Of a DNA stretch of 64,000 nt, positions 1 through 64,000 are shown piece after piece. Numbering within the stretch: the stretch's first letter is position 1; each line of letters opens with the position of its first letter. Both the position numbers and the translations under genes were made by a program. The stretch lies in assembly GCA_028289375.1 (NCBI GenBank), contig JANQQK010000039.1, positions 80,842-144,841 on the forward strand, written 5' to 3'. The notes beneath the pieces were generated by a model that saw only the letters and a list, made by a program, of their open reading frames with translations, was not told the DNA's origin and did not search any database. The stretch is from Phycisphaerae bacterium. Lineage in GTDB: Bacteria > Planctomycetota > Phycisphaerae > UBA1845.

Positions 1-19
1 TGTCTGCCGAACCACCACG

Positions 20-1750
20 GTGGCGGCTGGGATGTTCGCAGCCGTCGTGCTCGTAGACCGATTGTATGCTTTTGATTGGCCGCTGGGGATTGTGGCCGCT
101 GGTCTTGGCGGGCTGTCGCTGATCGTGTCGGTGATCTGGGCGATCGCGACGCGGATCGATACGTACGGGGCTGCGGCTGCGTTGGACAACGCAGCCAATC
201 TGCGCGAGCGCATCAGCAGCGGGTTGTATTGCAAGGAATCGAAGGATCCGTTCGCCGGGGCTGTCGTCTCGGACGCGGAGACCATCAGTCGCAACCTGAC
301 GGTTGGCCAGCATTTACGGTATCGGTTTCCTCAGGCATTTTCGGGGATGGCGGTGACGGTGGTGCTGGCGTGCGGGTTGATGCTGTTGCCGGCGGGGATG
401 CTCGTGGGCGAAGAGACGCCGGACGGTCAGGATGTCGAGAACATCCAGCGCACCACGACGATCGTCAAGAAGCACGCTCAGCAGCTCAAGTCCGTCGCGC
501 GGACCAATCCGGAACTGGCCAAGAAGCTGGACGAGCTTGAAGCGTCGGCGAACCTGCCCGATCCAAATCTGAAGAAGCCGATGGACTTCCGGCGCAACGC
601 GATCAAGAAACTGGACGCCATTCAGGACGTTCTGAAAGAGGAGCAAAAGAGCGAGCGGTTCGAGCAGGCCAAGGAATTCAAGCGGATGATGCGTGGCCTG
701 AATCCGGACAAGTCGGACGAGAGCGAGACGTCGAAGCTGAGCAATTCGCTGGCGAAGGGTGATTTCAAGGCGGCGCTCAAGCAACTCGAGAAGCTCAAGA
801 AGCAGTTGGAGGAAAACGCCGGCGAGAAAAATCAGGAGCAGCTCAAGAACCTCGAGATGCAACTGGATAAGTTGGCCGACCAGATCAAGAAACTCTCAGA
901 GAATCAGAATCTCAAGCAGGATTTGCAAAAGGCGGGCCTGTCGAAGGAAGACGCCGAGAAGATGATGAAGAACATGACAGCCCAGGACATGCAGAAGCTC
1001 AAGGAAGCGCTTCAGAAGAAGGGGCTGAATCAGAAGGAAGTCGAGAAACAGTCGAAGCAGTTGCAGAGCAAGTGCAAGGCCTGCAATCAGGGTGGTGCGT
1101 TGTCGGATGCGTTGAAGCAGGCTGCCAAGGCAGCGGGTGCCGGCCAGGCGGGCAAGGGCGGCAAGGGCTTGGGTGACGCAGGGCAGATGTTGTCGGAAAT
1201 GGAAATGCTCGAGCAGGAGATGAACGACATCGAAGCCGGCATATCGCAACTGCAGGATAGCAAGAACCAACTGAGCGATGCCAATCAGAAGCAAGGCAAT
1301 CAGAAGTGCGGCTCGTGCAAGGGATCGGGACGCCAGGGCAACAAGCCCTGTGGATCGTGCAACGGGCGTGGCAACGGCGGCATGGGGCCGAACATGCAGA
1401 ACGGTCGTGGCGGCATCGCACCGGAGCAGGCGACGCTGACGGGTTTTCAGAAACATCGCCAGAAGGTTAAGAACCACAAAGGCTCGATCATCGGGCAGTT
1501 CCTCGTCGACGGTCCTCAGGAAAAAGGCGAGGTGTCGTCCGAGGTGAAGGAAGTCATCATTTCGGCCGAGCGTGATGCCGCGGACGCGGTCAATCGCAAG
1601 CGGATTCCGCGTAAGTATCAGGACGCAGTGCGGAAGTTCTATTCTGACTTGCAGCGCAAGGCGGGCGTCACCGATGAGGACAAGGCCGCTGCCGAGGAGT
1701 CTGAGGACGGCGGTGCGTCGGACACCGAGTCCGATGGTGGCGACGAATAA
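20..1750 (+). CDS. membrane-anchored coiled-coil protein with DnaJ-like CxxCxGxG zinc-finger pair (possibly 5' truncated by window edge)
   Basis: No in-frame stop between nt 2 and the GTG at 20, so the ORF may start upstream of the window. Hydrophobic helices at the N-terminus (AAVVLVDRLYAF..., GIVAAGLGGLSLIVSVIWAIA, GMAVTVVLACGLMLLPAG). Long K/E/Q-rich heptad-like middle region. CKAC plus tandem CGSCKGSG...CGSCNGRG at nt 1307-1372. 3-nt gap to the next gene. Confidence 0.6.
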   Translation: MAAGMFAAVVLVDRLYAFDWPLGIVAAGLGGLSLIVSVIWAIATRIDTYGAAAALDNAANLRERISSGLYCKESKDPFAGAVVSDAETISRNLTVGQHLRYRFPQAFSGMAVTVVLACGLMLLPAGMLVGEETPDGQDVENIQRTTTIVKKHAQQLKSVARTNPELAKKLDELEASANLPDPNLKKPMDFRRNAIKKLDAIQDVLKEEQKSERFEQAKEFKRMMRGLNPDKSDESETSKLSNSLAKGDFKAALKQLEKLKKQLEENAGEKNQEQLKNLEMQLDKLADQIKKLSENQNLKQDLQKAGLSKEDAEKMMKNMTAQDMQKLKEALQKKGLNQKEVEKQSKQLQSKCKACNQGGALSDALKQAAKAAGAGQAGKGGKGLGDAGQMLSEMEMLEQEMNDIEAGISQLQDSKNQLSDANQKQGNQKCGSCKGSGRQGNKPCGSCNGRGNGGMGPNMQNGRGGIAPEQATLTGFQKHRQKVKNHKGSIIGQFLVDGPQEKGEVSSEVKEVIISAERDAADAVNRKRIPRKYQDAVRKFYSDLQRKAGVTDEDKAAAEESEDGGASDTESDGGDE

Positions 1751-1753
1751 GGC

Positions 1754-2776
1754 ATGCCGCTGACACGCCGCCGTTTGCGATTCTCCATTTCGTTTCATGC
1801 GTGTGCGAGTGTGTGCTGGTTGGTGGTCGGCTGCGCCGAGAGCGCCGACCAGCCGGTCGTCTATTGCAGCGTCGATGAGACATTTGGCTTGCAGGTGATG
1901 GCGGCGTTCGAGGATGCGACGGGGATCACGCCGCGCGTCGTGTACGACTCCGAAGCGGGCAAGACGACGGGGCTGATCAACCGCATCCGTGCCGAGGGGG
2001 ATCGACCTCGGGCCGACGTTCTGTTCTCCAGCGAAATCTTCAACACGATCCGGTTGGCCGACGAGGGATTTCTTGCGTCGTACAAGCCAGCCAGCGTCGC
2101 GGATGTACCGGCGGGTTTTCGCGATAAGCAAAATCGTTGGACGGCGATCGGGTTGCGGGCACGGGTGCTGGCGTTCGATCCGTCACGGGTGAAACGTGAG
2201 GAGCTTCCCCAAACGTGGGAAGCGCTTTCGCAGAAGAAGTGGGCGTCGCGACTTGCGATGGCAAATCCGTTGTTCGGCACGACGCGGGGACACGTCGCAG
2301 CCATGTTCGCGATGTGGGGGGATGAGCGGGCGACAACATATCTGAAGGCATTGAAATCAAACGGTGTGCAGATCGTCGATGGCAATTCGGCGGCTGTCCG
2401 TGCGGTGATCGATGGCCGGGCCGATTGGTGCATGACGGACACGGATGATGTGTGGGTCGCGCAGCGTGATGGTGCCAACATCGAGCTGATCTACCCCGAC
2501 ATGGGTCATGGCGACACGTTGTGGATTCCGACGACGGTGGCGTTGATCGCGAACAGCCGACGTGAGGAGGCGGGACAGAAGCTGGTGGATTTTCTGGCGT
2601 CTGGGGCGGTGGAGAAGCTGCTGGCGGAGTCGACCTCGCGGAACGTGCCGGTGCGGCCGGAGCTGCGCAGGCAGTTGAAGATGGACATTTCGATCAGTGA
2701 TCGCATGTCGTATGACGACATTGCGGACAAACTTGAATTGAGCGCTGCGACGGCCCGCGATATCCTGCTGAAGTGA
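1754..2776 (+). CDS. ABC transporter periplasmic solute-binding lipoprotein, Fe3+/family-1 type (AfuA/FbpA-like)
   Basis: Lipobox WLVVGCAE. VVYCSVDETF...AFEDATGITPRVVYDSEAGKTTGLINRIRAEG...ADVLFSSE is typical of iron(III)-type binding proteins. Its stop overlaps the permease start. Confidence 0.75.
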   Translation: MPLTRRRLRFSISFHACASVCWLVVGCAESADQPVVYCSVDETFGLQVMAAFEDATGITPRVVYDSEAGKTTGLINRIRAEGDRPRADVLFSSEIFNTIRLADEGFLASYKPASVADVPAGFRDKQNRWTAIGLRARVLAFDPSRVKREELPQTWEALSQKKWASRLAMANPLFGTTRGHVAAMFAMWGDERATTYLKALKSNGVQIVDGNSAAVRAVIDGRADWCMTDTDDVWVAQRDGANIELIYPDMGHGDTLWIPTTVALIANSRREEAGQKLVDFLASGAVEKLLAESTSRNVPVRPELRRQLKMDISISDRMSYDDIADKLELSAATARDILLK

Positions 2777-4272
2777 TGGGTCGATGGTTGTGGCAGGTGG
2801 TGCGGGCGGTTGGTGTGGCCGCGCTGGTGGCGACGCTGGTGGTGCCGGTCGCGGCACTTTTGGTGCGAGCGCTGCGGTGTGACGCGGGGACACTTCTGTC
2901 CGTATTCAGTGAACGGTATTGGATGCTGTTGGCCAAGACGGTCGGGCTTGCGTCGGGGGCGGCGGTGCTGGCGATGGTGCTGGGATTGCCAGCGGCATTC
3001 GTCGTCGGTGGGCGACGGTCGACGCTGGTGACGGGGTTGGTCGTGCTGCCGCTGATGATGCCGGCGATGGTGATGGTGTTCGGTTGGCAGCGATTCTGGG
3101 GACCGTACACGCCGGGGCTTGAGGGGTGGGCGCCGTGGTTGCGGGCGATGTGGTGCTGGGCATGCTGGTATTGGCCTGTGGTGGCGTTGATGGTTGGGGC
3201 AGGTTGGGCGCGCGGGGGGCGGGCGGCGTATGAAGCGGCGGTGCTGGAAACAACGGGCTGGGTCGCGTTTCGGCGGGCGGCGTTGCCGGGAGTGGCGCGA
3301 CATGCGGGGATGGCGGCGCTGGTGCTGATGGCGGTGATGGTCGGGGAATACACCGTGCCGCATGCGAACGGGGTGATCGTGCTGTCGGCGGAGTTGATGG
3401 CGATTGCCGAGGGCGAGCCGTTCGACGCTGCGGGTGGGAAGATCGCGGTTGGATGCGTGGTGCCGCTTGTTATGGTCGCGGCGATCGGGTGGGTGGTGAC
3501 GCGGTTGTGGGGACGGGATACGACGCGGCGTGATGATGTCGGCGCGTTGCAGGTTGGGCGCTGGCGAGCGACGATCGTGGTGGCGATTGTCGCGGTGACG
3601 GTCGGGGTGCCGACGGGGTTGCTGATGCTGAATCGCGATGTGCCGTCCTGGTTTCGCGAATTGATTGTCACGTATGGGTCTGAACTGGCGGGGACGTTTG
3701 GCGTGGCGGCGGCGACAGCGGTGGTGGTCATGTGCATCGGTGTCGCAGCCGTCAGTGTGCGTGGCACGCTCGCGATCCTGCTGGCGACGCTGGCGATGGG
3801 TGTATTGCCGGGCGCGTTGATCGGCGAGTCGATGCTGGCTGCATACCAGCGGATCGATGTCGTGTACAACCATTGGCCGATTCTGGTGCTGGGGCTGGTC
3901 GGGCGGTACGCGTGGGTCGGATGTCTGCTGTGCTGGCTGGCGATGCGGGCGACGGCGCGGGATCAGGTCGAGTCGGTGCGCCTTGAGGGGGCGACGTCGC
4001 GGGGGGAGGTCGTGCGGTCGCTGCTGGTCCATCAGTGGCCAACATTGGCGGGCGGTGCGTTTCTGGTGCTGGCGTTTGCATTGGCGGATGTCGACGTCGT
4101 GGCCATTGTGGCAGTACCGTCGCCGCGGATGATGGCTACAATTCTTGTTGAGAAGTTCCACCGGTTTGAAACGGGGATGATGGTGTCGATTGGGTTGACC
4201 ATGGTGTTGGCCATCGTGCCCGCGGTGGCGTTGTTGTCGATGGCGATGCGATACGGGAGGCGTCGTGCGTAG
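2773..4272 (+). CDS. ABC transporter permease, duplicated two-domain type (FbpB/AfuB-like)
   Basis: 499-aa polytopic hydrophobic protein. Two EAA-loop-like segments (YEAAVLETTGWVAFRRAALPG and ESVRLEGATSRGEVVRSLLVHQWP). Start (GTG 2773 or ATG 2776) overlaps the stop of the binding-protein gene. Confidence 0.7.
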   Translation: MMGRWLWQVVRAVGVAALVATLVVPVAALLVRALRCDAGTLLSVFSERYWMLLAKTVGLASGAAVLAMVLGLPAAFVVGGRRSTLVTGLVVLPLMMPAMVMVFGWQRFWGPYTPGLEGWAPWLRAMWCWACWYWPVVALMVGAGWARGGRAAYEAAVLETTGWVAFRRAALPGVARHAGMAALVLMAVMVGEYTVPHANGVIVLSAELMAIAEGEPFDAAGGKIAVGCVVPLVMVAAIGWVVTRLWGRDTTRRDDVGALQVGRWRATIVVAIVAVTVGVPTGLLMLNRDVPSWFRELIVTYGSELAGTFGVAAATAVVVMCIGVAAVSVRGTLAILLATLAMGVLPGALIGESMLAAYQRIDVVYNHWPILVLGLVGRYAWVGCLLCWLAMRATARDQVESVRLEGATSRGEVVRSLLVHQWPTLAGGAFLVLAFALADVDVVAIVAVPSPRMMATILVEKFHRFETGMMVSIGLTMVLAIVPAVALLSMAMRYGRRRA

Positions 4273-5167
4273 GGTTTGTGTCATACTGCTGCTGGGTTGT
4301 GTGTGTGGATGCGATCCGCCGCCGCTGACCGAGAACGGTGTCGTGAAGGTCTTTGGAACGGTCGGCATGGGAGAGGGTTCGTTCAGCTATCCGCGCGGAA
4401 TTGCACGCGCGGCGGATGGGTGTCTGTTCATTGTTGACAAGACGGCACGCGTGCAGCGTTTCAGCGCCGAGGGGGAATTCGAAACGCAATGGAACATGCC
4501 GGCCAAGAAATCGGGCAAACCGGTCGGGCTGACGGTGCATCCGGATGGCCGGGTGTTCGTGGCCGACACGCACTACCACCGCGTGATGGTGTATGACCGC
4601 GACGGCGGGGAGATCGCGCGGTTCGGTTCGGAGGGTGATGGGGACGGCCAATTTCGGCTGCCGACGGACGTGGCATTCGACGATGCCGGTTTCATTTACG
4701 TGGCTGAGTACAATGGCAACGACCGGGTCACAAAATGGAACGCGGATTACACGTTTCATTCGAGCCTGATCGACGGGCCGATCGACGGCGTGCCGATGGT
4801 GCGCCCGGCTGCTTTGCTGGTCGACGATGAGCGAACGCTGTGGGTGGCCGACGCTTGCAATCACCGGATACTGCGGTTCACGTTGGAGGGCGAACTGCTG
4901 AGTCAGTTCGGATCGATCGGGACCGAACCGGGTCAACTGCGCTATCCGTATGATATGGATATGAAAGACGGTATTCTGCTCATTTGTGAATATGGCAACA
5001 GCCGGCTTCAATGGTTTGACAAGGCCGGGAATTCGCTGGGCGTGTGGGGCAATGCAGGCCGCAGCATCGGCGAGCTTTACTCGCCATGGGGGGCGGCGTA
5101 TGGTTTGGATGGCATGATTTACGCGTTGGATTCGCAGAACAACCGCGTTCAAATGATCAAACGGTGA
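4265..5167 (+). CDS. NHL-repeat beta-propeller lipoprotein
   Basis: Lipobox LLLGCVCGC. Repeated NHL-type units (GSFSYPRGIARAADGCLFIVD, GQFRLPTDVAFDDAGFIYVAEYNGNDRV, GQLRYPYDMDMKDGILLICEYGNSRL, GELYSPWGAAYGLDGMIYALDSQNNRV). GTG start overlaps the permease stop by 8 nt. Confidence 0.7.
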   Translation: MRRVCVILLLGCVCGCDPPPLTENGVVKVFGTVGMGEGSFSYPRGIARAADGCLFIVDKTARVQRFSAEGEFETQWNMPAKKSGKPVGLTVHPDGRVFVADTHYHRVMVYDRDGGEIARFGSEGDGDGQFRLPTDVAFDDAGFIYVAEYNGNDRVTKWNADYTFHSSLIDGPIDGVPMVRPAALLVDDERTLWVADACNHRILRFTLEGELLSQFGSIGTEPGQLRYPYDMDMKDGILLICEYGNSRLQWFDKAGNSLGVWGNAGRSIGELYSPWGAAYGLDGMIYALDSQNNRVQMIKR

Positions 5168-8100
5168 CGACGTTGCTCGATCAGCTTCCATTCAGTTTTG
5201 AGAAACCGGAGTGGTTGTGGTTGGCGCTGCTGGTGCCCGTGCTGGTGGTAGCGTCCTACCGTGCGCTGGCTGGACTTGGTCCGGTGCGTCGGACGGCGTC
5301 CCTGCTGATCCGCTCGCTGGTGATTCTGGCGATCGTGGCGACGCTGGCGGAGATTCAGCAGGTCAAGCGGAATGAAGATCTGACGGTGATCTTCCTGATG
5401 GATCGCTCGCAGAGTGTGCGTGAGCAGGAGACGCGGCAGGAAAGCTACATGGAGGCGGCGTGCAAGGACATTCCGCCGAACGATCGCGTGGGCGTCATCG
5501 ATTTCGCCCGTCATGCTCACCTCGAACAGCTGCCCATGAAGGGCGGGTATTTTCTCGAACGCGGGCGACTGCCGGAAATGCCCAACCCGGATCGGACCGA
5601 CGTCGCGGGGGCAGTGCGCCTGGCGATGGCGATGTTTCCGCACGACACTGCCAAACGCGTCGTGCTCATGTCCGACGGCAATGACAACATGGGCGACCTG
5701 CTCGGTGAGGCGCAGCGTGCTGCCGGTGACGGCGTGACGATCGATGTTGTGCCCCTGTGGTACGAGCTGCATCGCGAGGTGTTCTTCGAGAAGATGGTCG
5801 CCCCTGCGTCAGCCGAGGTCGGCGAAATCGTGCCAATCCGCATGAATGTGCAGAGCAACACGGTGACAACCGGGCGGATCGAGATCTTCCACAACGGCAG
5901 CAAGCTCGACCTGCCCGATGAAATGGCGCGACGGCGACTCGAAGTCGGCAACAACTCGTTCGTGCTGAAACTACCCATCGAAGAGCCAGGCGTGCAGAAG
6001 TTCGAAGCCCGCTTCGTGCCGGACAACGACAATGCCGACGCAATCGTCGAGAACAACCGTGCGTCGGGGTTCACGTTCGTTTCGGGCAAGGGGAAGGTGG
6101 CCCTTCTGACGATGGACCCGTCGGCGGATCGGATTCTTGTTGATGCGCTGACCGATGAGAACATTCAGGTGCGGATGATCGATCTGGGACTGGAAGTGCC
6201 GGACCTTGCCGGTCTTCTCGATTACTCCGCCATCGTCCTGTCCAACGTGCCGGCCAACGTATTCACCGAGCAGCAGCAGGAATCGTTGCGAGACTACGTG
6301 GAGACGACGGGCGGCGGGCTGATCACCACGGGTGGCGACGAAGCCTACGGGGCTGGCGGCTGGATCGGTACGCCACTGGCGGACGTGCTGCCGGTCGAAT
6401 TGGAACTCAAGCACAAGAAGATCATCCCGCGCGGGGCGCTCGTGCTGGTGATGCACAGTTGCGAATTGCCGCGTGGCAACTACTGGGGCAAGCTCGTCGC
6501 CAAAAAGAGCGTCGATACGATCAGTTCACGCGATTACATCGGTGCGTTGGCGTATGCCGGCGGCGCATCGTGGGAGGTACCGCTGCAGTTCGCGACGAAC
6601 AAGCAGGGCATCAAGAACAAGATCGACCGCATGGTCATCGGTGACATGCCCGATTTCGATCCGACGCTGCGATTGGCAGTGAAGGGCTTGACCCAAACCG
6701 ACGCCGTCCAGCGGCACATCATTCTGATCAGCGATGGCGACGCAGCCGCCCCCAGCGGCAAGGTCATGCAGGATCTGATCGATTCAAACATCACCTGCAG
6801 CACGATCGCCATTGGTTACGGCTATCACGTGCAGGAATTCACGCTGCGCGACATCGCCAACAAGACAGGCGGGCGTTTTTATCCGGTGCGCAATCCGCGT
6901 GCGTTGCCGCAAATTTTTGTGAAGGAGTCGAAGGTCGTCCGGCGACCACTGATCGTCGACGAGCCGTTCACACCGCAGGTGTCGTTCGCCCAGAGCGAGA
7001 TCATCGCCGGGATTGCCGACGAAGGCGGCGTTCCACCATTGGGCGGACTGGTGCTCACCACGCCGAAGGACCTCGCCCTGGTGTCGCTGGTGCGATCGAC
7101 CGAGGACGGAACCGATCCGGTGCTCGTCCATTGGCAGCGCGGGTTGGGGCGTGTCGTGTCGTTTACGAGCGGATACTGGCCCCAGTGGGGGACGGATTGG
7201 ACTGCGTGGCCGAAGTATTCCAAGCTATGGGCACAGATCGTGCGCTGGACGATGCGTCAGGAAGCGCCGGCCAACTTCGACGTGATCACGCGGACCGAGG
7301 GCAATCAGGGTCGCATCATCATCGAAGCCCTCGACAAGGACGCCGACTACCTCAACTTTCTGAACATGCAGGCCAAGGTGATCGACCCGAAGCTCGGCCC
7401 GCGCGATCTGCGGTTCACGCAAACCGGAGCCGGTCGCTACGAAGCGGTCTTCGATACCGAACACACCGGCCAATACATCGCGAGCATCGGCATCATTCAG
7501 GAAGGCGACTACCTCGGCTCGATTCATACCGGCATCTCGATGCCCTTCTCGCCCGAGCTTCGCGAGATGTCGACCAACGAAGCCCTGCTTCGCGAGGTGG
7601 TGACCACGACCGGGGGTCGCTGGCTGGACAGCGGTGCGGAGACCGATGATGTCTTTTCCCACGACCTGCCGCCAACGGTATCCAAGCAGCCTGTGTGGGA
7701 CTGGACATTGGCGTGGATCCTGTTGCCGCTGTTTCTGCTCGATGTTTCCGTCCGACGGCTGGCGAGCTGGCTGGCGTTGTCGATCGTGGTCGAACTGCTG
7801 ATCATCGTCGTGCTGCTCTTCGGCGCCGGGGTGATCTACACGAACTGGTTCGGCGTGCTGGGCGTGTTCATCTTCGCCGAGTTGGTTGGCTGGTCCATTC
7901 GCTATCAATACATCCGCCCCCTGTTCGACTGGATGACGCACTCGGTCACGGCGCTCGGACAGGCCGGCGAACGCAGCACGCAGACGCTGGGTCAACTGAA
8001 AGACGTCCGCGAGCGCGGCAAGGCCGACGAATCGCAACAGCAGGCAGCCCAACGACCGGTCGAGTCGACGACGCCGAAAACCGCGCGCTTCGACGCCGGC

Positions 8101-8304
8101 GATCCGACGCCGGGATCGTCGGTTGGCAACCTGACCGAAGCCATGGGCGGCGCGAAGGCAACGGATTCCGGAGAGAAACCGAAACAAAAATCCGGCGAAC
8201 AGCGTGAACCGGGCGAAACCGAGGAAGCCCACACGTCGCGGTTGCTGCGCGCCAAGCGTCGCGCCCGTGGCAAAATCGACGACGACAAAGACAAGCAAGG
8301 GTAA
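5164..8304 (+). CDS. BatA-N-terminal-domain / double VWA-domain membrane protein (1046 aa)
   Basis: GTG at 5164 overlaps the NHL gene stop (GTGA). BatA-like N-terminus LPFSFEKPEWLWLALLVPVLVVASYRAL. VWA 1 has the MIDAS motif DRSQS and VVLMSDGNDN. A second VWA-like module carries HIILISDGDAA...GGRFYPV. C-terminal TM helices are followed by a K/E/Q-rich tail. The upstream part of the 5044 ORF lies inside the NHL gene and is discounted. Confidence 0.75.
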   Translation: MTTLLDQLPFSFEKPEWLWLALLVPVLVVASYRALAGLGPVRRTASLLIRSLVILAIVATLAEIQQVKRNEDLTVIFLMDRSQSVREQETRQESYMEAACKDIPPNDRVGVIDFARHAHLEQLPMKGGYFLERGRLPEMPNPDRTDVAGAVRLAMAMFPHDTAKRVVLMSDGNDNMGDLLGEAQRAAGDGVTIDVVPLWYELHREVFFEKMVAPASAEVGEIVPIRMNVQSNTVTTGRIEIFHNGSKLDLPDEMARRRLEVGNNSFVLKLPIEEPGVQKFEARFVPDNDNADAIVENNRASGFTFVSGKGKVALLTMDPSADRILVDALTDENIQVRMIDLGLEVPDLAGLLDYSAIVLSNVPANVFTEQQQESLRDYVETTGGGLITTGGDEAYGAGGWIGTPLADVLPVELELKHKKIIPRGALVLVMHSCELPRGNYWGKLVAKKSVDTISSRDYIGALAYAGGASWEVPLQFATNKQGIKNKIDRMVIGDMPDFDPTLRLAVKGLTQTDAVQRHIILISDGDAAAPSGKVMQDLIDSNITCSTIAIGYGYHVQEFTLRDIANKTGGRFYPVRNPRALPQIFVKESKVVRRPLIVDEPFTPQVSFAQSEIIAGIADEGGVPPLGGLVLTTPKDLALVSLVRSTEDGTDPVLVHWQRGLGRVVSFTSGYWPQWGTDWTAWPKYSKLWAQIVRWTMRQEAPANFDVITRTEGNQGRIIIEALDKDADYLNFLNMQAKVIDPKLGPRDLRFTQTGAGRYEAVFDTEHTGQYIASIGIIQEGDYLGSIHTGISMPFSPELREMSTNEALLREVVTTTGGRWLDSGAETDDVFSHDLPPTVSKQPVWDWTLAWILLPLFLLDVSVRRLASWLALSIVVELLIIVVLLFGAGVIYTNWFGVLGVFIFAELVGWSIRYQYIRPLFDWMTHSVTALGQAGERSTQTLGQLKDVRERGKADESQQQAAQRPVESTTPKTARFDAGDPTPGSSVGNLTEAMGGAKATDSGEKPKQKSGEQREPGETEEAHTSRLLRAKRRARGKIDDDKDKQG

Positions 8305-8363
8305 GAAACCGCAATCGACGATCGCCACCGATTTCAGGACTGCGATCAAACGGAGCAACCAAC

Positions 8364-9383
<1,020 letters not shown>

Positions 9384-10277
9384 ATGGCCTCCACCAGCGA
9401 CACAACCCTGCTCGATCCGGAGTTCATGACCAAGCTCAACCGCCTTGAGCTGATCAGCCGGAAGATCTTCGCGGGGAAGGTGCGCGGCGAGCGACGATCC
9501 AAGCGTCGCGGCGAATCGGTCGAGTTCGCCGACTTCCGCAACTACACCGTCGGCGATGACCTGCGCTTTCTCGACTGGAACATCTACGCCCGTCTCGATC
9601 GCCTGTTTCTCAAGCTGTTCCTCGAGGAGGAAGACTTGCTCGTCAGCGTGATCTTCGACACATCCAGCAGCATGGACTTCGGCGATCCGCACAAAGGCCA
9701 CTACGCCCGGCAACTCGCCACCGCCATGGCCTACATCGGCATGGTCAATCAGGATCGGGTCAGTCTCTATCCATACGCCGACGGCATCGTCGACGAAATG
9801 AAGGGCGTCCGCGGCAAGCGCATGACACCGCGGATGATCGATTTCGTTTCCCGTTGCGACTATCGCCCTGCCAGCGATCTGACCGCTGCCTGCAGACAAT
9901 ACGCCATTCGTCATCCGCAGCGCGGCATCGTCATCGTCATCAGCGACTTCCTGGACAAGGGCGGATTCGAGGCAGGCCTGAAGTTTCTGCTCGGTCGCGA
10001 TCTCGACATCTACGTCATCCATGTGCTCGCACCGCAGGAAACCGAACCGCCCGTCACCGGCGATTTGCAACTGTTCGACATCGAGGACGAGGACATCGCC
10101 GAAGTGACCGTCAGCCGCGCACTGATCAACCGCTACAAACACAATCTGGAGGCCTACTGCAGCCACGTCCGCGACTATTGCGCCCGTCGCGGTATCGCGT
10201 ACCTGTTCACCACGACCGACGTGCCGTTCGATCAACTGATCCTCAACTACCTCCGCCGCCGAGGGCTTGTGCGCTGA
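9384..10277 (+). CDS. DUF58 domain protein (MoxR partner)
   Basis: RGESVEFADFRNYTVGDDLRFLDWN signature of DUF58. Starts directly after the MoxR stop codon. Confidence 0.8.
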   Translation: MASTSDTTLLDPEFMTKLNRLELISRKIFAGKVRGERRSKRRGESVEFADFRNYTVGDDLRFLDWNIYARLDRLFLKLFLEEEDLLVSVIFDTSSSMDFGDPHKGHYARQLATAMAYIGMVNQDRVSLYPYADGIVDEMKGVRGKRMTPRMIDFVSRCDYRPASDLTAACRQYAIRHPQRGIVIVISDFLDKGGFEAGLKFLLGRDLDIYVIHVLAPQETEPPVTGDLQLFDIEDEDIAEVTVSRALINRYKHNLEAYCSHVRDYCARRGIAYLFTTTDVPFDQLILNYLRRRGLVR

Positions 10278-10278
10278 C

Positions 10279-12327
10279 ATGAATTTCCTCACCCCGACAA
10301 CGGTGGCGATTGCGGCGGCCCTTTCGATTCCGCCGCTTGTCGCGCTCTATTTTCTCAAGCTCAAACGGCAGCGCTATGCGATTTCGTCGACGCTGCTGTG
10401 GAAAAAGGCCATCGAGGATCTGCACGTCAATTCCCCGTTTCAGCGGTTGCGGACGAGTCTGCTGCTGCTGCTGCAACTGCTCGTCCTGGCATTGGCGGCA
10501 CTTGCCTTGGGGCAACCCATGATGGCGATCGAGCGCGAACGCGAGAAGTCGCTCATCCTCATCATCGACCAATCAGCATCGATGGCTGTCGTCGAGGAAG
10601 ACCAACTCACCCGTCTCGACATCGCCAAACGCGAAGCCGCACGCGTCGTCGACAACATGGACGAGAACAGCCGCGCCATGGTCATCGCGTTCTGCGACCG
10701 TGCCACCATGGTCTCCTCCTTCGATACCGACAAGGACGCCCTCAAACGCAAAATCGACTCCATCGACCAGACCGACAGCACCTCCATGCTCGCAGAAGCC
10801 ATCAACCTCGCCGAAGCCTATTCGCAGAACATCATCATCGGCGGTGACAAGGCCGGCACCGACGTCATTCCCGAAGCGTCAGCCACCGCCTCGGTCATGC
10901 TCTTTACCGACGGCCGCGTGGCCGACGCCGACGAGGTATCGCCACAACGTCTCGACCTGACCAACATGGAAGTCGTCAAGATCGGGCAGCGATCCGACAA
11001 CGTCGGCATCGTCACGATGAACGCCATGCGCAACTACGAAAAGCCTGAATTCCTGCAGGTGTTCGCAAGCGTCCGCAATTTCTCCGATCAGCCCGCGTCC
11101 GTCGACGCCACGCTCTACTTCGACGGCGAACACATGGACGTGCAATCCGTAGACCTGTCTCCCGGTATCGCTCCCCCTTCCGACGACGAGAACGCCCAAC
11201 CAACAGACAACGGCAACGACGTCGTCCCTCCGGGGTCAATGGCGTCCATCGCGTTTGATGAGATCGAATTTGCCTCCGCCGGCGTCGTCGAAATCCGCAT
11301 CAATGCTCAGGACGCGCTCGCCAGCGACAACCGCGCCTTCGCAATCGTCCCCCCATCGCGGCGTGTGAGCATACTGCTCGTCACCGAAGGCCGCTGGCAA
11401 CTGACCGACCTGATGTCGATCCTCAACGTCGATGCCCAAATCATGACGCCGTTCGAGTACGAGAACGCCGACGACGAATTGCTCGCCGACGGCACGCGAT
11501 CTCGCTTCGATGTCGTCATCATCGAAAATCACCGTACCGACCGCCTGTCGACCGGCAACTACTTTTTCATCGGACAAGCCCCGATCATGGAAGGCGTGCG
11601 TGATCTCGGCATCGTCGACGACGAGGTCTTCATCGACTGGGACGACACGCACCCCATCCTCCGCCACACCGCCGTCGGCGTCATCGACATCTTCGAACAC
11701 TGGCGACGACTACGCCTGCCCTCCGAAGCCACCATCCTCATCGAAGGCAGTTCGCCCGATTCCAATGTGCTCTCGCTTCTGTCACGCGATGGCAGCCGAT
11801 TTCTGATCTGCGCCTTCGGACTCGTCGTGGAAAACGATGAAGGTGAGCAGGTGCTCAACACCGCCTGGATGCTCGATCCCGGCTTCATCATGTTCATGAT
11901 GGACGCGATCGATTTCCTGTCGTCGAGCATTTCCACGCAATCACTCGCCAGCCTCGGCCCCGGCGAACCGCAGGTCGTCCCCGTGCCACCGGACACCGAC
12001 TACGTCACCGTTCTGCGACCAGACAACAAGACCGAGCGCCTGCCCACCGCCGGCACCCAGCGCGTCACCTACGCGCGCACGCGTCGTACCGGAACCTACA
12101 CGTTCTCACCCGGCATCGACGGCAAGGACCAGATCGCCGTCAACCTCTTCAACGACAACGAAAGTCTCGTTCGCCCCACAACGAGCTTCGCCATCGGCTC
12201 AAGCCCCATCGCCTCCACCGAAGGCGCCAACCTCGTCGACGAGCCACTCTGGCCCTGGTTTGTGATGGGATTGCTTCTGATCTGTCTGCTGGAGTGGGTG
12301 ATTTACAACAAACGCGTGTTCGTCTGA
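10279..12327 (+). CDS. BatA-N-terminal-domain / VWA-domain membrane protein
   Basis: ATG at 10279, 1 nt after the DUF58 stop. N-terminus MNFLTPTTVAIAAALSIPPLVALYFLKLKRQ. VWA with MIDAS motif DQSAS (LILIIDQSASM). C-terminal TM helix LWPWFVMGLLLICLLEWVIY. Confidence 0.75.
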   Translation: MNFLTPTTVAIAAALSIPPLVALYFLKLKRQRYAISSTLLWKKAIEDLHVNSPFQRLRTSLLLLLQLLVLALAALALGQPMMAIEREREKSLILIIDQSASMAVVEEDQLTRLDIAKREAARVVDNMDENSRAMVIAFCDRATMVSSFDTDKDALKRKIDSIDQTDSTSMLAEAINLAEAYSQNIIIGGDKAGTDVIPEASATASVMLFTDGRVADADEVSPQRLDLTNMEVVKIGQRSDNVGIVTMNAMRNYEKPEFLQVFASVRNFSDQPASVDATLYFDGEHMDVQSVDLSPGIAPPSDDENAQPTDNGNDVVPPGSMASIAFDEIEFASAGVVEIRINAQDALASDNRAFAIVPPSRRVSILLVTEGRWQLTDLMSILNVDAQIMTPFEYENADDELLADGTRSRFDVVIIENHRTDRLSTGNYFFIGQAPIMEGVRDLGIVDDEVFIDWDDTHPILRHTAVGVIDIFEHWRRLRLPSEATILIEGSSPDSNVLSLLSRDGSRFLICAFGLVVENDEGEQVLNTAWMLDPGFIMFMMDAIDFLSSSISTQSLASLGPGEPQVVPVPPDTDYVTVLRPDNKTERLPTAGTQRVTYARTRRTGTYTFSPGIDGKDQIAVNLFNDNESLVRPTTSFAIGSSPIASTEGANLVDEPLWPWFVMGLLLICLLEWVIYNKRVFV

Positions 12328-13049
12328 TCGGCAGGCGTGGTCGCCCGCATCCCACCGCTGAAATGCAATTCGTTCATGGTTCGGCGTACACCAGTCATGC
12401 GCGGGTGAATCCGCAGCGCTTCGCGATAGCTGCCGATCGCACGATCAACGTCGCCGAGTTGGGCGTATGCATGCCCCATACCCGCCAACGCACCGAAATG
12501 GCAGGCGTTCAGTCCTACCGCCCTCTTCGCGTCCGCCAATGCGCCCACGTAGTCATCGGCCAAGTACCGCGCCATCGAGCGTTGGTTGTACGCTTCGGCG
12601 CACTCCGGATCACGCTCGATGATATCGCTGAGAAGAATGGCCGCCTCGGGATGATCCCCTTCACTCATTTTGCGCATGGCATCAAACAACTTGTCGCGCG
12701 CCGCAACATCCACCGAATCAAACCAAATGCCCCAAAGGGCGTCTTCGGCGGCGTCGGCCACTTCGGCGTCGTCATCTCCCAACGCCGAGACGAGCGGAAA
12801 AACCGACGGCGTATCGCCCCAGACACCGAGGCAATACGCCGCCACCTTCGCCACTTCGCGGTCGCCCGACGCGAGCAGTTCCGCCAACGCGTCGACCGAC
12901 CAATCCCAATGCAGATACGCGCGCAATCCGTCGCGATCATCATGCGCGAGGTACGCACGCGTCTCCGCGAGTAGATCGTACCCCGTCAATTCCATTTCCG
13001 TGCACGTTGCCATGTCCACAGTTGTCGTTCCGTTAAGCTGCCCAAACAT
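12303..13049 (-). CDS. HEAT-like / TPR repeat protein
   Basis: HEAT-like segment (REVAKVAAYCLGVWGDTPSVFPLVSALGDDDAEVADAAEDALWGIW) followed by TPR units (AEAYNQRSMARYLADDYVGALADAKRAVGLN, ALAGMGHAYAQLGDVDRAIGSYREALRIHP). Its 3' end overlaps the convergent gene by 25 nt. Confidence 0.6.
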   Translation of the reverse strand: MFGQLNGTTTVDMATCTEMELTGYDLLAETRAYLAHDDRDGLRAYLHWDWSVDALAELLASGDREVAKVAAYCLGVWGDTPSVFPLVSALGDDDAEVADAAEDALWGIWFDSVDVAARDKLFDAMRKMSEGDHPEAAILLSDIIERDPECAEAYNQRSMARYLADDYVGALADAKRAVGLNACHFGALAGMGHAYAQLGDVDRAIGSYREALRIHPRMTGVRRTMNELHFSGGMRATTPADQTNTRLL

Positions 13050-13207
13050 GTGACGACAGCGGCAACTCGCTGACGCCTGCCCCGGATGAGTATATGATCG
13101 TAGGACCGCCGGCGCGGCCAGGTCAAATCGAAATCAGATCGGAAACCGCGGAATCAGATGCATTATCTGACCTGCACAGCAACCGACGACAAGTACCGAC
13201 AAACACC

Positions 13208-13819
13208 ATGACCCCACAAACATCGGCCAACAACGTCCTTGCGGTTCTGCCGATTTCACGCGGGCGTGCCATCAACCGCGCACTGCTGCGGCTGATCCCC
13301 GCCGTTGTGATGCTGATGATCGCATCAAACGTCTTTTCAGGCCTGAACCTGACGCCCACCGCCGTCTCGAACCGCATCACCGACTACAGCAAATTGATTC
13401 TGATCTTGCCATTGGCGCTTGGCGGATTGCTTATCGGACTGAACGGTGCGCGATGGCTGATCACCGCGTGTTGGCCTGGCGAACTTGGCGTGGTTGCCTC
13501 AACGAAGGGTATCACGTTGCACCTTGGGGCGATGGCCTCACCGCACTACCCCATCGACGCGCTGACCATTCGCTACCTCTTCGAAATGGACACCGACGAA
13601 CTCGACGAGGATCTTATCTACGAAGCCCTGCAACCACCCGAGAAGCAGATGGCCGAGATGCTCCCGCGGATTTATGTCACCGGCGAACGTGAACCCCTCA
13701 ACAACCAGCTCATTCAGCTCTGTTCGGGAAACGAAGCGCAGTTGGCCGCTGCGTTGAAACCATTCGTCGACTTTCATCGCCCCAACATCGAGTGGGACGA
13801 TGATGACGACGACGAATGA
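13208..13819 (+). CDS. hypothetical membrane protein with poly-acidic C-terminus
   Basis: ATG at 13208 is preferred over the alternative start at 13094. Two hydrophobic helices (LLRLIPAVVMLMIASNVFSGL, LILILPLALGGLLIGLNGARWLI). Ends in EWDDDDDDE. No family recognised. Confidence 0.45.
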   Translation: MTPQTSANNVLAVLPISRGRAINRALLRLIPAVVMLMIASNVFSGLNLTPTAVSNRITDYSKLILILPLALGGLLIGLNGARWLITACWPGELGVVASTKGITLHLGAMASPHYPIDALTIRYLFEMDTDELDEDLIYEALQPPEKQMAEMLPRIYVTGEREPLNNQLIQLCSGNEAQLAAALKPFVDFHRPNIEWDDDDDDE

Positions 13820-13843
13820 TCGGCCGTCGCAACTGCTCGCCCC

Positions 13844-16800
13844 CTACCGCTTACCGTGACATTGCTTGTACTTCTTGCCGCTGCCGCACGGGCAAGGATC
13901 ATTACGACCGACCTTCGGTTCATCGCGGCGAATCGTCTCGGTCTTCTGCGGCGCATTCTGCGCCTTCATCGCCGCCTGCTCATCCTGCGACGCTGCCGCG
14001 AATGCGCCGCCGGTTGCATCGGCGTGCTGGTAATTCACCGGCGCCTGAGGACCGGTCGTCACGGTCCCGGACGTTCCAGCCGGCCCTCCGCCCTGCGGAC
14101 CGCCCGCCCGAAGTTTGAAAATGATGTCGGTCACGCGTGACCGGATCAGCGTCCACATCTGATCGAAGAACTCACGACCTTCGATCGCATACTGACTCTG
14201 CGGGTGCGTCTGGTCACCGCCCATAGGCCGCTGCATGATCGCCGTCTTCAACCGGTCCATTTCCCACAGATGGTCCTTCCACGACTGATCGTAAATCCGC
14301 AGCAGGATGTAACGCTCCAACTGCGTCAACTCATACCGCAGCATCAACTGCCCGGCCTCAATCAGCACCGTTCGTGGATCCTCCCCATCCTGCAACTTCT
14401 TTGCATGATCAGCATGAAACGCTCGCTGATACCGCTTGCGTGCCCACTCGATCAGCTCATCGCCCTCATGCTCGGACAACGCCTGATCGATCTCGGACTC
14501 CAGCTTGCCGCCTTCCATGTAGTCGCGCTGAAGCTGCATGATTTGGTTCGTGATGTCCTCGATCGCACGATTCTGCAACTCCTCGACCTTGAGGTTTACG
14601 TTGTATTTGACGTTCGCCCAACGACAGACCACTTCGCAAGCCTGAGCATTATCCGAACCGGTCCCGCCAAATGCCTGTCCAATCGCATTCTCGACAGGCA
14701 TCCGCAACTCGCGATCGCGATACTTGGCCCGAACACGCTCACCGACCAGTTGAATCGCGTCTTCCGGAGAGATGTCACTCACTTCAGACGTATCAAGCTC
14801 GATGTCGAACTTTCCGCGTGCCCACTCCGCCAACTGCGATGGACCATGATCCGAAGACGCAAAGGCCTCTACGCCGCCGAGATCAACCTCGTCGTAGAAC
14901 GTCTCCGCGGCTTCGGTCAGGGCATCCTCGATGTCGCGCGGGTCCATCTTGCGAAGCTGATTCTGCGTAAACGAGAACTGATACGCCTTCTGTGCCCAGC
15001 GAATCAATCCGCCAACGTCCCACGCCGACGATTCCTCGTCCGCATCGATGAACTCCACCAGCGACGTGCGAATCGACTCGCGGGCCTCATCCTTGGCAAC
15101 CTTGCGGATGCGTTCCTCGGTGCGTTCCAGATCATCGACGTAGATGTCATCCACACCCACCGAGACGTCGAACTGCGCACGTACCCAGTTTGCAATGCAG
15201 TGCGCGCGATAGTCCGAACCCAGAAAGTCCGAAACGCTTTCGTCAATCGCATCGTCAATGATCTCGAAGATGATCGGAGCAATATCCGCATCGGCCAACA
15301 CTTCCTGACGCTTGCTGTAGAAGTCCTTGCGCTGGAAGTCCATCGGCTCGTCCCATTCGAGCAGATGCTTGCGCGTCGAGAAGTTGCGTTCCTCAACCTT
15401 ACGCTGCGCCCGTTCGATGCCCTTGCTCAGCCGCTTGTCCTCAAGACTCGTGCCGTCGGTAAAACCGAGCTTCTCCATCGTCTTGATCATCCAGTCCGGC
15501 ATGAACAGCTTGATGAGATCATCTTCGAGCGAGATGAAGAATCGGGACGAACCAGGGTCACCCTGTCGGCCGGCACGACCGCGAAGCTGATTGTCGATAC
15601 GCCGCGCCTCATGACGTTCCGTACCGATGATGTGCAATCCGCATGGCGAATTCAGCGCACACACCTTTCGGCCAATCTCCGGGAATCGCGGATCGAGCTT
15701 CGGCTTGTAGCAATGCGCACAATTCGTGGCCGGGTCGTATTCCTCGCATTTGATGCAGCACTTCGTCGAACCGATCGGGTAGAGATCATTGGCACGCCCC
15801 TCTTCGGTGACCTTGCAGTTCTCATACACCACGCCCTGTTCGAGTTTGATATCCGTACCGCGACCAGCCATGTTCGTCGCGATGGTGACGTTGCCAATGG
15901 GCGACTTGTCAGCCCCGCGTGTTGGCAGTTGCCGATGCCCCGCCTTAGCGACGATCTCGGCCTCTCGCGCATGGTTCTTGGCGTTCAACACCTCGTGATC
16001 AATGCCGTACCGCTTCTCCAGCAGCGCGGAGATCTTTTCAGACTTTTCAACGCTCGTTGTACCCACAAGCACCGGTCGCCCCTTCGCAAGATCGCCCATG
16101 GCTTCATCGTAGGTCTCGAGCATGAAGTTGATGACCTTCTGATCGCCCTCTTCGGCGTTGTTGAACTGACGGATCGCCTCGTCGACGCGCGACGTGTCCT
16201 GCCCGAGGTTCGACATCACTGGCTTGAGCTTGTTGAACAAGTCGAACATCAGGAACGGATCGCGAGGCCGCCCCTTCCGGCGCATCTCGTGAATCTCGTC
16301 GACGATGGCGTTGTACTTCTGATCACCATTGCGGAACATCTTGTCGTTGTGGTCGACGCGGTTGACCGGGCGATTCGTCGGAATCTGAATCACTTCCAGC
16401 TTGTATATCTTCAGAAACTCCTCCGACTCGGTCGCCGCCGTCCCGGTCATCCCCGACAGATATGTGTACAGCTTGAAGAAGTTCTGAATCGTGATCGTCG
16501 CGAGCGTCTGCGTCTCCTGTTTGATCGGGACATTTTCCTTTGCCTCGACGGCTTGGTGCAGTCCGTCCGACCACTGCCGACCAATCATCAGTCGCCCCGT
16601 GTTCTCGTCGACGATGATCACCTCGCGATTCTGCACGACGTAGTCCTTGTCGCGCTCGTAGACGATGTGCGCCCGCAGCGACTGCTCGATCAGGTGCGGA
16701 CGATCCATGTTCGTCCCGACATAGAAACTGCCAATCCCCGCCTCATCCTGCGCAATCGCAACGCCCTCGTGCGTCAGCGAAACGGCCTTGCGATCCTGCT

Positions 16801-17752
16801 GCACCACGTAGCACTGTTTGTGGCCGATGCCTTCCGCCTCTTCCTCGCCGACCATGTTCGGGTCGATCCCGAATCGCCGAACGGCATCCATCGCCTTTGG
16901 ATTCTGCGTCACCTGTTCCGGCAGATCCTCTCCCCACTCTGCCAGCCGAGCCTTCGTCTCCTTGTTGAACTCGGCCTGCTTGCGCACGAGAAGCCGTGCC
17001 AGGTTGTCGGCCCACTTGTACCGATTCGGATCATCCACGGCTGGTCCGGAGATGATCAGCGGCGTTCGCGCCTCGTCGATCAGCGTCGAGTCCACCTCGT
17101 CGACGATCGCAAAATCAAGCCGGCCCTGCACCTGCTCGACATGCCGCATCTTCATGTTGTCGCGCAGGTAGTCGAACCCGAACTCGCTTGTCGTCCCATA
17201 CGTAATGTCGCACGCATATTCCTTCGCCCGAATGCCCTCACGACCACCCGGGTCGACCTGAGACTGAATGTAGCCCACGGTCACACCCAGCGGTTCCATG
17301 ACCGCCGCGGCAAACTCGGCATCGCGCTTTACCAGATAGTCATTGACCGTGACGATGTGCACCTTGTCACCCATCACGACGCGCAGATACGCAGCAAGGT
17401 GACAGACAATCGACTTGCCTTCACCCGTCCGCATCTCCGCCACCGAACCGTCGTACAGCACCTTGCCGCCGATCAGCTGGCAGTTGAAGTGCCGATGCTC
17501 TTTCGCACGACGCGACGCTTCGCGCATCACCGCAAACGCCTCAGGCAGCAGCGCATCAGCCGACTCGCCATTCTTGGCGCGCTGTTTGAACTCGTCCGTT
17601 TTCGCGCGGAGCTGTTCGTTGGACAACGCCCTCGTCTGCTCCTCGATCGCCTCCACGGAGTCTGCCACCAACCGCAGTCTCTTGAGCAGACGGTCATTCC
17701 GCGACCCGAAGCACTTGTCCAACACCTTGCCGATAACCGATTGCAGTGACAT
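13844..17752 (-). CDS. secA: preprotein translocase ATPase SecA (expanded, 1302 aa)
   Basis: N-terminus [16 protein letters not shown]. Walker [72 protein letters not shown]-terminal zinc finger [15 protein letters not shown]. Confidence 0.95.
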
Positions 17753-17881
17753 ACCCGGTCCCTGATTCTGATGACGCTCTCGAGCCGCACCCGCCCACTG
17801 TCAGGACGCAGAGCAACCCGTCAAAAACGCTGAAAATGAAGTTGAACACAAGAAGACGACGTCGAAGTATGCCCGGACACC

Positions 17882-18193
17882 TTACGGACCGTGAAGACCA
17901 CCAAGCATCGCCGTCTGCAGCGCATCAATCTCGCGAATCGAGACAATGACCGCACAAACCGAGAAATGGGCAGGACGCAGCATGTCATCGCCAGCCGGAG
18001 GAAGCGCCGCCGCTTCAGGTGAAACCGCCGCATCGATGACATTCAGATCGGCATGGAAAATCGACGGAACGTCGACAGACTGTTGGCCGCGACGCGAAAC
18101 GTCCGCATTGGCCGCCGTCGCAACGAGCAGCACGCCCGCCACACCCAGCAATCCCATACCCACGCCTGAAATGGTGCGTCCGCGATTGGCCAT
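17882..18193 (-). CDS. small hypothetical secreted protein
   Basis: ATG at 18193 gives the signal-peptide-like N-terminus MANRGRTISGVGMGLLGVAGVLLVATAANA. GC-rich third positions match neighbouring genes. Lies between the FG-GAP gene and secA on the same strand. No family recognised. Confidence 0.35.
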   Translation of the reverse strand: MANRGRTISGVGMGLLGVAGVLLVATAANADVSRRGQQSVDVPSIFHADLNVIDAAVSPEAAALPPAGDDMLRPAHFSVCAVIVSIREIDALQTAMLGGLHGP

Positions 18194-18309
18194 CCGTGTC
18201 ATTATGATCCGTCCCGCATGCCTGTAAAGAGCAATCCCCCGACCCACCCATCGGCAGGTACGGGGGAATGACTGATTCCAAAAGTCAGAACGCGTCGGCT
18301 GCGATGCGG

Positions 18310-21300
18310 CTACGGTGCAAAACCGTAGATGAGGTAAACCTCGCCCGCTTCGGTACGTCCCTGCGGACGGGCCAGAATCGACCCGAGCAGCACGTCCGCC
18401 CGGCCATCGCCATCCACATCACCCGCCGGCCCCACGCCAAACGAGCGAAACTGCTGGGCGTTTCGCAGGCTCGCACCACCGCCAAGCTGATCACCCGGAT
18501 GCGAGGCGCCGTCCGCACCTTCCCGACCGACGAAAATCACACCGCCGAATTCACTCGTTCCAAGCTGGGCGATGCTCACACGGCGGTTGGTATCCGCCAA
18601 TGACGCAATGTTGTCCGTACCGAAGATCAGGTACACCTGGCCCGCATCGGTCAGCAGGTCCGGATTCCCGTCAAGGTCGACGTCATCCGGTTCACCATCA
18701 CCGAACGGGCTATCCGGATTGGCTTCGTTGATCACATCAATGCCGGCCGTATCAAGCGTACCGTCGTCATTGCTGTCGAACATCGGCGACGCACCCGGAG
18801 CCGCCACCAGCAGGTCATTCATGCCATCGCCGTTGAAGTCGCCCGCAACCGCCACGTTGAACCCGAACTGGTCATTCTGCGCCGCACCGGTGATCGCGAT
18901 CGCTCGCGGATTGCCGAATTCGTCGCTGTCAGCCAGAAGCGCATCGATGTTGACGCCATTCTGCCCCGTGATCAGCGTCGGCGACGAGAAGACGATGATG
19001 ATCTCGCCCGTGCTGCTGTTGGCACGCGGATTCGGAATGATCAAGTCGTCTGCCCCATCACCGTTGAAGTCGATCGTCCGGTTCGTCAGCGAACCATCTT
19101 CGTTGACCACCTGAAGACTCTTGGTCAGAACCTCGCCGAGACGCTCATTGGCCCGACCATTGATCAACAAGCCATCCAGACGATCGGGATCGGTCAGCGA
19201 CAGCGACAACGTATCCAGAACGAAGTCACCCTCGATCACCGACTGCCGCCGGAACAGAACACTGACATTGCCGGCGTTGCCATTCGCCGCCGGCCCGCCA
19301 ACGACAAAATCGCTTCGTCCATCCTGATCGAAGTCCGCAATGCCCTCGACCTCTTCAATCTGGTAGTTGTTGCCACCCAGAATGCGAAGCGGCGACGGAG
19401 ATGTCTCAAACACCTGGTCACGCACGTCACCATCCGTACCGCAATGACTGCGCGAGTTCTTCAACTGCGTCGCCGGATCAATCGCCGCAACAGTCGAATC
19501 GACGCGCGCCGGGAACGGGCCAACCTGGTACTGGAACGGCGTCGGCGGACGAAGACCATCCTTTTCGGGCGTATCCGGATTATCCCATGGCTCCACATCC
19601 GGATCAGGCCAGATGTTCCGCATGTTGATCAGATACATCACGCCCGGATTCGTCGGATTGGGAATCGCCATCGGAAACGCCGGCACTTCAACGTTAACCA
19701 CCGGTTCACGATTCGGCGCACTGATGATCACAAACCCGCCACTGACCGCGATGGTCGAGCCGAACTTGTCACCCGTCTGCTGCGGGCCACCACCACCAAC
19801 CGTGCCAGGGTCATTCCCGATCAGTCGGGCTCCCCACGGTGGCACCGCGGAGTTGGGACCGAGGCCGGACTGGTTGCCCGCTTCCGCATCCGGACGGAAC
19901 ACCGGATAAAATCCCGTTCCGAGACGAACATCCGTCGCCATTTCCAACGCAGGAGTGGCACCGGTGACATCCGCAGCCGCAAGTGGACCGGAATTGCGAC
20001 CAAGCCGCGACGCACACGCCCCCCCGTCGTTGGGAATATTGTGGTCGCTGCCTCCCAGTTCATTCAACAATGCGTTCAGCAATGGATCGACCGTCGCATC
20101 AAAACAATCGCACAACGCCCCGGAGTTGGCCGGCGGCGCTGTAAACGAACTGCACAACGTGCCCATGTGATCCGCAAGCGCAGGACTGAACCCAATCTGG
20201 GTGCCAACGAACGTCTCGAAGCACATGTCCGTCCCATCGGGATTGCATGTAATCATCGGCACGCCCATATTGTCCATTTCCTCGCGCGTCCACTGATCGA
20301 TCGGGTAGGCACCGTTGCAACCACGCATGCCTTCCTCATTGTCCGGGAAGTACTCAATCCCCGCAGCCGCAAAGCGCTGTCCGACCAGGTCCAACGGAAC
20401 AACCGATTGATTGATGAAGTCCGCATCGGGATCATCCCCGACAGGCGGATCAAGAAGATTCGGATTCCGGCTCGACACAAACACCACACCGCCACGCTGG
20501 AATTGATTCTGCTTCTCCAGCGAGTTTCGCGCCAAGGGATTGCCTTCGACCAGCAACCGCTGCGTGTGACCACGCGACGAGCAGAAAGGTATACCAAACG
20601 CCAGTTCTGGCACCTGATCTCCATCCTGATCCGGAATCATCCGCACCGTACTCATTCCGTCCGTCTCGGTCGGCGTCGACTCATCGGTGCGAATGCCCGT
20701 AAACGTGATACCCTGAAGGACAGCTTCACCCTCATCATCCGCCGCCCCGACCATGTTCAGACTCTGGATCTCGTTGCGTCGCTCTCCGCCATAAATCATG
20801 TACGACTCGCCGATACCGATACCCGAGTTCGACAGGAAGAATGGCTTGCCAAACCGAGCCCCGATGATGAACTCCGACCGATCATCGGCATTGAAGTCGC
20901 CAGCCGTCGTCACGAATGTCCCAGCGTTGTCAGCGAAGTTAACACCCTGGAATACCTCCGCATCCCGCGCAAAGATCTCATCATCACCCATACCGCGAAG
21001 TCGCTGATTCAACGCATAGATGCCCACGTAGAGCGTTTGCGGCAACGCTGAAACGCGAACAACACCAATGGCCCGCTCCGTGATCACGGTGGGTGGCGTC
21101 AGATCGCTCAGCGTCATCTCCACGAAAATGATGTGCCGCCCCAGAACCTCCGACGTATCCCACGTCGTCGAACCCGAATCCAATCGCAGATTCTCAGCGA
21201 TCAGGATTTCAGGCCCCGTTCCACCATCCGCATCCGTACACGTCGTGCAAGCCCGCGCGAACACCCGAATCGAACGATCGTCCGAAGACGGGACGTTCGT

Positions 21301-22518
21301 GCTCCACTCAACAACAACGCCGTCACCCTGCGCCACCTGCTGATCAAACCCCGGCGCCGAAACGCTCAACTCCGCGTCATCCGGCTGCACGATCGTCAAC
21401 CGCATGCGATCTTCTTCATCAACGCTCACCGGATCGTTCTGACCATCCGAAATCGTCCCACCGATCAGGTGAAGCCCGCCAGCCAGATTCGCCGTCGAGA
21501 ATTGCACCGAGTCCACCTCAGGATCCGTCACCGTCGCGATGGTTGTCTCAGTGTCTTCGAAGAACCGAATCAACGTGACGACATAGTCATCACCCTCAAA
21601 CGTATTGCCGTTGAATGGAATCGTGATCGTCTCACCACCAAACGCCGAAAGGCTCATCGTCGGGAATGTCAGGGTTGGCGGTCGGGCAGCCGACGCAGCC
21701 GGCAGAATCGTGATCACGAAGTTGTTGTACGCGGTCACAATCGTGTCCGCCCGTCCCGCGTCCACCGCGCCACCAATGCTCAATCCCGAATCAGTGGCGG
21801 ACAGCCCAAGGCGATAATCGCCCGGCGTGACGTTCGACGTATCCCAGCGGAAATCAACCGTGTTGCCCGTGCCCTCAGCCAACCGCGTGCCCAACAGCGA
21901 TCCATCATCCGTGAGACCTTCTTCGTCCAACGGATCATTGGCATCCTGGAAGAACAGCCGCCACCGGGCAGAACCCTGCGGATCGCCGATGTCAGCCGAC
22001 ACCTGCACAAACTCACCGGCATTTACCGTGATTTCCATCGCCGGTTCCAGGAACAGCGGCGACGGCGGGCCCTGAATCTCGATGGTGCCCTGGCTTGGCA
22101 GAATCAGATCATCCGCCTGCACAAACAACCGGTAAAACCCAGGGCGCAAACCCGTCGAATCGAACACAAATGACTGGCCGGAACCCGCCGATAGACCTTC
22201 CTCGATGACCTCTTCAATCCCGATCTCTTCTCCGCCAAGGTTGGCGGGACCATCCAGCACGCGGTAGAACGCGAACACGTTCGTCGCCCCGGTCGGCGCG
22301 TTGTACAGAACCGTGATCTGCACATCCTCGGAAAACGCGAGGTTGGTCAGCAGATTGGTAATGCCGAGCGTATCAGAAGGACCATCACCAGGATCGCCCG
22401 TTCCAGGATTCATATCCACCGGCGGACAGCCCATCATGCCAAGGCACGCTGCCACGACCAGCGTCGCGCCAGCCAGCCCACGTGCGGTTCTCGCAGTCCA
22501 TCGTCGTTCCGTCATCAT
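18310..22518 (-). CDS. giant FG-GAP (integrin-alpha-like) repeat lipoprotein
   Basis: Lipobox ACLGMMGC. Repeated FG-GAP/Ca-binding motifs DFNADDRSEFIIG, DFDQDGRSDFVVGGP, DFNGDGADDLII, GDFNGDGMNDLLVAAPG, GDVDGDGRADVLLGS. RBS CAGGAG upstream of the ATG. Confidence 0.8.
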   Translation of the reverse strand: MMTERRWTARTARGLAGATLVVAACLGMMGCPPVDMNPGTGDPGDGPSDTLGITNLLTNLAFSEDVQITVLYNAPTGATNVFAFYRVLDGPANLGGEEIGIEEVIEEGLSAGSGQSFVFDSTGLRPGFYRLFVQADDLILPSQGTIEIQGPPSPLFLEPAMEITVNAGEFVQVSADIGDPQGSARWRLFFQDANDPLDEEGLTDDGSLLGTRLAEGTGNTVDFRWDTSNVTPGDYRLGLSATDSGLSIGGAVDAGRADTIVTAYNNFVITILPAASAARPPTLTFPTMSLSAFGGETITIPFNGNTFEGDDYVVTLIRFFEDTETTIATVTDPEVDSVQFSTANLAGGLHLIGGTISDGQNDPVSVDEEDRMRLTIVQPDDAELSVSAPGFDQQVAQGDGVVVEWSTNVPSSDDRSIRVFARACTTCTDADGGTGPEILIAENLRLDSGSTTWDTSEVLGRHIIFVEMTLSDLTPPTVITERAIGVVRVSALPQTLYVGIYALNQRLRGMGDDEIFARDAEVFQGVNFADNAGTFVTTAGDFNADDRSEFIIGARFGKPFFLSNSGIGIGESYMIYGGERRNEIQSLNMVGAADDEGEAVLQGITFTGIRTDESTPTETDGMSTVRMIPDQDGDQVPELAFGIPFCSSRGHTQRLLVEGNPLARNSLEKQNQFQRGGVVFVSSRNPNLLDPPVGDDPDADFINQSVVPLDLVGQRFAAAGIEYFPDNEEGMRGCNGAYPIDQWTREEMDNMGVPMITCNPDGTDMCFETFVGTQIGFSPALADHMGTLCSSFTAPPANSGALCDCFDATVDPLLNALLNELGGSDHNIPNDGGACASRLGRNSGPLAAADVTGATPALEMATDVRLGTGFYPVFRPDAEAGNQSGLGPNSAVPPWGARLIGNDPGTVGGGGPQQTGDKFGSTIAVSGGFVIISAPNREPVVNVEVPAFPMAIPNPTNPGVMYLINMRNIWPDPDVEPWDNPDTPEKDGLRPPTPFQYQVGPFPARVDSTVAAIDPATQLKNSRSHCGTDGDVRDQVFETSPSPLRILGGNNYQIEEVEGIADFDQDGRSDFVVGGPAANGNAGNVSVLFRRQSVIEGDFVLDTLSLSLTDPDRLDGLLINGRANERLGEVLTKSLQVVNEDGSLTNRTIDFNGDGADDLIIPNPRANSSTGEIIIVFSSPTLITGQNGVNIDALLADSDEFGNPRAIAITGAAQNDQFGFNVAVAGDFNGDGMNDLLVAAPGASPMFDSNDDGTLDTAGIDVINEANPDSPFGDGEPDDVDLDGNPDLLTDAGQVYLIFGTDNIASLADTNRRVSIAQLGTSEFGGVIFVGREGADGASHPGDQLGGGASLRNAQQFRSFGVGPAGDVDGDGRADVLLGSILARPQGRTEAGEVYLIYGFAP

Positions 22519-22610
22519 CGTAAGAGACTCCTGTCAACCTGCCGCCTGAATCCGCAGGTTCCGGGGGGTTCTTTCGCTTGTCTTATCGCCGGAAGCCGCA
22601 AGCCCGGGCA

Positions 22611-22640
22611 GTTATAGGGTTCGCCCAAGGTTCCTGTCAA
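22611..22640 (-). promoter_or_regulatory. candidate sigma70-type promoter for the FG-GAP gene
   Basis: On the - strand it reads TTGACA-N18-TATAAC (plus-strand tgtcaa 22635-22640, gttata 22611-22616), about 90 nt upstream of the ATG at 22518. Confidence 0.3.
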
Positions 22641-22763
22641 CGCACGCCAGCCACCATGCCCCGCTTGACAACAACACATCACAGGCGCGCACCGTTGCCC
22701 TCAACTCCATGTCGCAAGGTTCACCCGATCTCTTACACGCAATCGCGCAACCCACCTCGTCGA

Positions 22764-24170
22764 TCAAGGCCGCAGCAGCGTCGAACCGCCAGCCGCAATC
22801 TCCCGATCGCCACCCTCTTCCCGCGCCGCCAACGACACCACATCGTCCGCGTAAAGAGGTGAAATCTCCACGACCCCATCCGGTTCGCCGTCGGCTGTCA
22901 TGGGGACCGACACGCCGCACTCCGCCAACCAAGACGCCGCTCGCCGCACAAGGTCCCGCTTCGCCGTCGCCACACTGTCGACACCCGTGGCATTCTTGAC
23001 CGGCGAAAATCGCTCCGACCGCTCCGTCCGCAGCAACATGGTCGTCCTGGCCAGAGGCAGCGCGTCGAACACAAACATTTCCAGTTTCACTGCATTTGGC
23101 GAGTCGGGAGCAACGAATGTCCCACTGGCGAGATCCACCGTCGAAACCTTCTTCGACGCCCGGTGCCATGGCAATGCCCGCCCCGCATCCCCCGACGTCA
23201 TCGATTCCACGAACGCCACGTCCAGCACATGCACCGCGATGTTGGCGAGGTCGAACTTCCGGCGACCGTCGGCATCTTTCAGACTCATCATCGCTTCAGG
23301 GAAATCGCTGTACTCGACAATCGTCAACTTTTCGTCGATCTCGATGAACAGCCCGACCTTCTCCCCGTCCGACGCTTTGCCCATCGTCAGACTCGACATT
23401 TGCGACCCACGGGTCACATGCGCACCGACAAACTCCGGATCAACCGGTTTCACCAGCGGATTATCCACCTGAAAATAACTGATAAACTCAACGCCGCGGG
23501 CCGTCATGTCGGCCAACATCCCCGTCTCAGCGAGCGCCGTCAGACTGCCGCCATGACCATTGGGCGACATCGCAACTTTGTGCTTCTCTTCCAGGAGAAT
23601 CTTCCCCTTTTCATCCGCCACCGGAATCATCGATTGCGAAAAGAACAGCACATCGGCAGGGTTCAGACCGAAGTAATCGTGCTCCTCGAAGTACGAGGTC
23701 GTAGCCGCATGATTCGCCTTGGACGTCATCACGTACCACGGAATCCGGACGCCATAACGCTCGTTCGATGCGGCAATGCCTTCGGCGAAGATCTGAAACA
23801 GCGAAGCCCCCGAAACCGGTCCGATCGGAAACGCACCCTTGGGAATGTCCACGCCAAGACGCGTCGCCTGACCGCCAGCCACCATCATCGCCGCAACACG
23901 CCCCTCGCGGATCACCTGTTCCCCCGCCGCGCGCGCACGACGCCCCTCGATCGCGTCGAGGCACTCGGGCACCTCAAACATCGCCGGGTCGACGACGTGC
24001 TCCTGTGTGTGCGCCTGCTGCCACGCCGTTTCGAAGGCGGCGAGGTCAATCGCATCGACGTCAGCCAGCAGCGCTGACCGGCCCTGTTCGTCCAGTTCAT
24101 CCCAGAAGGTCAGAAGATGCTCCTGACCGTGTTTGGCCAGCCGGGCACGCACGTCGTCCACCGCACTCAT
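22764..24170 (-). CDS. UDP-sugar pyrophosphorylase, UDPGP family (UAP1-like UDP-N-acetylhexosamine pyrophosphorylase)
   Basis: HLLTFWDELDEQGR N-terminus. Nucleotide-binding loop MVAGGQATRLG (compare GGQGTRLG). PNGHGG. YFQVDNPLV. Confidence 0.8.
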   Translation of the reverse strand: MSAVDDVRARLAKHGQEHLLTFWDELDEQGRSALLADVDAIDLAAFETAWQQAHTQEHVVDPAMFEVPECLDAIEGRRARAAGEQVIREGRVAAMMVAGGQATRLGVDIPKGAFPIGPVSGASLFQIFAEGIAASNERYGVRIPWYVMTSKANHAATTSYFEEHDYFGLNPADVLFFSQSMIPVADEKGKILLEEKHKVAMSPNGHGGSLTALAETGMLADMTARGVEFISYFQVDNPLVKPVDPEFVGAHVTRGSQMSSLTMGKASDGEKVGLFIEIDEKLTIVEYSDFPEAMMSLKDADGRRKFDLANIAVHVLDVAFVESMTSGDAGRALPWHRASKKVSTVDLASGTFVAPDSPNAVKLEMFVFDALPLARTTMLLRTERSERFSPVKNATGVDSVATAKRDLVRRAASWLAECGVSVPMTADGEPDGVVEISPLYADDVVSLAAREEGGDREIAAGGSTLLRP

Positions 24171-24257
24171 CCTTGCCGCCGCTCCTTCCGCTCATGGTCG
24201 AGAATTTCCACCGCGCGACCGATATATAGATGCGGCCCTCCGGGTGGTCAAACGGGT

Positions 24258-25202
24258 ATGGACGAAGGCGATATGCGAAGACGCGACTTCCTGAAGGCCG
24301 GCGCGGCGGCAGCCGCAACACCAATCTCCAAACTCATCGCCCAACCCACGCCCGCAACCGCCCATGTCGTCGAAGTCGCCAGCGACTTCGTCGTCCGCGG
24401 TACCGCCATCCACGACAAAATGGTCCAGGAAATGCTCGACTCCGCACTTGGACATTTGACCGGCAAGTCATCGGTCGCCGACGCATGGAAGCAGATCCTC
24501 AAGCCCGATGACATCGTCGCCATTAAGTGCAATCAGTCCGGAGCCAACGGACTCGGCACCACCGAAGCTTTTCTCGACGCCCTCATCCCGTCCCTACGAA
24601 AGGCCGGGTTCAAGAACGAACAGATCATCGCGATCGAAGCCCCGGAAACCACCTACCGTTCCCACGAGGTTCGCAGACCCGAGATCGGGTGGACGGAGAG
24701 TGCGGTCACGTTCGCCAGCGGGTCGGATCACCTCGCCAAATGGCTGGACAAGGTCACCGCCATCATCAACGTGCCGTTCATCAAAACGCACAACATCGCC
24801 GGGATGACCTGTACCATGAAGAACCTCTCCCACGCCTTGGTCAAACACCCCGCCCGATTCCACGACAATGGCTGCTCGCCATTCATCGGCGACATCTACA
24901 GCTTGGGCGCAATCAGAAATAAAGTCCGACTGCACTTGGTCAACGGTCTTCGCGTCGTCTTCGACGGTGGACCGGAAGCGCGCCACGACGGCATCTGGGA
25001 TGCCGGGATCGTCCTGGCCGGAACCGATCCGCTCGCCATCGATCTTGAGGCACTTCGGTTGCTCAATGGCCAGCGGGCGATCCTCGGGCTGAGTGAAATT
25101 CGAAACAGCCCCGCACAAACACCCTATCTCTCCCATGCCACCAAGATCGGCCTCGGCGTTTCCGATCCGTTCAAGACGCGCGTGACGCGCGTACGTCTCT
25201 AG
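24258..25202 (+). CDS. DUF362-domain protein with twin-arginine signal
   Basis: ATG at 24258 (the ORF part upstream overlaps the divergent gene). Tat-like MRRRDFLKAGAAAAA. DUF362-like IVAIKCNQSG and INVPFIKTHNIAGMTCTMKNLSH. Confidence 0.65.
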   Translation: MDEGDMRRRDFLKAGAAAAATPISKLIAQPTPATAHVVEVASDFVVRGTAIHDKMVQEMLDSALGHLTGKSSVADAWKQILKPDDIVAIKCNQSGANGLGTTEAFLDALIPSLRKAGFKNEQIIAIEAPETTYRSHEVRRPEIGWTESAVTFASGSDHLAKWLDKVTAIINVPFIKTHNIAGMTCTMKNLSHALVKHPARFHDNGCSPFIGDIYSLGAIRNKVRLHLVNGLRVVFDGGPEARHDGIWDAGIVLAGTDPLAIDLEALRLLNGQRAILGLSEIRNSPAQTPYLSHATKIGLGVSDPFKTRVTRVRL

Positions 25203-25245
25203 GGTCCGCGCGGTTCAATTGCGTGTCAGATTCGCTGTTTTCTCA

Positions 25246-25274
25246 TTGACACGGCTTCTGTGGGCCGATATTGT
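25246..25274 (+). promoter_or_regulatory. candidate sigma70-type promoter inside a long non-coding spacer
   Basis: TTGACA (25246-25251), 17-nt spacer, TATTGT (25269-25274). Lies about 440 nt upstream of the next ATG at 25712. Confidence 0.3.
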
Positions 25275-25711
25275 TTAGGTGACGGGCGGAGAAACCGCTG
25301 GCGGCTTTTATTCGCGTTTATTATTTCGTACCTGCAATCATTCGATTGATCATTCATCAAGCCCGCCGGTCAGTACGTTTTTTCCCGATTCATCCCGCTT
25401 TCGTCCGTGTGCGTTGTTCCATGCGCCCATTTGGTGCATGAATGCGCGGTTGTGTGCGCACAAGGCGAAAAAACAGACGTGGTTCGTTTGCGTTGAACGC
25501 GCGTCTGCTGTACTGTTTTCGGACTTTCTTGTTTGGGTGGAGGCGAATCCATCTGCCAAGGTCAGGTTGAGCGGGAATTCCGGTTTTTCGGCGACACGTC
25601 GTCGTCACCTGCAATAATGTATTTTTTCCATTCGGACCGGAAATAACGTGAAGCTGGCACAGGCGACTGGAACCACGCCTCGGTAATGTGCCGACGGCAC
25701 AGGAGGATCAC

Positions 25712-26722
25712 ATGTCAGTGTTGACACGCAGAAAATGGCGAGGGTTCACCCTCATTGAGTTGCTGGTGGTGGTTGCGATCATCGCCTTGCTGATCTCGAT
25801 TCTGCTCCCGAGTTTGTCTCGGGCGCGTGAGATCGCCAAGCGGACCGTTTGTGCCGCGAATGTGAAGGGTATCGGCACGTCGTTCAAGATTTACGCGAAC
25901 GACAACGAGGAGCTTTGGCCGGTTCCACCGTTTGACGAGCAGGTCCTTCAGACCGGCGTCGGCGGAGGCGGACAGAACATCATCTACACTGAACTTCAAG
26001 GCGGTGGCGGCGGCGTGACGAATATCGTCGGGCAGACTATGGAGCCGCCGCTCCGCTTCCAGGAATCTGTGAATGTTCCCATTCCAAATATCGGGCTTCA
26101 GGATCCGAGCAGGACGGTCTCGGTGACCCGCGCACTCTGGATGCTCGTGCGATCCGGAGACGTCACGCCCAAACAGTTCGTTTGCCCCAGTAGCGGCGAT
26201 GTTCAGGACGATACCGAGGAAATCAATCGCTATTACGATTTCAAGGGGTTGGGAAACATCAGCTACGGCTATCAGGTTCCGTTTGGACCATTTGATACGC
26301 GTGCGTCGGAAAATGTTGACACGCGTATGGCCTTGCTGGCCGATCGTGGCCCATACAGCATCAATGGTGGCCTTGACCTTACAAGCGACAATATTCAGCA
26401 GTTCAACATCTCGACACCCACTCGGGCATGGATGCGATTGAACTCTGGCAACCACGGCGGTTCGGGCGCGGGTGAAGGGCAGAATATTCTCTTCGCCGAC
26501 GGGCACGCCGAGTTTCAGATGCGCCCGATCGTAGGCGTCGATTTCGACAACATTTACACCAACATGCAAATGGGGCAGGAGAACGGAAATATTGACATGC
26601 CGATCTTGCGTATCATCGGCAACAATCCACGTCAGGGTATGCCCGTGCAGGATCCGTGGCCTGGCCAGCAAGCTTTTGGCCCAAATCGCTTCTCGTCGAC
26701 GGATTCGCTGATCTATCCGTAG
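25712..26722 (+). CDS. type II secretion/type IV pilin-like protein with prepilin N-terminal methylation motif (DUF1559-type)
   Basis: AGGAGG RBS 6 nt before the ATG at 25712. [31 protein letters not shown] prepilin motif. C-terminal [11 protein letters not shown] is typical of the planctomycete DUF1559 family. Confidence 0.8.
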
Positions 26723-26752
26723 CCGCGATTCGCATTTTTGATGACACTTCGA

Positions 26753-26786
26753 CCGGCAATCCGTTATGCGGATTGCCGGTTTTTTC
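26753..26786 (+). terminator. rho-independent terminator
   Basis: Perfect 11-bp stem ccggcaatccg / cggattgccgg with a 5-nt loop, followed by a T6 run. Lies 30 nt after the pseudopilin stop. Confidence 0.75.
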
Positions 26787-26813
26787 TTTTGTCGTGAACG
26801 AGGATGCCCACGA

Positions 26814-27227
26814 ATGACGAGAAACCCGAATTTGCAGAGAGGCGTCGTCGGCGCCATTCTGCGCAACGATCGCTGGCTGATGATTCAGCGATCCGACCAC
26901 GTCATTGCACCGCGAAAGTGGTGCTTTCCCGGCGGTGGCGTGGAAGAAGGCGAATCAAACGCCGACGCGGTCGTCCGTGAATTGCAGGAGGAGTTATCAC
27001 TCGTCGTCAAGCCGGTCCGCCCGATCTGGTCCTGGACACGTGAAGACAAGCGGCTGCACCTCGAGTGGTGGGAAGCCCGTATCATCGACGGAACGCCGAC
27101 ACCGAATCCAGCCGAGGTGCGTGATTTCGGCTGGATGACCACGCGTGAAATTCGCGCCCTACCGGATGTACTCGAAAACCTGTTGCCGTTTCTGGACTTT
27201 CATGAAGCCAACGGATCAGCGCAGTGA
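26814..27227 (+). CDS. NUDIX hydrolase
   Basis: Nudix box GGGVEEGESNADAVVRELQEELSL. ATG at 26814 is chosen because the ORF part upstream contains the terminator hairpin. Confidence 0.8.
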   Translation: MTRNPNLQRGVVGAILRNDRWLMIQRSDHVIAPRKWCFPGGGVEEGESNADAVVRELQEELSLVVKPVRPIWSWTREDKRLHLEWWEARIIDGTPTPNPAEVRDFGWMTTREIRALPDVLENLLPFLDFHEANGSAQ

Positions 27228-28166
27228 TCACACGGCAATCGAGGCGTAGTAATCAATCGCCCGTCGAAGCCCCTCTTCGAAATCGATCTGCGGTTCATAC
27301 CCGATCAGGTCACGCGCCCTGGTGATGTCGGCCAGCGAATGCATGACATCGCCTTTCCGCCTGGGCACGAACTTCGTCGCGACATTCTTGCCGAGCAGAT
27401 CGTTGATGCGGGCGATGATGTCATTCACACTGACCTTCTCACCGCACGCGACGTTGATCACCTGACCAGCGGTTTCTTCCGTCTGTGCAGCGAGCACATT
27501 GGCGTGGACAACATTCTCGATGAATGTGAAGTCGCGTGTCTGCGTGCCGTCGCCATACACCGTTGGCGACTCATCATTCAGGATCGATGTCACGAACGCG
27601 GGGATTGCGGCCGCGTATTGGCTCTTGGGATCTTGACGTGGGCCGAAGACGTTGAAATACCTCAGGGCGATGGTCTCCAACCCGAAGCACTCGAAAAACG
27701 CCCTTCCATACAACTCGCCTGCAAGTTTTTGCACCGCATAAGGGCTTAGCGGCTCGGGTCGGATACCTTCCTCTTTGGGAAGGACGGCGGTGTCGCCGTA
27801 GGCGGAACTGCTGGCCGCGTAGATGACGCGTTTGCACTTTCGCTTGGTCGCGGCCATGAGGACGTTGAACGTACCATTCATGTTCGCGTCGTGACTGTCG
27901 AAAGGAAGATCAACCGATCGCGGTACCGACGGGATGGCCGCCTCGTGGAAGATCATGTCGATGTCTTCGGCTGCGTTGTAGCAGGTGTCGTAGTCGCGCA
28001 TGTCGCCTTCAACGATCTCCACGCTCGACGCGACATCGCTTAAGTTCTCACGCTTGCCGGTGCTGAAGTTGTCGAGCACGCGGACGTGATGCCCTCTCTC
28101 GATCAAGCCCTGTGTCAGATGTCCACCGATGAACCCGGCTCCGCCGGTCACAAGATAGTTGGCCAT
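27228..28166 (-). CDS. NAD-dependent nucleotide-sugar epimerase (extended SDR family; UDP-hexose/UDP-GlcNAc 4-epimerase-like)
   Basis: MANYLVTGGAGFIGGHL Rossmann motif. DNFSTGKRENL. Catalytic YAVQK (YxxxK). RYFNVFGPRQDP. Confidence 0.85.
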   Translation of the reverse strand: MANYLVTGGAGFIGGHLTQGLIERGHHVRVLDNFSTGKRENLSDVASSVEIVEGDMRDYDTCYNAAEDIDMIFHEAAIPSVPRSVDLPFDSHDANMNGTFNVLMAATKRKCKRVIYAASSSAYGDTAVLPKEEGIRPEPLSPYAVQKLAGELYGRAFFECFGLETIALRYFNVFGPRQDPKSQYAAAIPAFVTSILNDESPTVYGDGTQTRDFTFIENVVHANVLAAQTEETAGQVINVACGEKVSVNDIIARINDLLGKNVATKFVPRRKGDVMHSLADITRARDLIGYEPQIDFEEGLRRAIDYYASIAV

Positions 28167-28323
28167 GGTTGCACCCCGTCCTGCATTGCCTTCCGCAGTG
28201 ATCAAGCGATCGCCCTATCGGACGTGTGATCCTACGGTCATATTAGCCGCGATGTTCACGGAATCCCACCCGCGACATCGTGACGCTGCACGCTGTCCAT
28301 ATCGTCGCGCACCGGGGCGTGGG

Positions 28324-29112
28324 CTACCAAAATACCTCGAAGAGCCGCGCATCACCCGGGGCGAGGTCTGTTGGCAGCAAGACCTGCCCCAATCGGACGT
28401 GGTGCACCTCGCCAACGAGCGCGTGGGGATCAAAAGGGACTTCGACGACGCGGCGGGCAGCTTGAATGCCCTGACCACTGATCTTCACCGGGGTGCGGAC
28501 GAATCGGCTATCGGACGTGTTGTGGAGGAACAGATAGGCCCGGCGAGTCGATTCGTGGAGCGTGCACGAGAGTACTGCTTCGTCGCCGTCGGCGGACATC
28601 AATGGGGTTACCGTCGCGCCCTGCAGTCGTGGGCCGATGCGGGCCGCCCGATCCGTCAGACGCTTGATGGCGGCGTTTCGCATGGCAACGTCCTGCCCGT
28701 CGTCGGACGACGCCGAAATGTCCAGCAGGATTCCGTCGCTTCGCCCGTCAGACACCGACATGTGATACCGATTGAGGATGTTCGTGGTCGACACATCGCC
28801 GATCCTGATGTCGACAAGCGTTGCAGCGTCGTCGGCTTGCAGCAACGATAGTCCCACGCGTTCGGCTGCGCGGTGCAGTGTGTCGGACGGTGCCTGATCA
28901 ACGCCGTCGAAAACGATGGCGTTGCAACCAAGTTCGCGCATGGCGTTCATCGCCCTGTCGGCGGCAACGGGCGTCTCTCGTTCGCGCAACGTGGGCGTAT
29001 ACCGCATCGCGATGGAATAGTGCGGGCGTGATGCATCCGAGGTTACGCAACCCACGAGCAGCAGCAGCGGCAACAAGACACACCATCTGCAATTGACAGC
29101 CAAGATTCTCAA
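28324..29112 (-). CDS. hypothetical lipoprotein
   Basis: TTG start. Lipobox LLLLVGCVTS. No family recognised with confidence. Confidence 0.5.
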   Translation of the reverse strand: MRILAVNCRWCVLLPLLLLVGCVTSDASRPHYSIAMRYTPTLRERETPVAADRAMNAMRELGCNAIVFDGVDQAPSDTLHRAAERVGLSLLQADDAATLVDIRIGDVSTTNILNRYHMSVSDGRSDGILLDISASSDDGQDVAMRNAAIKRLTDRAARIGPRLQGATVTPLMSADGDEAVLSCTLHESTRRAYLFLHNTSDSRFVRTPVKISGQGIQAARRVVEVPFDPHALVGEVHHVRLGQVLLPTDLAPGDARLFEVFW

Positions 29113-29130
29113 TGGCTAGACTCTCCGCTT

Positions 29131-29682
29131 GTGACGAGTCACCGACACATCCTCGTGATTTCCCTGGCGACCCTTGCAGGGTTCTACGGGCCGGGCTGCA
29201 ATGGCCGGCAGTCGTCGCCCGCATTGGATCGCCCCGCCACGGGCTCGATTTCCGTCGAGCCTCCGGCATCGATCAACATCGTGCGCTCATTTACGAAATG
29301 GTCAAATTTTGACGATCAGCCAGGAATCGATGGCGTCACGCTGTTCGTGCAGCCGGTCGATGGGGATGGCCGTCCGACGCGAGCGTTCGGCTCTGCGTAT
29401 GTCGAAATCTGGCAGAAGCGCCGGGCAGCGGGCATCGCCGAAGGTGAGCGAATCGGCATTTGGGATTTTCCACTCGACACCCACGACGACCAAGCCATGC
29501 GTTGGCGTCGGGCGATGCGGATGTATGAGTTGCCGGTTGCGTTGCCGGCGTCGGCACTTGGTGTAGCACCGGGCAGTGCCGTGATCGTGTCCGTGACCTA
29601 CCATCTGGCGGCGGGCGGTCAGCGATTCGACGAGATGGAATTGCGGCTGCCGTTGGCCCAGACGGAGCTTGCCCGTCAGTAG
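29131..29682 (+). CDS. hypothetical lipoprotein
   Basis: GTG start. Lipobox-like signal ILVISLATLAGFYGPGCNG. No family recognised. Confidence 0.5.
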   Translation: MTSHRHILVISLATLAGFYGPGCNGRQSSPALDRPATGSISVEPPASINIVRSFTKWSNFDDQPGIDGVTLFVQPVDGDGRPTRAFGSAYVEIWQKRRAAGIAEGERIGIWDFPLDTHDDQAMRWRRAMRMYELPVALPASALGVAPGSAVIVSVTYHLAAGGQRFDEMELRLPLAQTELARQ

Positions 29683-29744
29683 TGCCCAACAAGCGGGTCA
29701 GGGTGGACAATCGGCGGGCGGCTGGTTAGCCTACCAACCTCGAA

Positions 29745-29817
29745 GGCCCCATCGTCTAGTGGTTTAGGACACCGGCTTTTCACGCCGGCAACACGGGTTC
29801 GAATCCCGTTGGGGTCA
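29745..29817 (+). tRNA. tRNA-Glu (anticodon UUC)
   Basis: Cloverleaf folded by hand: acceptor GGCCCCA/TGGGGTC (one G-U pair), D arm GTCT..GGAC, anticodon stem CCGGC/GCCGG with loop TTTTCAC (TTC), T arm ACGGG-TTCGAAT-CCCGT, discriminator A. CCA is not encoded. Confidence 0.9.
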
Positions 29818-29848
29818 ATCATCCATTCCACATCGTTCGGGTAATCAG

Positions 29849-31561
29849 ATGATCAACGGTGAGATTGCGGCGGCGTTCAATCGCATCGCCGATCTGATGG
29901 AAATCAGTGGTGAGAGCGGGTTTCGCGTCAATTCCTATCGCCGGGCAGCGCGGACGATCAAGGCCTACCCGGAGGATCTGTCCGTCGTGGCGGGCGAGGG
30001 TCGGCTGACGGATCTGGACGGGGTGGGCAAGTCGTCGGCGGAGAAGATCAACGAGTACATCCAGAGCGGCACGATTGGCGCGTTGGCAGACCTTGAGCCC
30101 GGGTCGCTGCCCGACCTGCTGCGGATTCAGGGGTTGGGGCCTAAGAAGATCGCGGTTTTGCATGATGAGTTGAGTGTCGCCAGCATCGAGGACCTGAAGT
30201 CGGCCATCGACGAGGGATCGGTTGCGTCACTGGCTGGCTTCGGGGCGCAAAGCGTCAAGAAGATCGCCGAGGGGATCGCATTCCTGGAAAAATCGGGCGG
30301 GCGGACAGCGATGGGAATCGCGTGGCCTGTGGCGGAATCAATGGCGGAGATGCTCCGTGGCTTGCCAAACGTGACGCAGGTGGAGATTGCGGGATCGCTG
30401 CGGCGTGGTGCGGAGACGATTGGCGATGTCGATCTGCTGTGCGTCTGCGACGAATCGGAGCCAGTGATGTCGGCCTTTACCGGTCAGGGCGATGTGAAGC
30501 GCGTCCTGGCGCAGGGGAGCACGAAAAGCTCGGTGACCGTCGAGATCGACAACGGGCGTGAGTTGCAGGTCGACCTGCGGGTCGTACCGGCGGAGTCGTT
30601 CGGGGCGGCTTTGCAATACTTCACGGGTTCGAAGGAGCACAACGTCCGCGTCCGCGAATTGGCAGTCAGGCGGAAGCTGAAGCTCAACGAGTATGGCTTG
30701 TTTGACGGCGACAAGCAGGTTGCGGGCGAGACGGAGGCGGGCATCTACGAAGCACTGGACCTGCCCTGCTACGCGCCGGAGATGCGCGAGGATCGGGGGG
30801 AGTTGGACCTTGACGCGTCGCCCCCACTGATCGAACTCGCCGACATCCGTGGCGATCTGCACATGCACACGACAGCCAGCGACGGCAAGTGCTCGATCGA
30901 GGAGATGGCCGAGGCGGCAAAGGAGCGTGGATACAACTACATCGTCATCACCGACCACTCGAAGAGCTCCGCCGTCGCCAACGGCCTGTCGATCGAGCGG
31001 ATGAAGCGGCATATCTCAGACATTCGGGCGGCGGATGATCGCACTAAGGGCATTCGCATTCTCGTCGGGTGCGAGTGCGACATTCTCATGGACGGGTCGC
31101 TCGACTATCCGGACGACATACTGGCTGACTGCGACATCGTGGTGGCCAGCATCCACAGCGGCATGACCGGGGCAAAGGCGAAGCCGACGGACCGTCTGCT
31201 GAAAGCGATCGACAACCGCTACGTGTCCATCGTCGGACACACCACCGGGCGATTGATCAACCGGCGACCGGCCATGGAGATCGACATGGCCAAGGTAATC
31301 CAAGCCGCTGCCGACAGTCACACGGCCATGGAGATCAATGCCTCGTGGCAGCGATTGGACCTTAAGGATCTGCATGCCCGCCAGGCGATTGACGCCGGCG
31401 TGATGCTGGCGATCGACACCGACGCGCACCACACGTCGCAACTGGATCAGATGATGTTCGGCATCCGGACGGCACGGCGTGCGTGGGCGACCAAGGAACA
31501 CGTGTTGAACACACGCACGACTGCCAGCCTGCTCAAGTGGATCGCGAAGAAACGCGGATAA
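29849..31561 (+). CDS. polX: family X DNA polymerase with C-terminal PHP domain (PolX)
   Basis: HhH motifs (LDGVGKSSAEKI, IQGLGPKKI). Pol-beta nucleotidyltransferase core EIAGSLRRGAETIGDVDLL. PHP motif GDLHMHTTASDG...ITDHS. Confidence 0.9.
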   Translation: MINGEIAAAFNRIADLMEISGESGFRVNSYRRAARTIKAYPEDLSVVAGEGRLTDLDGVGKSSAEKINEYIQSGTIGALADLEPGSLPDLLRIQGLGPKKIAVLHDELSVASIEDLKSAIDEGSVASLAGFGAQSVKKIAEGIAFLEKSGGRTAMGIAWPVAESMAEMLRGLPNVTQVEIAGSLRRGAETIGDVDLLCVCDESEPVMSAFTGQGDVKRVLAQGSTKSSVTVEIDNGRELQVDLRVVPAESFGAALQYFTGSKEHNVRVRELAVRRKLKLNEYGLFDGDKQVAGETEAGIYEALDLPCYAPEMREDRGELDLDASPPLIELADIRGDLHMHTTASDGKCSIEEMAEAAKERGYNYIVITDHSKSSAVANGLSIERMKRHISDIRAADDRTKGIRILVGCECDILMDGSLDYPDDILADCDIVVASIHSGMTGAKAKPTDRLLKAIDNRYVSIVGHTTGRLINRRPAMEIDMAKVIQAAADSHTAMEINASWQRLDLKDLHARQAIDAGVMLAIDTDAHHTSQLDQMMFGIRTARRAWATKEHVLNTRTTASLLKWIAKKRG

Positions 31562-31595
31562 CGACCGCCCGATAGACGCAAGGTCGCAAGCGTGC

Positions 31596-31638
31596 CGTAA
31601 AACGAAAGCGAACCGTGGGGTGTTCGCCCACGGTTCGC
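31596..31638 (-). terminator. rho-independent terminator downstream of the flagellin gene
   Basis: Perfect 12-bp stem gcgaaccgtggg / cccacggttcgc (31608-31638) with a 7-nt loop. On the - strand it is followed by TTTCGTTTTAC. Sits between the convergent polX and flagellin genes. Confidence 0.6.
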
Positions 31639-31682
31639 CTGCCACAGGAAGGCTCCCCTCAAAACTTTCCCGCGAAATGTCG

Positions 31683-33158
31683 TTATCCCAGAAGGGCCAG
31701 CAGCTGGCCGGCCTGCTGATTGGCCACACCCAACAGTGAGAGACCGGAGTTCACGAGCACGGTCTCACGGTTGAGGTCTGCGGTCGCCTCGGCGAAGTCG
31801 GTGTCGGCGATGACGCTTCGGACGGTGGTCAAACCAGTCTTTGTGGACTGCAGCGAGTTGATCGACGACTGAACCTGGAACTTCTGGAACGCGCCGAGTC
31901 GACCTCGCTCGGTCGCCACGTCGGTGATGGCATTCTTGATCGTTTTCAACGCCGTCGCGACATCGGAATTCAAATCGGCTGTTCCGCCACCCTTGAGATC
32001 GCTCAGGAATGCCCCGGCATCACCGCCGCCGAGGTTGTAGCTGAACAGACTGTTGAGACCGATTGTCTGACGCGTGGCGTCGGACGTTCCAAGCTGGAAG
32101 GTCGCACCGGTCGTCACGTCGACGTTGAACGTCTCGGTGTTCGATCGATTGGCGACACGTCCAAATCCGTAGTCCTCTGGAAGCGAGAACTCAAGGCTCA
32201 AGCCATTCGATGTAAAGCTGACATCGAGACCATCGACGATGGCTTCCTGTCCATTGACCGTTACCGATGCGTCGGTGCCGTTGGTCAGGTTTGTGCTGAA
32301 GATGGTCGACGTCGTGCCAGCGATGTTGTTGCGGATTGTCCCCCCGGAAAGCACCTCGATCGACACGAACTCGTCGCTTCCAAAACCTGTCGTGTCGAAA
32401 TCGATATTGTTGGTCGTGCCATTGGTCGTCGCGCTGATGCCCGTCTGTTCGGTGGCAGCGTTGACGGCTGAGATGATCTCATCGCGTGTCAGACCACTGC
32501 CCAGCGTGATCGTCGCCGTCCCCAAGGTTCCGGTGATGGCGATCTGCGTGGTGCCGCTGGTGTTGAAGTTGGTTCCGGCGGCGTTGAATGAGGTTGCAGC
32601 AAAAGCGGCAGATGCTGTTTGCGCCGACGCGGTGATCGTCGAGACGACCTGTATGTTTGAGCTGGCTTCGGAGCGCGAGAAGATTCGAAGGTTGCTGACC
32701 TTCGTGGAATCGACACCGGTGCTCGCGATGCCCAACGAACCGTCGAGCAGACGCTTCCCGTTGAACTCCGTCGTCCGAATGATTCGGTCGATCGAGTCGA
32801 TGGCAGAGTCGATCTGTGCCTGGTTCGCGGCGATCTCCGAATTGGACAAACCGCCTTCATTGGTCGACGCAGCCACGAGCGTCTCGATCTCCGTCAGCAG
32901 GTTGCTGACCTCGACGAGTGCGGACTCGGCCACGGCCAACTGCGCATCTGTTCTTTGGTTGTTGTCGATTGAAGCGTTCACGGCGGTCAGATCGGCATTG
33001 ATCGATTCAAGCGCGATCAGACCAGCGGGGTTGTCCGACCCCTTGTTGATCGTCTTACCAGTGGTGAGCTGCGTGAGCAGATTGGACTGGCGAGACGTCG
33101 TCTGGTTGAGCAGATTCAACAACGTGAGGGTATTCGTGTTTGTAACTGTCAGCCCCAT
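31683..33158 (-). CDS. fliC: flagellin
   Basis: Conserved N-terminus (LLNQTTSRQSNLLTQLTTGKTINKGSDNPAGLIALESINADL) and C-terminus (ATADLNRETVLVNSGLSLLGVANQQAGQLLALLG). T/S/N/G-rich variable middle region. Confidence 0.9.
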   Translation of the reverse strand: MGLTVTNTNTLTLLNLLNQTTSRQSNLLTQLTTGKTINKGSDNPAGLIALESINADLTAVNASIDNNQRTDAQLAVAESALVEVSNLLTEIETLVAASTNEGGLSNSEIAANQAQIDSAIDSIDRIIRTTEFNGKRLLDGSLGIASTGVDSTKVSNLRIFSRSEASSNIQVVSTITASAQTASAAFAATSFNAAGTNFNTSGTTQIAITGTLGTATITLGSGLTRDEIISAVNAATEQTGISATTNGTTNNIDFDTTGFGSDEFVSIEVLSGGTIRNNIAGTTSTIFSTNLTNGTDASVTVNGQEAIVDGLDVSFTSNGLSLEFSLPEDYGFGRVANRSNTETFNVDVTTGATFQLGTSDATRQTIGLNSLFSYNLGGGDAGAFLSDLKGGGTADLNSDVATALKTIKNAITDVATERGRLGAFQKFQVQSSINSLQSTKTGLTTVRSVIADTDFAEATADLNRETVLVNSGLSLLGVANQQAGQLLALLG

Positions 33159-33377
33159 GAGCGTCTTCCTGTTCTGGCGAGAGAAACTGATTTGGAAACC
33201 TCTCGGAAACTAGAATTCGCGCATCGCGCGGTCAAACACCAATTGCAAAAAAAGTGCAGTGTCGCACACCGTTCAACACCGCGCGCGTTATTCATGGACC
33301 GACGCAGAAAAAAGTTCGTCAAGCGGCTCTTGCAGGGAACTGCGTCACCAACCGTTTCGGACTGTATTTGCAGGGTT

Positions 33378-34124
33378 TTAACGATTGTGCGGTTGTTGCG
33401 TCAATCGTTGCAGGTGATACATGGCGGCAGGCTCGCGCTTGATCAGGTGCGTCAAGTGGTAGTTGTACATGTCGAACATGCCGGACGCGACGGCTGGATC
33501 GGATTCGTCACCGGCGACCAGCGCTTCCGGTGCAACCGTTACACGTCGCTTCTCGACATGCGCACCTTCACAATCCCTACAAAGCAAACCACCCTCAAAC
33601 GACGAAATGTAAATCTCGGACGCATGGGCGATCGGCTGACGACAGGCGACACACTGATCGACGATCGGCAACAATCCCACTTCGTCCAGAAGCGTTCGTT
33701 GAAATCGGACCAGGTGCGAAAGAACGTCGTCCGCCGATGCGAGCGCGTCCAGCGTATGGACCAGCGACTCATAAACCGACGGATGCGGATCCCAATCCTC
33801 GGTCATGCGTGCGGCAACGTCCGCGATGTACTGGGCGGCGTTGAGACGATCCAGCTTCTCCCGCAATCCCACAAACGCCCGCTGCTGCTTCCATTCCACC
33901 AGTATGGCCAGCGCTTCCTGCCGCTCCTCGCGAATGGAGAGCACGATTTCCCCGGCTTCGAGGAGATCGAGTCCGGGTTTGAACTCCTTCTTTGTCGAAC
34001 GACGGATGCCCTTGGCGATCACGCGGACCTTTCCATGCGTCCGTCCGAAAACCGCCACGACCAGTGACGATTCCGAATAATCAAGGCGTCGCAGAACAAC
34101 GGCCGAGTCGTGGATGTGCGGCAT
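33378..34124 (-). CDS. recO: DNA repair protein RecO
   Basis: N-terminal OB-fold region AVVLRRLDYSESSLVVAVFGRTHGKVRVIAKG. Zinc motif CVACRQP...CRDCEG. Its start overlaps the nadD stop (TGATG). Confidence 0.85.
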   Translation of the reverse strand: MPHIHDSAVVLRRLDYSESSLVVAVFGRTHGKVRVIAKGIRRSTKKEFKPGLDLLEAGEIVLSIREERQEALAILVEWKQQRAFVGLREKLDRLNAAQYIADVAARMTEDWDPHPSVYESLVHTLDALASADDVLSHLVRFQRTLLDEVGLLPIVDQCVACRQPIAHASEIYISSFEGGLLCRDCEGAHVEKRRVTVAPEALVAGDESDPAVASGMFDMYNYHLTHLIKREPAAMYHLQRLTQQPHNR

Positions 34125-34765
34125 CAGTCCGCGCGCTCCGCAGTGAGGCCCCGATAAAGTTCGTGTTCGGCGATGTAATGACCAACGGCGTTGGGTACCA
34201 GATAGTGGATGGACTGCCCGTCGGCGACGCGTTGCCGGATATCGGTCGAACTGATGTCGATGTGCGGCGTCTGAAGTACGTTGTCACGAAGACGAGCAAC
34301 CTGCTCCGGCGTGAACATCGGATGCTGCAACTCAATATCCGGCGAGATCGAACCGCGACGGGCGGCTGTGACGATATCGCACGCGTCAACCAGTTCGGCC
34401 GCACGATGCCACGTGTGCAACTCCGCGAGCGAATCCGATCCGATGATCCAGCACAACTGCGACGGCGCGTCGGTCGCCGCGGCGAAGTGCCGCACCGTAT
34501 CCAAGGTGTACGTCGGTCCTGCCCGACGGGCATCGAAATCATCGAGGTCGAATCGCGGGTGCCCGGCGATCGCCACCCGAACCATTTCCATGCGGTGCTC
34601 GATCGTGGCAGCCAGACCCTTCGGCTTGTGCGGTGGATCGGCGCTGGGGAGGAAGATGACGCGGTCGAGGCCAAGCTGTTCACAGATGGCCTGCGCGATG
34701 ATCAGGTGCCCATGATGAATGGGGTCGAAACTGCCGCCAAAAAGTGCCACGCGCTCATCGCCCAT
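34124..34765 (-). CDS. nadD: nicotinate-nucleotide adenylyltransferase
   Basis: VALFGGSFDPIHHGH (HxGH) and ISSTDIRQR motifs. ATG at 34765 gives a typical 213 aa. The longer ORF to 34894 would leave only 20 nt to the divergent gene. Confidence 0.85.
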   Translation of the reverse strand: MGDERVALFGGSFDPIHHGHLIIAQAICEQLGLDRVIFLPSADPPHKPKGLAATIEHRMEMVRVAIAGHPRFDLDDFDARRAGPTYTLDTVRHFAAATDAPSQLCWIIGSDSLAELHTWHRAAELVDACDIVTAARRGSISPDIELQHPMFTPEQVARLRDNVLQTPHIDISSTDIRQRVADGQSIHYLVPNAVGHYIAEHELYRGLTAERAD

Positions 34766-34914
34766 CGTCTGCAGGTCGCTCCCATCTCGTCGCTTATCGA
34801 ACAGGCAGCCATCGTAATTCGCCCGAACAGGCGCTGCAAACGCGACCGAACGCATTCCGTGGAGTTGCCGCACCTCGCCATCCGATACTGCCATGAAGGA
34901 AGGCTCGCAGCACC

Positions 34915-36135
34915 ATGTCCGATCGCTCCGTTTCGTTCATCCTGGCCACGCACAACCGTTGCGACATCACGCTTAACACGCTGAATCACGTCCACGCGTG
35001 CGGGCTGCCTGTCGGCGATTTTGAAGTGTTTGTGGTGGACAATGCCTCGACGGACGGCACCGTCGACGCCATTCGCGGGACATTTCCCGACGTCCACGTG
35101 CTGCCACGCGGCGGCAACCATGGCAGTTGCGCCAAGGCATTCGCGATTGGCCGAGCACGTGGGCGATACGTTGTCTTCCTCGACGACGACTCCTACCCGC
35201 AACCCGGCAGCATCGAGCGGATGATCGATCATTTCGTGTCCGACGACACGCTTGGCTGTGCAGGCTTCACGGTGCATCTGCCCGACGGACGTCGCGAATG
35301 CAGTGCCCTGCCCAATGTGTTCATTGGTTGCGGCGCCGGGTTTCGACGCGACGCCCTGCTGAGTGTCGGCGGACTCGACGAGTCACTGTTCATGCAGGCC
35401 GAGGAATACGACCTCAGCTTTCGCCTGATCAACGCAGGCTATCATGTGCAGACATTTGATGACCTGCACGTCGAACACCTGAAGACCCCGCAGGCCCGGC
35501 AAAGTGCGCGGACGACCTATCACGATACCCGGAACAACCTGCTGCTGACCCACCGCTACCTCAGCGACAGCCAGCGATCCATCTACCTCCGCGACTGGAC
35601 GCAGCGATACCGTTGGCTGGCGGCGATCAACGATCATCGGCCAAGCTTCGTCGAGGGACGTCGAGCCGGCAACACGCGCGGTCGCCGCGAACGCATCGCC
35701 GGTCGCCACAAACAGCTATCGGACCAGGCCTTTGAGACACTCTTTCGGACACGCGAGATCCACGATCGGATGTCCGTACTGGCCGACGAAGGCGTCGAAC
35801 GCATCCTCCTCGCCGACCTCGGCAAGAACGTCCACCCCTTCGTCAACGCGGCGCGGGAATGTGGCCTGTCGATACTGGGAATCGCCGACGACCGCTTTGC
35901 CAGTGTTGGCAACGCCTATCGCGGCGCGCCATTGATCGGCATGAAAGACGCAGCCAAGTGCAAGCCCGACGCCGTGATCGTCAGCAACACGTCCCCCGTC
36001 CACGCCGCCGTCACGCGCGATCGCTGGTCGCCGTTCGCCCCGCCCGTCCATGCGTGGTTCGCTGAATCAGCCGATTCTCGCCGACACCAGATCGCTTCCA
36101 CTTGCCCCCCGATTCCTGCCGATACGTCAGCGTAA
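34915..36135 (+). CDS. family 2 glycosyltransferase with extra C-terminal Rossmann-like domain
   Basis: VSFILATHNR...FVVDNASTDGT...VVFLDDDS GT2 motifs. The last ~140 aa are alpha/beta-like (ERILLADLGKNVHPFV...DAVIVSNTSP) with no family assigned. Confidence 0.75.
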   Translation: MSDRSVSFILATHNRCDITLNTLNHVHACGLPVGDFEVFVVDNASTDGTVDAIRGTFPDVHVLPRGGNHGSCAKAFAIGRARGRYVVFLDDDSYPQPGSIERMIDHFVSDDTLGCAGFTVHLPDGRRECSALPNVFIGCGAGFRRDALLSVGGLDESLFMQAEEYDLSFRLINAGYHVQTFDDLHVEHLKTPQARQSARTTYHDTRNNLLLTHRYLSDSQRSIYLRDWTQRYRWLAAINDHRPSFVEGRRAGNTRGRRERIAGRHKQLSDQAFETLFRTREIHDRMSVLADEGVERILLADLGKNVHPFVNAARECGLSILGIADDRFASVGNAYRGAPLIGMKDAAKCKPDAVIVSNTSPVHAAVTRDRWSPFAPPVHAWFAESADSRRHQIASTCPPIPADTSA

Positions 36136-36198
36136 GCGTCGTGGCGTCTGGTTTGGTGTCAGACGGGCGACGCTGGATCGTCCGATAAGGATTCACCC

Positions 36199-37245
36199 GT
36201 GGGCAAGACCGCACTCATCACCGGCATCACCGGGCAGGATGGCTCCTACCTCACCGAATTGCTGCTCGAAAAGGGATACGAGGTACACGGCGTCATTCGC
36301 CGCTCGAGCACGTTCTCCACAGAACGCATCGAACACCTCTACCGCGATATTCACGACCCAGGATCGCGACTGCACTTACATTATGGCGACATGCTCGACG
36401 CACTCGGTATGCGCCGTCTGATCAGCGACACGCAGCCTCACGAGATCTACAACCTCGCCGCTCAATCGCACGTCCGCACGAGCTTCGATCAGCCGGTCTA
36501 CACGACCGAGTCGATTTCCATCGGCACGCTCAACCTGCTCGAAGCCATTCGCGACTATCAGGACGCCACCGGTCGCGAAGTGCGATTCTATCAGGCCAGC
36601 AGCAGCGAGATGTTCGGCAACATCCGCGAAGTCCCGCAATCCGAATCAACCCGATTCTACCCGCGCAGCCCCTATGCATGCGCCAAGGTGCATGCGTACT
36701 GGACGACCGTCAACTACCGCGAAGCCTACAACACGTTCGCGTGCAACGGCATCCTGTTCAATCACGAATCGCCACGCCGCGGCGAAACCTTTGTCACACG
36801 CAAGATCACCCGCGCCGCCACGCGCATCAAACTCGGTCGCCAAGCCAAACTCTACCTCGGTAATCTCGACGCCAAGCGCGACTGGGGATTCGCCGGCGAC
36901 TACGTTGAAGCCATGTGGCTGATGCTGCAGCAGCATGACCCGGACGATTTCGTCGTCGCCACCGGCGAGTCATTCAGCGTACGGGATTTTCTCAACGAAG
37001 CGTTCGGCTACCTGGAGATCGACTGGCAGGACCACGTCGTGATCGATCCGAAGTATTTCCGACCGACCGAAGTCAACGAGCTTCGCGGTGACGCAAGCAA
37101 GGCACGCAATCTTCTTGGCTGGAAACCGCGCGTCAGTTTCCAGCAACTCGTACGCATGATGATCGATGCGGACATGCGGCTTGCCCAACGCGAGGACGCG
37201 CTCGTCTGTGCCGGTTTTGAGGAAACGCACGCCGAATGGGAGTGA
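36199..37245 (+). CDS. gmd: GDP-mannose 4,6-dehydratase
   Basis: [43 protein letters not shown] (YxxxK). [22 protein letters not shown]. Confidence 0.92.
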
Positions 37246-37264
37246 CACAGGCGTCTGACGTACC

Positions 37265-38239
37265 ATGGCAGCGGAAACAACAACATTCTGGCAAGGCAAA
37301 CGCGTCTGCGTCACCGGCGGCAGTGGATTCCTCGGTCGCGTCGTCTGCAGCAAGCTCACCGAAGCTGGCTGCCGATCGGTCATGGTCCCGCGTCAGCACG
37401 ACTACGACCTTACCGATGAACGCGCCGTCGCACGCATGTACGTCGACTTCGCACCGGACCTGGTCATTCACCTGGCTGCTGTTGTCGGGGGCATCAACGC
37501 GAATCGGCAAAGCCCGGGAAGATTTTTCCACGCCAATCTCGCCATGGGCATGCACCTGATCGAACACGGGCGTCTTAACGGTGTCGAGAAGTTCGTGCAG
37601 ATCGGAACCGTCTGCTCCTACCCGAAGCACTGCCCGACGCCATTTCATGAGAACGCGCTCTGGCAAGGCTACCCCGAAGAAACCAATGCCCCCTACGGGA
37701 TTGCGAAGAAAGCACTGCTCACCATGCTGCAGGCCTATCGCGAGCAGTATGGGCTACGCGGCATCTTCGTCATGCCCGTGAATCTCTACGGCCCACATGA
37801 CAACATGGACCCCGATGCGTCACACGTGATTCCGGCGTTGATCCGCAAGTTTCACCATGCGGTCTCGGCTGGCGAACGTGTCGTGCAATGTTGGGGAACC
37901 GGCAAGCCAAGTCGCGAGTTCCTGTACGTCGATGATGCCGCCAACGCCATCCTGTTGGCCGCCGAACACTACGACGAACCGGAACCGATCAACATCGGCA
38001 CAGGGCGCGAAGTCTCCATCGCCGCCCTGGCGGAAATGATCGCACATCTGACCGGGTACACCGGTGACATCGTCTGGGACGTCGCCATGCCCGACGGGCA
38101 ACCGCGTCGCTGCCTCGACGTGAACCGGGCGGCGGAACAACTCGGCTGGAATGCGCGGGTCGATCTTCAGGAAGGCCTGCAACGAACGATCGAATGGTGG
38201 GCCCGCACCAACGCCACCGCACCCGTCGCCATTGCGTAG
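37265..38239 (+). CDS. fcl: GDP-L-fucose synthase
   Basis: VCVTGGSGFLG. YGIAKK (YxxxK). NLYGPHDNMDPDASHVIPALIRKF. Lies directly downstream of gmd. Confidence 0.9.
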   Translation: MAAETTTFWQGKRVCVTGGSGFLGRVVCSKLTEAGCRSVMVPRQHDYDLTDERAVARMYVDFAPDLVIHLAAVVGGINANRQSPGRFFHANLAMGMHLIEHGRLNGVEKFVQIGTVCSYPKHCPTPFHENALWQGYPEETNAPYGIAKKALLTMLQAYREQYGLRGIFVMPVNLYGPHDNMDPDASHVIPALIRKFHHAVSAGERVVQCWGTGKPSREFLYVDDAANAILLAAEHYDEPEPINIGTGREVSIAALAEMIAHLTGYTGDIVWDVAMPDGQPRRCLDVNRAAEQLGWNARVDLQEGLQRTIEWWARTNATAPVAIA

Positions 38240-38271
38240 ATCCTTTTTCCCACGTGCAACGCACGTCTCGT

Positions 38272-38310
38272 GAAAAAAAAAGGCCGACGCAGCTCCCGCC
38301 ACGCCGGCCT
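38272..38310 (-). terminator. rho-independent terminator (for the M16 peptidase gene; probably bidirectional)
   Basis: On the - strand: stem aggccggcg / cgtcggcct (9 bp, one G-U pair), 12-nt loop, then a T9-10 run. On the + strand the same hairpin is followed by cgatgtttt. Confidence 0.6.
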
Positions 38311-38337
38311 CGATGTTTTCAATCATGATCGCCGCGA

Positions 38338-41169
38338 TCAGCTCTTCTCGACCGCAGCCTCTTTCTTCACCGGCATCGCCATGATGCTGAACTGCCGTGT
38401 CGGCACGTAGTACTTACGGAACGCATCACGAACCTGCTCGGCGGTAAACGCGTCGAACGAGTCAAGCTCGGTCTTCTCCACGTCGAGCGACTCGCCGCGA
38501 TGGTCCATGTGCCTTAGCACGCTCCACCAGTAGGATGGCTCCAGCATGGCCGTGCTGAGATTCTCCTTGACCTGCTTCTTGGCGTTCTCCAACTCCTCCG
38601 CCGTCGGGCCACTCTTGGCAAACGCCGCGAAGGCAGCGTGCACTTCCTCAGCCACGCGATCGGCATTCTCCGGATCACAAGTCGACTGAGCCATGAACTG
38701 ACCTGAATCCCTGTAGATGCTCGAAGGCTGACTCCCCGCACGAATCGAGTAAACGATCGAAAGCTCTTCGCGGATGCGCTTGACCAACTTGCTTGACAGG
38801 ATGTTCGACGCCAATTGCAACGCGCGACGGTCATTCGTGTGCTTGGAATCGCAAATGATAAACCCGGCCATCGACATCGCCTGCGGGGTCATGGTATCAA
38901 CGTCGACCTTGCGGACGAGTGGTCCGGTCTCGCGTGAGAACCGCCGCAAGCTGTCGATGTTCTCTGCACGCCGCGGCCGATCCGGCAGCGAACCGATGTA
39001 CTTGGTGATCAACGGCATCACCGCGTCGTATTCCATATCACCGACCACCGCGACCTCAATCGGCGCACTGCAGATCTTTCGGAACCACGCCTGCGCAGTT
39101 TCGACATTCTGCCCGTTCACCTGATCCTTCGTCTGGAACGCAAGCCGCGGGTCACCACCGGAAACCACATCCAGCAGCTGCTCGACGGCCTTGAATCGCG
39201 GCATATGCTCACGCATTTCGATGCCCTGCATCTGCTGCAGCTTCCAGTTGTCAAAGGCCGACTGCTCGATCTTGCCGTCGGTGACCAGCGCGTGCACCAG
39301 TTGCAGGCCGGTTTCCAGATCCGCCGGGGAACCGCTCAATGAAAGTGTGAAGGCATCACCACTGCCGCCGCGTCCACTTCCGACATTGATGTTCTTGCCC
39401 GTCATCAGATCGCGAATGTTCGTCGACGACAAACGTGACGTCGCCGGGACATTCACAGCCAAACTCGCCACTTCCGTCACGCCCTGCGTTTCCGAAGTCT
39501 CTTCAATGCGACCACCCGCCATCGCGACGCTGACGAACACCGAGTCTTTCTTGTAATCCATGTAGCGATGGTGCACGCGGACGCCGTTCGACAGCCACGC
39601 GCTCGTGATCTTCAGATCTTCATCCATCGATTTCTCGACGACCTTGCCAGATTCGGGCATCTTCGCGAGCAGCGAGGTCGGTGCATCGGCCTCTTCGATC
39701 GGCTTGACCTTGCGTGCCCACGCAGAACGGGCTGCGGCAAGAACATCCTTGCGATCCGGAACGTCGACGTCCGGCTTATCCGGCATTGTCAAGATGTAGG
39801 CGAATGTCCCAGGCTCGAAGTGCTTTTTGAACGCAGCATTGACCTCTGCCACCGTGATGGAATCCAGCAGACCACGATAAAGATCAAGTTCCTGCTGTGC
39901 AGACAGCACAGGCTCGCGATCATTCACGCTCGACACGATCTCACGGATGATGCCGCGGGCATTCCGTGTCGGTTCCGTCTTCACGCCACGCTCAGCCGAT
40001 GCGATGATTTCCTTCTTGGCGAGGTCGAACTCTCGCTGCGTGAATCCATGCTCCCGGGCACGACTCACCTCGAGAATCAGCTCTTCCAGCATCGACATCC
40101 AGTCTTCGGTCTCGCCCGTGGCGCTGCCGCTTGTCAGCATCGCGTCGTTGAAGAAGTTTCCGACGCTCACGCCGGCTCCACGGAACGATGCCTCGCCCTT
40201 CTTGACCATGTCGTCGTAGCGACGTCCGGCGATCCACGTGCCGACGAATTCAACCATTTCCTGACGCGCGTCTTCCACCGCCACGGTCGGCGGGCGACCC
40301 GGTCGAATGTTCATGATCTGCACATTGCAGATTTCCATTTCCGGATCGGTTATGACCATCGCACGCTGCTTGGTGAACGGCTTGAACTCAGGCCCCTTCG
40401 GCTCACGTGCCTTCTTGGCGGCCTTTTCCTTACCGAACCACTTTTCAATCAATGGTGTCACGCGCTCTGCCGGTGTATCACCAACAACGACGACCGTGAT
40501 GTTCTCCGGACGGTACCACGTCTGGTAGTAGTCCATGAACTCCGAACGCGGAGCATTCTTGATCACTTCCTCCGTTCCAATCGGAAGACGCTGGGCAAAG
40601 CGCGCGCCGGCAAACAACTCAGGCCACAATTTCTCGCGAATGCGCTCCTGCGCGCTCCGACGTGACCGAAGCTCCTCGAGCACAATCCCGCGCTCCTTTT
40701 CAATCTCCTCTGCCGGCATCGTCACGCGGAAGGCATAGTCACTCAGCACCATCAGGGCTTTGTCAATTTGGCTCTTTTGTGTGTCCGGCGTGAACAACAT
40801 GTAGGCGGTCTGATCGAAGCTGGTAAACGCGTTCAGATCCGCCCCAAACTCCATGCCGATGCTCTCGAAGTAGGGAATGAGCGTTCCCGGCGGGAAGTTC
40901 TCTGTGCCATTAAAGCACATGTGCTCGAGGAAGTGCGCCAACCCCTGCTGGGCATCGGTCTCGTTCAAAGAACCGGTACGCACGTGCATCATCAACGCCA
41001 ACTTGCCAGGCGGATTGTCATGTTGGCGATACATCCACGTGACGCCGTTTTCCAACTTGCCTGTCTTGATTCGCGAGTCACTCGGCAGCGGCACCTTGGC
41101 CAACGTTTCAACCGCACCGCACATCATCAGTGCCAGCGTCAGGCACGACATCCAACATCTCTTGCTCAT
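38338..41169 (-). CDS. M16-family (insulinase/pitrilysin-like) zinc peptidase, two fused M16 units, secreted
   Basis: HxxEH zinc motif HFLEHMCFNGT. Signal peptide MSKRCWMSCLTLALMMCGAVETLA. About 940 aa, consistent with a tandem active/inactive M16 arrangement. ATG at 41169 preferred; GTG at 41181 is possible. Confidence 0.85.
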   Translation of the reverse strand: MSKRCWMSCLTLALMMCGAVETLAKVPLPSDSRIKTGKLENGVTWMYRQHDNPPGKLALMMHVRTGSLNETDAQQGLAHFLEHMCFNGTENFPPGTLIPYFESIGMEFGADLNAFTSFDQTAYMLFTPDTQKSQIDKALMVLSDYAFRVTMPAEEIEKERGIVLEELRSRRSAQERIREKLWPELFAGARFAQRLPIGTEEVIKNAPRSEFMDYYQTWYRPENITVVVVGDTPAERVTPLIEKWFGKEKAAKKAREPKGPEFKPFTKQRAMVITDPEMEICNVQIMNIRPGRPPTVAVEDARQEMVEFVGTWIAGRRYDDMVKKGEASFRGAGVSVGNFFNDAMLTSGSATGETEDWMSMLEELILEVSRAREHGFTQREFDLAKKEIIASAERGVKTEPTRNARGIIREIVSSVNDREPVLSAQQELDLYRGLLDSITVAEVNAAFKKHFEPGTFAYILTMPDKPDVDVPDRKDVLAAARSAWARKVKPIEEADAPTSLLAKMPESGKVVEKSMDEDLKITSAWLSNGVRVHHRYMDYKKDSVFVSVAMAGGRIEETSETQGVTEVASLAVNVPATSRLSSTNIRDLMTGKNINVGSGRGGSGDAFTLSLSGSPADLETGLQLVHALVTDGKIEQSAFDNWKLQQMQGIEMREHMPRFKAVEQLLDVVSGGDPRLAFQTKDQVNGQNVETAQAWFRKICSAPIEVAVVGDMEYDAVMPLITKYIGSLPDRPRRAENIDSLRRFSRETGPLVRKVDVDTMTPQAMSMAGFIICDSKHTNDRRALQLASNILSSKLVKRIREELSIVYSIRAGSQPSSIYRDSGQFMAQSTCDPENADRVAEEVHAAFAAFAKSGPTAEELENAKKQVKENLSTAMLEPSYWWSVLRHMDHRGESLDVEKTELDSFDAFTAEQVRDAFRKYYVPTRQFSIMAMPVKKEAAVEKS

Positions 41170-41311
41170 GGTTCCAAACACTCCGAAGGTAGGATCGGGA
41201 ATTTCAGGGCGAAGGATGCCCCGTGACCGTTTTGACTACAATCGTCAAGCGTAGCCCGTGGCCTGCGACGAATCAAAGGGGTGGCTGTATGGACTTGTAA
41301 GCAGCGACACG

Positions 41312-42592
41312 TCATTCTGCCCGTTTCGGCACCGTGACGCTGTCCGAACGCAACGTTGTCATCAGCATGCGTCGCGGGAGCGGTTTGCGGAGCGCCACCG
41401 GGGCCTGCGGATTGCCAAGCCACTGCACGCCCGCCATCCGCTGCCAGGTTCTGTTCGCCAAATTCGAATACGACGCGGTCAAGAGGCCCCCGGCGGGGAT
41501 CAACGTATCGGCGAGACGGGCGATCGTCAGCGATTCGCCCGGTTGGACCGTCTTCAGCTTGGCGAGGGAAAATCTTCCGGCATCGGCCACCGGCGGATTG
41601 GGCAGACTCAGCTCAACCGCATCGACGCCATCACCCACGAACCAATGCATGCCCGCGAAGGGTGCTTCCGCCATTCCCGCCACGATGTTCGTGTTGACCA
41701 CAATCGGCACGTCGTTGAGATTCGTGATCACCGCCTCGGTCGAATCGCCACGCCGCTTCAGCGACAGAGACGCCTCCCGCCACGAACGACGTACCACCTC
41801 AGGCGCCGAGGACGTGACCGATACCGCAAGCTCGTTGCTCTGCGCCCGCCCCACACCCGCGTCGATCAAATCCTGATCCGACCACTGTGGCTGATAGACC
41901 AGCCGAATTCGGTACGTGCCCTTTTGCAACATGCGATAACGCGCGCGATTGCGATTGAACGCCTCGACGTCGTATGTCACGCGCGCCCGCGGCGGAACAC
42001 GTGAATATACCTCGCCATCGACCCGTTGCTGAACAGCGGTGAGAAGGTCGACATCCTCGTTGATATCATCCGTGTGCAGATCGATGCGCGAACCGTCCGG
42101 ACCCGTCACCTGCAGAAAGTCGGCCAAGTCCAGCAAACCCGTCACCGCATCGATGCCGGCGCGATCCGATGCATCACGCAGCACCACCGGCACGCGCGAC
42201 GAAACATCGAGCTTGTTGTCCAGATGCATGTGCAGATCGAACGGCTCATCCCATGCCACCTTCGACTTCGACGCTTCGAGGCGAATGTCCAATCCACCAA
42301 AGTATGATTGATCGATGACGCGGATCAGCGCTTTCGCGCGGACGGCCGTCTCGTAGTCATCACCGCGACTGGCCATTTCAAGAACAGAAGTGGCGGACTT
42401 GCCGATCTTCAGAAGGGCAAGAGTTGCCGAGGAACGATCCTCGAACGATGCGGAACCCAGCTTCTCAACAAGCGCAATCAGCTGCTTGCGTTGATCGTCA
42501 GCCGCGTCTGATGTGGCGACATCCTGCGACCATGCCGTCATTGGCTGACAACCAATGACCACAACCATCAGCCACAACAATCTGACGATCAT
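41312..42592 (-). CDS. hypothetical lipoprotein (HEAT-like N-terminal segment plus beta-rich body)
   Basis: Lipobox LMVVVIGCQ. Last gene of the radical-SAM string, 9-nt gap to the gene upstream. No family recognised. Confidence 0.5.
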   Translation of the reverse strand: MIVRLLWLMVVVIGCQPMTAWSQDVATSDAADDQRKQLIALVEKLGSASFEDRSSATLALLKIGKSATSVLEMASRGDDYETAVRAKALIRVIDQSYFGGLDIRLEASKSKVAWDEPFDLHMHLDNKLDVSSRVPVVLRDASDRAGIDAVTGLLDLADFLQVTGPDGSRIDLHTDDINEDVDLLTAVQQRVDGEVYSRVPPRARVTYDVEAFNRNRARYRMLQKGTYRIRLVYQPQWSDQDLIDAGVGRAQSNELAVSVTSSAPEVVRRSWREASLSLKRRGDSTEAVITNLNDVPIVVNTNIVAGMAEAPFAGMHWFVGDGVDAVELSLPNPPVADAGRFSLAKLKTVQPGESLTIARLADTLIPAGGLLTASYSNLANRTWQRMAGVQWLGNPQAPVALRKPLPRRMLMTTLRSDSVTVPKRAE

Positions 42593-42601
42593 CCCAAGTC
42601 G

Positions 42602-43513
42602 CTATTCAACGCCGACAAACGACGCGATCCCGAGCGCGTTCGTCACCGCCGGCGTTTCGGTGGCAGAATTCACGAGGAAAGACCGAACATCCGCAACCAG
42701 TTCGTCGTCGGTCGACGGGCCTGCGAGGAATGGTCCAAGATCAATCGACGACGTACGCCCCAGCACGCGGAATTGATCCTTGCTCAGTTTCATTGGAATC
42801 AAGGTACCACCGCTCTCAGCGAAGCCATTGTAATCCGACTCGAGAATCACACCCGCCGGCGTCAGACCATGCACGATCTCCTTGGCCGACTCCATCGCAT
42901 TCAGGTGGTATTGCAGCGTCGCAACCGGAATCAACTCGCGCTGGATGTCATCAATCGAAACGCCCGCCTCATCCAACGCCGCCGCAGCGCCAAAATGCAG
43001 CACCGGATCGCCGCGAGGCCCGAACGAGAACCGATGGCCGGACACTTGTTCGATGCGTTCGATGTCGCTCTTCGCACTGGCCACGATCAATCCGACGTTG
43101 TCATTGGCTTGAGCACGCGCAATGACCCGACACCCCTCGACCTCACCGGTGACCTCGTCGTACTGATCGTCATCCAGCAGCGCGAAGTCCAGCCGACCGC
43201 TCTCAAGCTGCAACCCAACCTGAAACGGCTTTAGTTGTTCGACCTGAATCGGGCGATTCAGATGACGCCCCAACGCGCGGCGGAACTCGGTCCACGGCGT
43301 CCGCTCATCCAGATCCCACCATGCCCGAACATTCCAAAGCCGACTCGCGTCCCCCGTCACACCAATGCGAACCGGCTCCTTTTGCGGGGCAAACGAAGAC
43401 TCAAGCCCGAACGGGTTCCAGAACGTCTGCGAGAATTCATTCGCACGGCAGCCCAATGACGACATCACCAGGATGCACGACAGGCCGACTCCGACGCTAC
43501 GTTGTTGATTCAT
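42602..43513 (-). CDS. PhnD-like (phosphonate/phosphite-type) periplasmic substrate-binding lipoprotein
   Basis: ATG at 43513 gives the lipobox ILVMSSLGC. Pattern resembles the PhnD family (LESGRLDFALLDDDQY; GLIVASAKSDIERIEQVSGHRFSFG; HFGAAAALDEAGVSIDD). Similarity was judged by eye only. Confidence 0.5.
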   Translation of the reverse strand: MNQQRSVGVGLSCILVMSSLGCRANEFSQTFWNPFGLESSFAPQKEPVRIGVTGDASRLWNVRAWWDLDERTPWTEFRRALGRHLNRPIQVEQLKPFQVGLQLESGRLDFALLDDDQYDEVTGEVEGCRVIARAQANDNVGLIVASAKSDIERIEQVSGHRFSFGPRGDPVLHFGAAAALDEAGVSIDDIQRELIPVATLQYHLNAMESAKEIVHGLTPAGVILESDYNGFAESGGTLIPMKLSKDQFRVLGRTSSIDLGPFLAGPSTDDELVADVRSFLVNSATETPAVTNALGIASFVGVE

Positions 43514-43584
43514 GTCCGTTGTCCTTCCACTCAACGCCATTCGCCGAAGTATAGACTCGCCGCGCAACTGCCTCAACGAATTGA

Positions 43585-45420
43585 TCAGGCACTCAGCACC
43601 GGCAGCTCAAGACTTCCCGACGGATCAATCTGTCGGAACACATCTTCATACTGCTTGCGCAAGTAAGGAGTTGGCGGTCCGCCATTCAGGTGCGACCACG
43701 GCAGCACCTCGTCAGCCGCTCGCTCACGATGGGCGTAGAAGTTTATGTCCACGCCCTCCTGCTCGAACGCGCGCTGCCAAATCTCCGGCTTGAAATGCTC
43801 GTCCCAGCCATCCAGCCGCGCGCCCATCCGCCAAGCCGTTTCGATCACGCCGGACAATCGACGATCGCCCCGAGCGAACACCGCCTCCAGTTCCGACCTC
43901 TCGATGTTGTGCATGCGGATCTTCACGGCGCTGCGCCGTGACTTCGCCAGGTCACGCAATCGCATCCGAACATCCCAGAAATACTCAGGCTCCGGTTGAG
44001 CAGCCCATTGGAACGGCGTGTATGGTTTGGGCACCAGCCACCCGACCGAAGACGTCACCGACGCCGGCGAGCCCGAGATCGGACGCCGAGCCTCACTGAC
44101 CTCCCGGCTCAGATCAAAAATCCCCTCGATGTCGTCAGGCCGCTCGCCGGGGAACCCCGTCATGAAGTAAAGCTTTACACTCTTCCAGCCCGCCTCATAC
44201 GCCGCCCGAACGCCATCAAGCAGATGCCCATCGGTGACTTTCTTGCGAATCGCCCGACGCATGTCGTCGTTGGCCGCCTCCACCGCAATCGTCAACCCAC
44301 CCTTGCGAACGCCCGACACCATGCTCGGAATGTGTGCCAGCATCTTGTCGACCCGCAGCGACGGAACCGAGATGTTCACACCACGGGGATGAAATCGCTC
44401 AGACACACGCTGGGCCAGCTCGCGAAGCTGCGGATAGTCAGCCGTCGAGAGCGACAGCAACCCGAGCTCATTGATCCCCGTCGTCCGCCACATCGACTCG
44501 GCGATTTCCAGAATCTGATCCACGCTCCGCAAACCCAAGGGACGCTTTGTGTAACCGGCATGGCAGAATCGGCAGCGCTGTGGACAACCGCGCATGATTT
44601 CCACAGCGATGCGGTCGTGGATGACATCCGGAAACGGCACCAGCGGTCTCAAGGGAAATGGTGCGTTCTCAAAATCCATCGTCTTGCAGCGATGGATCAG
44701 CGGCGAAGCCGTGCTCGATTTCGGGGCGATCTCCCGAACGGTTCCGTCAACGTGGTAGTGGACATCGTAGAGTCCAGGTGCATAGATCCAGTCGTAACGC
44801 TTGGCGAACTCCTCGATCATGTCGCGACGACGCATGCCCGACGCCTTTAACTCCTTGTAAGTGCGGAGGATAGACGCCATCGAATCCTCGCCGTCGCCGA
44901 GAACCACGAGGTCCACGAAGTCGGCCACCGGTTCGGGATTGTCCGCCTGCGGCCCACCCACGATGACCAGCGGATGCGTGTCGTCGCGATGCTCGCGGCG
45001 GAACGGGATGCCCGCGAGATCCATCATCGTCAGCACACTCGTGAAGACCATCTCGTACTGCAGGGAAATCGCGAGGATGTCGCAATCCGCCACCGGCTGT
45101 CGCGTGTCCCATGTGAAAAGCGGGATGTTCCGGTCCCTCATGCGCTGCTCGGCGTCAAGTTCCGGGCAATACGTTCGTTCTGCACAGACACCCGGCGTGT
45201 GGTTGCACAGCCAATAGAGAATCTGACAACCGAGGTGGCTCATCCCAAGGGCGTACGTGTCGGGAAAGGCAATCACGACGCGTGCGTCGGCCTTTCCCCA
45301 GTCCCCCTCCTTTGCCAGACCGTTAATCTCCTTGCCGATGTACTGGCTTGGTTTGCGAACGAACGGCAGGAGTTCATGACTGACCCTGTCTGCGAGTGGC
45401 ATGATGTTGGGCGCGATCAC
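43585..45420 (-). CDS. B12-binding-domain radical SAM protein (TIGR03960-like, function unknown)
   Basis: CxxxCxxC motif RGCPQRCRFCHAGY (nt 44551-44595). N-terminal B12-binding-like region VVIAFPDTYALGMSHLGCQILY. About 610 aa. Confidence 0.85.
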   Translation of the reverse strand: MIAPNIMPLADRVSHELLPFVRKPSQYIGKEINGLAKEGDWGKADARVVIAFPDTYALGMSHLGCQILYWLCNHTPGVCAERTYCPELDAEQRMRDRNIPLFTWDTRQPVADCDILAISLQYEMVFTSVLTMMDLAGIPFRREHRDDTHPLVIVGGPQADNPEPVADFVDLVVLGDGEDSMASILRTYKELKASGMRRRDMIEEFAKRYDWIYAPGLYDVHYHVDGTVREIAPKSSTASPLIHRCKTMDFENAPFPLRPLVPFPDVIHDRIAVEIMRGCPQRCRFCHAGYTKRPLGLRSVDQILEIAESMWRTTGINELGLLSLSTADYPQLRELAQRVSERFHPRGVNISVPSLRVDKMLAHIPSMVSGVRKGGLTIAVEAANDDMRRAIRKKVTDGHLLDGVRAAYEAGWKSVKLYFMTGFPGERPDDIEGIFDLSREVSEARRPISGSPASVTSSVGWLVPKPYTPFQWAAQPEPEYFWDVRMRLRDLAKSRRSAVKIRMHNIERSELEAVFARGDRRLSGVIETAWRMGARLDGWDEHFKPEIWQRAFEQEGVDINFYAHRERAADEVLPWSHLNGGPPTPYLRKQYEDVFRQIDPSGSLELPVLSA

Positions 45421-45610
45421 GGTGACTTACCGCCTTCTTGCTTCGGGAATCTCTTTGAACCGGCCATGTGTGCTGGCGTGGCCGCATTATACCCGGCCAC
45501 GATGTCGTTGACAGTTCCCAAATCGTGCACTGGGATTCCCGGTCAACCGCAAACCTCGCAAGGGTTGCCACCGCGATCGTGAAAGTCGCACTTCACGCAG
45601 CATATGAGAA

Positions 45611-45639
45611 TTGCATGCGATTTGGCGGCTCGGTACAAT
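45611..45639 (+). promoter_or_regulatory. candidate sigma70-type promoter
   Basis: TTGCAT (45611-45616), 17-nt spacer, TACAAT (45634-45639). Lies 22 nt upstream of the ATG at 45661. Confidence 0.35.
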
Positions 45640-45660
45640 TCCGCCTTGAGGCGTGTGGTC

Positions 45661-46554
45661 ATGCAGCGATTCCTCCCGGCAACATCTCGGCGGCGTCGAT
45701 TCGAAGTGCAGCACCCCTGTGCGCTCCGAGGCTTCAGCTTGGCTGAGTTGCTCGTTGTGGTGGCGGTGATCGGCATGCTGATCACGATCCTGCTTCCGTC
45801 TCTCCGACGGTCGATGCAGCACGCGTCGACGACCATCTGCATGCACCAGCTTCATGAACTCGATCAGGCGATGACGGCTTATCGCTTTGACAACGTCGGA
45901 TCGGTGCCGTGTACGGACGCGGCCCGCTCAACGCCCGACGCTCATCCGGAAGATGATTCCTGGTTTGGAAAGCTCTTTCCCAGGTACATGCAGGAGTTGT
46001 CGGTACTGCGTTGCCCATCCGATCCGTATCCTTGGTCGCAGTCAGCGCTGGAAAGCCCACTCGCGGAACAGACCGATCCGTCGAATGCGTCCAGTTACGG
46101 CATGAACGAGTTGCTGCGGATGGCGGGCATGTGCAATGTCGAGCGTTTCGCCCCGCGACATCCGTCCGAGACGATTCTGCTGGCCGACATGGGACCGGAT
46201 CAGGTTCTCGGTGATGTCGGTGGACGTTTTCAGCCGGTGCCTGCGCGCGAAGGCGGTCGGTTGCGCTGGGACGACAATTACCATCCGGGGACGTCCGGGC
46301 TTCAGCAATCGTGGCTGACGCAGCGGCATCTGGGTTCGATCAACGTGCTGACTGTCGGAAGCGTGGTCAAGACAGTGCCGACGCGTGACATCATGCGGGA
46401 GCGCATCCGGAGCTACTACGGTAACTGCGCGGCAGGTGGCTGCCCATTGTGCACGGACCTTTCGCTTGCGCACTACTCGTTCGCCAACGACCGCATTTTC
46501 TGGTGGACCGGCTCATTCCCGAATGCGGGCGACATGCACGCATCGCATCCATGA
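45661..46554 (+). CDS. pilin-like protein with prepilin N-terminal methylation motif (DUF1559-like)
   Basis: ATG at 45661. RGFSLAELLVVVAVIGMLITILLPSLRRS. C-terminal INVLTVGSVVKTV resembles the DUF1559 NVLFxDGSV motif. Confidence 0.7.
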   Translation: MQRFLPATSRRRRFEVQHPCALRGFSLAELLVVVAVIGMLITILLPSLRRSMQHASTTICMHQLHELDQAMTAYRFDNVGSVPCTDAARSTPDAHPEDDSWFGKLFPRYMQELSVLRCPSDPYPWSQSALESPLAEQTDPSNASSYGMNELLRMAGMCNVERFAPRHPSETILLADMGPDQVLGDVGGRFQPVPAREGGRLRWDDNYHPGTSGLQQSWLTQRHLGSINVLTVGSVVKTVPTRDIMRERIRSYYGNCAAGGCPLCTDLSLAHYSFANDRIFWWTGSFPNAGDMHASHP

Positions 46555-47024
46555 TGTCCTCGCCCACGACATCTGATCCCTTTGACAACGAGTCGTTCGA
46601 ACGCGGAATCACGCCCACGCAGTGGTACAGCCTCATTGCGGCCTTGGCGGTATCGGTTGCGCTGGTCCTGATATGGTGGGCGTCGCAGGCCGCCCCACCG
46701 ACGGTGGCTGTGCAGCGTCAGATCCACGACCTCGAATCACGGTGGCGATGTACCAACGGGCATGTCTTTCAAGCTGCGGGATCGGTACTCCCGCGCAAGT
46801 GCAAGACCTGCACGGCGACGGCGGATCTCGAAGTCTCCTACACGTGCACGGTCCATGGGGTTCGGGACGTGCTGGTTCGCCTCGAACAGGAGGATTTTCG
46901 GGAGCGGATCACGCACGTGAGCGTGCATCCCGGCATCTGGCAACAGATGACCAAATCGGTGCACTGCCCGAAATGCGGGCGTGCGATGACACCTTCGTCA
47001 CTCAATCCATTTGAGGATCGTTGA
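46551..47024 (+). CDS. hypothetical single-pass membrane protein with two zinc-ribbon-like knuckle pairs
   Basis: The ATG at 46551 overlaps the pseudopilin stop (ATGA). TM helix WYSLIAALAVSVALVLIWWA. Cys/His pairs RCTNGH...KCKTC and TCTVHG...HCPKCG. Confidence 0.5.
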   Translation: MMSSPTTSDPFDNESFERGITPTQWYSLIAALAVSVALVLIWWASQAAPPTVAVQRQIHDLESRWRCTNGHVFQAAGSVLPRKCKTCTATADLEVSYTCTVHGVRDVLVRLEQEDFRERITHVSVHPGIWQQMTKSVHCPKCGRAMTPSSLNPFEDR

Positions 47025-47051
47025 CCACCGCGGTCTGATGCACGATCCCGG

Positions 47052-48125
47052 TTATTCCAGTTCTTTTGGCATCCGGAAATCGGCTACGAAGACGTGACTT
47101 TTGCCTTCCGGTCCACGTTGAGATGTCCACATCATTTTGCGTCCATCGTTGCTGAAGACGGGCAGTCCATCGAACCGCGCGGAGTTGGTCGCCCGCATGA
47201 GTTTGCCCGTCTCAATGTTCATGAGATAGACCTCGTAGTTGTGGTGTCCCTGCAGCGATGTGGTAAACGCGATGACCTTGCCATTGGGATGCCAATAGGG
47301 AGCCCAGTTGACCGCATCATTGCTGGTGAGTTGCTTCTCGCCGGTGCCGTCGATGTTGACGACGTAGATCTGCAGATAGTCCTTCTTCTGCCGATCGGCG
47401 CGGAAGATGATGCGCTTTCCTTCAGGCGAAATGAAGGGGCCGCCGTTGTAGCAGTCCTTTGTCTTGGTCACCTGGCGAACATCACTACCGTCGGCCTTCA
47501 TGGTGTAGAGGTTCATGTGTCCGTCGCGATTGCTGGCGAAGGCGATCATCGAGCCGTCGCGGGAGAACGCCCCCTCTGCGTCGTAGCCCAGCGTGCTCGT
47601 AAGCGGCGTTAATCCGCTTCCGTCGACGTTGGCACGGTAAATATCCATGTAGGGGTTGAAGTCCCATGAGTAGGTACCACCCTCGCGCTTGTAGCCGGGA
47701 ATGGGAACTTCAAAGCTCGGGTCCTCGATGCGTGGATCGGTGTGGCTTGACGCGAAAATGATGCTCTTGTTGCTCGGGTGATAATAAGCACACGTGCACG
47801 CGCCTTTCCCGGTGCTGACCATCTTTGGCGTGCCGCCTGACGTCGGGATGGTGTAAATCTGGTAGTGCTCGTCGCCGGTGGGAACAGCCTGAAAAATGAC
47901 CGCTTTGGCGTCGGGCGAGAAGTAGGCTTCCCCCGCCTTGACAAGGCCCATCTCCGAGTTGGTCAGTTGGCGGATGTTTGTGAGGATCGGTGCCTCCGCT
48001 TCGTTTGCGCGAACGTCGACCGTCGCTGACACGGCGACGAGTGCGAGCGCGACGACGAGGGGGGCTTGACTCTTTCTGGTGGCAGTCACGATTGGGTGCT
48101 CCGTTTGGTGTTTCGTGTGTTGCAT
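47052..48125 (-). CDS. TolB-like PD40/WD40-like beta-propeller protein, secreted
   Basis: Signal peptide APLVVALALVAVSATVDVRA. Repeated PD40 units FSPDAKAVIFQA, FSRDGSMIAFASNRDG, ISPEGKRIIFRADR, WHPNGKVIAFTT, FSNDGRKMMWTSQR. Confidence 0.75.
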   Translation of the reverse strand: MQHTKHQTEHPIVTATRKSQAPLVVALALVAVSATVDVRANEAEAPILTNIRQLTNSEMGLVKAGEAYFSPDAKAVIFQAVPTGDEHYQIYTIPTSGGTPKMVSTGKGACTCAYYHPSNKSIIFASSHTDPRIEDPSFEVPIPGYKREGGTYSWDFNPYMDIYRANVDGSGLTPLTSTLGYDAEGAFSRDGSMIAFASNRDGHMNLYTMKADGSDVRQVTKTKDCYNGGPFISPEGKRIIFRADRQKKDYLQIYVVNIDGTGEKQLTSNDAVNWAPYWHPNGKVIAFTTSLQGHHNYEVYLMNIETGKLMRATNSARFDGLPVFSNDGRKMMWTSQRGPEGKSHVFVADFRMPKELE

Positions 48126-48266
48126 GCAGTCCGATAACGTATCTCGACGCGACGCGCGGGGCAACCGGCACACGGCTTCGAGCGGGTGGTTCCGATAATC
48201 AGTACGGTTCGCCCCATCGGCGGGTGCTTTTCCACTTCCGATATTCCCTGTCTGGTGCGTTCAGCG

Positions 48267-49361
48267 ATGTTCCAAATCACCCGATACAACTGCTGTATGT
48301 TATTGCGCGCTCGAGGTTTGCGACCACTGCCGGTCGCATCGGGCGGCGGGGGTCTCGAGGATGTTGCCTTGCCTGAAGCCTTGAACATTCTGGCGTTGGA
48401 GGATCGCGACTTCGACGCGGAGATGCTCAAGCGTCACCTTCAACGGGGACTCGACGGGGACTTTTCATTCACCCATTGTCGCACGCCGGACGAAGCGCTC
48501 ATGCGGTTGGAAACCGAGTCGTTCGACTTGCTCTTTCTTGATTATCAACTGGCCGGCCGCCACACGGGCATCGACTTTCTGCGATTTCTTCGCGCCCGCA
48601 ATCATCAACTCACGACGATCATGCTCACCGGTCGCGGCAATGAATACTGCGCGATGGACGCCACGCGCGCCGGAGCAGACGGCTACCTCATCAAGAGCGA
48701 CCTGCAGGCCGAGTCGATCCGGCGCGTGATCGCATACGCGACGGAACAAAAGGATCAACGGCTGCGCTTGCTGGCGTTCGAGCGTGATCAGGAAAAGGCA
48801 TCACGACTGACGCACGAATTGGCGGATTTGAGTGTCCAGCTGGCGCAGATGAGTCGATTGGACAGCCTCACGCGTGTCCTGCATCGAGAAGCAATGCTTG
48901 AGTGCGTCGAGATGGTCCATGGGCGTGCGAAACGCTGCCACTTGAACTACTGCCTGGCCGTCGTAAACCTCGACCTGTTTCACAAGTTCAACGACGATCA
49001 TGGCTGCCTCGCCGGTGAGGAGTGCCTTGTGCGGGTGGCGCAGATACTGGCAAAAGCGACCCGCGCGGATGACTTCGTCGGGCGATATGGCGATGATGAA
49101 TTCCTGATCGCCCTTCCCGAAACGGACGACACGGAAGCGACCCACATTTGCGAAGATATTCGACAAAAGGTGCATGAGTTGAACATCGCCTACGAAAACA
49201 GCCCGGTGGCGGACCATGTGACCGTCAGCATCGGCATGGCTGTCGGTGACGCGGGCGACTGGCGTGCCAGTGTCGATCATGCTCGGCAGGCGGTGAAGGT
49301 TGCCAAAGATGCGGGGCGCAACCAACTCGTTGTGCACGATCCGATCACGACGTCGTCCTGA
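48267..49361 (+). CDS. response regulator receiver domain fused to a GGDEF-family domain with degenerate active site
   Basis: REC domain: ILALEDRD, acceptor region FDLLFLDYQL, IMLTG, ADGYLIKS. GGDEF-family domain with RADDFVGRYGDDEFLIAL. The start is uncertain (48186, 48267 or 48297). Confidence 0.8.
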   Translation: MFQITRYNCCMLLRARGLRPLPVASGGGGLEDVALPEALNILALEDRDFDAEMLKRHLQRGLDGDFSFTHCRTPDEALMRLETESFDLLFLDYQLAGRHTGIDFLRFLRARNHQLTTIMLTGRGNEYCAMDATRAGADGYLIKSDLQAESIRRVIAYATEQKDQRLRLLAFERDQEKASRLTHELADLSVQLAQMSRLDSLTRVLHREAMLECVEMVHGRAKRCHLNYCLAVVNLDLFHKFNDDHGCLAGEECLVRVAQILAKATRADDFVGRYGDDEFLIALPETDDTEATHICEDIRQKVHELNIAYENSPVADHVTVSIGMAVGDAGDWRASVDHARQAVKVAKDAGRNQLVVHDPITTSS

Positions 49362-49398
49362 CCGAACCCAAGCACATAGCAATACTCAAAAGCGAAAG

Positions 49399-50292
49399 TC
49401 AGCCGTCACTACCGACGGGTGCGGGAATGCGCGACTTGATCTGCTGGTAAATCGCGCGCGTGGCCGTGGATTTGTTCAACGTGTAGAAGTGAATGCCCGC
49501 GACGCCGTTGTCGATCAACGCCTGACATTGTTCGATGGCGTGATAGCTGCCGAGGTGTCGGACGGCTTCGGCGTCGTCTTCGACGGCTTCAATTTTTTCG
49601 AGCAGGTCTGCCGGAATCGCGGCACCACACATATTGGTGAATCGCTTGATCTGAGAGACGCTTTGGATCGGCATGATGCCGGCAATGACGGGGACGTTGA
49701 TGCCGGCCTGCTGAGCGCGCTCGCAGAAACGGTTGAAGTCGTCGTTGCTGAAGAAGAGTTGCGTGATCAGGAAATCGACGCCGGCGTCCACCTTGCGTTT
49801 GAGGTTGTCCATGTCCTTGTCGGCGTTGGGCGCTTCGGGATGGACCTCGGGATAACAGGCGGCGCCGATGCAGAAATCGTAGCGGTCCTTGATGAACGAA
49901 ACGAGTTCGTTTGCGTAGCGAAAGCCGCCCTCGGTGGCGACAAACTCGGTCGTACCCGCCGGCGGATCACCGCGGAGGGCGAGGACATTCTCAACGCCAC
50001 CCGTCTTGAGTTGATCGAGCACCTCGCCGATTTCGCGCTTGTCAGCCCCGACGCAGGTCAGGTGGGCCATTGTCTCAATGCCGACGTCGTTCCTGATGCG
50101 CTGGACGAGGTCGACGGTCTTGCGTCGTGTGCTGCCGCCGGCACCGTAGGTTACGGAGATGTACGAGGGATCGAGTGGCTTGAGTGATTGCGCGGTCCGG
50201 AACAGATCCCAGAATCCGATGTCGCTCTTGGGTGGGAAGAACTCGAAGGAGAACGCGGTCTGCCTGGTGTTGAGTATGTCGATGATGCGCAT
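49399..50292 (-). CDS. metF: 5,10-methylenetetrahydrofolate reductase
   Basis: FSFEFFPPK, SVTYGAGGSTR, HLTCVG and ALRGDPP motifs. Confidence 0.9.
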   Translation of the reverse strand: MRIIDILNTRQTAFSFEFFPPKSDIGFWDLFRTAQSLKPLDPSYISVTYGAGGSTRRKTVDLVQRIRNDVGIETMAHLTCVGADKREIGEVLDQLKTGGVENVLALRGDPPAGTTEFVATEGGFRYANELVSFIKDRYDFCIGAACYPEVHPEAPNADKDMDNLKRKVDAGVDFLITQLFFSNDDFNRFCERAQQAGINVPVIAGIMPIQSVSQIKRFTNMCGAAIPADLLEKIEAVEDDAEAVRHLGSYHAIEQCQALIDNGVAGIHFYTLNKSTATRAIYQQIKSRIPAPVGSDG

Positions 50293-50627
50293 GATCGAAG
50301 AGGCTTGCGTCCTTTCAAATCCTCATGGGCGACGCGTCAATGCGTCTTTCTGCTGGATTATCGGTCTTTTGGCCCGGTCCGCTCAAGCCATCGGCCCGTT
50401 GGCGACCGAATGCCAGCCTGAGTGCTTGTATTCTAACCCACGCCGAGGCGACGGGCCAATCATAAGTTCATCTTTTCGCGCGTCTTACGGCCGATGGGTG
50501 AAGATTCGTGTCGCGGTGGGCATCGGAGTGGGCGAACGGTTATACTGCTATCTGCGCTTCGCGGGGTGCAAAGTGCCGGGAGAATTCGCCGACGGGTTCG
50601 GCGACAACAACAGGAGAAGGAACGAGG

Positions 50628-51563
50628 ATGAGAAGCGACCAGATCCGACTTGGGGCAGTGATGGCGTGTGCGGTGGTGACGCTGGCGGTGACGCCGGGAT
50701 CGGGGCAGAGCGTGACACTCGAACCGACGAAAGACAACACGCTGTATGAATCGGCGGCGGGCAACCTGAGCAATGGATCCGGAACGGGGTTTTTTGTGGG
50801 GCGGACGAATCAGATTCCGGCAGACGGACCTCTGCGACGCGCGCTCCTGGCGTTTGACGTGGCCGGGAACGTTCCCGCGGGCGCGGTGATCACATCAGCC
50901 TCTTTGCAGTTGCGGCAGAGTCAGGGCACCTCATTCGCCAACGACATTTCAATCTTCCGCGTTCTGGTTGACTGGGGGGAAGCGGGATCGGTGTCGGCTG
51001 GCGGTGGCGGGGGAATGGGCGGAGCGGCTCAGACTGGCGACGCCACCTGGACATCGAATTTCTTTGGCTCGTCCCTCTGGGCGTCGACTGGTGGTGACTT
51101 CGACCCAGTCGCACGGGCAACGACGACGGTCGCGGACGTTGGTTTCTATACGTGGGCGTCGACGCCGGGCTTGGTGGCCGACGTGCAGGCGTGGCTGGAC
51201 ACGCCGGCTGGCAACTTCGGCTGGATTCTCATCGGGGAGGAAGGGTTGGCTGGTCGCGCGAAGCGCTTCGCCACACGCGAGGTTGGCGATCCGGCATCGA
51301 GGCCTCTGTTGACGATCGACTACGTGATGCCAGGTGGTCCGGGCGCGTGCTGCTTCGGGGACGGGTCGTGTCAGTCGCTCGACGAGGCCAATTGCGATTC
51401 GATGATGGGTGACTATCAGGGACCTGGGGTGTCGTGCCTTCCGAATCCATGTCCGCCACCGGTGCCGGCTGCGTCGACGTGGGGAACGATTGTCATGTCG
51501 TTGCTGGTGGTCTGCGCGGGGACGCTGGTGTTCCGCCGAAATGCGATGCCGTCGCTGAACTAA
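50628..51563 (+). CDS. secreted DNRLRE-like-domain protein with Cys-rich module and C-terminal TM/basic sorting-like tail
   Basis: RBS AGGAGAAGG before the ATG at 50628. Signal peptide AVMACAVVTLAVTPGSGQS. TLEPTKDNTLYES...RRALLAFDV resembles the DNRLRE domain. CCFGDGSCQSLDEANCDSMMGDYQGPGVSCLPNPC. Tail VPAASTWGTIVMSLLVVCAGTLVFRR. Confidence 0.6.
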   Translation: MRSDQIRLGAVMACAVVTLAVTPGSGQSVTLEPTKDNTLYESAAGNLSNGSGTGFFVGRTNQIPADGPLRRALLAFDVAGNVPAGAVITSASLQLRQSQGTSFANDISIFRVLVDWGEAGSVSAGGGGGMGGAAQTGDATWTSNFFGSSLWASTGGDFDPVARATTTVADVGFYTWASTPGLVADVQAWLDTPAGNFGWILIGEEGLAGRAKRFATREVGDPASRPLLTIDYVMPGGPGACCFGDGSCQSLDEANCDSMMGDYQGPGVSCLPNPCPPPVPAASTWGTIVMSLLVVCAGTLVFRRNAMPSLN

Positions 51564-51850
51564 TCCTGTCCCTCGCTTGTGGATTGACCGAAGCGGGCGT
51601 CGGGAGCGCCGTCGATCAGGTCGATGAGTTGGCGCAGGGCCGAGCGGGTGTCGGGGTCGCCCCAGAGCACGTCGTATTCGATCCGCCAGTTGCAGCTCTT
51701 GAAGACGCAGCCTCTGAGCAAACTCGGCGGACCCATGAAAAAGAGGGTGCAGCGACGGAACTTGCAATTGATGTAGGCGTGGCCTCGGAGGTAGATGAAT
51801 TGGTCCTCGAAGGACATGTCTTCGTGTTTGGTGAGCATGGTCTTGGCCAT
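51560..51850 (-). CDS. small hypothetical protein (96 aa)
   Basis: ATG at 51850 with an AGAGG RBS. The longer ORF to 51988 would include the fumC terminator hairpin. Cys-containing (INCKFRRC, GCVFKSC). No family recognised. Confidence 0.35.
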   Translation of the reverse strand: MAKTMLTKHEDMSFEDQFIYLRGHAYINCKFRRCTLFFMGPPSLLRGCVFKSCNWRIEYDVLWGDPDTRSALRQLIDLIDGAPDARFGQSTSEGQD

Positions 51851-51980
51851 GGTTGCCTCTCTATGGTCGACAGTGCATCTCGATGGGTGGCCCATGGCGT
51901 TAGCCGTGGGGGAATCGAAATCCTCGGCACGATGATGACGTGGGATTGCGCCGAACACGCAACGCACGAAAATCGACTCC

Positions 51981-52000
51981 CCCACCACTAAAGTGGTGGG
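51981..52000 (-). terminator. candidate terminator hairpin after fumC
   Basis: 8-bp stem cccaccac / gtggtggg with a 4-nt loop, 25 nt after the fumC stop. The downstream U-tract on the - strand is weak (gattttcg). Confidence 0.4.
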
Positions 52001-52024
52001 CCACCCAATAGAGGGAATGCGATC

Positions 52025-53416
52025 CTAGTCGGGTTCGGTCATGCGTCGGGCGTCGAGGGTGTCGTTCAGTTCGGACTCGGACAGGACACCCTTGGCCATC
52101 GCGACGTCGCGGACAGTTTTGCCGGTGCTGAAGGCTTCCTTGGCGATGGCGGCGGCGTTGTCGTAGCCGATCTTCGGTGCCAGGCTCGTGCACATCGCCA
52201 ATGACTGTTCGACCAATTCCTCGCAGCGCTCGCGGTTTGGTTCGATGCCGGCGATGCAGCCGTCGGCGAAGACGCGCGACGCGGCAGTTAGCAGACGAAT
52301 CGACTCGAGGATGTTGTGGGCCATCATCGGCATGCCAACGTTGAGTTCGTAGAACGACTCACGACACCCCATGGCGACGGCGGCGTCGTTGCCGGTCACC
52401 TGCCCTGCCACCTGCATGACCATCTCGCTCATCACGGGATTGACCTTGCCCGGCATGATGCTGGAGCCTGGCTGGGTCTCCGGGATTTTCAACTCACCGA
52501 TGCCGCAGCGCGGGCCTGAACCAAGCAGGCGGATGTCATTGGCGATCTTTGCGAGGCTGACGGCGATCGTGCGGAGTTGCCCGCTGGCTTCGCACACGGC
52601 GTCTTTGGTGGCTTGTCCTTCGAAGTGATTCTTGGCTTCGATGAATTCGATGCCCGTGGCCGACGCGATTTCAGCAGAGACGTTCTTGCCAAAGTCGTGA
52701 TGCGTGTTGATGCCGGTGCCGACGGCAGTGCCGCCGATGGCGAGTTCGCGGAGAGCGTTGATGGCTTTATGGGCACGCATGACAGACTGGTCGGCCTGGG
52801 CGGCGTAACCGCTGAATTCCTGGCCGAGGCGGATTGGCGTGGCGTCCTGCAGGTGGGTTCGGCCGATCTTGACGATGTCGTCGAAGGCTTTGGCTTTCTC
52901 GTCGAGCTTGTCGCGCAGGTGTTCGAGTGCGGGGACGAGGTCTTCCTTGAGTGCTGTCGCGGTCGACACGTGGATGGCTGTCGGGATGACGTCGTTTGAG
53001 GATTGGCCCATGTTGACGTGGTCGTTCGGGTGGACCGGGTCGCGTGATCCGATTTTCCCGCCGGCCAACTCGATGGCGCGGTTGCTGATGACCTCGTTGG
53101 TGTTCATGTTGCTGCTGGTGCCGGAACCGGTCTGGAAGATGTCGACGACGAATTGGGCATCGAGGCTGCCCTCGACGACCTCGTCGGCGGCTTTCATGAT
53201 CAGGTCGGCGAGGTTGGCGTCGAGCAGGCCGAGGTCCTTGTTGACCTTGGCGGCGGAGCGTTTGACCAGGCCAAGTGCATGGATGAAGCGTCGTCCGAAG
53301 CGGTATCCGCTGATGGGGAAATTCTCGACGGCGCGTTGGGTCTGGGCACCGTAGTAGGCGGAGGCGGGGACGGTCATGTCACCCATGCTGTCTTTTTCGA
53401 TTCTGGTGTCGGCCAT
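52025..53416 (-). CDS. fumC: class II fumarate hydratase
   Basis: GSSIMPGKVNP signature. TGSGTSSNMNTNEV. KIGRTHLQDATPIRLGQEF. By eye it aligns closer to E. coli FumC than to AspA over the whole length. Confidence 0.92.
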   Translation of the reverse strand: MADTRIEKDSMGDMTVPASAYYGAQTQRAVENFPISGYRFGRRFIHALGLVKRSAAKVNKDLGLLDANLADLIMKAADEVVEGSLDAQFVVDIFQTGSGTSSNMNTNEVISNRAIELAGGKIGSRDPVHPNDHVNMGQSSNDVIPTAIHVSTATALKEDLVPALEHLRDKLDEKAKAFDDIVKIGRTHLQDATPIRLGQEFSGYAAQADQSVMRAHKAINALRELAIGGTAVGTGINTHHDFGKNVSAEIASATGIEFIEAKNHFEGQATKDAVCEASGQLRTIAVSLAKIANDIRLLGSGPRCGIGELKIPETQPGSSIMPGKVNPVMSEMVMQVAGQVTGNDAAVAMGCRESFYELNVGMPMMAHNILESIRLLTAASRVFADGCIAGIEPNRERCEELVEQSLAMCTSLAPKIGYDNAAAIAKEAFSTGKTVRDVAMAKGVLSESELNDTLDARRMTEPD

Positions 53417-53535
53417 GGAATGAATCCTTGATCTTGGGGTCGATGTTTTCCGGTTGTCAGCCGATTACTTTTATACGCGAACGACGGGAAAAGCACTAGA
53501 ATCACCCGCCCGTGGGCAACCGGAACCGAGCCGAC

Positions 53536-54300
53536 ATGGCCATGATCGAAGTTGACAATCTGACGAAGGAATTTCACGACAGTGATGGCCGCGCGTTTCG
53601 CGCGGTGGACGGGTTGTCGTTTCAGGTCGAGGCGGGGCAGATTTATGGTCTGCTCGGTCCGAACGGTGCGGGCAAGACGACGTCACTGCGGATGCTCAGC
53701 GCGTTGATGACACCATCATCGGGACGCATCACGGTGAATGGCTACACCGTTGGCGAGCACGTCTTCGAAATCAAACAGTCGATCGGATTTCTGACGGCCA
53801 ACACGGGACTGTATCAGCGGTTGTCGCCGCGCGACGTGCTGCGCTATTTCGGCGAATTGCATGGATTCGACAAACAGCAGGCACGCGACCGTTGCGAGGT
53901 GTTGATCCGCGAGATGGATATCACTGATTTCTCAGATCAACGGTGCGGCACGCTCTCGACAGGACAAAAGCAACGCACAAACATCGCAAGGGCGCTGATC
54001 GCCGATCCGCCGGTCCTGATCATGGATGAGCCGACGCTTGGTCTTGATGTGATGAGCAACCGCGTGATTCTCGATTTCATCATCGCCCAACGCGAAGCGG
54101 GCAAAGCGATCATCCTCTCCACGCACTACCTCGACGAGGCGGAAACGATGTGCGACATGATCGGCCTATTGCATCGCGGACGGATCGTGGCTGAAGGAAC
54201 GATCGATGAGCTTCGTGAGCGTGCAGATGCGGTGCGGTTGTCGAGCATCTTCCTGAAACTGATTCACGCCCATGATCCGCTGGAGGGCGTGCTTCCATGA
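53536..54300 (+). CDS. ABC transporter ATP-binding protein (ABC-2/NatA-like)
   Basis: Walker A GLLGPNGAGKTT. Signature LSTGQKQR. Walker B VLIMDEPTLGLD. Its stop overlaps the next start (ATGA). Confidence 0.9.
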   Translation: MAMIEVDNLTKEFHDSDGRAFRAVDGLSFQVEAGQIYGLLGPNGAGKTTSLRMLSALMTPSSGRITVNGYTVGEHVFEIKQSIGFLTANTGLYQRLSPRDVLRYFGELHGFDKQQARDRCEVLIREMDITDFSDQRCGTLSTGQKQRTNIARALIADPPVLIMDEPTLGLDVMSNRVILDFIIAQREAGKAIILSTHYLDEAETMCDMIGLLHRGRIVAEGTIDELRERADAVRLSSIFLKLIHAHDPLEGVLP

Positions 54301-56444
54301 ACTTCAGCCGCACGTGGTCAATCTACGTCAAGGAGCTTGTTGATCTGTTGCGTGATCATCGCACGTTGCTGGCGATGATCGTGGTGCCGATCGTGCTCTA
54401 TCCGGCGCTGATGCTTGGCGGTATTCAGGTATTGAGCACGCAGACGGCGGAGTTGGAAGAGTCGCGATTTGTCATCGCGTTTCAGGAAAAATCGCACTGG
54501 GACGACGTGATCGCGCCGATGCTGCAGGACGAAATCACGCTCCTACAGGCCAGACGTGCCAAGGCAGCGGCCGACGGAGCCAGTGAGGAATTGCTGGCCG
54601 CGATGCCGAAACCCGTCGCCCCGCTGATCGATCCCAAGATCACGCTGAATCTGGAAGAGGCTGTCCGCTCGCGCCAGGTGCATTGCGGGGTCATCGTGGA
54701 ATCAGCCGGCAATCTTCAGGTTCCGGGTCAGGAGCAATGGCGACTGAAGCTGCTCTATCAGCCTGAGGATCTGCGATCGCAAGTGGCGTCGGAGCGACTG
54801 ACGGCGGCGTTTGAGCGTGTGGCTGACAGCGTCGTGGAGCGGCGACTGCGGATGCGGCAGCTCGACCCGGTGCTGATCAAGCCGATCGTCGTGGCACGTG
54901 AGCAGTTGACGTCTGCGGGATCGGTACTGGGGCTGATCGTGCCGCTGATTCTGGTGCTGATGACGATCACAGGGGCGATCTACCCAGCCATCGACGTCAC
55001 GGCGGGCGAGCGGGAGCGTGGGACACTCGAATCGCTGATGGTCTGCCCGGTGCCGGTGATCGATCTGATCTGCGGCAAGTTCATGGTGGTCTCAACGATC
55101 GCGATCATCGGGGCGGCCTTAAACCTGGCCAGTGTGACAGTGACGGTCTTTCTCGGTGGTTTTCAGCAGATGCTTAACATGGGGGCAGCGGAGGGCGAAG
55201 CCGGGTTTCCATTTTGGGCATTGCCGGTCGTTCTGCTGTGTCTGATTCCGCTGGCGGTGCTGATGTCGGCGATCATGATCGCGGTGTGCAGCTGTGCGCG
55301 GACGTTCAAGGAGGCGCAGAATTACGTATTGCCCGTGATTCTGGCGGCGCTTTTTCCGGGTGGCATCGCCGCCCTGCCGGGGTCGCGACTCGAGGGTCTG
55401 AATCTCGTGATGCCGGTGGGCAACATGGTGCTGCTGACGCGCGAGCTGCTCTCCGGGGCGCACGTGCCGGCGGCGAGTTATGCGTGGGTGCTGCTGTCAA
55501 CATGTCTGTATGCGGTGGCCGCGGTGGCGCTGGCGGCGAATGTGTTCGGGCGGGAATCGGTGCTGTTTGCCGATTCGGTGTCGCTCAAGGCCGTTTTCAA
55601 TCGCAGGCTGTTTCGGCCTGCCGAATTGCCGACGCTTTCGAGTGCGGCGTTGTACACGGCGTTGCTGTTTCCGATCTGGTTTCACGTTCAGAATCTGCTG
55701 CAAATCTCGTCGGACGACGCGGTGGCTGGTGCGATACGCGGGACCGCCCTGCTGCTGCCGGTATTGTTCGTGCTGGTGCCCGTTGCGGCGATGTCGTACT
55801 GGCGCGTGGAACTGAAAAAGAGCTTGCGAACAGCGATGCCCAGTGGTCGATTCCTGATCGGCGGCGTCTTGATCGGATTGACTGCGTGGATTCCGGCGTC
55901 GGAGCTGTTTGTGTTTCAGGATGCGTACCTGGCATCCCCGCCATCCCTGGTGGAGATGAACAAGTCGCTGATGGCGGCGTTGGAGTCGATGTCATTGCCC
56001 ATGGCGTTGCTGTGTCTGGCCATTGTGCCGGGCGTCGGCGAAGAGTTGTTTTTCCGCGGATTCCTTCTGTCGGCGTTCGGGACGAAGCTGAAGCCTTGGA
56101 CGGCTATCCTTGCCACGGCCATCATCTTCGGCGTCTTCCACTTCATCATCTTCCGGTTCGCCGTCACGATGGGACTCGGGATCGTGCTCGGCGTCCTGTG
56201 TTGGCGCTCACGCTCGGTATGGCCTGGGATCATCGCCCACGTGCTGCACAACGGCCTGGCGGTTTACACGGTGTACAATGAGGGCTGGCGACGATCGATC
56301 GGAATTCCGGAATCGGAAACGTGGCCTGTGCATCTGCCCTGGCACGTGATTCTCGTGGGCGGCGGGATCTTCCTGCTCGGGATCGCATGCGTAATCGTTC
56401 GAAGCGGTCAGCCACCCGTCCAAGCGGAACCTGCCGTCGGCTAG
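54297..56444 (+). CDS. ABC-2 (NatB-like) permease fused to a CPBP/CAAX-type intramembrane protease domain
   Basis: N-terminal ABC-2 permease layout: TM1, large extracytoplasmic loop, then TM bundle with AGERERGTLESLMVCPV. The C-terminal domain carries the three CPBP motifs EELFFRGF (nt 56040-56057), FGVFHF and HVLHNG. Confidence 0.8.
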   Translation: MNFSRTWSIYVKELVDLLRDHRTLLAMIVVPIVLYPALMLGGIQVLSTQTAELEESRFVIAFQEKSHWDDVIAPMLQDEITLLQARRAKAAADGASEELLAAMPKPVAPLIDPKITLNLEEAVRSRQVHCGVIVESAGNLQVPGQEQWRLKLLYQPEDLRSQVASERLTAAFERVADSVVERRLRMRQLDPVLIKPIVVAREQLTSAGSVLGLIVPLILVLMTITGAIYPAIDVTAGERERGTLESLMVCPVPVIDLICGKFMVVSTIAIIGAALNLASVTVTVFLGGFQQMLNMGAAEGEAGFPFWALPVVLLCLIPLAVLMSAIMIAVCSCARTFKEAQNYVLPVILAALFPGGIAALPGSRLEGLNLVMPVGNMVLLTRELLSGAHVPAASYAWVLLSTCLYAVAAVALAANVFGRESVLFADSVSLKAVFNRRLFRPAELPTLSSAALYTALLFPIWFHVQNLLQISSDDAVAGAIRGTALLLPVLFVLVPVAAMSYWRVELKKSLRTAMPSGRFLIGGVLIGLTAWIPASELFVFQDAYLASPPSLVEMNKSLMAALESMSLPMALLCLAIVPGVGEELFFRGFLLSAFGTKLKPWTAILATAIIFGVFHFIIFRFAVTMGLGIVLGVLCWRSRSVWPGIIAHVLHNGLAVYTVYNEGWRRSIGIPESETWPVHLPWHVILVGGGIFLLGIACVIVRSGQPPVQAEPAVG

Positions 56445-56659
56445 CTCCTTTGCAATTCGGCAATCGGCGTTGTAAGCTTTCCATTGAAGCCGGGATGCAG
56501 AATGCGATGAGCAGTTCTGCGACAGTGTGGTAGCGCCAGACGAGATGCGTTGTTCGCAATGAACAGTGCCAGCATGTTACCGGTTTCGCTTCCATCCACC
56601 ACGAGAGTAAGTCCCTGTCTACAGACTGAGTTTGACACAATATTCTGGAGGGCCGATCA

Positions 56660-57178
56660 ATGACACGACGGTTGTTGGGTTTGTGCGTTTTGACCGCGTT
56701 GTTTTTTCCACTTGTCTCCTGCACGTCGACGGAGAAGTCCGTCAAGGTGACGAATCACTGGGTCCATGATGCCCAGTTGCAGGCGTTGATGGTGCACATT
56801 GAGACCGAGACTTACGCGCATGAGCCGGGGCAGGTGGTCACCGCCCCGCCGGATGCATCGCCAAGCGATGAATACCTAATGAAGATTCCGACCAGTCGCG
56901 TCGAGGCACTCTCGCAGGCATGCGAGCTGGCGGATGCGTTGGCGCTGTCGGCTGATCGTATTCATGACACGTCTGTGATCGGCAAGCTATCGGAAGCGGA
57001 TCGGCGCGCGTTCATCGCGCAGGCTGATACGCTCAAAGTTCAGGCGACGCGTTTGAACGATCGTGCAGCGGCTCGGGACATCGCCGGAATGCGTGCGGAG
57101 ATTTCGCAGATTCAGCAGACGTGCAACGCCTGTCACGCGCGATTCCGAGACGTGGCGGGATCGCTGGCACGTCGTTAG
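56660..57178 (+). CDS. cytochrome c-prime-like (class II cytochrome c) lipoprotein
   Basis: GGAGGG RBS. Lipobox FFPLVSCTS. Predicted helical protein with a single C-terminal heme motif CNACH. Confidence 0.55.
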   Translation: MTRRLLGLCVLTALFFPLVSCTSTEKSVKVTNHWVHDAQLQALMVHIETETYAHEPGQVVTAPPDASPSDEYLMKIPTSRVEALSQACELADALALSADRIHDTSVIGKLSEADRRAFIAQADTLKVQATRLNDRAAARDIAGMRAEISQIQQTCNACHARFRDVAGSLARR

Positions 57179-57208
57179 CAGATACGCAGCAACTCAGGCC
57201 AATAGAAA

Positions 57209-57246
57209 GGGACCGCGCCGTCGAAACGGTGCGGTCCCTTTTTTTC
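57209..57246. terminator. rho-independent terminator between convergent genes (strong on +, possibly bidirectional)
   Basis: Stem gggaccgcgccg / cggtgcggtccc (12 bp, one G-U pair), 6-nt loop, then T8 on the + strand. An A-rich run precedes it. Confidence 0.75.
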
Positions 57247-57293
57247 TTGTTGCCATGGTGGCTGTCAAAGCGACAGCCTGTTGCGTGCTGCGA

Positions 57294-59387
57294 CTAATCG
57301 CCTGCTTTGCTCTTCGCCTTCTGGTGCGCTTCGATGATCTCCTTCTGGATCGACGCCGGCGTCTTACGGTAGGCGTGGAAGGTCATCGTGAAGCTGGCCT
57401 TTCCCTGCGTGAGCGAGCGAACATCGGTTGCATAGCCGAACATCTCAGCCAGCGGAACCTCGCCGGTGACGATGGCCGACTGCCCCTTCATCTCCGCACC
57501 ACTGATGATGCCGCGACGCGAACTGAGGTCACCGGTGACAGCGCCCTGGCACTCGGTCGGCGCCTCGACCTCGACCTTCATGATCGGCTCGAGGAGGACC
57601 GGCTTGGCTGCGAGGAACGCCTGCTTGAACGCGGTGCGTGCACAGACCTGGAACGCGAGGTCCGATGAATCAACCGCGTGAAAGCTGCCGTCTTCGAGAA
57701 GCATCTTCGTCTTGACGATTTCAAAGCCAGCCAGTGGTCCCTGCATGCGGGCCATCTGGAAACCCTTGTCGACCGACGGGATGTACTCCGTTGGGATGCG
57801 ACCACCCGTGATCTTGCTCTCGAATTCGTAATCTTCCTCCGAATCCTCGGGCATTGGGCTTAGCTTGCCGACGACGTGGGCGTATTGGCCGGAACCACCG
57901 GTCTGCTTTTTGTGCTTGTAATCGTAGGACGCTTCGTTCGTCGGGGCTTCGCGGTACGAGACCTTTGGCTGACCGACCGTGATGTTGCAGTTGTATTCGC
58001 GACGCAGACGCTCGACGTAAACGTCCAGGTGCAGTTCACCCATGCCGCTGATGATCGTCTCATCGGACTCCTCATCGTAATGGACGTGGAAGGTCGGGTC
58101 TTCCTTCATGAAACGGTTGAGGCCCTTGGACATTTTGTCGCGATCGGCGTTCTTCTCCGGAACGATCGAGAGCGAGATGACAGGCTCCATCACGTGGATC
58201 TGCTCGAGGGCGAAGCTGGTGCCCTGATCGCAGATGGTGTCACCCGAATTACACTCGATGCCCATCACGCCCACGATGTCACCGGCGACGGCTTCGTCGA
58301 TGTCTTCGCGGCTGTTGGCGTGGATCTTGAGAATCCGCATGATCCGCTGCTTCTTGCCGCTGCGGGTGTTGATGTATTGCTGGCCTTTCTGCATGCGACC
58401 GCGGTACACGCGAACGTAAGTCACCTGACCGAAGGCTTCATCCACAAGCTTGAACGCCATGGCCACAAGCTGGCCGTCGGGATCGGCTGTGATGGCGGTC
58501 TCGGCGCCTTCGTTGTGGTTGTCGGATGCATAGGCAACGCGATCCAGCGGCGAGGGCAGGTAACGCACGACGGCATCACAGAGCGGCTGCACGCCGACGT
58601 TCTTGTACGCACTGCCGACGATGACAGCGGTGATCTCGCGATTGAGCGTCGCGGTGCGGATGGCTTTGTGGATCATCTCTGAGGAGAGATCCGCCTCCTC
58701 GAGCATCGCCTCCATCAACTCGTCGTCGTAGAGACTGAGCGTATCGAGCATGCCGGAGCGGGCACGATCGGCTTCCTCGGCGTACTCGGCCGGGATGTCG
58801 ACCATCTTGATCTGCTCGCCGTTGGCTCCTTCGAAACAGACTTTCTTCATTTCGATCAGATCGATCACGCCCTCGAAATTGTCGCCCGCACCGATCGGCA
58901 ACTGCAGCGGGACAGCCACGTGACCAAGCTTGCTTTCCAACTCACTGACGACCTGAGCAGGATCGGCGCCGACGCGGTCCATCTTGTTGATGAAAGCGAT
59001 CCGAGGCACGCGGTAGCGACGCATCTGACGGTCAACCGTCAGTGTCTGCGACTGCACACCACCAACCGCACAAAGCACGAGAACCGCGCCATCAAGAACA
59101 CGCAGCGAACGCTCGACCTCAATGGTGAAGTCGACGTGACCGGGCGTGTCAATGATGTTCACCTCGTGATCCTGCCACGTGACGTTGGTGGCCGCGGAGG
59201 TGATGGTGATGCCGCGCTCTTTTTCAAGCTCCATGTGATCCATGGTGGCGCCGCCATCCTTGCCCTTGACCTCCTGGATGCGGTGGATGCGACCTGTGTA
59301 GAACAGGATGCGCTCGGTCAGGGTGGTCTTACCCGAGTCGATGTGAGCACTGATGCCGATGTTGCGGACGCTTGCTAGATGTTCCAT
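57294..59387 (-). CDS. fusA: elongation factor G (mitochondrial EF-G1-like / spd-type)
   Basis: ATG at 59387 gives [42 protein letters not shown] and NKMD G-motifs. 697 aa. The ORF part upstream (to 59573) lacks protein-like features. Confidence 0.92.
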
Positions 59388-59721
59388 TGCTCTTTCGTCA
59401 CACTCTACTTTGTGGTTATTCCCCACCCGTCGCCGGAAGACCCTTCCGGTCCACGCCTGGCCCAATGCACAAGTAACAGGTGGGATCGCTATTGTTGAAA
59501 CCGAATTGGCCCGGTCCGACCCTGAGCCAACCCCCGACTGGCGAGGCCCGCCAGCGATGGGGAAGAGTAGCACGTTATGTCAACGAAATCCAGCCCTTAG
59601 ATCGGTTCCTGTCCCGTCTGAACGAAAAATTTGCGAATGGTTTGCACAGACTTATCGGTCACCGTCTGCGAGGACCGCGAACCGGGCAGGATTCCAGATG
59701 AAATCTCGGACCGAATGTGAA

Positions 59722-60732
59722 TCAGACGCGGTAGGACTTTGGTTGAAAGAGGTGTGGGTGCTCCTGAACGAAGGCGATGGTCTGGCGAAGTCCATCGTCG
59801 AGCGACACCGCCGGCGACCAACCAAGCAGGTCACACGCGAGCCGCGAATCGCACAGCAATTCACTGACCTCGCTGCCGGTCGGGCGCATGCGGGTCGATT
59901 CGCTCTCCCAGCGACAGTCCCCGACGATGGAGCAGATCCGGTCGGCCAATTCGCCGATCGCGATCGACTCGCCATGGCCGATGTTCACGGTTCTGCCGGT
60001 GGCGTTTGCGGTCGTTGCGGCGCGGATGAAGCCGTTGACGGTGTCGGTGACAAAGGTGAAGTCTCGCTTCGGCGACGGGTCGCCAATTTTCACAACCTTC
60101 TGTCCTGAAATACATTGCGCAATGATCGTTGGAATGATCGCACGATCCGACTGCCGAGGTCCAAACACGTTGAACGGACGGACAGTGACCACGGGAAGCT
60201 CGAAACTGCACGCGAAGCTCTCGACGAGTTTGTCGGCTGCGATCTTGCTGGCCGAGTATGGCGACTGCCCGACGAGCGGATGCGTTTCATCCATCGGGAC
60301 GTATTGTGCGGATCCGTAGACCTCGGAGGTCGACGTGTGGACGAGACGTTGGATGCCGCGAGCGCGTGCTGCTTGAAGGATGTTGAGGGTACCGGTGACG
60401 TTGGTGCGGACGTAGGCGTCGGGGGCGATGTAGGAGTATGGGATGCCGATGAGGGCGGCAAGGTGGAAGATCGTGTCGATCCCGTCCGTGACGTGCATGA
60501 CCGAATCGCGGTCGCAGACGTCGCCCCAGACAACATCGATTCTTTGGCGCACGTCGTCCGACAGAAACGCGAGGTTCCCGAGGTTCGGCTGACTCTTGTA
60601 GTTTCCGAGGACGCGGACCTGGGCACCGGTGGCGACGAGTTGCTCGACCAGATGTGAGCCGACGAAACCGGTGCCGCCGGTCACAAGCACTTTCCTGCCC
60701 GCCATTTCCACGATTCTGCCTCCTTCGCTCAT
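59722..60732 (-). CDS. NAD-dependent nucleotide-sugar 4,6-dehydratase/epimerase (extended SDR)
   Basis: KVLVTGGTGFVGSHL. Catalytic YSASK (YxxxK). RPFNVFGPRQ. Only a 5-nt gap from the upstream nucleotidyltransferase gene. Confidence 0.8.
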   Translation of the reverse strand: MSEGGRIVEMAGRKVLVTGGTGFVGSHLVEQLVATGAQVRVLGNYKSQPNLGNLAFLSDDVRQRIDVVWGDVCDRDSVMHVTDGIDTIFHLAALIGIPYSYIAPDAYVRTNVTGTLNILQAARARGIQRLVHTSTSEVYGSAQYVPMDETHPLVGQSPYSASKIAADKLVESFACSFELPVVTVRPFNVFGPRQSDRAIIPTIIAQCISGQKVVKIGDPSPKRDFTFVTDTVNGFIRAATTANATGRTVNIGHGESIAIGELADRICSIVGDCRWESESTRMRPTGSEVSELLCDSRLACDLLGWSPAVSLDDGLRQTIAFVQEHPHLFQPKSYRV

Positions 60733-60737
60733 GGTTG

Positions 60738-61487
60738 TCAGATCATCGCCAATGCTTCGGTGGCCGGTCGGATGAACGAGGCTCGGCGTTCGGCGTAGGC
60801 TTTGTTGGCGCGGTCAAGATCCTGCGGGCACCCGATGTCGTACCATTCGCCTGCGTGGCGGAACGTATTGACCGGGATGCGCTGCCCCAGCAGCGTGAGC
60901 ACGAGATCATCCATGCCGAACGGTGTTCCCGTCGGCACGTGGCCGAGCACGTCGCGGGACATCGCGTAGACGCCCATCGACACGAGTGTTTTGTGACACG
61001 GCTTCTCGCGAAAATCGGTGATAAACCCTTCGCCGTTGGTCTCGATGACACCGTCGGCAATGCGATGCTCGCGCGTGTAGGTTCCGACGGTCATCAGGCA
61101 GCCGGAGCGAATATGATCGCAAAAAAGCTCACTGAACGGGACATCTGTGAGCAAGTCGCCGTTCATGACGAGAAAGTGCTCGGGCAGCCAGTCGGCGAGC
61201 AATTGCAAAGGTCCGACGGTACCAAGCGGGCGATCTTCCTTGCTGTAGGCGATCGAGACGCCGAGGTCGCTCCCGTCGCCGAAGTAAGACCGAACGAGGC
61301 CTTCCAGATGGTTGACGGCGAGCATCAGCTCGGTGAAGCCATTCTCGCGTAGTTGATTGATGACAACCTCGAGAATGGGCGCATCGCAGACGGGCATCAG
61401 CGGTTTGGGCAGGACGTGCGTGTAGGGCTTCAACCTGCTGCCACGCCCGCCGGCCAGGATGACCGCGCGTTTTGGTTCATCCATCAT
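60738..61487 (-). CDS. sugar-phosphate nucleotidyltransferase
   Basis: ATG at 61487. AVILAGGRGSRLKPYTHVLPKPLMPV NTP-transferase motif. Confidence 0.8.
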   Translation of the reverse strand: MMDEPKRAVILAGGRGSRLKPYTHVLPKPLMPVCDAPILEVVINQLRENGFTELMLAVNHLEGLVRSYFGDGSDLGVSIAYSKEDRPLGTVGPLQLLADWLPEHFLVMNGDLLTDVPFSELFCDHIRSGCLMTVGTYTREHRIADGVIETNGEGFITDFREKPCHKTLVSMGVYAMSRDVLGHVPTGTPFGMDDLVLTLLGQRIPVNTFRHAGEWYDIGCPQDLDRANKAYAERRASFIRPATEALAMI

Positions 61488-61635
61488 GGTGATTTTCGGA
61501 CTCCCTCGGTTCAGCCCCCTGCACACATACCGCTACCCTAAGTTTTCGGACGCGGTGGGATTGAACTGAAGGGCAATGCCGTGAGTAACCGGTGCAATGT
61601 ATTATCGGACCAGCGACTCGTGCCAGCAGCAGGTC

Positions 61636-63993
61636 CTACTCCACGCGATCCAGCAACTGCTGCATCTCAGAACGCTTGGCTTCGTTGAGCACCGAAAGGC
61701 GATCGTCGATCGCCTTGGCTTGTTGCAGAGCGCTCCGGGCTGCCACTTTTGAGCCCAATTCCAGGTAGGCTTTGGCGAGTTTGAGGTACGCGCCGGCCTT
61801 GGTGCGTGGGGCGTTGTCGGCGAGTTCGGCCGCGGAGTTCAACTCGACGGCGGCTTCGGAGAACTTTCCGAGTGCGGAGAGGACGTAACCGCGCGTATCG
61901 TGCACGTGGGGATCATTGGGCGCCAGCTCGACAGCGCGGGTTGCCAGCTCGAGCGCCCGTTCGACATCCCTGCCGGTTTCGGCCAACACCCACGCAAGGT
62001 CATTGAGGACGCGTGTGTCGTCCGGTGACACCGCATGGGCCTGCTCGTAGAAACTGATGGCGTGATCCATGTCGCCATCCTGGTACGCAATCTGAGCGAG
62101 GGTCATGCGGGCTTCCACATTGTCGGGCTGCTTTTCGGCGACGTAGCCAATCACGTTCTGGGCGACAACCTGATGGGCGGGGTCTTGAGAACCGGCGAGA
62201 ATCGAGGCACCGAACATGAGGGTGACGAAGTCCTCCGGATCCCTCGCTTTTCGTTCGAGAAGCATGTCGGGCAACGTATCGAACTCGCCCCTTATTGCAC
62301 CGAGACAACGGAATCGTCGGACGAACTGCTGGGTCTCATTCGCGCCGGCGGTATTGGCTTGACTGAGCGCGCTGTCGAATGCCGTGACGTTGCCCTGTCT
62401 GCAGTGCATCTCCGAGAGCGCGAGCAACGGCTCAACGGTGTCGGCGCCCTCCAGTCGATCCACGAAGGCTGACAGGTCCGCGATGGCCGATTCAAGCTGT
62501 CCGGCTGCTGCCATCAGTTCTGCACGTCGTACCACGAAGTAGACATCGTCGCCAAGCTGCTCCAACGCATCGCCCGCAATGGTCACGGCCTCGTCCTGTC
62601 GACCGTCGGCCAACGCGATTTCGAACAGCATCACGTGGGCTGGTCGTCGCTTTGGATCAACGGAGATGACCGATTCGGCGAATCGGCGTGCCGCGGCCAT
62701 GTTGTTGTTGGCAACTTCGACGTTGGCACGAGCGAGCAGCAGATCTGGATGATTCGGATTGGCGGACAGCCCACGGGTCACATGGTTCGTGGCTTCATCG
62801 AGCTGTTCATCCTGCAGGGCCAACTGCACAAGCAGGAGGTAAGCGGTGATGGCTTTGGGGTCCGCTTCGATGACATTCTGGAGTTTCGACTCTGCCGTCG
62901 GTCGATCATCCGGATTCCCATCGCTGATGAGCACGCGGGCAGACATCAGCAGGAGGTCGGGATCGTCGGGATACTGTTCTTCCGCGTCGGCGAGCATGTT
63001 CCGTCCCTCTTTGACCATCGCGTCATCGCCGGACGAAAGCAGCGCACCGGCCAAAGATCGCTTGGCGGAAAGACGGTCCGCGTCGAGGTTGATTGAGGTT
63101 CGCCACGCGTCGATGGCTTCTTCCGTGCGGTTGCGCCTTTGGAAGAACCGCCCAAGTCGCTCCCACCCGTCGGCGGCGCGGTCATCAAACTGCGTCAGGG
63201 CGCGGAAGTCCATTTCAGCGGCATCGTCGTTTCCGCGGGCGGCGTGGAACTCGCCGCGGATGAAGTATGACTCGTAGTCCTTTCGCTGCTCAACCTTTTC
63301 GTTAAGCAAGGCGAGGGCGTCCTGGTTCTCACCTTCGGTGGACATGATGAAGGCACGGACGGCGATGATTTCGGGGTTTGTGGGATCGGCCTGTTCAACT
63401 TCGCGGAGGAGTTCAAGTGCGCGTTCGGCGTTGCGTTGCTCGCGATAGAGCAGTCGTGCGAGCAAAAGGCGCGACCGTGTATCGCGGGCGTCGCGTTCGA
63501 CCATCGCGTTGAGAATGTTGATGGCGGTCACAAAATCGCCACGCTTGACGGCCAGGTCGACACGGTGTTTTCCAAGCCCCGGCGTGTTGGCGGGCAGGTT
63601 GGCGAGAACGGATTCCGCCTCCGTGTCACGGGCCTGCATGCGCAGCAAAGCGAGCAGTCGGTCCGCCGCCTGAGCGGCGCGCGGATTGGCTGTCAGCGTT
63701 GCGCGGTAGACCGCTTCCGCTTTTGGCCAATCCTGGGAGACCTCGTGCACGCGACCCAGCAACATGGCGGGTCGCACCCAGTTGGCGTCGGCATCGATGC
63801 AGAAGTTGAGGAGCTTTTCAATCTCTTCCTTCTTGGCGATCAGATCATCACCGGTCATCCACAGCCGCGATTGATGCAGTCGCCAGCGTAGCCCATTGTC
63901 TCCTTCGACCGCCTTCATCTGCGTGACATACTCATTGGCGAGCGCGCGGTCTTCCATGATCTCGGGCATCTCGAGCAAGGCTGAGCGGACCAA
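61636..63993 (-). CDS. large TPR-repeat protein (5' end at or beyond the window edge)
   Basis: More than 15 TPR-like units throughout (for example AKAYLELGSKVAARSALQQAKAID, VLSALGKFSEAAVELNSAAEL). Only 7 nt remain upstream of the first ATG, so the true start cannot be determined. Confidence 0.7.
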   Translation of the reverse strand: MVRSALLEMPEIMEDRALANEYVTQMKAVEGDNGLRWRLHQSRLWMTGDDLIAKKEEIEKLLNFCIDADANWVRPAMLLGRVHEVSQDWPKAEAVYRATLTANPRAAQAADRLLALLRMQARDTEAESVLANLPANTPGLGKHRVDLAVKRGDFVTAINILNAMVERDARDTRSRLLLARLLYREQRNAERALELLREVEQADPTNPEIIAVRAFIMSTEGENQDALALLNEKVEQRKDYESYFIRGEFHAARGNDDAAEMDFRALTQFDDRAADGWERLGRFFQRRNRTEEAIDAWRTSINLDADRLSAKRSLAGALLSSGDDAMVKEGRNMLADAEEQYPDDPDLLLMSARVLISDGNPDDRPTAESKLQNVIEADPKAITAYLLLVQLALQDEQLDEATNHVTRGLSANPNHPDLLLARANVEVANNNMAAARRFAESVISVDPKRRPAHVMLFEIALADGRQDEAVTIAGDALEQLGDDVYFVVRRAELMAAAGQLESAIADLSAFVDRLEGADTVEPLLALSEMHCRQGNVTAFDSALSQANTAGANETQQFVRRFRCLGAIRGEFDTLPDMLLERKARDPEDFVTLMFGASILAGSQDPAHQVVAQNVIGYVAEKQPDNVEARMTLAQIAYQDGDMDHAISFYEQAHAVSPDDTRVLNDLAWVLAETGRDVERALELATRAVELAPNDPHVHDTRGYVLSALGKFSEAAVELNSAAELADNAPRTKAGAYLKLAKAYLELGSKVAARSALQQAKAIDDRLSVLNEAKRSEMQQLLDRVE

Positions 63994-64000
63994 CGCATCG

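Follow-up and report, generated by a model that had tools for sequence, protein, structure and literature searches.

A putative ABC half-importer within an operon-like MoxR/DUF58/BatA gene string of Phycisphaerae

The chaperone and adaptor logic of MoxR ATPases and VWA proteins is established (Snider & Houry 2006; PMC3495828), yet no function has been assigned to any Bat-type MoxR system (PMC3557215). The Bat operons of Bacteroidota and Spirochaetota (MoxR-DUF58-BatA-BatB(-BatC/D/E)), with which related MoxR-DUF58-VWA operons of Rhizobium, Francisella and Mycobacterium are grouped, are the closest counterpart of the locus described here, which lies in a 64,000-nucleotide stretch of a Phycisphaerae genome (the window). 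As in those operons, an AAA_3 MoxR is followed by DUF58, membrane proteins combine the BatA N-terminal double transmembrane (TM) segment with a VWA domain, the VWA fold resembles that of BatB (3ibs) and of a Bacteroides fragilis protein (4jdu), and the VWA domains are periplasmic, by prediction here and by demonstration for Borrelia BB0173. In contrast to the Bat operons, the order is reversed, with the large VWA protein ahead of moxR, and BatC/D/E-type TPR or BatD proteins are missing. The additions are a zinc-finger-like coiled-coil protein (CC), an NHL lipoprotein, a double-VWA protein with a GATase1_like region (VWAGAT), a 241-aa membrane protein and, in about half of the lineages, a binding protein (SBP) and permease of ABC type. 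No description of a linkage between such a pair and a MoxR/VWA module was found in the searchable literature, in line with the first-pass annotation of this DNA, which had been aware of none.

More distant likenesses are found in CoxD/CoxE, NorQ/NorD, CbbQ/CbbO and RavA/ViaA, which share the pairing of a MoxR-class AAA+ ATPase with a VWA/MIDAS adaptor, and in the MoxR-vWA ternary conflict systems reportedly described by Kaur et al. in 2020. The beta-propeller ternary systems resemble the present locus in having a beta-propeller protein, which is here a periplasmic NHL lipoprotein. However, unlike the cofactor-insertion and ternary systems, the locus has no client enzyme gene, effector domains or mobile distribution, and PADLOC gave no match to anything in the system.

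For the transport genes the reference point is the FbpABC/HitABC/SfuABC family of ferric importers (TC 3.A.1.10), since the SBP is nearest to HitA/FbpA (6iwf, 1d9v, 7li0) and the permease is of the fused two-domain FbpB type seen in Thermus thermophilus FbpBC (PDB 9j4r). A 4-nt overlap joins the SBP and permease genes, as is typical of importer operons, but they are embedded in a MoxR/VWA operon rather than standing alone, and no fbpC-type ATPase gene accompanies them in the operon across about 110 loci. The cluster to which the SBP belongs also contains FbpA-like proteins for ligands other than iron, including AfuA (hexose phosphates), P5PA (pyridoxal phosphate), PhnS (2-aminoethylphosphonate) and PotD/PotF (polyamines), and members of this family can be mislabelled as 'iron-type' (PMC10182148, PMC8427247).

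Layout and coupling of the gene string

The string runs on the + strand in the order CC - SBP - permease - NHL - VWAGAT - MoxR - DUF58 - BatA. It counts eight genes because CC starts 67 nt outside the window, where positions 1 to 1750 are its remainder; the whole gene is called at 7158-8975 on L001, a contig identical to the window's. The first-pass annotation had reported seven genes joined by overlaps or tiny gaps and a coiled-coil gene only 3 nt upstream, and each junction reads as described. The TAA stop of CC (1748-1750) is followed after 3 nt by the ATG of SBP at 1754, and SBP and permease meet in a GTGA at 2773-2776. The GTG of NHL at 4265 lies 8 nt inside the permease gene, which ends in TAG at 4270-4272, and a second GTGA at 5164-5167 joins NHL to VWAGAT. 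A 59-nt gap with a GGAG ribosome-binding site (8305-8363) precedes moxR, MoxR and DUF58 abut as TAG/ATG at 9383/9384, and a single nucleotide at 10278 separates DUF58 from BatA, whose stop occupies 12325-12327. An alternative ATG for the permease at 2776 would leave a 1-nt overlap with SBP.

No terminator-like site was found in any intergenic gap of the string; the gap before moxR showed no significant or conserved structure (z -0.28), and no Rfam family was detected. Outside the string, a rough tally of uncurated ORFs gives about 8 of 20 same-strand junctions in the window with spacings of at most 60 nt, and the longest runs of close junctions extend to only 2-4, so that the run of seven is the window's longest. 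As judged from gene spacing and synteny, the coupling of the string is operon-like. Its products divide by topology estimate between the membrane or periplasm (CC, SBP, permease, NHL, VWAGAT and BatA) and the cytoplasm (MoxR and DUF58).

The MoxR/VWA core and its companions

Pfam and NCBIfam matches agree with the domain content originally proposed for the string, including a MoxR/DUF58/BatA/VWA module in which AAA_3, DUF58, BatA and VWA domains were all matched. MoxR (8364..9383, 339 aa, Walker A GVPGLGKT) is a cytoplasmic AAA+ ATPase of the MoxR-proper type, with matches to AAA_3 (E 1.6e-63) and AAA_lid_2 (E 4.8e-13) and 70-91% identity among related loci; its score of 213 bits with AAA_3 against just 44 bits with the bpMoxR model, together with vertical inheritance, sets it apart from the ternary systems. 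Its partner DUF58 (9384..10277, E 3.8e-34) is a cytoplasmic VWA-like protein with a DTSSS MIDAS motif and no predicted TM segment. BatA (10279..12327, 682 aa; BatA E 6.8e-11, VWA_2 E 6.4e-14) is predicted from hydropathy and the positive-inside rule to have the N-terminal double TM, a periplasmic VWA domain with a DQSAS MIDAS motif and a C-terminal TM, in agreement with Borrelia BB0173, for which a periplasmic VWA domain has been shown (PMC5700661).

VWAGAT (5164..8304) is a BatA-like membrane protein of 1046 aa that matches VWA_2 (E 1.4e-17), VWA (E 7e-14) and GATase1_like (E 2e-10). A double TM, a first VWA domain with a canonical DxSxS motif, a beta-sandwich and a Rossmann-like domain come first from the N-terminus, and are followed by a second VWA domain (VWA2), the GATase1_like region, another beta-sandwich, C-terminal TM helices and a charged tail, a layout derived from an AF2 model with pLDDT 66 and pTM 0.37. 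Among its Foldseek matches are BatB 3ibs and the aerotolerance-related protein 4jdu of B. fragilis. In VWA2 the sequence H431-S-C433-E stands where a MIDAS motif is expected, and its His-x-Cys is invariant in 26 homologs. Conservation of residues 9-18 in orthologs supports the GTG start at 5164; the 1027-aa NCBI model would omit these residues. More than 500 relatives occur in GTDB genomes, the best 80 being from Phycisphaerae or other unclassified Planctomycetota MAGs.

The NHL protein (4265..5167, 300 aa, E 1.5e-28) is a periplasmic six-bladed beta-propeller whose six blade motifs are kept across 51 orthologs, and its signal peptide and Cys-rich lipobox region bear out its earlier designation as a lipoprotein. 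CC (605 aa) is a membrane-anchored protein for which three TM segments and a long periplasmic coiled coil are predicted by hydropathy and topology. It carries two DnaJ-type CxxCxGxG motifs, present as a pair in 23 of 36 orthologs and singly in 2 more, and its sole Pfam match is a weak one to DnaJ_CXXCXGXG (E 0.007). Downstream of batA, the gene for the 241-aa membrane protein (13094..13819, +) is separated from it in the window by a convergent TPR/HEAT gene (12303-13049, minus strand). In 8 loci a same-strand homolog lies 3' of batA; seven of them (L015, L043, L044, L047, L055, L056 and L063) have it as the next gene, and L011 has it after a TPR/HEAT gene, much as in the window. The protein has no Pfam, NCBIfam or PADLOC match; from this gene order it probably belongs to the operon as well.

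A binding protein and permease of the FbpA/FbpB family

The SBP (1754..2776) is a 340-aa lipoprotein (lipobox LVVGC) of the FbpA/PhnS/PotD cluster that matches SBP_bac_6 (E 2e-20) as well as SBP_bac_11/8/1, and its best PDB match is HitA/FbpA, both as a single sequence (E 3e-24) and as a profile (E 1e-34). The positions of the FbpA ferric ligands His9, Glu57, Tyr195 and Tyr196 are nevertheless occupied by Asp41, Ser93, Asp231 and Asp232. The two adjacent aspartates are invariant in 24 orthologs and 90% or more of sequences have D41; most orthologs carry Ser at position 93, and a few Gly or Asn, beside an invariant Glu94, and a Thr/Lys/Arg-rich anion loop adjoins these positions. Among the best 150 representatives of 50%-identity clusters, 139 have T-D-(T/S/N/A)-D-D at the site. 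On these residues the SBP belongs to a large uncharacterised 'TD(T/S)DD' subfamily (481 clusters at E <= 1e-30, with other gene contexts, as in L115) that lacks the ferric tyrosine ligands and is separate from AfuA, P5PA, PhnS and PotD. The best NCBIfam matches are PhnS models (E 3e-25), at 88 bits against a curated cutoff of 310, and none of 10 sampled subfamily members reached the NCBIfam cutoff; a segment of the C-lobe is nearest PotD. The tyrosines of FbpA are essential for iron use by mutagenesis, and AfuA provides a precedent for a protein that is 'FbpA-like' yet does not bind iron (PMC10182148). Because the ferric ligands are replaced, the 'Fe3+-type' label given by the first-pass annotation holds for the family (HitA/FbpA and FbpB) and finds no support as to iron specificity. 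Its proposal of a metal-linked envelope function likewise survives as to the envelope, by the topology estimate, and loses its iron-type specificity to the same substitutions. A link to metal may still exist, given an all-carboxylate SBP site and the His-x-Cys of VWA2 in place of a MIDAS motif.

The identity of the permease (2773..4272, about 12 TM), which as the window copy alone gave no Pfam match even at E=10, rests on a predicted fold and on a profile built from 32 orthologs, 13 of which match PF00528. That profile aligns over its full length with PDB 9j4r_A, 'Iron ABC transporter permease' (E 1.3e-18). An AF2 model (pLDDT 72, pTM 0.72) has T. thermophilus FbpB in FbpBC as its top Foldseek match (E 4.6e-11, TM 0.63). 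Both EAA loops are seen in the alignment, the second as E-x-A-R-x-D-G-A; in the first, another residue stands in for the usual Gly, and the basal clade has lost the Glu. Divergence of the permease outpaces that of its neighbours (mean p-distance 0.68 vs 0.45), and this together with the altered first loop could reflect a relaxed or altered function. As the original description of an importer half without an ATPase gene had it, an ORF with Walker A and LSGGQ was absent beside the permease in all of the 87 + 23 loci scanned around it (about 110).

Inheritance of the string and the proposed role of the half-importer

Synteny was surveyed in 84 related Phycisphaerae loci, of which 78 have upstream sequence and 66 are informative for the permease. 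NHL lies directly 5' of VWAGAT in all 78, with a 4-nt overlap in 42, and the permease lies immediately 5' of NHL in 36 of the 66, accompanied in 26 by the SBP, which overlaps it by 4 nt in 18. Metagenomic loci agree: all 15 usable ones have permease-NHL-VWAGAT, followed by MoxR-DUF58-BatA where the contig goes on. A CC homolog precedes the SBP or, where the SBP and permease are missing, directly precedes NHL, as it does in 24 loci. In a neighbour-joining tree the permease-bearing loci populate several deep clades, basal ones included, and pairwise distances of the permease follow those of VWAGAT (rho 0.87) as closely as those of NHL do (rho 0.86). Since the permease co-diverges with the core, its linkage is ancestral: the SBP/permease pair came down vertically from an early ancestor, with several subsequent losses. 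The first-pass annotation had named absence of the linkage from related genomes as a sign of chance juxtaposition; its conservation there removes that objection, and gene order and divergence mark the string as an old, vertically inherited Phycisphaerae operon. The pair, as the first-pass annotation had not recognised, is accessory to the core of CC, NHL, VWAGAT, MoxR, DUF58 and BatA, being carried by roughly half of the lineages, and is dispensable for core function, as at least 24 of the 66 informative genomes keep the core without it.

The same losses bear on whether the pair is functionally connected to the core at all. Half of a common nutrient importer that had entered the operon by chance in an early ancestor, and was retained by inertia or shared regulation, would be expendable in this way, and its SBP subfamily is indeed large, widespread and found in other contexts; related orphan permeases lie away from any Bat genes (L109, L110), and gene order in these genomes is broken at several other junctions too. 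We consider this unlikely, because the place between CC and NHL is retained down to 45% VWA-protein and 25% permease identity, the stop/start overlaps are conserved and the permease-to-NHL spacing exceeds 300 nt in only 2 of 36 loci. Further, SBP-permease-NHL-VWAGAT stay united even where MoxR-DUF58-BatA is not downstream (L014, L020, L023, L030, L032 and L034), and the SBP stays with CC where the permease is not adjacent. This last arrangement can be read in another way, with the SBP, CC and permease re-used as a ligand sensor or scaffold that has no ABC ATPase and in which MoxR is the sole energy source. Several other Phycisphaerales have CC/SBP without a permease within 10 kb (L111-L114, L116), at least 7 loci have permease-NHL without an adjacent SBP, no ATPase gene accompanies the pair at any of about 110 loci, and the permease is fast-evolving, with a degenerate first EAA loop and a window copy below Pfam detection. 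Such re-use nonetheless seems improbable to us: the full FbpB fold and second EAA loop are kept, importer-type orphan ATPase genes exist in these genomes (ABC_tran+TOBE_2 in L116), and we know of no precedent for an AAA+ ATPase driving an ABC permease.

Most doubtful is an Fe3+-type importer that supplies, or works together with, a MoxR/VWA chaperone acting in metal-cofactor insertion or in the maturation of a metal-dependent envelope complex. The nearest solved relatives of both transport proteins are ferric transporters, the remodelled all-carboxylate site could bind a divalent metal, invariant His-x-Cys replaces the serines of a Mg2+ MIDAS in VWA2, CC has zinc-finger-like CxxCxGxG motifs, and L007 has a gene of the Fur family close to the operon. 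Against these stand the tyrosine pair, present and essential in all characterised ferric-binding proteins (PMC10182148) and Asp-Asp in every ortholog as well as in those 139 of 150 representatives, and the occurrence of the Fur neighbour in one locus only. The analogy to CoxD, NorQ and CbbQ cofactor insertion drawn at the outset is also unsupported, as no candidate metalloenzyme gene lies in or beside the operon in any locus and the ATPase is an AAA_3 MoxR-proper with a DUF58 partner rather than one of the CbbQ/NorQ/CoxD type.

The reading we prefer, with a probability of about 0.5, is a Phycisphaerae MoxR-proper/DUF58/BatA operon with an integrated half-importer for a non-ferric ligand, whose ATPase is encoded elsewhere. 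Its core consists of cytoplasmic MoxR and DUF58, the periplasm-facing membrane proteins CC, VWAGAT and BatA, and the periplasmic NHL lipoprotein. The retained fold and pair of EAA coupling loops are the grounds for reading the SBP and permease as what would be the working half of a type-I ABC importer. Its ATPase subunit would be encoded away from the locus, in keeping with the usual dispersal of ABC genes in these genomes. Going by residue identities, the ligand is probably not ferric iron bound in the manner of FbpA; candidates are a hard divalent cation and small molecules that are cationic or zwitterionic, for instance an amino-phosphonate or a phospho-amine. The mechanistic part is argued by analogy. 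MoxR and DUF58 would carry out ATP-driven remodelling of the cytoplasmic loops and tails of the two BatA-like proteins, VWAGAT and BatA, and may thereby control their periplasmic MIDAS-bearing VWA domains, and the importer, in the lineages that have kept it, would import, or signal the presence of, a periplasmic ligand connected with what the NHL/VWA complex does.

A variant Bat-type MoxR operon in Phycisphaerae

The first-pass annotation described a tightly coupled plus-strand string at positions 1754-12327, with a coiled-coil gene just upstream, and each junction it claimed was verified against the sequence. The TAA stop of the coiled-coil gene (1748-1750) is followed after 3 nt by the ATG (1754) of the gene for an FbpA-family lipoprotein substrate-binding protein (SBP). 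The SBP and permease genes share GTGA at 2773-2776, or overlap by 1 nt if the alternative ATG at 2776 is taken, and the GTG of the NHL lipoprotein gene (4265) lies ahead of the permease TAG (4270-4272) in an 8-nt overlap. The NHL gene in turn shares GTGA at 5164-5167 with the gene for VWAGAT, a 1046-aa BatA-like membrane protein with two VWA domains and a GATase1-like domain (5164-8304). A 59-nt gap (8305-8363) precedes moxR, moxR and the DUF58 gene abut as TAG/ATG at 9383/9384, and a 1-nt gap at 10278 separates the DUF58 gene from batA. The coupling stands, but the count of seven genes becomes eight because the coiled-coil gene belongs to the string; it starts 67 nt upstream of the window edge, as read on L001, an identical contig that extends further upstream. 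The GTG start of VWAGAT at 5164 is supported because product residues 9-18 are kept in orthologs and are dropped by the public gene model of 1027 aa, which starts 19 codons 3′ of it (window 5164-5220); the conserved P9, W17 and L18 favor the longer form, and with it the GTGA shared with the NHL gene.

The promoter region of the string is expected beyond the window edge, in a divergent intergenic region of 177 nt; a GATAAT in the upstream intergenic region of L001 was not accepted as a Fur box. A terminator scan returned no terminator-like site in any intergenic gap of the string, folding and alignment gave no significant or conserved structure in the 59-nt gap, and no Rfam family was matched. 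No internal promoter signals were found by a consensus scan, the consensus being one that does not cover planctomycete promoters. By-eye counting on an uncurated ORF list put about 8 of 20 other same-strand junctions in the window at 60 nt or less, with the longest other run at most about four junctions.

Pfam and NCBIfam assignments agree with the domain content originally claimed. MoxR is of the AAA_3 (PF07726) type (E 1.6e-63, 213 bits) with AAA_lid_2, a DUF58 (PF01882) gene follows it directly (E 3.8e-34), and the product of 10279-12327 carries the BatA double-TM domain (PF07584, E 6.8e-11) and VWA_2 (E 6.4e-14). These are features of Bat-type operons, whereas partners of the BatC/BatD/BatE type (TPR proteins, the BatD oxygen-tolerance domain) are absent, and neither the coiled-coil protein nor a 241-aa protein encoded downstream has a BatC/D/E-type match in Pfam or NCBIfam. 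The comparison shows that in this string the Bat-type MoxR operon occurs as a Phycisphaerae variant, with the coiled-coil protein, the NHL lipoprotein and VWAGAT as lineage-specific core members. The 241-aa membrane protein (13094-13819, plus strand), which has no family assignment, is probably also a core member and the ninth of the operon. Its homologs lie on the same strand 3′ of batA in eight related loci, directly after batA in seven; in L011, a related locus, the homolog follows a TPR/HEAT gene 3′ of batA, as it does in the window. That convergent TPR/HEAT gene (12303-13049, minus strand), the only TPR gene, overlaps batA by 25 nt at its 3′ end and separates it from the 241-aa gene; a homolog was detected at the same position in one other locus, L011. 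Just 3′ of the operon region lies a gene for a 1302-aa SecA homolog (13844-17752, minus strand) that carries long insertions and, at its C terminus, a zinc-binding motif, [14 protein letters not shown].

MoxR-vWA-beta-propeller ternary conflict systems are defined by a bpMoxR-type ATPase, effectors that vary and a distribution that is patchy and mobile (PMC7159879). Assignment to this class was rejected: MoxR scores 44 bits against bpMoxR versus 213 bits against AAA_3, and inheritance of the operon is vertical. A defense-system reading was likewise set aside, as no PADLOC family matched. Full-text literature searches turned up no account in which MoxR/Bat operons are linked to ABC or NHL genes, in keeping with the earlier view that the linkage was undescribed, and in that literature Bat function is still undefined. 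To our knowledge, few bacterial gene clusters that lack a known function are as widespread as the Bat-type MoxR/DUF58/VWA operons, which have been worked on for 25 years.

Inheritance of the linkage

The best 80 of more than 500 VWAGAT homologs, at 45-82% identity, are encoded in metagenome-assembled genomes of Phycisphaerae or of other, unclassified Planctomycetota. The synteny set comprised 80 species-level loci with 10-kb flanks together with loci reached via the permease, and all eight proteins were mapped onto them by tblastn. The NHL gene stands immediately 5′ of VWAGAT in 78/78 loci with upstream sequence, with a 4-nt overlap in 42. What precedes the NHL gene varies: the permease gene in 36 loci, 26 of which also have the SBP gene (SBP/permease overlap of 4 nt in 18/26), the coiled-coil gene in 24, and neither in 6; a further 12 loci end too early to show it. 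Coiled-coil/SBP, SBP/permease, permease/NHL and NHL/VWAGAT are the conserved adjacent pairs. At least seven loci carry permease-NHL-VWAGAT with no adjoining SBP or coiled-coil gene, and in L014, L020, L023, L030, L032 and L034 SBP-permease-NHL-VWAGAT is intact though MoxR-DUF58-BatA is not downstream.

In a neighbor-joining tree of VWAGAT the permease-bearing loci fall in several deep clades, basal ones included, and one large clade is without the permease. Among complete or near-complete genomes, CP070691.1 and OY776568.1 are examples that have the permease and CP070718.1 is one that does not. Pairwise distances correlate between permease and VWAGAT (Spearman rho 0.87) and between NHL protein and VWAGAT (0.86). 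A metagenome scan, queried with basal-clade permeases only, the full permease alignment having no conserved stretch, added 23 loci; all those with enough downstream sequence read permease-NHL-VWAGAT, running on into MoxR-DUF58-BatA where the contig is long enough. Because of the synteny, the tree, the distance correlation and the metagenome loci, we conclude that the linkage is ancestral, vertically inherited and repeatedly lost, which shows the ABC half (SBP and permease) to be an ancestral, often-lost part of the Phycisphaerae Bat-type operon. The survey also rules out chance juxtaposition, which the first-pass annotation had tied to absence of the linkage from relatives.

Two further genes were observed near the string. 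Just upstream of the window and divergent from the coiled-coil gene, a gene of about 630 codons (L001:5082-6980, minus strand) encodes CarboxypepD_reg repeats and a thioredoxin-fold domain (AhpC-TSA/Redoxin; weak SCO1/SenC); its position is kept in 21 loci, with and without SBP and permease, and its product may be a periplasmic thiol-redox partner. In a distant locus, L007, a Fur-family regulator gene (7301-7963, minus strand) lies divergently about 1.6 kb 5′ of permease-NHL-VWAGAT; the gene tables inspected for other loci showed none near the string.

An FbpA-family binding protein and a permease with no adjoining ATPase

The best PDB matches of the SBP are HitA/FbpA (E 3e-24 with the single sequence, 1e-34 with a profile). 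The pair shares with FbpABC the SBP family by sequence and a fused two-domain type-I permease with EAA loops, but lacks the ferric ligands (Tyr-Tyr plus His/Glu or a third Tyr) and an FbpC gene in the operon. Across 24 orthologs, the positions of FbpA Tyr195 and Tyr196 are the invariant D231 and D232, that of His9 is D41 (kept in at least 90%), and that of Glu57 is S93, mostly Ser with a few Gly or Asn, next to an invariant E94; the class-III Tyr141 region reads GTT. FbpA requires the tyrosines for iron use, and FbpA-like proteins that do not bind iron are known, for example AfuA (PMC10182148). Because the ferric-ligand positions are replaced, Asp-Asp standing for the tyrosines, the original label "Fe3+-type" is true of the family and not of the likely ligand.

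Among 1.84 billion cluster representatives searched, 481 clusters (50% identity) of SBP relatives reached E ≤ 1e-30, and T-D-(T/S/N/A)-D-D occupies the Tyr-Tyr site in 139 of the best 150 (P0130-P0279). None of ten sampled members of this TDTDD subfamily reached a curated NCBIfam cutoff; their nearest NCBIfam models are 2-aminoethylphosphonate binding proteins, and the C-lobe segment of the SBP is most similar to PotD. Subfamily members are often labeled "iron(III) transport system substrate-binding protein" in the sources, an annotation that is probably incorrect throughout the subfamily.

The window permease by itself gave no match to Pfam, NCBIfam or PDB sequences, and the first homolog search returned only 8 proteins; a profile of orthologs from the loci was therefore needed. 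This profile, built from 32 orthologs, aligns along its full length with 9j4r_A, the Thermus "Iron ABC transporter permease" (E 1.3e-18), and 13/32 orthologs match BPD_transp_1 (PF00528). An AlphaFold (AF2) model from an 8-sequence input alignment (pLDDT 72, pTM 0.72) has one strong full-length Foldseek match, FbpB of FbpBC (9j4r_A; E 4.6e-11, TM 0.63), followed by half-length type-I importer permeases. Two EAA loops are recognizable in the alignment. The second has the canonical form E-x-A-R-x-D-G-A; the first is without the usual Gly and, in the basal clade, also without the Glu. The pair had been called ATPase-less, and this holds here and in related loci: no ORF with Walker A and an LSGGQ-type signature adjoins it in 87 + 23 loci. 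The sole ABC ATPase of the window (262 aa, 53512-54300, plus strand) overlaps by 4 nt the gene for a 715-aa polytopic ABC-2-type membrane protein; this exporter-like pair (53512-56444) is unrelated to the string.

The coiled-coil protein carries two DnaJ-type CxxCxGxG motifs at residues 459-480 of 605 (window 1307-1372), in its predicted periplasmic part; the motif pair is present in 23/36 orthologs, a single motif in 2 more, and the remainder have lost it. In other Phycisphaerales an SBP relative (40% identity to the window SBP) lies directly 3′ of, and overlaps, a full-length coiled-coil homolog (28% identity, E 2e-50). Such coiled-coil/TDTDD SBP pairs occur at L111:8251-11098, L113:7875-11041 and L116:8193-11050, and within 10 kb of them lies no gene for a permease, an NHL protein or a VWA protein; their neighbors include Wzy_C (O-antigen ligase-like) genes and, in L111-L114, a lipid A acyltransferase gene.

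Architecture, explanation and significance

Hydropathy and the positive-inside rule place the VWA domains of VWAGAT and BatA and the coiled-coil domain on the periplasmic side, make the SBP and NHL proteins lipoproteins, and leave only MoxR and DUF58 in the cytoplasm. This prediction agrees with Borrelia BB0173, whose VWA domain is periplasmic by experiment (PMC5700661). The VWAGAT model is of moderate quality only (pLDDT 66, pTM 0.37) and runs from two TM helices through VWA1, a beta-sandwich, a Rossmann-like domain and VWA2 to a disordered stretch, a second beta-sandwich, long TM helices and a disordered charged tail; a fold search returned generic VWA matches, BatB (3ibs) and a B. fragilis aerotolerance-related protein (4jdu). 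VWA1, DUF58 and BatA have the canonical DxSxS. At the usual DxSxS MIDAS site VWA2 has H431-S-C433-E (window 6454-6465), invariant in 26 homologs, and it keeps a MIDAS-type Asp, D524; these residues suggest a different, perhaps softer, metal or a non-metal role.

We propose that the ABC half would still transport, energized by an ATPase encoded elsewhere, that the SBP ligand would be a non-ferric cation or a zwitterion, and that the activity of the pair would be tied to a periplasmic NHL/VWA complex. By analogy with other MoxR-VWA pairs (PMC3495828), MoxR and DUF58 may act from the cytoplasm to remodel this complex. The parts of ABC systems are often dispersed in these genomes, and orphan importer-type ATPase genes exist in the group, as shown by an ABC_tran+TOBE_2 gene of L116 (4781-5866, minus strand), which lies 4 kb from the coiled-coil/SBP pair of that locus and on the opposite strand. 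That SBP and permease serve as a non-transporting sensor or scaffold seems quite doubtful to us; the lack of an adjoining ATPase would fit it, and the FbpB-like fold with its second, canonical EAA loop would fit transport.

It is unlikely that the importer is an unrelated hitch-hiker; its frequent loss, and the two distant permease relatives that are orphans in unrelated contexts, speak for this reading, and its conserved place between the coiled-coil and NHL genes speaks against it. We consider very improbable the earlier idea of an iron or cofactor-insertion function, for which the FbpA-family membership speaks. The analogy with the cofactor-insertion MoxR systems (CoxD/E, NorQ/D, CbbQ/O) fails for want of linkage to a client metalloenzyme, none of the inspected loci having such a gene within the operon or next to it. 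We give a probability of only about 0.12 to the SBP and permease being an integral part of a MoxR/VWA envelope machine, in which the two, acting with the coiled-coil and NHL proteins, would bind a ligand in the periplasm, perhaps a divalent metal or an envelope phospho-amine, gating or gated by AAA+-driven remodeling of the periplasmic VWA domains.

Were the SBP and permease such an integral part, a Bat-type MoxR system would for the first time have a concrete ligand and input, and an ABC permease would have been taken over by a non-ABC machine. The accessory genes for the SBP, permease and NHL propeller, fixed in position across a Planctomycetota class, offer experimental handles, and knowing the SBP ligand and interaction partners could give a Bat-type system its first substrate or input signal. 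The results also flag a large TDTDD family of "iron(III) transport" annotations as probably wrong. The finding reveals no mechanism; a soluble SBP with a conserved, remodeled site is a tractable entry into a long-unsolved system.

Follow-up and report, generated by a model that had tools for sequence, protein, structure and literature searches.

The window, by which we mean the whole analysed stretch of 64,000 nucleotides, contains at positions 41312-45420 a string of three minus-strand genes encoding a TIGR03960 radical SAM enzyme, a PF12974 lipoprotein and a third protein, lipoX, and it raises the question of whether these genes form one pathway or merely lie side by side. A sequence-only reading had proposed the former, describing a radical enzyme coupled to two exported lipoproteins. 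The radical SAM gene (rSAM, 43585..45420, 611 aa, motif CPQRCRFC) is followed by the gene of the PF12974 lipoprotein, hereafter PhnD-like (42602..43513), and by lipoX (41312..42592, 426 aa), which encodes an exported protein of an undescribed family. All coordinates of that reading checked out, including a gap of 8 nt or 71 nt between the first two genes and of 9 nt between the last two (14 nt in locus L125). The alternative in the first gap depends on the PhnD-like start, which is either a TTG (ORF 42602-43576) or an ATG (42602-43513). The ATG is the better choice, since it is used in the public gene call and places the lipobox cysteine that is invariant in the family at residue 22; the protein then has 303 aa instead of the 304 first given.

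The 71 nt that separate the rSAM stop codon from this ATG (43514..43584, minus strand) contain a GGAAGG ribosome-binding site, and no terminator-like site was found in them. A weak promoter-like match is present at 43576-43548 (TTGAGG-17-TATACT, 9/12); such matches are no more numerous in the spacer region than in shuffled sequence, and when the spacer was compared with those of L001 and L125 only the region of the ribosome-binding site was kept, the promoter-like match not being conserved. Throughout the clade of the window the three genes are on one strand, with 70-74 nt between rSAM and PhnD-like. The shared strand and short gap, together with the lack of a terminator or conserved internal promoter, thus make co-transcription of the three genes plausible in this clade.

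The assignment of the radical SAM enzyme to TIGR03960 was borne out (617.3 bits for a cutoff of 462.3, residues 16-593 aligning with model positions 2-578 of 605). The protein, which is cytoplasmic and carries CPQRCRFC as its CxxxCxxC cluster motif, also matched PF19864 (174.7 bits) and PF04055 (77.9 bits), while PF02310, the profile of the B12-binding domain that the sequence-only reading had assigned to the enzyme, remained below its cutoff (18 bits, E 0.0026, versus 32.1) over a region covered by PF19864; no other Pfam profile matched at E <= 0.1, SPASM and RRE domains being absent. Sequence identity of the enzyme is 59-82% with 42 Phycisphaerae homologues and drops to about 40% with those of Clostridia. 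In the six Clostridia loci inspected, an ORF of ~235 aa directly follows rSAM, and in five of them there comes an RNase E/G-sized ORF and then rplU-, rpmA- and obg-like ORFs (L21/L27/Obg-like); HMM searches of L044 confirmed TIGR03936 (214 bits) and Rne/Rng (492 bits). The window enzyme resembles that of the TIGR03960/TIGR03936 pair of Bacillota in its full-length match, PF19864 domain, cluster motif and level of identity, but neither TIGR03936 nor rne/rng nor a ribosomal-protein context accompanies it in the window. When four Clostridia ORFs from downstream of rSAM, including the one of L044 confirmed as TIGR03936 by HMM, were used as tblastn queries for this partner, which the sequence-only reading had listed among the profiles to check, they gave no match in the window or, up to 10 kb from rSAM, in the 42 Phycisphaerae loci (L001-L042); a partner gene may lie elsewhere in the genome. 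The TIGR03960 gene is widely distributed and probably has a housekeeping role.

In Phycisphaerae, rSAM is anchored by an upstream block conserved in this group (45604..48173), which consists of a prepilin-like gene (N-methyl/GspG-like, 45604-46554, plus strand, with matches to TIGR02532 and PF07963 and a partial match to GspG), a small ORF (46449-47024, plus strand) and a PD40/TolB-like propeller gene (47052-48173, minus strand, with TolB-propeller matches). A divergently oriented prepilin-like homologue is found just upstream of rSAM in 32 of the 41 Phycisphaerae loci with upstream sequence. The block is far better retained than the downstream linkage, so that synteny in this region is high without implying function.

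For the downstream side, 33 loci of Phycisphaerae species were informative, each offering at least 2 kb beyond rSAM, and 38 Clostridia loci were examined as well. Both PhnD-like and lipoX were recovered downstream of rSAM in a single Phycisphaerae locus (L001) and lipoX alone in three others (L004, L010, and L019); any part of the linkage was therefore present in 4 of 33 loci and absent in 29, and neither gene was found in this position in any of the Clostridia loci (0/38). In the rSAM tree, L002 and L003 grouped with the window and L001 (100% bootstrap) yet lacked the pair genes downstream, as did a crown clade of 23 loci (99% support). The proposed coupling thus largely failed to recur across genomes, an outcome that the sequence-only reading had itself named as refuting it, except that the order rSAM-(PhnD-like)-lipoX was found in three separate rSAM clades: the window with L001 and L125, L096 with L103 (99% bootstrap), and L004, L010, and L019, in which rSAM is linked to lipoX only (88%). 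In L096 and L103, rSAM and PhnD-like are about 1 kb apart, with an extra small ORF between them. The order persists across these clades though PhnD-like and lipoX have diverged to 35-40% identity. Such adjacency would fit a decaying ancestral gene order, and its recurrence in three clades leaves some room for an old functional link between rSAM and the pair.

The two downstream genes also occur together without rSAM. A close relative (genome GCA_013140575) encodes them after PemK in L083, and its rSAM locus (L003) is on another contig, with neither pair gene within 10 kb downstream. In L081 the gene order is PhoU_div, PHO4, PhnD-like, lipoX, and a sigma-54 activator, and in L126 it is PhnD-like, lipoX, and a sigma-54 activator. 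L093 carries the pair, and the roughly 180 bp that can be read upstream of it contain no rSAM; the contigs of L089 and L090 begin inside the PhnD-like gene, so that these two loci offer no upstream context to read. Altogether, lipoX lies downstream of PhnD-like in 11 loci (the window, L001, L125, L081, L083, L126, L089, L090, L093, L096, and L103), and these cover at least four flanking contexts and two of the three PhnD-like subgroups, which makes it unlikely that lipoX is an unrelated neighbour. Judged by gene order, the conserved unit is the PhnD-like/lipoX pair, lipoX being the partner that is kept with PhnD-like, and we infer from this synteny that the two are functionally paired.

The lipoX protein had no match in Pfam or NCBIfam. 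Its AlphaFold2 model (pLDDT 81.9, pTM 0.73) begins at the N-terminus with a HEAT-like module of three helices and continues as a region made up mainly of beta strands, and Foldseek returned only low-TM matches (about 0.2), mostly to multi-domain proteins, transglutaminases and complement C3/C5 among them, that contain Ig-like beta-sandwich domains. An exhaustive profile search listed 150 representatives at E <= 1e-30, mostly full-length, the lowest-ranked being fragments or N-terminal-repeat matches. Export signals were found in both proteins that had been described as exported lipoproteins, and for PhnD-like the lipid anchor is well founded: its signal peptide ends in MSSLG-C22, and across 36 homologues Cys22 never varies, while Gly21 shows at least 90% conservation. 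By contrast, the cysteine of the VVIG-C15 lipobox of the window lipoX is not conserved among homologues; this protein is thus best described as exported, its status as a lipoprotein not being secure.

We consider it fairly probable that the string consists of two adjacent but unrelated units, rSAM and a Phycisphaerae-specific PhnD-like/lipoX envelope module. The first unit would be the TIGR03960 enzyme, set in Bacillota among TIGR03936, an RNase E/G gene and rplU-, rpmA- and obg-like ORFs, and in Phycisphaerae anchored to the prepilin-like/PD40 block. The second would be a membrane-anchored lipoprotein of the PhnD/PtxB/AioX fold with replaced oxyanion residues (Ser-x-Ser to Asp-Pro-Val, Tyr to Phe), together with the exported HEAT-like plus beta-rich lipoX encoded 9 nt downstream. 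The lipoprotein may bind a small non-oxyanion ligand in the periplasm-like space and, acting together with lipoX, may serve as carrier, presenter or sensor instead of feeding an ABC importer. Its position beside rSAM would be a remnant of old gene order in a few lineages and not the sign of a shared pathway. Three observations weigh against these two unrelated units: the rSAM-linked order is kept in three well-supported separate clades despite the divergence of the pair, co-transcription is plausible in the clade of the window, and the failure to find TIGR03936 near Phycisphaerae rSAMs leaves room for a lineage-specific partner.

The fold and the binding site of PhnD-like bear on the first alternative, that the protein is an ordinary transport substrate-binding protein whose ABC permease and ATPase genes lie at other sites in the genome, as the often dispersed gene order of Planctomycetota would allow, with lipoX as an unrelated neighbour. 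The resemblance to substrate-binding proteins noted in the sequence-only reading is clear, both in the PF12974 match (73.4 bits for a cutoff of 27) and in the AlphaFold2 model (pLDDT 86.6), whose top Foldseek matches were PtxB, ArrX, PhnD, AioX, HtxB, and BstB (E 1e-16 to 1e-11, with PtxB, PhnD, AioX, and ArrX at 1e-16 to 1e-13; 2.4e-16 for PtxB and 2.9e-11 for BstB, 7T1M); the family profile also matched the PDB entries of PtxB (2.6e-7) and AioX (2.6e-6). Homologues carry the source name 'phosphate/phosphonate ABC transporter substrate-binding protein', and in L081 the PhnD-like gene comes after PhoU_div and the PHO4 phosphate transporter. On the other side, and as already noted in the sequence-only reading, no transporter of importer type accompanies the gene in the window, where the sole ABC system is an ABC-2/CAAX-protease-type pair on the opposite strand 10 kb away (53512-56441), and none adjoins it in the nine family members whose context was read.

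The oxyanion-binding residues are not kept either. Those common to PhnD and AioX are Y88, Y131, S161, S163, and H192 (PMC5908839). In profile alignments, on which all these equivalences are based, the S-T-S of PtxB and the S-N-S of AioX align to D169-P-V of PhnD-like and AioX Tyr88 aligns to Phe97, with no match there for the second oxyanion Tyr and the His. All 36 aligned family sequences have D169, and the pattern FxFG..D.V matches 33 of 39 sequences. PhnD-like belongs to a divergent subfamily of the PhnD/PtxB/AioX fold that lacks the oxyanion clamp and, because Asp-Pro-Val replaces the Ser-x-Ser clamp, its ligand is probably neither phosphonate nor phosphite. Compared with the PhnD, PtxB, and HtxB proteins, which bind phosphonate, phosphite, and hypophosphite, PhnD-like shares PF12974, the two-lobed fold and export, but it differs in having no adjacent PhnC/PhnE-type ABC genes, in its D-P-V and Phe97, in its lipid anchor and in its dedicated downstream partner. 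With the recurrence of lipoX beside it as well, we regard an ordinary transport role as unlikely.

A second alternative is a true operon and pathway, in which the TIGR03960 enzyme would make or modify a small molecule or peptide for export, with PhnD-like and lipoX binding or sensing the exported product. It draws on the close same-strand spacing in the window, on the three-gene arrangement kept in L001 and L125, on the version with an extra small ORF in L096 and L103 and the rSAM-lipoX version in L004, L010, and L019, and on the lack of a TIGR03936 partner near Phycisphaerae rSAMs. Set against it are the scarcity of the linkage in Phycisphaerae and its absence from Clostridia, a close relative whose genome has the pair at a separate site, the several other contexts of PhnD-like and lipoX, the far better retention of the upstream block and the distance of about 1 kb between rSAM and PhnD-like in L096 and L103. 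No exporter was found, nor were the marks of a radical SAM RiPP maturation cluster, namely a precursor ORF and a SPASM or RRE domain in the enzyme; the short ORFs of the two intergenic regions (183 nt and 130 nt) are unconvincing as precursor peptides. These comparisons do not support a new three-gene pathway, and we hold this alternative to be quite improbable. We similarly give little credence to a related possibility, that rSAM-(small ORF)-PhnD-like-lipoX was the ancestral operon of this Phycisphaerae group and reflects a real link, a molecule made or modified by the TIGR03960 enzyme, here without its usual TIGR03936 partner, being handled in the envelope by an oxyanion-blind lipoprotein and its beta-rich partner; if true, this would give the TIGR03960 family its first link to a function.

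The arsenic-oxyanion sensors offer another comparison. AioX and ArrX are transporter-independent sensors of this fold that act upstream of an RpoN promoter (PMC5908839), AioX signalling via AioS and AioR. The AioX/ArxX/ArrX group resembles our protein in its PF12974 fold, being among its best PDB sequence and fold matches, and in the presence of a sigma-54 activator beside lipoX in three lineages. These activators, directly after lipoX in L081, L126, and L108, are orthologous (60-66% identical) and stand alone, with AAA+ and HTH_8 domains and no receiver domain. The window differs in lacking an adjacent histidine kinase or response regulator and in the loss of the shared Ser and Tyr, and AioX systems have no lipoX-like partner (PMC5908839). 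That the pair is an envelope sensing module signalling to a sigma-54 enhancer-binding protein, which the lineage of the window would have separated from it, appears very unlikely despite these relatives and the adjacent activators, given that no histidine kinase lies beside the pair in any locus read, that tblastn with the L081, L126, and L108 activators found no homologue in the window, that of about 40 lipoX loci only 3 have an activator next to the gene, and that it is not obvious how a pair in the periplasm could reach an activator in the cytoplasm that has no sensor domain.

For the two-unit reading that we prefer, a precedent for a protein of this fold that serves no ABC importer is BstB of Methylococcus, a PhnD-fold sterol-binding periplasmic protein and sterol carrier (PDB 7T1M) encoded with the RND protein BstA, the TatT-like BstC and sterol synthesis genes (PMC10942540). 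The likeness lies in the PF12974 fold, the ligand of BstB itself being hydrophobic and non-oxyanion; the window has no RND, TatT-like or sterol synthesis genes. The identities of the genes, the folds, the missing oxyanion motif and the synteny counts are shown here; we infer that the two proteins of the pair act together, that the ligand is of another nature and that rSAM has no functional link to the pair, and the remaining interest of the locus would lie in an uncharacterised envelope gene pair rather than in a new radical-enzyme pathway.

The secreted M16 (pitrilysin-type) zinc peptidase (38338..41181, minus strand, PF00675 and PF05193, HFLEH motif) is encoded 130 nt downstream of lipoX on the same strand, as had been reported. 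Its synteny is kept only in L001, the closest relative, and the peptidase is a neighbour outside the conserved unit. Further, clade-specific contexts of lipoX were also observed: the gene lies beside a HemA-like ORF, named from sequence, in 4 loci, and in more than 7 loci it is flanked by a TPR membrane protein and TatC.

The gene string at 41312-45420 had been described in the sequence-only reading as a radical SAM enzyme coupled to two exported lipoproteins, and its coordinates were borne out by the ORF list and the sequence. The radical SAM gene (rSAM; 43585-45420, minus strand, 611 aa, with the motif CPQRCRFC) is followed on the same strand by a gene for a PF12974 lipoprotein of the PhnD/PtxB/AioX fold, hereafter PhnD-like, extending from 42602 either to ATG 43513, with a 71-nt gap to rSAM, or to TTG 43576, with an 8-nt gap. 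After a further 9 nt comes lipoX (41312-42592), encoding an exported 426-aa protein without known family, and 130 nt past lipoX an M16 peptidase gene (38338-41181). We preferred the ATG as the PhnD-like start because it is used by a public gene call on an identical contig and because the Cys invariant in 36 homologues then becomes residue 22, right behind ...SSLG. The G+C content was even over the region. HMM assignment showed the earlier annotations to be largely right: the rSAM protein scored 617.3 bits against TIGR03960 (cutoff 462.3) and also matched PF19864 and PF04055, the B12-binding model PF02310 remaining sub-threshold (18 bits, cutoff 32.1), and the PhnD-like protein scored 73.4 bits against PF12974. 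LipoX had no match in Pfam or NCBIfam, and the fourth protein was a two-lobed M16 peptidase.

Scanning one genome per species, we obtained 42 rSAM loci from Phycisphaerae/Planctomycetota (rSAM 59-82% identical) and 38 from Clostridia (about 40% identical). An ORF of ~235 aa directly followed rSAM in the six Clostridia loci inspected, after which five of the six had an ORF the size of RNase E/G and others similar to rplU, rpmA and obg. HMM searches on locus L044 identified the first ORF after rSAM as TIGR03936 (214 bits) and the second as a Rne/Rng ribonuclease (492 bits). These Clostridia genes around rSAM make up a core housekeeping setting. Neither the window nor the Phycisphaerae loci yielded a TIGR03936 homologue, and a full-text literature search found no functional study of TIGR03960, TIGR03936, DUF2344, PF19864 or PF10105.

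The neighbours of rSAM in the window were then compared with those of the rSAM loci by tblastn of the window proteins. Among the scan loci, L001, the closest relative (82%), was the only one with a PhnD-like gene after rSAM and also the only one to keep the M16 peptidase; lipoX directly followed rSAM in L001, L004, L010 and L019. Considering the 33 of 42 Phycisphaerae loci with at least 2 kb of sequence past rSAM, both PhnD-like and lipoX were missing downstream in 29. The upstream side was far better kept: a divergent prepilin-like gene lay immediately upstream of rSAM in 32 of the 41 Phycisphaerae loci with upstream sequence, usually with a PD40 propeller and a small ORF beside it. In the window this block (45604-48173) comprises the prepilin-like gene (N-methyl motif, partial GspG match), divergent from rSAM, an ORF of ~160-190 aa and a PD40/TolB-like propeller; an alignment of four loci showed little conservation in the rSAM/prepilin intergenic region. 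The region is broadly syntenic, and the genes downstream of rSAM are its variable part. The string itself was confirmed and most of its annotations stood. A system of radical SAM enzyme plus binder was not supported as a conserved architecture, both downstream genes being missing in 29 of 33 loci. We consider it probable that a housekeeping TIGR03960 gene lies beside an independent PhnD-like/lipoX envelope module through inherited gene order. If so, the lesson is a negative one: the TIGR03960 radical SAM enzyme stays a housekeeping orphan, and the locus yields no hint on its chemistry.

When the rSAM proteins were placed in a neighbour-joining tree (100 bootstraps), the window locus grouped with L001 (bootstrap 100) and, more broadly, with L001, L002 and L003 (100). 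Other groups recovered were L096 with L103 (99), L004 with L010 and L019 (88), and a crown clade of 23 loci (99). The order rSAM-(PhnD-like)-lipoX occurred in three separate rSAM clades and was missing downstream in the close relatives L002, L003, L030 and L036 and in the whole crown clade. In the PhnD-like tree, two lipoX-paired subgroups flanked the unpaired one. The simplest history would be an old order with rSAM ahead of PhnD-like and lipoX, broken repeatedly. Where the order is broken, PhnD-like and lipoX tend to remain together, a pattern expected if selection holds the pair together but not rSAM, without disproving a link to the latter.

The conserved unit is PhnD-like plus lipoX. The PhnD-like family comprised 41 clusters, and all those bearing an organism name came from Planctomycetota or Phycisphaerae MAGs. 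The gene precedes a lipoX homologue (36-61% identity) in four loci: in L081, ordered PhoU_div, PHO4, PhnD-like, a 418-aa protein and a sigma-54 activator; in L083, with PemK, PhnD-like and a 443-aa protein; in L126, with PhnD-like, a 446-aa protein and a sigma-54 activator; and in L125, where rSAM is followed by PhnD-like (70 nt) and a 425-aa protein (14 nt). L083 and the rSAM locus L003 belong to one assembly (GCA_013140575), on separate contigs, and neither PhnD-like nor lipoX was present within 10 kb downstream of rSAM in L003. A more distant PhnD-like subgroup (about 40% identity) had adenine deaminase and saccharopine dehydrogenase genes on either side and lacked lipoX, as did, in another context, one further member, L127.

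Scanning metagenomes with the PhnD-like protein alone gave no confirmed relative; the same kind of scan with a lipoX alignment gave 35 loci, with PhnD-like ahead of lipoX in L089, L090, L093, L096 and L103. The neighbours of lipoX elsewhere differed clade by clade. In L091, L092, L094, L097, L101, L104 and L107, it was flanked by a divergent membrane protein of ~700 aa with C-terminal TPR repeats, tatC following and, usually past tatC, an ORF named PyrD-like from its sequence; this context is different from the others, yet as conserved. An ORF that we call HemA-like, a name taken from sequence only, stood beside lipoX in L112, L113, L120 and L121.

LipoX represents an undescribed exported protein family. 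Its model (pLDDT 81.9, pTM 0.73) begins with a three-helix N-terminal module and continues as mostly beta-strand; for the model as a whole, Foldseek returned generic low-TM matches only, mostly to proteins containing Ig-like beta-sandwiches, with no functional lead. An exhaustive profile search retrieved 150 representatives at E <= 1e-30. The majority span the full length, the lowest-ranked being fragments or N-terminal-repeat matches; the many weaker matches may stem from the helical N-terminus, which is of a common type. In the window protein, the lipobox Cys is one that homologues do not conserve.

The PhnD-like protein, which the sequence-only reading had likened to a substrate-binding protein, indeed has such a fold: its AlphaFold2 model (pLDDT 86.6) matched PtxB (E 2.4e-16), ArrX, PhnD, AioX, HtxB and the sterol-binding BstB. 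A phmmer search against the PDB gave nothing useful, and the family profile reached PtxB and AioX by sequence (E 2.6e-7 to 2.6e-6). In the profile alignments, the oxyanion clamp (S-T-S in PtxB; S161-N162-S163 in AioX) aligned with D169-P-V, and Tyr88 of AioX with Phe97; the oxyanion-binding residues common to AioX and PhnD are Ser161, Ser163, His192, Tyr88 and Tyr131 (PMC5908839). D169 was invariant in the 36-sequence alignment, and the pattern FxFG..D.V was matched by 33 of 39 PhnD-like sequences. From these alignments, the ligand is probably not phosphonate, phosphite or an arsenic oxyanion. Phosphonate uptake was rejected, the oxyanion residues being lost and PhnCE genes absent. Ordinary transport served by a distant ABC system is unlikely. 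Of 42 other window ORFs scanned against Pfam, only one encoded an ABC ATPase; the gene after it encodes a 715-aa protein in which an ABC-2 membrane domain is fused to a Rce1/CAAX-type protease domain (the two genes at 53512-56441, plus strand). This sole ABC system being an ABC-2/CAAX-protease-type pair on the opposite strand, the binding protein has no accompanying importer. The protein would extend the short list of PF12974 proteins not serving ABC import (AioX/ArrX sensing, BstB sterol carriage). The pair joins such a transporter-independent protein to an undescribed partner. The residual value of the locus lies in this Phycisphaerae-wide pair, with its transporter-less, lipid-anchored phosphonate-binding fold whose oxyanion clamp is lost, and ligand screens on it would be worthwhile in a little-studied phylum.

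A true functional link between rSAM and the pair seems very unlikely. Besides the window, L001 and L125, rSAM lay upstream of PhnD-like in L096 and L103, with about 1 kb between them. This interval holds a conserved plus-strand ORF of ~87 aa with an MxGxVxWY...GRL... pattern (L096 3211-3474; L103 within 1436-1882), which had no Pfam match and no equivalent in the window. All three genes may be co-transcribed in the window's clade. A scan found no terminator-like site on the gene strand and two promoter-like sites (1.2 +/- 1.1 expected); within the 71-nt rSAM/PhnD-like spacer, the one weak match to a promoter did not exceed chance and was not conserved in L001 or L125. The scan is evidence neither for nor against co-transcription.

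AioX and BstB both have the PF12974 fold without an ABC importer, the latter binding sterols and the former signalling via AioS and AioR to an RpoN promoter. That the pair might similarly sense a ligand and feed a sigma-54 activator is still less probable. In its favour, such an activator (325-350 aa) lies directly downstream of lipoX in L081 (8561-9535), L126 (8531-9580) and L108 (904-1935), and the three, from three lineages, are orthologous (60-66% identical). In the L126 activator, the sigma-54 AAA+ domain begins at residue 15 and HTH_8 comes next, an arrangement into which neither a receiver nor a sensor domain would fit. The activator has no homologue in the window.

The suggestion of a peptide system was not upheld: intergenic regions held only short, unconserved-looking ORFs, none a convincing precursor, and M16 was not a conserved neighbour. 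A RiPP cluster was rejected for lack of a SPASM or RRE domain in the rSAM protein, a precursor ORF and a conserved peptidase. On the M16 side of the locus, we also observed a PolX-type polymerase with HHH_8, pol beta thumb and PHP domains (29849-31558), a flagellin gene (31686-33158), an ORF resembling a glycosyltransferase (34915-36135), and ORFs resembling GDP-mannose dehydratase and GDP-fucose synthase (36199-38239).

Follow-up and report, generated by a model that had tools for sequence, protein, structure and literature searches.

A translationally coupled ABC ATPase and ABC-2 permease–CPBP protease fusion in a Phycisphaerae bacterium

The two genes and the domains of the fusion protein

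The window, a 64,000-nucleotide stretch of a Phycisphaerae bacterium contig, contains a pair of overlapping genes, and all features of this locus lie on the forward strand. The first gene (53536–54300) encodes an ABC ATPase of 254 aa from the ATG at 53536, with an alternative GTG start at 53512. The Walker A (GPNGAGKT), signature (LSTGQ), Walker B (LIMDEP) and H-loop (STHY) motifs, read in the translation, are intact. The protein matches Pfam ABC_tran with 114.9 bits, and its nearest NCBIfam model is that of the DrrA subfamily (235.7 bits, under the cutoff of the model). The second gene (54297–56444) encodes a 715-aa fusion of an ABC-2 permease with a CPBP (Rce1-like) glutamic intramembrane protease and matches the NCBIfam family NF041647. 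The start of the permease gene overlaps the stop of the ATPase gene in an ATGA read in the sequence (54297–54300), which indicates translational coupling. This overlap, reported in the first-pass annotation, is real and also conserved: an overlap of −4 nt was found in 65 of 81 related loci, and one of −1 nt in three others. The locus is a self-contained two-gene operon for a nucleotide-binding subunit and a permease–protease fusion, and the two are translationally coupled. By likeness to other ABC-2 half-transporters, the complex probably contains two ATPase and two fusion subunits. A scan gave no promoter-like sites, and terminator-like sites occurred at chance level. The Rfam scan of the window found a tRNA alone, distant from the locus.

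The ABC-2 (type V) transmembrane domain comprises residues 1–419 (54297–55553), as delimited by Pfam, invariant columns and fold matches. Pfam ABC2_membrane_2 (PF12679) covers residues 7–421 with 73 bits, above its gathering score, and ABC2_membrane_3 and ABC2_membrane_4 match as well. According to the AF2 model and hydropathy, the chain opens with a cytoplasmic helix, which is followed by TM1, the ectodomain and TM2–TM6, and then by the linker and eight CPBP helices. The ectodomain, located between TM1 and TM2 (residues 47–209, 163 aa; 54435–54923), is a periplasmic alpha/beta domain according to the AF2 secondary structure; it is poorly conserved in the alignment of homologues, and its charge composition is consistent with the periplasm. 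The cytoplasmic loop following TM2 carries the invariant residues D233, T235, G237, E238, E240, R241 and T243, unchanged down to 27% identity, and E339 (within FKEAQNY), P373 and N376 are invariant further on. The best structural matches of residues 1–430 are ABCH-9C (8yzp, E = 2.8e-4) and ABCA7 (E about 3e-3), and ABCA4, ABCA3, NosY, PmtCD and Wzm are matched by fold too. The ABC-2 half is a six-TM type V exporter domain with a separate ABC ATPase, as is characteristic of the class. It is followed by a cytoplasmic K/R-rich linker (residues 420–446, 55554–55634), defined from topology and the alignment, with the invariant residues E420, F424, S429 and R436.

The CPBP/Rce1-like domain, with eight TM helices (residues 447–700, 55635–56396), was assigned with Pfam and fold matches; the Rce1-like model PF02517 covers residues 568–653 with 74.3 bits, above its gathering score. 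The three CPBP motifs (EExxxR, FxxxH and HxxxN/D) are complete, and all are placed on TM helices. Motif 1, EELFFR (56040–56057), contains E582, E583 and R587, which correspond to E140, E141 and R145 of MmRce1; motif 2, FGVFH (56127–56141), contains F611 and H615, the latter corresponding to MmRce1 H173; and motif 3, HVLHN (56238–56252), contains H648 and N652, the counterparts of the oxyanion-hole residues H227 and N231. Thus, the Pfam scan and the motif translations agree with the initial description of a NatB-like ABC-2 permease joined to a complete CPBP domain with three motifs.

The profile of the CPBP domain matches MmRce1 (4cad) at E = 1e-9. A Foldseek search with the full-length query retrieved SpdC (6u0o_A, prob 0.90, TMt 0.47) and Rce1 (4cad_I, prob 0.77, TMt 0.48). 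The full-length protein gave no match in a sequence-profile search of the PDB, and the PDB fold search returned no solved structure spanning the ABC-2 and CPBP halves. The full-length AF2 model has a pLDDT of 79.4 and a pTM of 0.67, a moderate confidence that makes the packing of the domains uncertain. Residues E582, E583, F586, R587, G588, F611, H615, H648 and N652 are invariant in 42 homologues down to 27% identity, which argues for catalysis by the CPBP half. The catalytic Glu and His residues, whose loss in orthologues had been named as grounds for rejecting a protease, are also unchanged in 28 close homologues. By fold and motifs, the CPBP half is a predicted Rce1-like glutamic intramembrane endopeptidase in which none of the catalytic residues is missing.

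Family, distribution and gene neighbourhood

The fusion protein matches the equivalog model NF041647 (ABC_perm_CPBP) with 597.6 bits against a cutoff of 435 (E = 3.3e-179), and residues 2–659 align with positions 1–634 of the 636 positions of the model. An identical protein is already present in NCBI, and the NCBI product name of the homologues is the name of the NF041647 family, which bears out the statement of the first-pass annotation that databases name such fusions. The fusion is already catalogued and named by NCBI; NF041647 is a bioinformatic definition, of which the window protein is an unexceptional member. A literature search found no experimental study of the fusion and mentioned NF041647 solely in a Listeria table, as a CDD label.

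The search for relatives gave 1,601 homologues, the best 120 of which are nearly all single ORFs of ~700–760 aa with both domains. Relatives are encoded in at least 568 stretches of species-representative genomes, and 1,449 clusters were obtained at 50% identity (E ≤ 1e-30). A frameshift or an assembly error merging two genes, a concern raised at the outset, can be dismissed with near certainty: the same single ORF occurs in independent assemblies and in at least 568 genomes, the equivalog is matched over its full length, and nothing was found in favour of a merger. Members of NF041647 occur in Phycisphaerae, Pirellulaceae and Lentisphaeria. The gene pair is core-like in Phycisphaerae and common in bacteria of the Planctomycetes group, and across the PVC group strong purifying selection acts on both modules.

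JGI/KEGG label the homologues "sodium transport system permease protein", a label of the NatB type; no NatB-specific model was matched in the NCBIfam scan. Such a label would suit a NatAB-type pump for Na+ or small solutes, with the CPBP domain as an unrelated passenger or a non-catalytic scaffold. SpdC, described as a scaffold and lipid binder and not as a protease, demonstrates that the CPBP fold can act in this way (bioRxiv 10.1101/2020.05.21.109470). However, the label is an orthology-transfer annotation only, the catalytic residues are all invariant to 27% identity, conservation across the PVC group extends to the fusion and to the residues of its linker, and the structural matches are exporters of lipids, polymers and peptides, which makes a sodium or solute pump highly improbable.

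The gene neighbourhood was surveyed with tblastn of the window neighbours and with unbiased clustering of the ORFs within 5 kb in 80 loci. In 75 of the 80 loci, an ATPase homologue directly precedes the fusion gene. When all ORFs within 5 kb were clustered, a divergent fumC was the only other conserved neighbour, and the remaining clusters were antisense shadow ORFs of these genes. The ATPase–fusion pair recurs amid housekeeping genes in the distant lineages Pirellulaceae and Lentisphaeria, and its neighbours in the window are likewise housekeeping genes, without a defence-island context. No genes for precursors, bacteriocins, lantibiotics or two-component sensors were linked to the operon in about 88 loci, and the survey of the 80 loci gave no substrate or biosynthetic genes either. 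This setting is more suggestive of a constitutive role in the cell envelope than of a system dedicated to exporting, or conferring immunity to, a bacteriocin, RiPP or natural product.

Several other neighbours were considered. A downstream ORF for a 172-aa cytochrome-c'-like protein and the gene for EF-G were rejected as partners, since synteny ends at the closest relative. The extra genes between fumC and the ATPase gene in two loci (L005 and L006), considered as candidates for sorting-signal proteins, encode Fe-S hydrolyase subunits. A prepilin-peptidase (A24_N) neighbour is present in two independent Planctomycetia lineages only.

ABC-2 pumps include transporters that protect against lantibiotics. 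In a resistance or immunity system of this kind, the ABC-2 half would expel membrane-active peptides (cf. BcrAB, LanFEG and NatAB-type systems), and an outward-facing CPBP domain of the Abi type would degrade or neutralise them. CPBP/Abi proteins are linked to bacteriocin self-immunity (PMC10811503), the ATPase scores 142.6 bits on the NCBIfam model TIGR03740, under its cutoff, and an outward-facing active site would be compatible with such a role. However, the operon is without linked bacteriocin, lantibiotic or two-component sensor genes, and its core-like distribution and fumC synteny are unlike those of accessory immunity loci. PADLOC gave no matches for the fusion protein and generic ABC/AAA similarity alone for the ATPase, so the pair does not classify as an anti-phage (Abi) system. 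A resistance or immunity function is thus clearly unlikely, and the bacteriocin-immunity framing of the first-pass annotation was abandoned for an operon of housekeeping-like, core character.

The curated CPBP models closest to the CPBP half are MrtS, the PEP-CTERM-associated CAAX protease and MrtJ; all myxosortase models scored under their cutoffs (MrtS, 46 bits against 130; TIGR03008, 40.1 against 81; MrtJ, 30.8 against 75; Mrt_core, 19.6 against 100). MrtX provides a precedent for a CPBP protease acting as a sorting enzyme (PMC11980579). In a myxosortase-like role, the CPBP domain would remove C-terminal tripartite signals (e.g., IPTL-CTERM) at the outer face of the inner membrane, and the ABC module would clear the anchor peptide or extract the protein. 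An IPTL-CTERM protein is encoded 2 kb upstream of the operon in the window; the related loci, 1.03 Mb in all, gave a single further IPTL-like tail, encoded right beside the operon in one more locus (L023). These are, however, two loci only, with a chance of such proximity of roughly 0.04 by a rough estimate, and the other Phycisphaerae loci are without an adjoining sorting-signal protein. Moreover, IPTL-CTERM is described mainly from proteobacteria, where the fusion was not seen. Sorting of this type appears very unlikely.

Membrane topology and the proposed mechanism

The orientation of the protease was approached indirectly, through the topology of the whole polypeptide, under the presumption that all eight CPBP helices span the membrane, although TM7, TM11 and TM13 are only weakly hydrophobic. 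Since the C-terminus of the ABC-2 domain must be cytoplasmic, the CPBP domain is expected to insert N-in. The predicted CPBP loops of the window protein contain 4, 5, 2 and 2 K+R residues on the cytoplasmic side versus 0, 1, 0 and 2 on the periplasmic side, and the family-wide means are 3.5, 3.7, 1.1 and 1.1 versus 0.2, 2.3, 0.0 and 1.2, respectively. Both the N- and C-termini of the CPBP domain are predicted to be cytoplasmic from this charge bias. The polar residues Q465, E536 and Q541, conserved in the family, are situated in the periplasmic halves of TM7 and TM9. The loop 544–566, just before the helix with the EE pair, is predicted to be periplasmic, in agreement with SpdC, whose TM3–TM4 loop and groove lie outside the cell (bioRxiv 10.1101/2020.05.21.109470). 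In MmRce1, the termini are non-cytosolic, the cone is open to the cytosol and R145 is found at its closed end; this orientation is itself inferential and at odds with the topology data published for ScRce1 (PMC5874806). An N-in CPBP domain, like that of SpdC and opposite to the MmRce1 assignment, should have its catalytic cone open to the periplasm and the outer leaflet, with R587 presumably sealing the cytoplasmic side of the cone. From the charge bias, the MmRce1 residue mapping and the SpdC structure, we infer that the protease cavity is on the periplasmic (trans) side. The orientation proposed for this cavity is the contribution of the present analysis.

To our knowledge, CPBP/Rce1-like proteases are very common in bacteria, and few of them (MroQ, MrtX and DidK) have a known substrate. 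A protease physically tied to a transporter narrows the search, as the molecule pumped is probably the molecule cleaved. Lipid exporters (ABCH-9C, ABCA7, ABCA4 and ABCA3) are the best matches of the transporter half, and the amphipathic-peptide exporter PmtCD is matched as well. We propose that the ATP-driven ABC-2 module would move or flip a hydrophobic, amphipathic or lipid-anchored peptide or protein from the inner leaflet or the cytoplasm, and that the outward-facing protease of the same polypeptide would then cut this substrate laterally within the membrane. Cleavage would release or mature the exported moiety, or take off its anchor. We give an even chance to this reading, in which the ABC-2 module exports or flips a hydrophobic or lipid-anchored substrate, the outward-facing CPBP domain then cleaves it and the system serves the cell envelope.

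The first-pass annotation had suggested coupled cleavage and extrusion. Functional coupling of the protease and the transporter is plausible, both modules being under selection; a periplasmic cavity as predicted by topology argues against the cleavage-first order, and export followed by cleavage is the likely order, not cleavage on the cytoplasmic side as in PCATs. That the same molecule is cleaved and transported is an assumption, the operon being without a linked substrate gene.

Yeast a-factor is processed by Rce1 and exported by the ABC transporter Ste6. This example would favour PCAT-like coupling in cis, where the CPBP domain opens to the cytoplasm or the inner leaflet and cleaves a lipidated or leader-bearing precursor, which the ABC-2 half then extrudes. 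Rce1 acts at the cytosolic face (PMC5874806), and PCATs show that cleavage followed by export is feasible in a single polypeptide (PMC8794836, PMC11491471). However, the fusion forces the N-terminus of the CPBP domain into the cytoplasm, and its eight spans are then inverted with respect to MmRce1 and match the outward-facing SpdC; in addition, none of the about 88 loci has a linked precursor gene. Coupling in cis is therefore distinctly unlikely. The gene pair is conserved like a housekeeping function in Phycisphaerae and other members of the PVC group, bacteria with unusual and little-understood cell envelopes.

Comparison with known systems

The permease half shares its layout of an N-terminal TM helix, a large ectodomain and a 5-TM bundle with ABCH-9C, ABCA and NatB-type permeases. 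In contrast to the fusion, ABCH-9C and the ABCA transporters are eukaryotic proteins with fused NBDs, none has a protease domain, and the identity is only 11–14%.

The catalytic domain is homologous to that of Rce1, and with MmRce1 (4CAD), a type II CAAX prenyl endopeptidase, it shares the eight TM helices and, one-to-one, the E-E-R, H and H-N residues. MmRce1 is a stand-alone enzyme with a cone directed to the cytosol, whereas the CPBP domain of the fusion appears to be inverted and is joined to a transporter. There is no indication of a prenyl-CAAX substrate in the Phycisphaerae bacterium. SpdC (6U0O) of the SagB–SpdC complex resembles the fusion in its bacterial 8-TM CPBP fold, and it acts together with a partner on a lipid-anchored substrate. 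The fusion, for its part, keeps every catalytic residue, and its partner is an ABC exporter and not a glucosaminidase.

DidK, a CAAX/CPBP hydrolase of the didemnin pathway, cleaves an N-acylated prodrug, and this cleavage is required for export (PMC10811503). DidK offers a functional precedent for a membrane CPBP activity tied to the secretion of a lipidated peptide; it is, however, a stand-alone esterase in an NRPS-PKS cluster, whereas the operon of the fusion is without biosynthetic neighbours.

In PCATs, a C39 peptidase and an ABC exporter are combined in one polypeptide, and the coupling of processing to export has been shown experimentally (PMC8794836, PMC11491471). Coupled proteolysis and export is thus a known mechanism, and DidK adds a case of cleavage preceding export (PMC10811503), contrary to the initial view that nothing of the kind had been described experimentally. 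The fusion resembles PCATs in joining a protease and an ABC exporter in a single chain. Pfam and NCBIfam detected no C39 or ABC_membrane domain in it, so it is not a PCAT. PCATs, such as PCAT1, have a soluble cytoplasmic C39 domain at the N-terminus, a type IV exporter, a fused NBD and cleavage in cis, whereas the fusion has a C-terminal intramembrane glutamic protease, a type V permease, a separate ATPase and an active site predicted to lie in trans. The two are not homologous, and the fusion may nevertheless work in a PCAT-like manner. If its protease truly faces the periplasm, the fusion would be a mechanistic counterpart of PCATs with processing on the trans side.

A broader reading, which we put forward tentatively and consider fairly unlikely, is that NF041647 represents a second and mechanistically distinct class of protease-containing ABC transporter, in which a type V exporter feeds a lipid-anchored or hydrophobic substrate to a trans-facing intramembrane glutamic protease. 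This would be a core machine of envelope biogenesis or protein sorting in PVC bacteria, processing, for example, IPTL-CTERM-type or other membrane-anchored surface proteins. If true, it would offer a defined and tractable substrate pathway for bacterial CPBP proteases.

Architecture and conservation of the ABC-2/CPBP fusion

The ORF listing places the ABC ATPase gene on the forward strand from 53512 (GTG) or 53536 (ATG) to 54300, and the 715 aa fusion permease ORF on the same strand at 54297–56444. Direct reading confirmed the ATGA overlap claimed in the first-pass annotation: at the junction, CTTCCATGAACTTC, the start codon of the permease (ATG at 54297) shares bases with the stop codon of the ATPase (TGA ending at 54300). 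The domain assignment made there was borne out by the Pfam scan, in which the ATPase matches ABC_tran and the permease carries ABC2_membrane_2 at residues 7–421 (73 bits) and an Rce1-like domain (PF02517) at residues 568–653 (74.3 bits), both above the gathering score. The three reported CPBP motifs are likewise present in the translation: EELFFR (56040–56057), FGVFH (56127–56141) and HVLHN (56238–56252). An AlphaFold2 model built from 28 homologues (mean pLDDT 79.4, pTM 0.67), combined with hydropathy, features an N-terminal cytoplasmic helix, TM1, a 163 aa alpha/beta ectodomain (residues 47–209), five further TM helices, a linker (420–446) and eight more helices.

A search of 5.8 billion proteins gave 1,601 matches at E ≤ 1e-5. 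The best 120 of these are nearly all single proteins of about 700–760 aa with both Pfam domains present, and at least 568 stretches encoding a relative were found when each GTDB species was scanned through a single genome. These single two-domain ORFs refute the reading of the fusion as an artefact of a frameshift or merged genes, an outcome that the first-pass annotation had allowed for and that we regard as having a negligible probability. An NCBI entry (P0001) is 100% identical to the window's protein. The NCBIfam equivalog model for this architecture, NF041647 (ABC_perm_CPBP), matches the fusion end to end (model positions 1–634 of 636) and gives the homologues their NCBI product name; the first-pass annotation was thus right that databases carry such fusions by name. 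The architecture is already catalogued and not new, and the window's copy is an ordinary member of the family. Taken alone, the architecture and the family assignment are near certain. The literature searches brought up no study devoted to the NF041647 family; its accession turned up solely in a Listeria table, where it labels a conserved domain.

The CPBP residues E582, E583, F586, R587, G588, F611, H615, H648 and N652 do not vary among 28 sequences of 45–74% identity, nor among 42 sequences that reach down to 27% identity. The catalytic Glu and His, whose conservation had been left to be checked, are thus retained throughout. In both alignments, residues D233, T235, G237, E238, E240, R241 and T243 of the ABC-2 cytoplasmic loop after TM2 are also invariant, as are E339 (in the FKEAQNY motif), P373 and N376. 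Judging from these sequences, both modules look catalytically competent. Some homologues are named "sodium transport system permease" (NatB) by JGI and KEGG, a transferred label. A NatAB-like ion pump, in which the CPBP domain would be a passenger or scaffold, is contradicted by the invariant catalytic residues and is very unlikely.

Distribution and genomic context

The 80 loci retained from the GTDB-species scan belong, essentially without exception, to genomes and MAGs of Phycisphaerae or Planctomycetota. When 1.84 billion cluster representatives were searched exhaustively with HMMER, 1,449 clusters passed E ≤ 1e-30, many matching over the full length at 32–37% identity, and the distant members, as sampled, belong to Pirellulaceae and Lentisphaeria. 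The family is large and phylum-wide, and its distribution is core-like across the PVC group. One locus (L062; JANQQE010000021.1, a 666 kb contig) is labelled Alphaproteobacteria, yet has the fumC–ATPase–fusion synteny of Phycisphaerae, with fumC at 74% identity; this MAG has probably been mis-binned or mislabelled.

The ATPase gene lies directly upstream of the fusion gene in 75 of the 80 related loci; in the others the fusion gene begins at a contig end. Of 81 loci, 65 show a 4 nt overlap of the two genes and 3 more a 1 nt overlap. The overlapping pair also occurs in Lentisphaeria and Pirellulaceae, and in other distant members the two genes are likewise adjacent. The operon is conserved and translationally coupled. 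A divergent fumC is found upstream in 28 of the 80 loci. Unbiased clustering of all neighbouring ORFs of these loci revealed no recurrent family beyond the ATPase and fumC, except their antisense shadow ORFs. No gene on the downstream side is conserved. The window itself is a core chromosomal region with MetF, class II fumarase, EF-G, SecA, a BatA/VWA operon, an M16 peptidase and PolX. In the loci examined, no precursor peptide, bacteriocin, RiPP, NRPS, sensor kinase or defence genes are linked to the operon, and PADLOC gave no match for the fusion protein. The operon looks like a constitutive two-gene system rather than an accessory locus for immunity or export. Immunity to antimicrobial peptides would fit an outward-facing active site, but is at odds with the housekeeping context and the lack of linked genes, and we consider it unlikely.

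The fusion might also be a sorting protease resembling the myxosortases. Of the curated CPBP models, MrtS, the PEP-CTERM-associated CAAX protease and MrtJ come nearest, but the scores of the fusion are all well under their cutoffs. A secreted DNRLRE-domain protein (50508–51563, forward strand; NF033679, 48.3 bits), encoded 2 kb upstream of the operon beyond fumC, ends in a tail, VPAASTWGTIVMSLLVVCAGTLVFRRN, that barely passes the IPTL-CTERM model TIGR04174 (20.6 bits versus a cutoff of 20.5). In the related locus L023, a 600 aa protein (5184–6986, reverse strand), whose gene is flanked directly by fumC and the ABC ATPase, has an IPTL-like tripartite tail, GGIPTMSQWGIAILALALLIGAKVMYSRRPAAE. The 1.03 Mb of related loci contained no other such tail, and the comparable slot in loci L005 and L006 is filled by Fe-S hydrolyase genes. 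Limited to two loci, this linkage is anecdotal, and a sorting role is quite improbable.

Several other features of these regions were recorded. Just 3′ of the window's operon, a 172 aa ORF (56660–57178, forward strand) shows a weak Cytochrom_C_2 (cytochrome c′) match and carries a CNACH haem-binding motif C-terminally; NCBIfam gave no match, and the ORF is not kept beside the operon elsewhere. Loci L083 (10169–11320), L084 (8175–9323) and L086 (3402–4538) have, near the operon, a gene for a prepilin-peptidase-like protein of about 380 aa (Pfam A24_N_bact). In two Pirellulaceae assemblies it follows the fusion gene after 24 bp, and in one other distant locus it sits two genes ahead of the operon; Phycisphaerae loci lack it. 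The window's SecA (13844–17752, reverse strand) is unusually long at 1,302 aa, with about 145 extra residues in the SecA_DEAD domain (residues 12–446 cover a 290-position model). The EF-G ORF (57294–59573, reverse strand) is listed with a GTG start about 60 codons upstream of the start of its TIGR00484 match (residue 65), and its true start is probably an internal ATG. The BatA/VWA "aerotolerance"-type cluster (5044–12327, forward strand) encodes a 1,086 aa protein with VWA and GATase1-like domains and a 686 aa BatA_N and VWA protein. A single tRNA is located at 29745–29817.

Predicted orientation of the CPBP domain

The N-terminus and the post-TM2 loop of the ABC-2 module are placed in the cytoplasm because both must engage the ATPase; with six ABC-2 TM helices, its C-terminus and the K/R-rich linker are therefore also predicted to be cytoplasmic. 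In the window's fusion, the predicted cytoplasmic loops 420–446, 500–518, 596–599 and 637–641 contain 4, 5, 2 and 2 K+R residues, and the predicted periplasmic loops 472–476, 544–566, 615–617 and 661–681 contain 0, 1, 0 and 2. The means over 42 homologues, in the same order, are 3.5, 3.7, 1.1 and 1.1 versus 0.2, 2.3, 0.0 and 1.2. Under the positive-inside rule, this clean charge alternation predicts an N-in CPBP domain, with the caveat that TM7, TM11 and TM13 are weakly hydrophobic. The fourth CPBP helix, bearing E582 and E583 followed by R587, would then run from periplasm to cytoplasm.

The CPBP domain-only profile matches MmRce1 (4cad) at E = 1e-9, aligning E582/E583 with E140/E141, R587 with R145, H615 with H173 and H648/N652 with H227/N231. 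MmRce1 has non-cytosolic termini and a conical cavity open to the cytosol, with R145 at the closed end towards the lumen, an orientation that is itself inferred and with which published ScRce1 topology data conflict (PMC5874806). The CPBP domain of the fusion is thus predicted to be inverted relative to MmRce1. The open end of its cone should face the periplasm and outer leaflet, and R587 should close the cavity on the cytoplasmic side. Polar residues conserved in the family (Q465, E536 and Q541) are located in the halves of TM7 and TM9 nearer the periplasm. A bacterial structural precedent for an outward CPBP orientation is SpdC, an 8-TM CPBP-fold protein whose extracellular TM3–TM4 loop contacts the extracellular enzyme SagB in the crystal structure 6U0O, and in which a groove leads from a lateral opening in the membrane along the extracellular side (bioRxiv 10.1101/2020.05.21.109470). 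The counterpart of this loop in the fusion is loop 544–566, predicted to be periplasmic. The predicted trans-side orientation is the main addition to the first-pass analysis and makes a specific mechanistic prediction open to test. PCAT-like cleavage on the cis side is unlikely, since the predicted topology speaks against it.

Transporter half, proposed mechanism and precedents

The full-length profile has no sequence relative in the PDB. In the fold search with the full-length model, the N-terminal half resembles type V ABC-2 exporters and the C-terminal half SpdC (6u0o_A) and Rce1 (4cad_I), and no PDB entry spans both halves. Residues 1–430, modelled separately (pLDDT 69.5), best match the insect ceramide exporter ABCH-9C (8yzp, E = 2.8e-4). 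ABCA7, ABCA4 and ABCA3, which share the TM1–ectodomain–TM2 layout, are also among the best matches, followed by NosY, ABCG25, CcmB, PmtCD (an amphipathic-peptide exporter) and Wzm; at identities of 11–21%, these matches indicate resemblance and not family assignment. By analogy, they favour a substrate that is hydrophobic, lipidic or lipid-anchored and that the transporter would extract from the membrane or flip to its other side.

The complex would comprise two ATPase and two fusion subunits with the protease facing outwards. The ABC-2 module would bring or flip a hydrophobic or lipid-anchored peptide or protein to the outer leaflet, where the adjoining protease may cut it laterally, leading to its release or maturation. 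We hold this model, an outward-facing protease acting after ABC-2 delivery, with moderate confidence. The observation in the first-pass annotation was confirmed and its interpretation stands in part, but the implied order of cleavage before extrusion is disfavoured by the predicted topology. The fusion also offers a handle on which substrates bacterial CPBP proteases cleave.

Coupling of a protease and an ABC exporter within one polypeptide is known from PCATs, which differ from the fusion in their cytoplasmic C39 domain and transporter fold (PMC8794836, PMC11491471). For CPBP enzymes with a link to secretion, DidK provides an experimental precedent: it removes the N-acyl-polyglutamine prodrug unit from didemnin, a cleavage needed for export (PMC10811503).
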